A DNA stretch of 20,000 bases from an uncultured virus (IMG/VR IMGVR_UViG_3300044627_003678). Taxonomy: Duplodnaviria > Heunggongvirae > Uroviricota > Caudoviricetes. The DNA is taken from the IMG/VR virus record IMGVR_UViG_3300044627_003678. One strand, 5' to 3'. Shown here piece after piece: positions 1-20,000 of the stretch. The notes beneath the pieces were generated by a model, which was given only the letters and a program-made list of their open reading frames with translations, was not told the origin of the DNA and searched no databases. How positions within the stretch are numbered: the stretch's first letter is position 1; each line of letters begins with the position of its first letter. Position numbers and translations under genes: made by a program.

Positions 1-562
1 ACAAATGGTACTAGATGCATTTGGTAGTTTGTTTGGAAATAAAGAAGGATATTTGTTAACCATTAAAGCAGATCAAATAAATACAACTAGAGTATATAAC
101 AATTATCTAGATAAAAATATTTTAGGTGTTCCAGATAAATATTACAACAATGTGTCTGTGATTACAGATGTTTTAAATGACGAAGAGCTTGTAAGCCTGT
201 ATCAGTCTCATGATGTTTTAGTATATCCAAGCTATGGAGAAGGATTTGGATTTATTCCACTTCAAGCACTAGCAACTGGCATGCCAACAATTTGTACAAG
301 CGGCTGGGCACATTATGAAAAATATTTAGGTCCATTAAAATTAAAATCAGAACTAATAGATTCACCTTGGCCATTCCCACACGAAGGAAAAGTTTTTGAA
401 CCAAACTATCAACATCTACTTGAACTTATGAGAGATGTTTCAATAAACTTTAATGCATATTCAGGATATTATTTCTCTCAGTCAACTAAAATACATAAAG
501 ATTATAATTGGGAGCAGTTGACTAAGAATTCATTTGATAAAATTTTAAAAAAACTTAATTAA
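1..562 (+). CDS. GT-B fold (GT4-like) glycosyltransferase, C-terminal part, probably truncated by the window edge
   Basis: Contains the motif LYQSHDVLVYPSYGEGFGFIPLQALATGMPTI and ends in YNWEQLT, both typical of the Glycos_transf_1 nucleotide-sugar-binding domain. The frame is open upstream of the ATG at 5. Confidence 0.85.
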   Translation, partial: QMVLDAFGSLFGNKEGYLLTIKADQINTTRVYNNYLDKNILGVPDKYYNNVSVITDVLNDEELVSLYQSHDVLVYPSYGEGFGFIPLQALATGMPTICTSGWAHYEKYLGPLKLKSELIDSPWPFPHEGKVFEPNYQHLLELMRDVSINFNAYSGYYFSQSTKIHKDYNWEQLTKNSFDKILKKLN

Positions 563-566
563 AACC

Positions 567-595
567 TAGACCAATAAAATAAAGTTTGGTACACT
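567..595 (+). promoter_or_regulatory. sigma70/sigmaA-type promoter for the RNR gene
   Basis: TAGACC (567-572), a 17 bp spacer, then TACACT (590-595), with an extended -10 TG at 587-588. Confidence 0.6.
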
Positions 596-648
596 TAGAC
601 TTCAATCAAATTTTAAAACTGCGTTGGCGGAGAAAAGGTCGTATATAA

Positions 649-2583
649 ATGTCATTTACAATTGAAAACCCATATGAAAATTTTATTGCATTATCTAGAT
701 ATGCAAAGTGGGTTCCAGAAGAAAACCGCAGAGAAAATTGGCAAGAAACTGTAGATAGATATTTTTCTTTTATGCTAGATCATTTATTTAAAGAATACTC
801 ATACGAACCTTCAGCAAAATTAATATCAGAATTAAAACAAGCAGTTTTAGACAGAAACGTTATGCCATCAATGAGAGCAGTAATGACTTCTGGCCCAGCA
901 TTAGAAAGAGATCATGTTGCTGGATACAATTGTTCATTTGTTCCAGTTGATTCACCACGTTCATTTGATGAAACAATGTATATCCTTATGTGTGGCACTG
1001 GCGTAGGGTTTTCTGTTGAGTATAAGTATATTAATAAACTTCCTGCTGTCCCAGAATCTTTAGAAAAATCAACTACAGTAATTACAGTAGAAGATTCAAA
1101 ACAAGGTTGGGCAAAAGCATATCGTGAACTATTAGCATTGCTTTGGTCTGGACAGATTCCAGCAGTTGATGTAACTAAACTTAGACCCGCAGGCGCAAGA
1201 CTTAAAACTATGGGCGGAAGATCTTCTGGACCACAACCATTAGTAAATCTTTTTGATTTTACAATTAAAATATTTAAAAATGCAGTTGGAAGAAATTTAA
1301 AGCCAATTGAATGTCACGACCTTATGTGTAAAATTGGAGAAGTTGTTGTAGTTGGTGGCGTTCGTAGATCTGCAATGATATCTCTTTCTAATATTAATGA
1401 TATTGAAATGGCAGCAGCTAAGTCAGGTAATTGGTGGGAGAACAATCCACAAAGAGCATTGTCAAATAACTCAGTTGCTTATTCTAGAAAACCAGAAATG
1501 GCACAATTTATAGCAGAATGGAAAAATCTTTATGACTCAAAATCTGGAGAACGTGGAATTTATAATGTTGCCGCTGCACAAGCACAGGCAGCTAGATATG
1601 GAAGGCGGGATCCTGAAATACACTATGGGACAAACCCTTGCTCAGAAATTATTTTGCGTCCTTATCAGTTTTGTAACCTTTCAGAAGTCGTATTACGTGA
1701 AAAGGATACAGTTGATGATGTTAAGAATAAAGTAAGACTTGCCACTATTTTAGGAACGTGGCAATCTACATTAACAGACTTTAAATATTTGCGTAAAATT
1801 TGGAAAGATAATACAGAAGAAGAAAGACTGCTTGGCGTATCTTTAACAGGACAATTTGGACATAAATTCTTTTCTGGACAAGAAGGTTTAGACAAACTAG
1901 AGCAAACTCTTGTATCTCTTCGTGAATCAGCAAGAAAGGTAAATGCTGAAGAGGCTAAAAAAATTGGAATTCAAGAGTCAGCAGCAATTACTTGCGTTAA
2001 GCCGTCAGGTACAGTCTCGCAGCTAGTCGGAGTTTCTTCTGGAATGCATCCGTGGCACTCTAAATATTATATTAGAACAGTTCGTGGATCAAAGACAGAC
2101 CCAATCTCTGTTTTCTTAAAAGAAGTGGGCATACCAGTCGAAGATGATGTCATGAAACCAACAGAAACATATGTATTTTCTTTTCCAATAAAATCTCCAG
2201 ACGATGCAATTGTTAGAAATGATTTAACCGCTATAGATCATTTAAACACATGGCTTGTTTATCAAAGAGCATGGTGTGAGCATAAGCCTTCAATTACTGT
2301 GTCAGTAAAAGAAGACGAATGGATGGAAGTTGGCGCCTGGGTATACAAAAACTTTGATGAAGTTTCTGGAATCTCATTCTTGCCTTCTTCTGATCATTCA
2401 TACAAGCAAGCACCATATCAGGAAATAACAAAAAAAGAATACGAAGACTTGTTGTCTAAGATGCCAAAGTCTATTCGTTGGGAAGATTTATCTTTTTATG
2501 AAACAGAAGATGGAACTTCTACAAACGCCACACTTGCATGTACGTCTGACGGAAATTGTGAACTTGTAGATATCTCTGCATAG
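649..2583 (+). CDS. nrdJ: Class II adenosylcobalamin-dependent ribonucleotide reductase (RTPR-like)
   Basis: Has YNCSF, the catalytic TNPCSEI, FCNLSEV, TCVKPSGTVSQL, WCEHKPS and a C-terminal redox pair CTSDGNC. No class I YY radical-transfer dyad near the C-terminus and no adjacent nrdB. Confidence 0.92.
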   Translation: MSFTIENPYENFIALSRYAKWVPEENRRENWQETVDRYFSFMLDHLFKEYSYEPSAKLISELKQAVLDRNVMPSMRAVMTSGPALERDHVAGYNCSFVPVDSPRSFDETMYILMCGTGVGFSVEYKYINKLPAVPESLEKSTTVITVEDSKQGWAKAYRELLALLWSGQIPAVDVTKLRPAGARLKTMGGRSSGPQPLVNLFDFTIKIFKNAVGRNLKPIECHDLMCKIGEVVVVGGVRRSAMISLSNINDIEMAAAKSGNWWENNPQRALSNNSVAYSRKPEMAQFIAEWKNLYDSKSGERGIYNVAAAQAQAARYGRRDPEIHYGTNPCSEIILRPYQFCNLSEVVLREKDTVDDVKNKVRLATILGTWQSTLTDFKYLRKIWKDNTEEERLLGVSLTGQFGHKFFSGQEGLDKLEQTLVSLRESARKVNAEEAKKIGIQESAAITCVKPSGTVSQLVGVSSGMHPWHSKYYIRTVRGSKTDPISVFLKEVGIPVEDDVMKPTETYVFSFPIKSPDDAIVRNDLTAIDHLNTWLVYQRAWCEHKPSITVSVKEDEWMEVGAWVYKNFDEVSGISFLPSSDHSYKQAPYQEITKKEYEDLLSKMPKSIRWEDLSFYETEDGTSTNATLACTSDGNCELVDISA

Positions 2584-2652
2584 TGGTATTATATTAGTAT
2601 TGGGTAACCCCCAAAATTCCTGGGCACAAGGCTCAGAAATAGGAGGATCTTA

Positions 2653-2880
2653 ATGAAAAAAGATCTAAATAACGATGGAGTAATAACAATGACAGAACAA
2701 ATCCTAGCAGCGGTTGGAACGTATGCTCGTGCATTCCTTTCAGCAGCAATAGCTTTGTATATGACTGGTAATACAAATCCAAAGGACCTTTTGATGGGTG
2801 GAATTGCAGCAGTAGCCCCAGTAATTTTAAAGGCTCTTTCACCAAGCAATCAAGAGTTTGGTTTCAAGTCAGCTAAGTAA
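2653..2880 (+). CDS. Small two-TM membrane protein, holin-like
   Basis: Strong RBS AGGAGG. Two hydrophobic segments (ILAAVGTYARAFLSAAIALYM and LLMGGIAAVAPVILKAL) and a short charged tail ending FGFKSAK. Confidence 0.6.
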   Translation: MKKDLNNDGVITMTEQILAAVGTYARAFLSAAIALYMTGNTNPKDLLMGGIAAVAPVILKALSPSNQEFGFKSAK

Positions 2881-2898
2881 TTTAGTAAACTGAATTAA

Positions 2899-2934
2899 GA
2901 AAGCTCCTGTGCTAAAATAAGCATAGGAGTTTTC
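2899..2934 (+). terminator. Stem-loop, probable intrinsic terminator
   Basis: GAAAGCTCCTGTGCT-AAAATA-AGCATAGGAGTTTTC forms a 15-bp stem with two G.U pairs, followed by CTATTTT. Confidence 0.6.
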
Positions 2935-2955
2935 CTATTTTAGGAGATTTTGAAA

Positions 2956-3306
2956 ATGGCAGTACAAAAGAATTTTGAAGTAGATCAAAATGCTACATTC
3001 ACCTTTGAGGTTCAATACACCTTAGAAGATGAAGTCACACCAATAAGTTTAGTAAATGCAACTGCAAAGATGCAAGTACGTGATACTAAAGGTGGATCCA
3101 AACTAGCATTTACACTAACATCACCCTCTGGTGGTATAACAATTAATGGCGCAACTGGAACACTAACCGTTAAAATGACACCTACCCAGACAAATAAACT
3201 CTTTTATCCAAAATCTTCTTATGACATTATGGTTGTCGATTCTAACGGGAATAAAATAAAACTCCTTGAAGGGTTTTTAACTCTCAGTAGATCGGTAACT
3301 ATATAA
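2956..3306 (+). CDS. Phage virion structural protein (beta-rich, baseplate or adaptor-like)
   Basis: RBS AGGAG at 2942-2946 favours the ATG at 2956 over the TTG at 2950. The pattern VDQNATF...AKMQVR...YDIMV...LLEG resembles small phage structural proteins. First gene of the structural block. Confidence 0.6.
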   Translation: MAVQKNFEVDQNATFTFEVQYTLEDEVTPISLVNATAKMQVRDTKGGSKLAFTLTSPSGGITINGATGTLTVKMTPTQTNKLFYPKSSYDIMVVDSNGNKIKLLEGFLTLSRSVTI

Positions 3307-3761
3307 TGTCAGCAGAAAAAGTAATAGTAACAGAAGTAAAAAATAAAGTAATTATAAAATCACCAGGACCACAAGGCCCTGCTGGAAAAACTATATTAAA
3401 TGGAAACTCTGCCCCATCAAACAATCTTGGGGTCACAGGAGATTTTTATGTTAATAATACTACACATCAATTCTATGGACCAAAACTTACAGACACATCT
3501 TGGACTGACGCAAACATAATTCAATTGGCTGCAGAAGGTGCAGATTTTGCATTTTCTCAATCATGGGAAATAGCTCAAGTGACTGGACCGTTACTTGGAA
3601 TATATTCAGTATCGATAACACATAATTTAGGATTTTTTCCAAACGTAACAACAAAAGATAGTTCAGGTGAAACAGTTGAAACTGGACTAGAATATGTTAA
3701 TACAAACACAATTAAACTGACAATGGCTCAACCATTTTCAGGGACAGCGTACCTGTCATAA
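3306..3761 (+). CDS. Virion or tail-associated protein
   Basis: Overlaps the upstream stop (TAATG). Has a short collagen-like GPQGPAG, GDFYVN, and a C-terminal THNLG domain also found in the next gene. Confidence 0.65.
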   Translation: MSAEKVIVTEVKNKVIIKSPGPQGPAGKTILNGNSAPSNNLGVTGDFYVNNTTHQFYGPKLTDTSWTDANIIQLAAEGADFAFSQSWEIAQVTGPLLGIYSVSITHNLGFFPNVTTKDSSGETVETGLEYVNTNTIKLTMAQPFSGTAYLS

Positions 3762-3773
3762 AGGAGAAGTAAA

Positions 3774-5351
3774 ATGGCAAGAAAATTTTTAGTTAGCTTA
3801 GACCTTAACAAAAATGAATTACAAAATGCTCGAATTCAAAACCTCAGCTCTGCGCCTTCAAGCCCAGTAGACGGTCAAATATATTTTAATACAGTAGATA
3901 AAATTGTATACTTTTATGACGGAACAAACTGGATCTCTACATCTGGCTCACTAGAAGTAATTCAAGATGCTATTGGAGCATACGTTTCTGGTGGCACTGG
4001 CTTAACAGCAACATATAGTGACTCAACAGGCACTACAACAATTGATTTAGACAACACAGCGGTAACAGCTGGATCATACGGATCTGCAACAGCAATTCCT
4101 ACATTTACAGTAGATGCACAAGGTCGTTTGACTGCAGCAGGAACAGTAGACGTAGCTACAGAGCTAGATATTACTGGCGATACTGGCACAACTTCAATCT
4201 CTTTGCTTACAGAAGGTTTAACTGTAGCTGGAGGAGAAGGTATTAATGTTGATGTAACAGAAAACACAATTACAATATCCTCAGAAGATGCTTCTACAAC
4301 CAACAAGGGTGCCGCATCATTTAATACAGATGACTTTAATGTAACAGCAGGACACGCAGAACTAAAAGATACAGTTGTTAAAGCAATTACAACTGATTCT
4401 GGAGCACTTACCCCATCAGCACATGGAATATCAATTCTTGGTGGAGAAGGCGTTGATGTAACACATACAGGAACATCAATTACTGTATCAGCAGAAGATG
4501 CAACCTCATCAAACAAAGGTGTTGCCAGCTTTGATTCAACAGATTTTACAGTAACATCTGGAGCAGTAACATTAAACGCTGAGCGTGTACAAGATATTGT
4601 ATCCTCACAAATTGTTGCAGGCGAAGGCATTGATGTAACATACGATGACAACGCAGGAACTCTAACAGTAGATGCAGAAATTGCAACAACTACAAATCGT
4701 GGTGTTGCTTCCTTTGCTACAGCAGACTTTACTGTAACAGATGGCGCAGTAAGTATCAAAAATGTTGATCTTGCAACACAGACAACTGGTAACTATATTG
4801 CAACAATTGCTGGAACAGCTAATGAAATTGAAGTTTCTGGCTCTGGATCTGAAAATTCAGCAGTAACAATTGGACTTCCAGATAGCGTAACAATTACCAA
4901 CGATTTAACAGTTGGTGGAAATTTAACAGTTAATGGAACATTAACTTCTTTAAATACTGAACAAGTAACAATTGAAGATAACGTAGTTGTTTTAAATAGC
5001 AACGTTACAGGCTCTCCATTAGCAAACGCTGGAATTGAAGTAGAGCGTGGAGACTCTACAAATACATCAATTATTTGGAATGAAACAGATGACAAGTGGA
5101 CACTTACAAATAACGGAACCAATTATCATGCTATTACTAGAAAGTATGTAGAAACTCTTTCAACCTCTGCAACATCCTACACAGTAACTCATAATTTAGG
5201 ATCCGCCGATGTGTTAGTTCAAGTTTCAGAAGTAGCGTCTCCATATTCTAAGGTCGAGACAGATGTAGAACTTACATCAGACTCAGCGGTAACAATTAAA
5301 TTTGCAACCGCACCATCATCTGGAGCATATAAAGTAGTAGTTATAGGATAA
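3774..5351 (+). CDS. Tail fibre-like protein with internal repeats
   Basis: RBS AAGGAG. T/S/G/V-rich, with VTAGSYGSATAIPTFTVDAQGRLTAA, three GEG...NKGxASF..DF.V repeats and a C-terminal THNLG domain. Confidence 0.75.
   Translation: MARKFLVSLDLNKNELQNARIQNLSSAPSSPVDGQIYFNTVDKIVYFYDGTNWISTSGSLEVIQDAIGAYVSGGTGLTATYSDSTGTTTIDLDNTAVTAGSYGSATAIPTFTVDAQGRLTAAGTVDVATELDITGDTGTTSISLLTEGLTVAGGEGINVDVTENTITISSEDASTTNKGAASFNTDDFNVTAGHAELKDTVVKAITTDSGALTPSAHGISILGGEGVDVTHTGTSITVSAEDATSSNKGVASFDSTDFTVTSGAVTLNAERVQDIVSSQIVAGEGIDVTYDDNAGTLTVDAEIATTTNRGVASFATADFTVTDGAVSIKNVDLATQTTGNYIATIAGTANEIEVSGSGSENSAVTIGLPDSVTITNDLTVGGNLTVNGTLTSLNTEQVTIEDNVVVLNSNVTGSPLANAGIEVERGDSTNTSIIWNETDDKWTLTNNGTNYHAITRKYVETLSTSATSYTVTHNLGSADVLVQVSEVASPYSKVETDVELTSDSAVTIKFATAPSSGAYKVVVIG
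4230..4752 (+). repeat. Three diverged ~45-aa protein repeats inside the fibre gene (approximate bounds)
   Basis: GGEGINVDV...EDASTTNKGAASFNTDDFNVTAG / GGEGVDVTH...EDATSSNKGVASFDSTDFTVTSG / AGEGIDVTY...EIATTTNRGVASFATADFTVTDG. Confidence 0.8.
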
Positions 5352-5355
5352 CAAA

Positions 5356-5712
5356 TTGAAACTAAAGTCTTTATTAAATTTAGCAACATTAGCATCCGAC
5401 CCTGCGGGGTCGGAAGGCGATGTCTTTTTTAATACAACAGAAAAGGCTTTAAAAATTCACAACGGAGCAATATGGGTAACAATAGCAACTAATACAGACC
5501 CAGCACCATTTTATTTACACACTCATACATACGATGGAGCAATACATACAATTGATATTGAAAACCCTATAACGTTTAGAGACATAAACACAACAGCAAG
5601 CGTTTCAGAAACTCTTCCTAAGATAACAGGGTTTGATGGAGGCCAGCCTTCAGATGTTGTTGAAGATCCTAGCTTCTTAGAACTATCATTGTTAGATGGC
5701 GGAAAAGCTTAA
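5356..5712 (+). CDS. Small virion-associated protein
   Basis: TTG start after AGGA. The N-terminus (LASDPAGSEGDVFFNTTEK..IHNGAIW) resembles the N-terminus of the 3774 protein (LSSAPSSPVDGQIYFNTVDK..YDGTNW). Confidence 0.6.
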   Translation: MKLKSLLNLATLASDPAGSEGDVFFNTTEKALKIHNGAIWVTIATNTDPAPFYLHTHTYDGAIHTIDIENPITFRDINTTASVSETLPKITGFDGGQPSDVVEDPSFLELSLLDGGKA

Positions 5713-5775
5713 TGTTTCAGGCAATTATAAACATCAGATGATATAATTATCTTAAGTCATAATTAAGAGGTAAAC

Positions 5776-6333
5776 ATGGCAACAAACTTTCCAAACTCAT
5801 TAGATACATTGGTAAATCCTAATTCAACGGATCCATTATCTAGTCCGTCGCACTCTGAACAGCATATAAATCTTAATGATGCTGTTGAAGCAATAGAAAC
5901 AAAAATTGGAGCAAATGGCTCTAATGATTCAAATTCTATTCAATACAAGATTGCAGCAATACAAACAACTTTAACTGACATAGAAAACAGCACCTCAGTA
6001 GCAGAACTTTTGTTAGGTCTTGAAGGAAATAATGATTTAACAATAAGTGGAATAGAGAACAAAACAACAGTAGACAGTTTTGCTAAATCTCTATATTCAA
6101 CAGTAAGATATACACTACAAATCAAAAAAGACAACTTGTTTGTTTCTGATCAACTAGATATAGTCAATGATGGAACAGACTTACATATGAATAGATATGA
6201 AATATCATCAAATACAAATAATTCTCTTTATACTGTGCAATTAGAAGAAAATGCAGGTATAATTAGTTTGAAAGTAACACCGACAAGTGGATCTATAACC
6301 GCTAGATATTATAGAACCGCCTTAAAGTTTTAA
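5776..6333 (+). CDS. Virion structural protein
   Basis: RBS AAGAGG. The N-terminal MATNFPNSLD...H..LNDAVEAIETKIG is a pattern seen in phage tail proteins. The C-terminal beta domain resembles that of the next gene. Confidence 0.65.
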   Translation: MATNFPNSLDTLVNPNSTDPLSSPSHSEQHINLNDAVEAIETKIGANGSNDSNSIQYKIAAIQTTLTDIENSTSVAELLLGLEGNNDLTISGIENKTTVDSFAKSLYSTVRYTLQIKKDNLFVSDQLDIVNDGTDLHMNRYEISSNTNNSLYTVQLEENAGIISLKVTPTSGSITARYYRTALKF

Positions 6334-6354
6334 GGCGTAAGGGGAAACAAAAAA

Positions 6355-7962
6355 ATGGCAACAGTAGATAAAAACTTTAGAATTAAGAATGGTTTAGTTG
6401 TTGAGGGATCAACAGCTACAGTAAATGGATCTAATATCCTTACTGAAAACTCACTAGAATTTATTCAAGATACCGTAGCGGCACAACTTGTAGACGGAAC
6501 ACATACAAACATTTCAGTAAGTTATAATGACACTACTGGAACAATTAGTTTAACTGGCGCAGTAACATACACAGACGAGCAAGCACAAGATGCCGTTGGT
6601 AACGCAGTCGGAACTGGACTTTCATACAACGATACAACAGGTGCAATATCTGTTGACACAGCCACAATTCAGGCTCGTGTCGCAGATGTATCTGACACTG
6701 AAATTGGATACCTTAATGGCGTAACATCTTCAATTCAGACACAATTAGACGATAAGTCAACTGCAAGCAAAACCGAAACATTAACAAATAAGACTTTAAC
6801 ATCACCAAACATAAATGAAAACGTAGCCCTTACAGCAACCGCTACAGAACTTAACATTCTTGATGGTGCAACACTTTCTACAACAGAACTTAACTATGTA
6901 GATGGCGTAACCTCTTCAATTCAAACACAATTAAACAATAAATTTGATTCAGCAAATGCTTCAACAACAAATATTTCAGAAGGCACAAACCTCTACTTTA
7001 CAGACGAAAGAGCACAAGATGCTGTAGGAAACTCTGTAGGCAATGGTCTTGATTATGATGATGCAACAGGAGCAATTTCTGTAGACCCTTCAGAGTTTAC
7101 ATTAAACTCTATCGGCGCACCATCTGCAGCAGTAGATTTAAACAGTCAAAAGATTACTGGCCTTGCAACACCAACAGATGCAACAGACGCATCAACTAAA
7201 GGCTATGTTGACGGAGTAATTACAACAGAGGTATCAAATCGTAATGCTGCAATTTCAACAGCAGTTAGCAATTTAGTAGACGGCGCACCAGACCTTCTTA
7301 ATACTCTTAATGAATTAGCAGCAGCAATTAATGATGATGCTAACTACACAACAACTATTACAACAGCTCTAGGAACAAAAGCTCCTTTAGCATCACCAGC
7401 ATTAACTGGAGTACCTACTGCTCCAACAGCAGCAGCAGACACAAATACTACTCAAATAGCTACAACAGCTTTTGCTAAAGCAGAAGCAGACGCAGCACAG
7501 TCAGCAGCAGAAGCCACAGCATCAGCAGATGCAACATCAAAGGCTAACGCCGCTCAAGCAGCAGCAGAAGCCACAGCATCATCTGCTCTTTCTGGAGTAA
7601 CTGCAGGAACCACAGCGTTTACAGCAGTAAATGTTAACTCAGTAGCTAAGCAAATTGCTGCAACCACAGGTAATATTGCTACCGCAGCCGCAACCACAGC
7701 TTATGCATGGGCAAAGGCTTCATACCGAAGCGGAGAATTCCTTGTTAAGTCAAAAAGTGGAAATCACACAGAAGTTGCAAAAATTATGGTAACTCTAGAC
7801 TCTTCAGATAACGTCTATATCACAGAATATGGAATGTCATCAACAAGTGGAGTTGCACTTCAAACAGTTTCAGCAGATGTAAGCGGAACAGATGTAAGAA
7901 TTCGTGTAACACCTGCAAATAACAATACCGAAGTATTAATCACTGGTACACTTTTAGTATAA
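6355..7962 (+). CDS. Tail fibre-like protein
   Basis: RBS AAGGGG. Repeated TDExAQDAVG and GVTSSIQTQL motifs, the fibre motifs APDLLNTLNELAAAINDD and SPALTGVPTAPTAAADTNTTQIATTAF, and an Ala-rich coiled segment. Confidence 0.8.
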   Translation: MATVDKNFRIKNGLVVEGSTATVNGSNILTENSLEFIQDTVAAQLVDGTHTNISVSYNDTTGTISLTGAVTYTDEQAQDAVGNAVGTGLSYNDTTGAISVDTATIQARVADVSDTEIGYLNGVTSSIQTQLDDKSTASKTETLTNKTLTSPNINENVALTATATELNILDGATLSTTELNYVDGVTSSIQTQLNNKFDSANASTTNISEGTNLYFTDERAQDAVGNSVGNGLDYDDATGAISVDPSEFTLNSIGAPSAAVDLNSQKITGLATPTDATDASTKGYVDGVITTEVSNRNAAISTAVSNLVDGAPDLLNTLNELAAAINDDANYTTTITTALGTKAPLASPALTGVPTAPTAAADTNTTQIATTAFAKAEADAAQSAAEATASADATSKANAAQAAAEATASSALSGVTAGTTAFTAVNVNSVAKQIAATTGNIATAAATTAYAWAKASYRSGEFLVKSKSGNHTEVAKIMVTLDSSDNVYITEYGMSSTSGVALQTVSADVSGTDVRIRVTPANNNTEVLITGTLLV

Positions 7963-7977
7963 TTAAATAAAAGGCCA

Positions 7978-7998
7978 GGGGAGAGCCTGAATCTCCCC
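7978..7998. other. GC-rich intergenic hairpin
   Basis: GGGGAGA-GCCTGAA-TCTCCCC forms a perfect 7-bp stem flanked by A-rich sequence. There is no + strand U-tract. Confidence 0.45.
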
Positions 7999-8030
7999 AC
8001 AAAAAACAATTAGGGGATATGTGAACTTAA

Positions 8031-8387
8031 ATGGCAACAACAGATAAAAACTTTAAAGTTAAGAATGGAATAAATGTCGCAGGAGATGCCACATTTGATT
8101 CTAACGTCGTACTAGGTTCAACCCCCCTTAGATTTGACACAACAACAAACAAACTACAGATCCAATTAAATGGAACCTGGAGTCCAATTGCATTTGTGGC
8201 AGATATTCCAGATATGGCAACAGAAATAGGCTTTATGGATGTTGGTCTGGCTATTGATTACAATGGTCTTCCAATCTATACAGTTCAGGCAAACGGAGTA
8301 AATACAACAGCAACTAAATTCGCAGACGGTGGAGACCCATCAACTTCAACATATGGGTTAACATTTGATTCTGGAGTTATAGTCTAA
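8031..8387 (+). CDS. Small virion-associated protein
   Basis: The N-terminus MATTDKNFKVKNGI is nearly the same as MATVDKNFRIKNGL in the 6355 gene. Confidence 0.65.
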   Translation: MATTDKNFKVKNGINVAGDATFDSNVVLGSTPLRFDTTTNKLQIQLNGTWSPIAFVADIPDMATEIGFMDVGLAIDYNGLPIYTVQANGVNTTATKFADGGDPSTSTYGLTFDSGVIV

Positions 8388-8398
8388 TAAAAAATAAA

Positions 8399-8407
8399 TG
8401 CTATAAT
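8399..8407 (+). promoter_or_regulatory. Extended -10 promoter element
   Basis: Intergenic TGCTATAAT upstream of RBS AAGGGG and the ATG at 8430. A similar TGATATAAT lies at 5739-5747. Confidence 0.55.
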
Positions 8408-8429
8408 TAGCAAATAAGGGGTAATAAAT

Positions 8430-11093
8430 ATGTCAACAGTAAGAATTCAAGTAAGACGAGGAACAGCATCAGAATGGACCTCAGCAAATCCTACATTAGC
8501 CGCAGGTGAAATGGGTGTTGAAACAGACACCAGAAAAATTAAAGTTGGAACTGGCAACACAGCATGGACTAGCCTTGCATACATTGCATCAGATGCACCA
8601 GGAATTACAGAAATTGCACAAGATGCAATCGACTCAGCACTTTCAATGGGAGCAGGTCTTACAAAATCTTACAATGATGGCACAAATACAATTTCTCTTA
8701 ATATTGACTCATCAGTTGTTGCACTTAAATCTTATGTCGATGATCAAATAACTGGATTAGACAACGCAGCAGCAGCAGATTATGTATTACTAGCAGATGT
8801 TGGTAACGCAGGCGGACCAGCAAAGTTAGATGTCGATGGAAACTTATTGGTTCCAAAATCAAGCATTATTTTAGAGGGATCATCTGCAGACGCATATGAA
8901 ACAACCCTTACAGTAACAAATCCTACAGAAGATCAAACAATTACATTTCCAAATGCTACAGGAACAGTAGCAGTATTTACAAGTTCTGGAGATTTAGTAG
9001 TTCCTGGAAATTTGACAGTTTCTGGAGATACAACAACATTAAATACTGCAGAACTTCTTGTAGAAGATAATGAAATTATTTTAAATTCAAATGTATCTAC
9101 TGGAGCTCCGACTCTTAGTGCTGCATTCTCTGTAAGACGAGGATCTTCACTACCAGCATTTATTCAATGGGATGAAGTAAATGATAAATGGGTAGCTAAT
9201 TATGGAGCAGCAAATTCAAAAGAATTAGCAATTCTAGATAATTTAGATTCATTACAAAGTACGCTAGAAAGCTTTACTACTGGAGCTGTTCAAACCCACG
9301 AATCAGATACTACAAATATTCATGGTATTGCAGACACATCTAAGCTTCTTACAACAGATGGAACACAAACCGTTACAAACAAAACTTTAAATTCCCCTAA
9401 AATTAATGAGGATGTGCCTTTAACAGCAAGCGCTACAGAGTTAAATATACTTTACGGTGCAACATTATCTACAACAGAACTTAATTATGTAGACGGCGTT
9501 ACATCTTCTATACAAACACAATTAAATAGTAAGGCGTCATCAACTGACTTATCTACACACGAATCTGATACAACTAATATTCATGGTATTGCAGATACAT
9601 CTTTATTGGCAACAAAAACATATGCAGATAGCGCTGTTTCAACCCACGAATCAGATACTACAAATATTCACGGTATTGCAGACACATCTGCTCTTGCTAC
9701 AAAAACATATGCAGATAGCGCTGTTTCAACCCACGAATCAGATACTACAAATATTCACGGTATTGCAGACACATCTGCTCTTGCTACAAAAACATATGCA
9801 GACAATGCTGTAACTCAAGAAGCAATCACCACGGCATCAAATCTAGGAACAGCAGTTTCCAATCACAATTCTGCAACTACATCTGTACACGGTATTGCAG
9901 ACACATCTGCTCTTGCTACAAAGACATATGTAGACGACGCAGACAATTTAAAGTCTAATATAGCAGGACCAACATTTACTGGTACCGTAACAATACCTAC
10001 GCTTTCAGTAACAACAACAGCAACAGGAATTACAGCAACAATGGTTGGATTAGGAAATGTTGATAATACATCTGACGCCAACAAACCAGTATCAACTGCT
10101 ACACAAACAGCTTTAGACGCTAAACTAGCACTTGCTGGTGGAACAATGACAGGAGCACTAACACTTTCAGGTGCACCTACGTCAGATCTCCACGCAGTAA
10201 CTAAACAGTATGTTGATGGACTTGCAGCTGGAATTAACTTTCATCAACCAGTAATTGCAGCAACTGCAGGAAACCTTGCTGGAACATATAACAATGGTAC
10301 TTCTGGAGTGGGAGCAACATTAACAAAAGCAACAAATGGATCTATAGGAACTATCGACGGAGCAGCAGTTGCTGTAGGAGATAGAATTCTTCTTCGTGCA
10401 CAAACTGATGCTAAAGAAAATGGTATTTACACAATTACCGCTGTAGGAGATGGTTCAAATCCTTGGCAAATTACTCGTGCAGCAGACAGCGATAATAGTC
10501 CTGCGGGAGAAGTTTCAACTGGAGACTTCGTATTCGTAACATCTGGCTCATCAAATGGTTCTAAAGGCTTCCTTGTTAGTACAACAGGAACAATTACAAT
10601 CGGAACTACAAATATTAGCTACGTACAGTTTAATGCTTCTGAGGCAGTAATTGCTGGCACAAACATTACAAAGGATGGTGCAACAATTGCAGTAGAAAAT
10701 GCACCAACATTCTCAGGAGTAATAACAGCATCTTCTGGAGTAGCATTTTCAGATGGTACCCAAACAAAAGAAGGCGTTCCTTCAAGAACTCCAATTATTT
10801 CAAAAACTGCAAACTACACATTATCTGAACTATCTGAAAGAGACTCATTAATAGAGGTAGATTCTACAAGCCCAGTAACAATAACAATCCCAACTAACTC
10901 AGCAGTTGCTTATCCAATTGGAACAACTCTAGATATACTTGGTACAAATACTGGCTTAATTACAATTGCAGGAGATACTGGGGTAACTGTAAATGCTACT
11001 CCTGGATTAAAATTACGTACTCAATGGTCATCATGTACATTATTCAAGAGAGCAACCAACTCTTGGGTAGTATACGGAGATCTTAAGGCATAA
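8430..11093 (+). CDS. Long tail fibre protein with an Mtd_N (major tropism determinant N-terminal)-like domain
   Basis: N-terminal RIQVRRGTASEWTSANPTLAAGEMGVETDTRKIKVGTG..W..L.Y, His-containing repeats, and the fibre motifs VGLGNVDNTSDANKPVSTATQTALD and GDRILLRAQTDAKENGIY. Ends in WVVYGDL. Confidence 0.8.
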   Translation: MSTVRIQVRRGTASEWTSANPTLAAGEMGVETDTRKIKVGTGNTAWTSLAYIASDAPGITEIAQDAIDSALSMGAGLTKSYNDGTNTISLNIDSSVVALKSYVDDQITGLDNAAAADYVLLADVGNAGGPAKLDVDGNLLVPKSSIILEGSSADAYETTLTVTNPTEDQTITFPNATGTVAVFTSSGDLVVPGNLTVSGDTTTLNTAELLVEDNEIILNSNVSTGAPTLSAAFSVRRGSSLPAFIQWDEVNDKWVANYGAANSKELAILDNLDSLQSTLESFTTGAVQTHESDTTNIHGIADTSKLLTTDGTQTVTNKTLNSPKINEDVPLTASATELNILYGATLSTTELNYVDGVTSSIQTQLNSKASSTDLSTHESDTTNIHGIADTSLLATKTYADSAVSTHESDTTNIHGIADTSALATKTYADSAVSTHESDTTNIHGIADTSALATKTYADNAVTQEAITTASNLGTAVSNHNSATTSVHGIADTSALATKTYVDDADNLKSNIAGPTFTGTVTIPTLSVTTTATGITATMVGLGNVDNTSDANKPVSTATQTALDAKLALAGGTMTGALTLSGAPTSDLHAVTKQYVDGLAAGINFHQPVIAATAGNLAGTYNNGTSGVGATLTKATNGSIGTIDGAAVAVGDRILLRAQTDAKENGIYTITAVGDGSNPWQITRAADSDNSPAGEVSTGDFVFVTSGSSNGSKGFLVSTTGTITIGTTNISYVQFNASEAVIAGTNITKDGATIAVENAPTFSGVITASSGVAFSDGTQTKEGVPSRTPIISKTANYTLSELSERDSLIEVDSTSPVTITIPTNSAVAYPIGTTLDILGTNTGLITIAGDTGVTVNATPGLKLRTQWSSCTLFKRATNSWVVYGDLKA
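9555..9815 (+). repeat. 87-bp (29-aa) tandem repeat, three copies, plus dispersed partial copies
   Basis: THESDTTNIHGIADTS(A/L)LATKTYAD(S/N)AV units start at 9555, 9642 and 9729. Partial copies lie at 9294 and ~9885. Confidence 0.9.
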
Positions 11094-11106
11094 GGAGATA
11101 TTATAA

Positions 11107-12468
11107 ATGAGCAAAAGATCTGGTAGAAAATCACAAGCGACAAACGATTTCTTAGAGCCGCAAAAACCAATAATTAATTCTGTTTCAGATGTAGGAACGG
11201 GAAGAGCATATAATAATGGATCCGCTATTATTTCTTTTGAATTGCCAGCAGGATCACCAGAAGCATCTTCTTTTACAGTAACTTCAAGTCCTACAGGATT
11301 GACAGTTAGTGGGTCGTCTTCTCCATTAACAATGACTGGACTAGCATCAAATACAAGTTATACATTTACAGTTTATGGAACTAATTCATACGGAAACTCT
11401 GTATCTTCAGACCCATCTTCATCTATATTGGTAACTACAGTACCGCAGGCACCAGTTTCTCCGTCAGTATCTTCTTCTGTAGCAAACAGAGATGATGTTA
11501 CATGGACTGCCCCAGAAACTGGCGGTAAAGCAATTTCATCATATACCGTTGTATCAAGTGATGGGCCATCATATGAAAATATTACAGTCACATCACGTAA
11601 TATTGACGAAACTGGTGGGCAGACACAAAGTTATACCGTTTATGCAATTAATGCTAATGGAACATCTACTGGTGCTTCCACGAACTCAGTAACTACTTTC
11701 TTTTCTCCACCGTCATTCTTTGCACCTCCAGGATTCTTTAGTCCTCCAGGATTCTTTAGTCCTCCAGGATTCTTTGCACCTCCAGGATTCTTTGCACCTC
11801 CAGGATTCTTTGCACCTCCAGGATTCTTTGCACCTCCAGGATTCTTTGCACCTCCAGGATTCTTTGCACCTCCAGGATTCTTTAGTCCTCCAGGATTCTT
11901 TAGTCCTCCAGGATTCTTTGCACCTCCAGGATTCTTTGCACCTCCAAGATTCTTTGGCCCACCATACTTTAGCAAATGCTTACATGATGACACGCCAGTA
12001 ACAGTTGTTGGTGAAAATGATTCTATTGAGTATAAATCAGCAAAAGATGTTCAAGAAGGTGACTGGATATGGGCAGTAGATATTCAAGAACTGCCAGCAG
12101 ATGAAGCTGCTTATTCATCATTATTTTGGTCAAGTCCAACAGCAACATTTGGAGAGCTGGTAAAAACAGAAGTTATTAATAAATATACTTCTCTAGCAGA
12201 AGAAACAATTATTATTAATAATGATCCTTCTTCTAGGTTTACAGCAGAGCATCCAATGTTTATTACTAGAAACGGACAAAATAGTTTTATTTTGGCTGGA
12301 TCAATTCAGGTTGGAGACATATTATCTAAACATGATTCGAACGGTAATATTATTTCAGAAGAAATTATATCTTTAGAGGTAATTACCGAAGAATGTACTG
12401 TTCATACCTTCAACGCAGAACCATATGATTTAATTTATGCCAATGGCATATTAACGCATAATAAATAA
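11107..12468 (+). CDS. FN3-FN3-(FFxPPG)15-Hint domain protein
   Basis: RBS AAGGAG. Two FN3-like units (LTMTGLASNTSYTFTVYGTNSYG and VTWTAPETGGKAISSYTV...YTVYAINANG), then the hexapeptide repeat, then a Hint domain with C291 (CLHDDTPV), block B TAEH and terminal YANGILTHN-K-stop. Confidence 0.88.
   Translation: MSKRSGRKSQATNDFLEPQKPIINSVSDVGTGRAYNNGSAIISFELPAGSPEASSFTVTSSPTGLTVSGSSSPLTMTGLASNTSYTFTVYGTNSYGNSVSSDPSSSILVTTVPQAPVSPSVSSSVANRDDVTWTAPETGGKAISSYTVVSSDGPSYENITVTSRNIDETGGQTQSYTVYAINANGTSTGASTNSVTTFFSPPSFFAPPGFFSPPGFFSPPGFFAPPGFFAPPGFFAPPGFFAPPGFFAPPGFFAPPGFFSPPGFFSPPGFFAPPGFFAPPRFFGPPYFSKCLHDDTPVTVVGENDSIEYKSAKDVQEGDWIWAVDIQELPADEAAYSSLFWSSPTATFGELVKTEVINKYTSLAEETIIINNDPSSRFTAEHPMFITRNGQNSFILAGSIQVGDILSKHDSNGNIISEEIISLEVITEECTVHTFNAEPYDLIYANGILTHNK
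11698..11967 (+). repeat. 18-bp coding tandem repeat, 15 units
   Basis: Unit TTCTTT(GCA/AGT)CCTCCAGGA. The order is FFSPPS, FFAPPG, 2x FFSPPG, 6x FFAPPG, 2x FFSPPG, FFAPPG, FFAPPR, FFGPPY. Confidence 0.97.
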
Positions 12469-12470
12469 CC

Positions 12471-12499
12471 TAGACATTTTTAGATTATTTTGCTATAAT
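12471..12499 (+). promoter_or_regulatory. Near-consensus sigma70/sigmaA promoter heading the oxygenase cluster
   Basis: TAGACA (12471-12476), a 17 bp spacer, then TATAAT (12494-12499), with TG at 12491-12492. Confidence 0.75.
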
Positions 12500-12525
12500 A
12501 AATAAACTAGTAGAAAGAATTTATT

Positions 12526-13143
12526 TTGCAAAAAATAGAAGTAGGATATGGTATTTGGCTGTATGAAAACGTATTTCCAGATTCTCTTAATTTAATTGAA
12601 AGAGTAGAGAGTACAATAAAACAAAGCAACGGAATATATTCCTGGAAAGAAGCAATGGTAGGATGGAAGAAAAAAATTCCAGAATATAGAAATTGTTTAG
12701 ATTTTAAAATTGCAAAATCCAATAATTTTTCTATTATAAAAAATAAAAGTAGTCTAGAATTACAATCTATTTGGCAGGACTCTTATAATGCTCAAAAGGA
12801 ATGTTTAGAAGACTATTCAAGTATGTATAATATTAAATTAAATTATTGGGAATCATTTAATTTTGTTAAATATACAGAGGGTCATCATTTTGAAGAGCAC
12901 TCAGATCACGGCGACGCATATGTTTGTACAGTTTCTGGAGTAGGTTATTTAAATGATAATTATGATGGTGGCGAATTATATTTTCCAAAATTAAACATAT
13001 ACATTAAACCAAAAGCTGGGCAATTATACTTATTCCCATCTTCTTTTATATATTCTCATAAATCGCTACCAATAAAATCTGGTACAAAATATTCGATAGT
13101 AACAATGTTTGATTATAACGATAAGCATCATAAAGGAGTATAA
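12526..13143 (+). CDS. 2OG-Fe(II) oxygenase, P4H-like (#1)
   Basis: HSD...YLNDNYDGGELYF...YSH...KYS gives an HxD..H triad plus a basic 2OG-binding residue. The TTG start is uncertain. Confidence 0.88.
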   Translation: MQKIEVGYGIWLYENVFPDSLNLIERVESTIKQSNGIYSWKEAMVGWKKKIPEYRNCLDFKIAKSNNFSIIKNKSSLELQSIWQDSYNAQKECLEDYSSMYNIKLNYWESFNFVKYTEGHHFEEHSDHGDAYVCTVSGVGYLNDNYDGGELYFPKLNIYIKPKAGQLYLFPSSFIYSHKSLPIKSGTKYSIVTMFDYNDKHHKGV

Positions 13144-13839
13144 ATGTTAGAAAATGCAGAATACTTAGCACCAGGAATTATGGTCTATAGAAATGTTTTT
13201 ACAGAGTCAATGAATTTAGTTGCAAGATTAGAAAATGAATTATCAAAAGAAAACAACCCATATAAATGGAAAACTGCAAAAACAGGATATAATCTAGAAG
13301 ATAAAAGATATAGAGATTGTGCCGATTTTAAAATAAAAAGTAATCCTAATGGATATTTGATGCTAGGCGGAGAAAGCGTCCCCCCAGAAAATAAAAAAGA
13401 AACTGAATATGCTTTAGAAAAAATTTGGGAAGATTCATACGTAGCACAGATAGATCCAGTTAAAGACTATAGCAAAATGTTTGGGCTTGCTCCTTTAAAT
13501 TATTGGGAATCCTTTAATTTTGTTAAATACGGAGAAGATCAACATTTCCAAGTTCATTCTGATCACGGATATTCTTATATCTGTGTGCTCTCATCAGTCG
13601 GATATATAAATGACGATTATGAAGGCGGAGAGTTATTTTTTGATAAATTTAATTTAAAAATTAAACCAAAGGCTGGCGATCTATACCTATTTCCTTCATC
13701 TTATATATATTCTCACGCAGCTATGCCAGTCACAAAAGGTGTTAAGTATTCTATAGTAACTATGTTAGACTATCTAGAAGCACCACATACTCCAGAATAT
13801 AGAGAAATAGAAAAAAAATATACAGAAAATTATGCATAG
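13144..13839 (+). CDS. 2OG-Fe(II) oxygenase, P4H-like (#2), paralog of #1
   Basis: HSD...YINDDYEGGELFF...YSH...KYS. RBS AAGGAG. Confidence 0.9.
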   Translation: MLENAEYLAPGIMVYRNVFTESMNLVARLENELSKENNPYKWKTAKTGYNLEDKRYRDCADFKIKSNPNGYLMLGGESVPPENKKETEYALEKIWEDSYVAQIDPVKDYSKMFGLAPLNYWESFNFVKYGEDQHFQVHSDHGYSYICVLSSVGYINDDYEGGELFFDKFNLKIKPKAGDLYLFPSSYIYSHAAMPVTKGVKYSIVTMLDYLEAPHTPEYREIEKKYTENYA

Positions 13840-14543
13840 TGTATAAAGTTACAGCCTATAAAAATAATAACTCTGCAAATATTTCTCAAATAAATATTAA
13901 AAGAGACTGGATGGACAATACAGTAGATGGTCATGCATATAAGTGTTTTCCAGTAACATTAGCAAATGGCTTAGGGTGGGGCCTTTCATTTCCAAAAGAT
14001 ATTTCTTTTGTATGGGACGGAATATCAGACACATCTGGAAATCATGTTAAAATATTAGAAGGCGAAGAATACTGCTATACAGAAAGAGCTAATGCAACAA
14101 TAAGTTTTAAAACTGGAATAGTATTTGAAACAGATAAAGATGTTAGTTTGTTACAAATGCCAGTTCCAAATATGTTTATAGATGGGGCACAAGCATTTAC
14201 TACAATTATAAGTACATCATTTTTTAAAGGAGAGTTTCCCTGTGCATTAAGAATTACTAAACCTTTTACAAAAATTACTATAAAAGCTAATCAACCATTT
14301 ATATCAATTGTTCCAATATCTTTATCATATTTACAAAACTCTATAATTGAAATTGACAATTATAAAAATATAAAAAATAATGTAGTTTTAAAAGAAGAAG
14401 AGCACGTTAAAATTGTTAAAGAAAAAACAGATAGCGGTAAGTGGACTAATTTTTACAGAGATGCAGTAAACTATAAAGGTCAAAAAATAGGAGAGCATGA
14501 AGTAAAAGCAATAAGACTTTATGTTAATAATAAAAATGAATAA
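13839..14543 (+). CDS. DUF6065-like protein
   Basis: RDWMD....HAYKCFPVTLANGLGW...FVWDG and a C-terminal W..FYRDA, which I recall as DUF6065-type. The GTG start overlaps the upstream TAG. No HxD..H motif. Confidence 0.65.
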   Translation: MYKVTAYKNNNSANISQINIKRDWMDNTVDGHAYKCFPVTLANGLGWGLSFPKDISFVWDGISDTSGNHVKILEGEEYCYTERANATISFKTGIVFETDKDVSLLQMPVPNMFIDGAQAFTTIISTSFFKGEFPCALRITKPFTKITIKANQPFISIVPISLSYLQNSIIEIDNYKNIKNNVVLKEEEHVKIVKEKTDSGKWTNFYRDAVNYKGQKIGEHEVKAIRLYVNNKNE

Positions 14544-15255
14544 AATTATTTTTCATTCTTCAAGGCCATATAACAAAGACTCAAAAGACTTTTTGCCAGT
14601 ACCAGCAAAATTAAGCATTCCCAATTGGTTTTCCCAAGCAAGTAAATATTGGAAAAACGATGATGGATCTTATGTAACTGATAATTTTGGAGAAAGAGGA
14701 CTTGGATTTAAGTCTTGCCCAGCGTTACTAGATTCATTTTCTTTAGGGTATCTTTTAAAAACTCCATGTGATTTAGCTTTTTACGAATATAAAGGTGAGA
14801 TATACGTAGAAACGCCAAAAGGATATGAAGAGTTTTGTGCAAGAAGAGAAAAAATGCCAGAGTTTGTGGTACCAAGTGGATATAGAGAAACTCATTTTCA
14901 TTGGTGGCCAAATTGGGCTATGGAGACCCCCAAAGGATATAGCTTATTAGTTTTAAATCCCCTTAATAGATTTGATTTACCATTTTTAACAACTAATGGT
15001 ATTATAGATAGTGATATGTATACTATATCTGGCCTTATTCCATTTTTTTTAAAAAATGATTTTGTCGGGTTAATTCCAAAAGGAACTCCGTATGCACAAG
15101 TAATTCCATTTAAAAGAGAGGATTGGTCGATGGATCCAGTCCTTCATGAAAAAAAAGAAATGGTAAAAAAACACGTTAAGACTGCTAAAAATTTTAGAGT
15201 AAAAGGCGGAGGAATTTATAAAAAAAATATTTGGGTACCAAAGGAATATAAATAG
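14536..15255 (+). CDS. Conserved phage protein, distantly DUF6065-like
   Basis: FKSCPALLDSFSLGYLLKTPCD...ETPKGYSLL..NPLNR...GIIDSD...IPKGTPYAQVIPFKREDW parallels the KCFP..A..LGW..P.D...IKANQPFISIVPI pattern of the preceding gene. Start is 14536 or 14521. Confidence 0.6.
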   Translation: MNKIIFHSSRPYNKDSKDFLPVPAKLSIPNWFSQASKYWKNDDGSYVTDNFGERGLGFKSCPALLDSFSLGYLLKTPCDLAFYEYKGEIYVETPKGYEEFCARREKMPEFVVPSGYRETHFHWWPNWAMETPKGYSLLVLNPLNRFDLPFLTTNGIIDSDMYTISGLIPFFLKNDFVGLIPKGTPYAQVIPFKREDWSMDPVLHEKKEMVKKHVKTAKNFRVKGGGIYKKNIWVPKEYK

Positions 15256-15264
15256 GAGGCACAT

Positions 15265-15984
15265 ATGTTTGAAAACGCTAAAGGAAAAGACATAATTCAA
15301 AATGTTGATTCTATAAACGATAATAAGTATATTAGAACAGCAAGGCAATCAATAACACCTTCTGGCTATTTCGGATCATCTTCAGATATGATACAAGAAA
15401 TAGAAAACTTTTTAACAAATGAAGAACAAGAATTTTTATTAAATTTTGCTAAAAATAATAAAATTTGGGATGTTACAGAATCCCATTATAATGAAAATGG
15501 AACAATAATTTATGATCATAGGGTATGGGAAAATAGAGTAGCCACACTTAATACTTTAATGAAAGCAAATCAAGATGTTGTTCTAATGCTAAGAAATATT
15601 ATAGATAGATTAAAACCTGTTATTGAATCATTTTATAATGTAGAGGCCATGTCTACCCACCCAGCTATTGTACGTTGGCCAAAAGGAACATATCAATTCC
15701 CCCATGCAGATAAAGAGTTACACGAGGGCCCAGACGCAGGAAAAGAAAATGACTTCCCATGGTACGATTTAGGAACAATATTTTATTTAAATGATGACTA
15801 TGAAGGCGGGGAGTTACATTTTCCAAAACAAAATATATCATTTAAACCAAAAGCTAGAGCAGCATATTTTTTCCCTGGAGATATGAATTATATTCACGGG
15901 GTTAATGTTGTTAAAGAAGGATGTAGATACACATCTCCTTGGTTTTGGACCATAACTAAATTAAAGGATGACAATAATGTATGA
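15265..15984 (+). CDS. 2OG-Fe(II) oxygenase, P4H-like (#3)
   Basis: HAD...YLNDDYEGGELHF...YIHGV...RYT. RBS AGGAGG. Confidence 0.9.
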   Translation: MFENAKGKDIIQNVDSINDNKYIRTARQSITPSGYFGSSSDMIQEIENFLTNEEQEFLLNFAKNNKIWDVTESHYNENGTIIYDHRVWENRVATLNTLMKANQDVVLMLRNIIDRLKPVIESFYNVEAMSTHPAIVRWPKGTYQFPHADKELHEGPDAGKENDFPWYDLGTIFYLNDDYEGGELHFPKQNISFKPKARAAYFFPGDMNYIHGVNVVKEGCRYTSPWFWTITKLKDDNNV

Positions 15985-16702
15985 TATAAAACAACATAAA
16001 GACGATGTTTTTACAATAGATAACTTTTTAAATGAAGACGAATGCAAAAGAATTATAGATTATTTAGAAATGTCTGTGCAGAATGATTACATAAAATGGA
16101 ATCAAATTTCTTTTTATGAATCGTATGCTATGGGTTTTTGGGAATATGATAATAATTTAATTCCGTTTGGTTTTGACCCAAAATATTTTCACAGCCTTAA
16201 AGAAAAAATAAAAAATGCTGGAGAAATTTGTTTTAACAATAAGCTGTCTGAAATTAGTTATCATGCACAAAAATGGACAGAAGGAGCATTTGCAGGATTT
16301 CATTCCGATAACTCTGATGAACACGGTAACCCTACAGCATTTCAAAGAAGTAAATATGCAATATTTTTATATTTAAATGATAATTTTGATGGTGGAAATT
16401 TAAATTTTGAACATTATCCAATTAATATAAAACCAAAAACTGGAATGATTTCAATATTTAAAGGTGGATATAAGAATGAGCACGAAGTAACTACAGTTAA
16501 AAATGGAGAGAGATATACTATTGGATCATTTTGGGACGATGCAGATGCAGTCTACACAGATGAAGAAAAAGCTAAATGGGAAGTGGAACTAAAGGGAATA
16601 AGATCAGAACAAGATTTAATGTATAAAAAATGGGAACAAGATAGACAAAATGGAATAATTCCAACATATAAGAGTAAATACGAAAAGGAGAAAAATGCAT
16701 GA
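15977..16702 (+). CDS. 2OG-Fe(II) oxygenase, P4H-like (#4)
   Basis: IDNFLNEDEC, then HSD...YLNDNFDGG...EHEV...RYT. AAGGA at 15964-15968 favours the ATG at 15977 over 15968. Confidence 0.88.
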   Translation: MYDIKQHKDDVFTIDNFLNEDECKRIIDYLEMSVQNDYIKWNQISFYESYAMGFWEYDNNLIPFGFDPKYFHSLKEKIKNAGEICFNNKLSEISYHAQKWTEGAFAGFHSDNSDEHGNPTAFQRSKYAIFLYLNDNFDGGNLNFEHYPINIKPKTGMISIFKGGYKNEHEVTTVKNGERYTIGSFWDDADAVYTDEEKAKWEVELKGIRSEQDLMYKKWEQDRQNGIIPTYKSKYEKEKNA

Positions 16703-17517
16703 GTAACCAGTATCAAAGAATAGTAATTTATCCAAAAATAGAGGTATATAGAAATTTATTGCCAAATGTAGAAGATTTATATCAAACTATGAAAGAATCT
16801 GAAAAAACATCTGATGGCAAATACTATTTAAGAAAATGGGATAAGTGGTCAGTTTTTGGAACCTATACTCAACAAAAACACGAAGATTCAGAAGCTAGAG
16901 AGTATGGCGAAATGTATGATAAAGAAAAACTTTTATCTGATAGTGTTTATGAAGCATATAACATTGCAATAAATGAATATATAAAAAACAATAATGTTGT
17001 TATGCCAGAGGGAGCGCAATTAATGTCTTCCTCATTTTCAAAATATAAAAAAGATTTAGATGTTTTAGAAAATAATCTAGCAATGCAGTATCACACAGAT
17101 TTTAAAATATTTGAAGCTGAATGGCCAGGTTCAAAGTTTTTTTTAACATGCACAACATACATTAATGACGACTATGATGGTGGAGATATTGAATTTTTTA
17201 TAGATGGACAATTTGTTTCACACAAGCCAAAAGCGGGAGACATTTTAGTCTTCCCTTCAGTGCCACCATATTTTCATGGAGTAAAAACAATTAAAAAAGG
17301 AGAAAAGTTTTTTGTAAGAAACTTTATTACCTATATTTCAGACGGGTCACAATCTTGGTTAAATAGTCAAAAAATTTATGGACCTAGAGAATGGCTTAAA
17401 ATAGAAGAAGAAAGAATTAAAAGAGAAATGCCAGAAGCAATGCTTTATTTTGAAGATGGAAAACAAATAAAGTATTCAGAAAAAATGAAAAATAATGAAA
17501 ACAACAATACTATGTGA
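16699..17517 (+). CDS. 2OG-Fe(II) oxygenase, P4H-like (#5)
   Basis: HTD...YINDDYDGGDIEF...YFHGV...KFF. ATGA overlap with the upstream gene, RBS AAGGAG. Confidence 0.88.
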   Translation: MSNQYQRIVIYPKIEVYRNLLPNVEDLYQTMKESEKTSDGKYYLRKWDKWSVFGTYTQQKHEDSEAREYGEMYDKEKLLSDSVYEAYNIAINEYIKNNNVVMPEGAQLMSSSFSKYKKDLDVLENNLAMQYHTDFKIFEAEWPGSKFFLTCTTYINDDYDGGDIEFFIDGQFVSHKPKAGDILVFPSVPPYFHGVKTIKKGEKFFVRNFITYISDGSQSWLNSQKIYGPREWLKIEEERIKREMPEAMLYFEDGKQIKYSEKMKNNENNNTM

Positions 17518-18097
17518 TAATGTTGTATATTATGAAAATTTAATTGATGATTTAAATCATTTTATTAATTTAATTAATGATGTAGAACAAGAAAATGCAA
17601 ATATTTTTTCTAATTGGAAGCCATGGTATGCTAGTAATGCAAATGTGCTATATGGAGAATTTAGAGAGGCTTCATTTACAAATATATTAAATAATTGTAA
17701 TGAAGAATCAAGTTCTTTTATTATTGCAAAAACTCTTAAAAACTTAATAGATTTTTGTGTAGAGGATTATTGTAAAAAAACTAATCAAGATTCTGGGTAC
17801 ATGCCAGACCATTTTACAATAAGAAAATATAATACAAGTGCATACATGGGTCCTCACGTAGATACGGAAGATATTTATAACATTAAGCAACCATCAATTT
17901 CAATGGTATTCTATTTAAACGATGATTATGAGGGTGGAGAAATAGAGTTTCCAAATCAAGGAATTAAGATTAAGCCATCTGCTGGAAGCTTAGTAATTTT
18001 TCCATCTTATCAGCCATATATGCATGATCCAAAACCAACAAAATCTGGTTTAAAATATATGATACCTCTTTTTTGGTTTAAAGAGAAATTTTGGTAA
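17495..18097 (+). CDS. 2OG-Fe(II) oxygenase, P4H-like (#6)
   Basis: HVD...YLNDDYEGGEIEF...YMH...KYM. Confidence 0.88.
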   Translation: MKTTILCDNVVYYENLIDDLNHFINLINDVEQENANIFSNWKPWYASNANVLYGEFREASFTNILNNCNEESSSFIIAKTLKNLIDFCVEDYCKKTNQDSGYMPDHFTIRKYNTSAYMGPHVDTEDIYNIKQPSISMVFYLNDDYEGGEIEFPNQGIKIKPSAGSLVIFPSYQPYMHDPKPTKSGLKYMIPLFWFKEKFW

Positions 18098-18127
18098 TTT
18101 ACAATTTTTTAAAATTTAGGGTATAAT
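18098..18127 (+). promoter_or_regulatory. Promoter for a probable leaderless mRNA
   Basis: TTTACA (18098-18103), an 18 bp spacer, then TATAAT (18122-18127). The ATG is 6 nt further on and there is no clear SD. Confidence 0.6.
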
Positions 18128-18133
18128 TAAAAG

Positions 18134-20000
18134 ATGTCTAATAAATTAATGGTTATGAAAGATAACCCAATAGGATTCTGGACACTTGATAGTGCTCAAA
18201 ATGGCACGCTAAAAGATTTTTCTGGATGCAATAATGATGCATCATATAGTGGAATTTTTGATACATCAACCAAAATGATACCATTATCATTAGGCGGACA
18301 AAACTGTTTAGAGGTTAATTCAGACAATAATATAAATTTTCCAATAATAAACGGGTACTACCAGAATAATTTCCCAGGAGGATTCGGCACAGTTTATTAC
18401 GGAGATAATGATTTTACATTAGAATGCTGGATATATCCTAAAATATATACGGATAAAATAACAAAAATACTTGGAGATGCTTCTAAAAATATTGGAATAT
18501 TCTATAAAGATAAAAATATAATTTTTAAATTAGACCAAGAGTCTTTAGAGTATAATCTTCCATATGTAAATAAATCAATTCACATTGTATGTGTTTATTT
18601 AGTCAAAGAGGCTCATATCTATATAGACGGCATATTATGTATTAGTAAAAATATAGAAGGCAATCCATTTACAAATACTCAAGTATTAATATCATCTGGC
18701 CCTACATCTGACACACAAGATACTTTTTTGATAGATGATGTAGCAATATATAGATATGGGCTACCAAGTACAAAAATTTTAGATCATTATTTAAATGATA
18801 GTTACACCAGTCCAGCACAAATATCACAATCTGACAACGGAGAAATTTTTGAGTTCTATGATACAGACATTAGTAAAGTTTTTTCATATTCATATCCATT
18901 TAATAGATCATGGCAAGAATTAATAACAGAAGATCTTTATTATGATCAAACAAATCAATATATACAAATAAAAAGTAGTGAAATCCCAGAAGAAAAAAGT
19001 ATTGTTTTAGAAGACACTATATTTTTGCCAGCTGCAATAACAATGAATTCTTCAAAAATAGATTGGTTTGGAGACAGTGGAGTTACTGTAGAAACTAGCA
19101 CAGACGGAATAAATTATTTTTTATGTTCAAATGGAGAATCTATACCACAATATAATTCTTTAGAATTTAATGATAGTAGACTTTTAAATATAAGAATAAC
19201 AATCTCTTCTGAAGATATATCTAAATATTTACCAAAATTATATAATTTAAATATTAGCTTTTATAATAATCAAATTATGTATTCAAAAAATGGATCAGGG
19301 TATTTATCCAAAATTGAAAATTTAGAATACTATTTGGGATCAAAAAAATATTCAGTTGTATCTAGAGATTTAAGAAATGGGATATTATCGCCAAGCGAAT
19401 CTGGATTTAAAATTAATTTAACTAATAAAATAAAAAGCATTGAGTTTTTTTATACCCCATTTTTCCTGCTTCCAGTAACCGATGCAGAAATTGTAAACAT
19501 TCCTTTATCTCAAAACAATGTTATTAATGCTGAAATTAATCCAAATACAGAAACTATAGACGTAAACCCAGCAGAAGTGGTAGACCTACTTCCTAAATTT
19601 AGCGGATTAATTTTACAAGATTCAACAGAAACTGGGTATTATTGGGATAGTCTAGGAAATGTCAATAAAGATAATATTGACTCTATATACGTAAATGGTG
19701 TGGATGCGACCCCAGAAACTAATATTTCTAATATATTTAAATATAATAATTTATATCATGTAGTCATTAACTTAACGGAGCCAGTAGAAGGGGAATTAAC
19801 TATAAATCATAAATCTAATGGATCGGTAAAGGCTCTATATCAATATATGTCATTTTACCAAAATTCATTAGATTATAATAAGATTATTAATCATTATGAT
19901 TTATATACCTCTAGGCAGTCCTATCAAACCAGCGGATCTTCCATAACCTTGTCCGAAAATTCAGTAAACCTATATAATAATGACTGGCTTGTGATACAAA
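18134..20000 (+). CDS. LamG/concanavalin-A-like domain virion protein, 3'-truncated (not in the ORF track)
   Basis: My translation is open for 622 codons to the window end: MSNKLMVMKDNPIGFWTLD...KDFSG.NN...DFTLECWIYP...HIVCVY....IYIDG...IDDVAIYRYGL....ILDHY. Confidence 0.82.
   Translation, partial: MSNKLMVMKDNPIGFWTLDSAQNGTLKDFSGCNNDASYSGIFDTSTKMIPLSLGGQNCLEVNSDNNINFPIINGYYQNNFPGGFGTVYYGDNDFTLECWIYPKIYTDKITKILGDASKNIGIFYKDKNIIFKLDQESLEYNLPYVNKSIHIVCVYLVKEAHIYIDGILCISKNIEGNPFTNTQVLISSGPTSDTQDTFLIDDVAIYRYGLPSTKILDHYLNDSYTSPAQISQSDNGEIFEFYDTDISKVFSYSYPFNRSWQELITEDLYYDQTNQYIQIKSSEIPEEKSIVLEDTIFLPAAITMNSSKIDWFGDSGVTVETSTDGINYFLCSNGESIPQYNSLEFNDSRLLNIRITISSEDISKYLPKLYNLNISFYNNQIMYSKNGSGYLSKIENLEYYLGSKKYSVVSRDLRNGILSPSESGFKINLTNKIKSIEFFYTPFFLLPVTDAEIVNIPLSQNNVINAEINPNTETIDVNPAEVVDLLPKFSGLILQDSTETGYYWDSLGNVNKDNIDSIYVNGVDATPETNISNIFKYNNLYHVVINLTEPVEGELTINHKSNGSVKALYQYMSFYQNSLDYNKIINHYDLYTSRQSYQTSGSSITLSENSVNLYNNDWLVIQ

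What the first reader, a model, noticed from the sequence alone, without database searches (positions are those of the whole stretch)
11107..18097. Candidate phage peptide/protein tailoring system: (FFxPPG)15-Hint precursor followed by six P4H-like oxygenases and two DUF6065-like proteins
Seen: a protein with 15 tandem Pro-Pro/Phe-Phe hexapeptides fused to a Hint domain is followed immediately by eight closely packed genes. Six carry intact HxD..H 2OG-Fe(II) motifs. Known: collagen-type prolyl 4-hydroxylases act on X-Pro-Gly and Pro-rich repeats, and 12 of the units contain PPG. A repetitive precursor beside a battery of tailoring enzymes is the layout of RiPP clusters. Inference: the repeat is the substrate, modified by Pro and perhaps Phe hydroxylation. 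The product would be either a heavily modified virion appendage or modified repeat peptides, with Hint providing processing. I know of no characterised system like this, but cannot check the literature.
Basis: partly seen in the sequence, partly recalled or inferred. Interest (0 to 1): 0.92.

Follow-up and report, generated by a model that had tools for sequence, protein, structure and literature searches.

The report
Phage Phe-Pro fibre protein with hydroxylases
An uncultured lake phage encodes a fibre-region protein with a greasy phenylalanine-proline repeat and a self-cutting end, directly followed by six collagen-hydroxylase-like enzymes, and because repeat and enzymes travel together in many phages the repeat is a concrete, testable candidate target for phage oxygenases whose role has been unknown for years.

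Summary
At 11107-12468 lies a 453-aa protein with an FN3 domain, 15 FFxPPx units (12 with PPG) and a C-terminal Hint domain (Cys291, TAEH, His-Asn-Lys-stop). It is followed by six PF13640 oxygenases with intact HxD..H plus Lys/Arg, one DUF6065 protein and a distant paralogue of it.

The oxygenases are prolyl-hydroxylase-like by sequence and by fold. FFxPPx proteins are followed by this cassette in 57 of 67 testable cases, and the 10 misses are second copies in contigs that hold the cassette. In the reverse test 39 of 40 testable cassettes have a Pro/aromatic-repeat protein just upstream. The pairing also occurs in a separate ~205-kb phage lineage. A Streptomyces phage with the same backbone lacks both parts. 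Relatives insert a sulfotransferase plus an Asp/Asn-hydroxylase-like gene, or a GT60 GlcNAc-transferase, between repeat and cassette.

It is not RiPP-like. The repeat sits on fibre-module proteins, and its tail can be a Hint domain, a Peptidase_S74 chaperone, a Cys-rich knot or nothing. DUF6065 has a dUTPase-like fold, as Iyer et al. 2010 noted beside phage dioxygenase arrays. No chemistry has been shown. This scan has found the same system before on other DNA (at least 13 earlier notes).

The parts
8430..11093 (+). Tail-fibre-type protein (887 aa, Mtd_N start) directly upstream of the repeat protein. The same fibre families precede the repeat gene in a second, unrelated phage lineage.
   Evidence: Pfam Mtd_N 3e-16. 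phrog_8745, phrog_8780 and phrog_21978 match here. The same PHROGs match the gene before the small repeat protein in L039 and L075.
11107..12468 (+). Repeat-Hint protein (453 aa): a basic N-terminus, an FN3 region, an (FFxPPx)15 tract and a Hint domain.
11212..11421 (+). FN3 domain (residues 36-105). A second FN3-like stretch up to about residue 195 is inferred only.
   Evidence: Pfam fn3 E 2.7e-8
11698..11967 (+). 15 FFxPPx units (12 FFxPPG). This tract is the candidate hydroxylation substrate.
   Evidence: family statistics
11977..12465 (+). Hint / bacterial-intein-like domain. It runs from Cys291, has TAEH in block B, and ends His-Asn-Lys then stop.
12526..13143 (+). Oxygenase 1 (205 aa), the orthogroup that always sits first, before DUF6065.
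   Evidence: PF13640 1.2e-11. The model (pLDDT 89.5) matches prolyl hydroxylases best. H125, D127, H178 and K188 are conserved in 75 sequences.
13144..13839 (+). Oxygenase 2 (231 aa), 51% identical to oxygenase 1.
13839..14543 (+). DUF6065 protein (234 aa) with a dUTPase-like fold and a conserved Cys36.
   Evidence: PF19541 3e-28. Model pLDDT 88.7. VIA Z 10.1 to 1dun and Foldseek E 2.5e-4 to dUTPases. Invariant residues.
14521..15255 (+). Distant DUF6065 paralogue (244 aa).
   Evidence: phrog_7084 3.4e-30. hhalign to the DUF6065 alignment: 86%, E 4.7e-6, with the Cys aligned.
15265..15984 (+). Oxygenase 3 (239 aa)
15968..16702 (+). Oxygenase 4 (244 aa)
16699..17517 (+). Oxygenase 5 (272 aa)
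17495..18097 (+). Oxygenase 6 (200 aa)
18134..19999 (+). Laminin_G_3 / ConA-like protein that closes the cassette in most relatives. It belongs to the backbone shared with Streptomyces phages.
   Evidence: Pfam 1.2e-10

Best explanation
The 453-aa protein is a virion fibre-module protein. Its (FFxPPx)15 tract is modified after translation in the infected cell by the cassette that follows it.

The six P4H-like 2OG/Fe(II) oxygenases hydroxylate the tract, most likely at its prolines. The conserved, distinct orthogroups would each serve a different position or regiochemistry. The dUTPase-fold DUF6065 proteins would act as non-catalytic helpers of the first oxygenase.

The C-terminal Hint domain then cuts itself off at Lys290/Cys291. 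The mature protein would end just behind the tract, as Hint-less homologues do naturally.

Shown here: the anatomy, the intact catalytic residues, the prolyl-hydroxylase-like fold, and the conserved pairing of repeat and cassette. Inferred: the substrate, the residue modified, the role of DUF6065, Hint cleavage, and presence in the virion.
For: 1. The enzymes are prolyl-hydroxylase-like.
- The six-oxygenase profile finds Bacillus anthracis P4H (9e-12), P3H1, PiuC, PBCV-1 vCPH 5c5t (4.4e-7) and PHD2.
- The oxygenase 1 model's top Foldseek hits are all prolyl hydroxylases: 2jig, 4iw3, 6t8m, 3gze and 5c5t, at E about 1e-10 and TM 0.6-0.7.
- HxD..H and Lys/Arg at +10 are kept in every sequence that has a residue there, in each of the six orthogroups; each orthogroup has 49-97 unique sequences plus the window's own.

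2. Forward linkage.
- A DNA pattern for FFxPPxFFxPPxFF hit at least 125 viral stretches.
- Of 67 unique repeat ORFs with at least 3 kb downstream, 57 have an oxygenase within 3 kb downstream and 54 have a DUF6065-type gene within 4.5 kb.
- All 10 misses are second repeat genes in contigs whose other repeat gene carries the cassette.
- Upstream, only 1 of 46 has an oxygenase within 3 kb.

3. Reverse linkage. Of 40 unique DUF6065-anchored cassettes with at least 2.5 kb upstream, 39 have a repeat or Pro/aromatic-tract ORF ending within 3 kb.

4. Independence from one backbone.
- The pairing holds across three N-terminal architectures: FN3 domains, 700-900-aa fibre proteins, and an ~85-aa domain.
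- It holds across at least five kinds of tail.
- It holds in a 205-kb phage that is 97% complete and has no relative of this phage's capsid protein.
- Streptomyces phage Gilson shares the GT-RNR...LamG-portal-protease-capsid backbone but has neither the repeat protein nor the cassette.

5. Relatives add enzymes that act on protein hydroxyl groups, placed between repeat and cassette.
- Sulfotransfer_2 plus Asp_Arg_Hydrox in L014 and L025.
- GT60 'GlcNAc' (5.3e-20) in L026.

6. Self-removing tails are interchangeable.
- The tail is Hint in most loci and Peptidase_S74 in L026 (7.4e-10).
- Many small homologues stop at '...FK' right after the tract.
- Cleavage at Cys291 here would leave '...FFGPPYFSK'.
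Against: - All evidence is gene context and homology. No mass shift, hydroxyproline or virion proteomics exists.
- Adjacency cannot separate the repeat protein from its neighbours, the upstream fibre and the downstream LamG protein, as targets.
- Most sampled loci belong to one large lake-phage clade with conserved gene order, so the number of independent events is small.
- Gly follows Pro-Pro in only 46% of 1678 units, so the classical collagen X-Pro-Gly site is not conserved.
- Related oxygenase arrays exist without any FFxPPx protein (Syn9). In the 205-kb phage 3 of 7 PF13640 genes lie far from the repeat gene.
- For PBCV-1, the reference list of the Chloroviruses review (PMC7019647) cites an unpublished amino-acid analysis that found no hydroxyproline in particles. 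A viral P4H plus Pro-rich repeats therefore does not guarantee a modified virion.
Confidence: 0.55

Rival explanations
1. The oxygenases act on something else, and the repeat protein is merely a fixed neighbour within a mobile fibre module. Possible targets are the neighbouring fibre or LamG proteins, a host protein such as EF-Tu or a ribosomal protein, or a small molecule or secondary metabolite as Iyer et al. proposed for cyanophage arrays.
For: - Structural neighbours of oxygenase 1 include the EF-Tu prolyl hydroxylase of Pseudomonas putida (4iw3) and the Dictyostelium prolyl hydroxylase involved in hypoxia sensing (6t8m).
- Iyer et al. 2010 read the Syn9 array as secondary-metabolite synthesis.
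- The Syn9 array follows tail-fibre genes but has no FFxPPx protein.
- One lineage adds AurF-like and methyltransferase genes.
- A fibre gene of the same PHROG families precedes the repeat gene in both lineages.
Against: - The repeat tract, not any particular N-terminal domain or fibre, is the constant partner of the cassette.
- The cassette is strongly directional: 57 of 67 downstream against 1 of 46 upstream.
- Large second repeat proteins of one lineage carry their own oxygenase next door (L036, L037, L042).
- No halogenase, NRPS or transporter lies in this cluster.
Confidence: 0.27
2. The oxygenases are auxiliary metabolic genes. They would change host 2-oxoglutarate/succinate or oxygen-dependent signalling and have no dedicated phage substrate.
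For: Phage 2OG-Fe(II) oxygenases are annotated as auxiliary metabolic genes in PHROGs (phrog_61) and in cyanophage papers (search listing only).
Against: - Five to six distinct orthogroups are kept in a fixed order inside a structural module.
- They are absent from the backbone relative Gilson.
- They are always beside the repeat protein.
Confidence: 0.08
3. RiPP-like system: the repeats are cut out and released as modified hexapeptides, with Hint supplying the processing.
For: A repetitive sequence sits beside a battery of tailoring enzymes. Small homologues of 108-156 aa look superficially like leader plus core.
Against: - There is no protease, transporter or recognition-element gene.
- The tract is fused to FN3 domains or to 700-900-aa fibre proteins.
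- One tail is a Peptidase_S74 domain, named in Pfam as the chaperone of endosialidase; that such chaperones serve trimeric fibres is recalled.
- Hint cuts once, at its own boundary.
- The gene sits between fibre genes and the portal gene.
Confidence: 0.03

Closest known systems
Chlorovirus PBCV-1 prolyl 4-hydroxylase (vCPH, PDB 5c5t) and that virus's Pro-rich repeats (Eriksson et al. 1999; seen only in the reference list of PMC7019647, content recalled)
   Same: A virus-encoded P4H-type enzyme and virus-encoded Pro-rich tandem repeats as the presumed substrate. 5c5t is among the best sequence and fold matches.
   Different: PBCV-1 has one enzyme, in a eukaryotic virus, not adjacent to a dedicated substrate gene. 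Here there are five to nine paralogous enzymes plus dUTPase-fold partners in a fixed order behind an aromatic FFxPPx protein of a bacterial virus.
Tandem dioxygenase array of Synechococcus phage Syn9 with a dUTPase-fold, conserved-Cys protein (Iyer, Abhiman, de Souza, Aravind 2010, PMC2938197; passages read)
   Same: A tandem array of unlike 2OG dioxygenases in a phage, accompanied by a dUTPase-fold protein with a conserved cysteine, directly after tail-fibre genes.
   Different: Syn9's members are mostly 2OG-FeII_Oxy_5, JmjC and DUF6445 families plus two Trp halogenases. Pfam gives no PF19541 hit there and no FFxPPx protein is nearby. The published reading was secondary metabolism, not a structural-protein substrate.
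Bacterial neighbourhoods of beta-hydroxylases and sulfotransferases with collagen-like or tail-collar proteins (Iyer et al. 2010)
   Same: A co-encoded fibrous or repeat protein was proposed as the substrate, hydroxylated and then sulfated. Relatives L014 and L025 place Asp_Arg_Hydrox and Sulfotransfer_2 genes between repeat and cassette.
   Different: The window's own phage and its complete 113-kb relative have no sulfotransferase. The repeat is not collagen-like, because Gly is not at every third residue.
Type-A bacterial intein-like (BIL) domains, e.g. PDB 2lwy
   Same: The Hint fold is the best profile match (4.8e-7). Cys1, TxxH and the terminal His-Asn are present. It stands at a protein's end and cannot splice.
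   Different: Here it caps a phage fibre-module protein and is followed by a single Lys and a stop. In relatives the block-B His is often Gln, Cys1 is Ser in 3 of 26, and His-Asn is kept in only 12 of 26.
Skp1 hydroxyproline-GlcNAc pathway (prolyl hydroxylase PhyA plus GT60 Gnt1; pathway recalled)
   Same: A P4H-type enzyme together with a GT60 'GlcNAc' transferase (PF11397, 5.3e-20) sits next to the repeat protein in relative L026. A Dictyostelium prolyl hydroxylase (6t8m) is a top fold match.
   Different: GT60 is absent from this window's record and from its complete relative. The target would be a repeat tract, not a single Pro.
Hydroxyproline-rich structural proteins (plant extensins, mussel foot protein repeats; recalled, an analogy only)
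   Same: Short Pro-rich tandem repeats that are heavily hydroxylated after translation to build extracellular or adhesive fibres.
   Different: There is no homology. No hydroxylation has been shown here. The aromatic residues are Phe, not Tyr.

Membership tests
2OG-Fe(II) oxygenase, P4H-type (PF13640) | Pfam model above its gathering score | tested here: met
   All six genes score 29.4-48.1 bits against a cut-off of 27.
2OG-Fe(II) oxygenase, P4H-type (PF13640) | HxD...H iron triad and a basic residue that binds the 2OG C5 carboxylate | tested here: met
   The triad is invariant among the six. It is also kept in each orthogroup (49-97 unique sequences plus the window's own), with K or R at +10; the only exceptions are 2-3 gapped rows in orthogroups 5 and 6. 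That the +10 residue binds 2OG is recalled, not tested.
2OG-Fe(II) oxygenase, P4H-type (PF13640) | Double-stranded beta-helix fold closest to prolyl hydroxylases | tested here: met
   The oxygenase 1 model has pLDDT 89.5. The top Foldseek hits are 2jig, 4iw3, 6t8m, 3gze and 5c5t at E about 1e-10. Only oxygenase 1 was folded.
2OG-Fe(II) oxygenase, P4H-type (PF13640) | Prolyl hydroxylase activity on a defined substrate | not testable with these tools
   This needs an enzyme assay or mass spectrometry.
Collagen-type P4H substrate / collagen triple helix | X-Pro-Gly sites; Gly at every third residue | tested here: not met
   12 of 15 units here have PPG, but only 46% of 1678 units in 145 homologues do. 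The other every-third position is A, S or G, with Ala at 48%.
Hint / intein superfamily (BIL-like) | Family profile match | tested here: inconclusive
   Pfam Intein_splicing scores 19.1 bits, below its cut-off of 35.8. A profile of 26 homologous tails finds 2lwy at 4.8e-7 and a series of inteins.
Hint / intein superfamily (BIL-like) | Nucleophile at position 1, block-B TxxH, terminal His-Asn | tested here: met
   Cys291, TAEH at residue 379, and the ending ...THNK.
Splicing intein | Cys, Ser or Thr at +1 of a C-extein | tested here: not met
   His-Asn is followed by Lys and then a stop.
DUF6065 (PF19541) | Pfam model above its gathering score | tested here: met
   13839-14543 scores 99.3 bits against 26.6. 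14521-15255 has no Pfam hit and is related only by profile comparison.
dUTPase | Trimeric jelly-roll fold plus conserved Asp-containing catalytic motifs (motifs recalled) | tested here: not met
   The fold matches (Z 10.1, rmsd 4.7, 119 residues aligned to 1dun). None of the 17 invariant columns of 25 homologues is Asp or Glu. Trimer formation was not tested.
RiPP biosynthetic cluster | Short leader-core precursor with a recognition element, protease and/or exporter | tested here: not met
   The precursor is a 453-aa FN3 protein. Pfam and PHROGs find only oxygenases and DUF6065-type proteins in the cluster.

The most novel reading that the evidence does not exclude
The cassette writes a position-specific hydroxylation pattern on an aromatic polyproline rod. 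Each conserved oxygenase orthogroup would install a different hydroxyl, for example C4 or C3 of either proline, and possibly the beta-carbon of Phe. The Cys-bearing dUTPase-fold protein would hold the tract for the first enzyme. The product would be the first hydroxyproline-rich virion protein of a bacterial virus, sulfated or O-GlcNAc-modified in some lineages. Its modified C-terminal rod would be exposed by Hint or S74 self-cleavage and would stiffen the fibre or stick it to the host envelope.
Probability: 0.15. Interest if true: 0.9.

Novelty: new variant of a known kind. Interest (0 to 1): 0.68.

Why it matters
2OG-Fe(II) oxygenases are among the most common unexplained genes of aquatic phages. 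They are usually filed as 'auxiliary metabolic genes'. The one detailed published reading I found, for Syn9, was secondary metabolism.

Here the array has a constant, simple and synthesisable neighbour, (FFxPPx)n. That turns the question into a bench test: peptide plus enzyme plus Fe/2OG/ascorbate, then look for +16 Da.

If the tract is the substrate, several things would follow:
- Bacterial viruses would be making hydroxyproline-rich, and in some lineages perhaps sulfated or glycosylated, virion proteins.
- A role would open up for DUF6065.
- A set of five or six related hydroxylases with possibly different site specificities on one hexapeptide would become available for enzymology.

Tried and rejected
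- Complex prediction (oxygenase 1 alignment plus Fe plus residues 192-251 of the repeat protein): no answer (score 0.01, mark 0.32, controls not run). This is no evidence either way.
- The look-up of sequencing runs: no RNA holder listed. All 20 holders, labelled lake water metagenome, are flagged as possible sources of this DNA.
- Read laying on four of these runs: the contigs stop inside the tract (11754 and 11917) and none bridges it. The number of units could therefore be neither confirmed nor shown to vary.
- INPHARED phages:
  - No megablast match of the region.
  - No tblastn match of the repeat protein or of DUF6065.
  - The paralogue hits only haloarchaeal HF1/HF2-type viruses, where it stands alone.
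- Genome-contig scan with the DUF6065 profile: only 2 MAG contigs. Nothing was learnt about cellular contexts.
- PF07068 (T4 gp23) in the 205-kb lineage: nothing rang anywhere, controls included, so that phage's type stays unknown.
- Literature:
  - 'DUF6065': 0 papers.
  - '2OG-Fe' + oxygenase + phage + hydroxyproline: 0 papers.
  - 'prolyl 4-hydroxylase' / bacteriophage / hydroxyproline / virion, 'prolyl hydroxylase' / phage / tail fiber / proline-rich repeat and freshwater / actinophage / 2OG-Fe / metagenom: by title and abstract of the rows listed, none describes this system.
- Collagen-like triple helix: rejected as a strict reading, because Gly is not at every third residue.
- DUF6065 as a dUTPase: rejected, because no acidic residue is conserved.
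- The 117-aa ORF on the opposite strand (11640-11993, 'KNPGGA' repeats) is the mirror image of the repeat and is not counted as a gene.
- I did not use the search for homologous proteins, the search of protein representatives or the protein-atlas search.

Full report
**What is in the window**

The window is part of a 35,975-base viral record. CheckV rates it 33% complete, and the window lies on its reverse strand. All genes of interest are on the + strand. Their order is:
- a GT4 glycosyltransferase fragment
- a class II ribonucleotide reductase
- about nine fibre-like genes (2950-11093), the last with an Mtd_N start
- the repeat protein (11107-12468)
- six PF13640 oxygenases and two DUF6065-type genes (12526-18097)
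- a Laminin_G_3 protein (18134 onward)

In the rest of the record come portal, protease, major capsid protein, adaptor and a tape-measure protein of more than 1,867 aa. The phage is therefore long-tailed. Gaps between the cluster genes run from -23 to +57 nt.

**Check of the observation**

The 453-aa protein holds 15 FF.PP. units at residues 198-287, and 12 of them end in Gly. In 2000 residue shuffles the largest count of FF.PP was 1. The DNA repeat has an 18-nt period and 94% matches.

Pfam finds one FN3 domain. It finds the intein splicing domain only below its cut-off. A profile of 26 homologous tails finds the bacterial intein-like domain 2lwy (4.8e-7) and then a run of inteins. Cys291, TAEH and the ending His-Asn-Lys-stop are in place. 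The domain can therefore attack the bond before Cys291 but cannot splice.

The six oxygenases share invariant His-x-Asp...His. 13839-14543 is DUF6065 (3e-28). 14521-15255 is a remote paralogue: phrog_7084, and hhalign 86% at E 4.7e-6 with the conserved Cys aligned.

One caveat concerns the unit number. One otherwise identical contig has 22 units.

**What the enzymes look like**

The six-sequence profile finds these structures:
- Bacillus anthracis P4H (about 9e-12)
- prolyl 3-hydroxylase 1
- PiuC
- the Chlorella virus enzyme 5c5t
- PHD2

An AlphaFold model of oxygenase 1 has pLDDT 89.5 (15-row alignment). Its best Foldseek hits are all prolyl hydroxylases: 2jig, 4iw3, 6t8m, 3gze and 5c5t, at E about 1e-10 and TM 0.6-0.7.

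The oxygenases of all fetched loci sort into six orthogroups. Each has 49-97 unique sequences plus the window's own. In each, the triad and a Lys/Arg ten residues after the second His are kept in every sequence that has a residue there.

The DUF6065 model has pLDDT 88.7 and a dUTPase-like fold. VIA-align gives Z 10.1, rmsd 4.7 over 119 residues to 1dun. Eight chains score Z >= 8, all of them dUTPases. Foldseek gives E 2.5e-4. None of its 17 invariant columns is acidic, and a Cys is invariant. It is not a dUTPase.

**Is the repeat tied to the cassette?**

Close relatives (59-100% identity) keep the whole block. That alone shows only conserved gene order, so I searched in both directions.

Forward search. 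I called oxygenase and DUF6065-type genes with HMMs built from the window's proteins and spot-checked them with Pfam.
- 118 unique repeat ORFs have at least 3 units. 51 were dropped because less than 3 kb lay downstream.
- Of the remaining 67, 57 have an oxygenase within 3 kb downstream, and 54 have a DUF6065-type gene within 4.5 kb.
- All 10 misses are second repeat genes in contigs whose other repeat gene carries the cassette.
- Upstream, 1 of 46 has an oxygenase within 3 kb.

Reverse search. The DUF6065 profile found at least 563 viral stretches, of which only the best 80 are returned.
- 63 unique cassettes lie in the 70 new loci. 23 were dropped for short flanks.
- Of the remaining 40, 39 have a repeat or Pro/aromatic-tract ORF ending within 3 kb upstream.
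- The single miss is a 4.9-kb fragment.

**How independent is this?**

Most loci belong to one clade with the same LamG-portal backbone. Four observations reach beyond that clade:
- The tract is carried by three N-terminal architectures: two or three FN3 domains, 700-900-aa fibre proteins, and an ~85-aa domain. It is followed by at least five kinds of tail.
- A separate lineage has the small repeat gene flanked by an oxygenase on the opposite strand and then oxygenase, DUF6065, oxygenase. Its record is 205 kb and 97% complete. It has no relative of this phage's capsid protein at E <= 0.001.
- In both lineages the gene before the repeat gene is a fibre protein of the same PHROG families. So fibre, repeat protein and cassette move as one module.
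- Streptomyces phage Gilson has a capsid protein 60% identical and the same order GT, GT, RNR, [endolysin], LamG homologue, small gene, portal, protease, capsid. It has no fibres, no repeat protein and no cassette between RNR and LamG.

**Cassette anatomy**

The order is conserved: oxygenase 1/2 type, DUF6065, [paralogue], then oxygenases 3, 4/5 and 6.
- The commonest form is 1-a-3-5-4-6, in 22 loci.
- The window's form, 1-2-a-b-3-4-5-6, occurs in 15 loci.
- DUF6065 almost always directly follows the first oxygenase (or the first two).

Relatives insert further enzymes between repeat gene and cassette:
- Sulfotransfer_2 (1.8e-7) plus Asp_Arg_Hydrox (1.3e-11) in L014 and L025.
- A GT60 'GlcNAc' transferase (5.3e-20) in L026.
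- The 205-kb lineage adds AurF-like, methyltransferase and 2OG-FeII_Oxy_5 genes.

Neither GT60 nor the sulfotransferase is found in this record or in its complete 113-kb relative.

**The repeat and its tails**

145 unique repeat ORFs hold 1678 units.
- Phe-Phe and Pro-Pro define the unit.
- Position 3 is small: A 48%, S 33%, G 14%.
- Position 6 is G in 46% and otherwise S, A, R, L, F, V or N.

The tract is therefore neither collagen nor a strict X-Pro-Gly substrate.

The tails vary:
- Hint domains. Of the 26 aligned, 23 start with Cys and 3 with Ser, and 12 end in His-Asn.
- One Peptidase_S74 domain (Pfam's 'chaperone of endosialidase'; 7.4e-10).
- Cys-rich knots.
- Short peptides.
- Nothing at all ('...FK' then stop).

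Two self-removing modules and natural stops occupy the same place. This suggests that the mature protein ends right behind the tract. Cleavage at Cys291 would leave '...FFGPPYFSK'. Where a genome has two repeat proteins they often share the same tail. All of this paragraph's conclusions are inference.

**Most likely mechanism (confidence about 0.55)**

The fibre-module protein is hydroxylated on its tract by the cassette, probably at Pro. The several orthogroups would supply different positions or regiochemistry, and DUF6065 would help the first enzyme. Hint then removes itself.

The anatomy, catalytic residues, fold and linkage are shown. The substrate, the site, the helper role, the cleavage and virion location are inferred.

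Points against:
- There is no chemistry at all.
- Adjacency cannot exclude the neighbouring fibre or the LamG protein as targets.
- Few of the linkage events are independent.
- Related arrays exist without such a protein (Syn9).
- In the 205-kb phage 3 of 7 PF13640 genes lie elsewhere.
- The reference list of the Chloroviruses review cites an unpublished analysis that found no hydroxyproline in PBCV-1 particles.

**Comparison with what is known**

Iyer et al. [quoted passage not shown] They read that array as secondary metabolism. In the same paper they proposed that bacterial collagen-like or tail-collar proteins are hydroxylated and then sulfated by co-encoded enzymes.

The present system joins these two ideas in a phage and supplies a defined candidate substrate.

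My literature searches found no description of FFxPPx proteins or of DUF6065. I judged the listed papers by title and abstract only.

This scan has met the same system before on other genomes, with the same reading. Those notes gave me the lead to the Iyer paper. The tests above are my own.

**Verdict**

It is a new variant of a known kind, namely viral or bacterial P4H-type enzymes with co-encoded Pro-rich structural proteins. Interest is 0.68, because it makes the long-open question of what phage 2OG oxygenases do directly testable.

Noticed in passing
window 8430-11093: The 887-aa fibre protein carries the motif HESDTTNIHGIADTS four times (residues 290, 377, 406, 435). The last three are spaced 29 residues apart. 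This is an internal repeat of unknown role.
   Followed up: no
window 11000-13000: G+C drops from about 0.40-0.41 (10-12 kb) to 0.28-0.31 over the whole cassette and the LamG gene. The cause may be amino-acid composition or a different origin of the cassette.
   Followed up: no
window 649-18134, compared with L209 (Streptomyces phage Gilson): Relative to Gilson's GT-GT-RNR-endolysin-LamG-portal order, this phage carries about 15 kb (fibre genes, repeat protein and cassette) between RNR and the LamG homologue, where Gilson has an endolysin.
   Followed up: partly
L138 (Halorubrum phage HF2), locus 5857-6741: The DUF6065 paralogue has 25-31% identical relatives in 49 haloarchaeal tailed-virus records. 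In HF2 the gene stands alone, beside RNR and a few genes from the ConA-like virion protein VP1, with no annotated oxygenase in the 12.7 kb shown.
   Followed up: partly
L026 7692-9378: A 236-aa repeat protein ends in a Peptidase_S74 domain (Pfam 'chaperone of endosialidase') and is followed by a GT60 'GlcNAc' transferase gene.
   Followed up: partly
L014 7215-8484; L025 7231-8494: A sulfotransferase and an Asp/Asn beta-hydroxylase-family gene lie between the repeat-Hint gene and the P4H-like cassette. About eleven unique repeat genes show the same ~1.25-kb gap.
   Followed up: partly
L081 7370-8480; L023 4531-5650: In the Ser1-type Hint lineage, two ORFs of about 185 and 201 aa fill the gap between repeat gene and cassette. 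Neither has a Pfam or PHROG match.
   Followed up: partly
L039 10980-13477: The 205-kb-type lineage adds 2OG-FeII_Oxy_5, an AurF-like di-iron oxygenase and a methyltransferase a few genes after the small repeat gene.
   Followed up: no
L015, L035, L036, L038, L065, L083: Genomes with two repeat proteins (one of about 280-470 aa, one of 700-920 aa) often have the same tail on both, for example FGSRFIRSY or the same Hint start. This suggests exchange between the two C-termini.
   Followed up: no
window 11704-11749 (run X7, record 21): A 1,026-base contig of one lake run lies on the tract only. It continues into sequence that would encode the '...INYTVGAF' end typical of the small repeat proteins, so that second type probably occurs in the same run.
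   Followed up: no
window 3306-3761: The 151-aa fibre-region protein has a short collagen-like stretch (GPQGPAGKT), seen in the translation.
   Followed up: no
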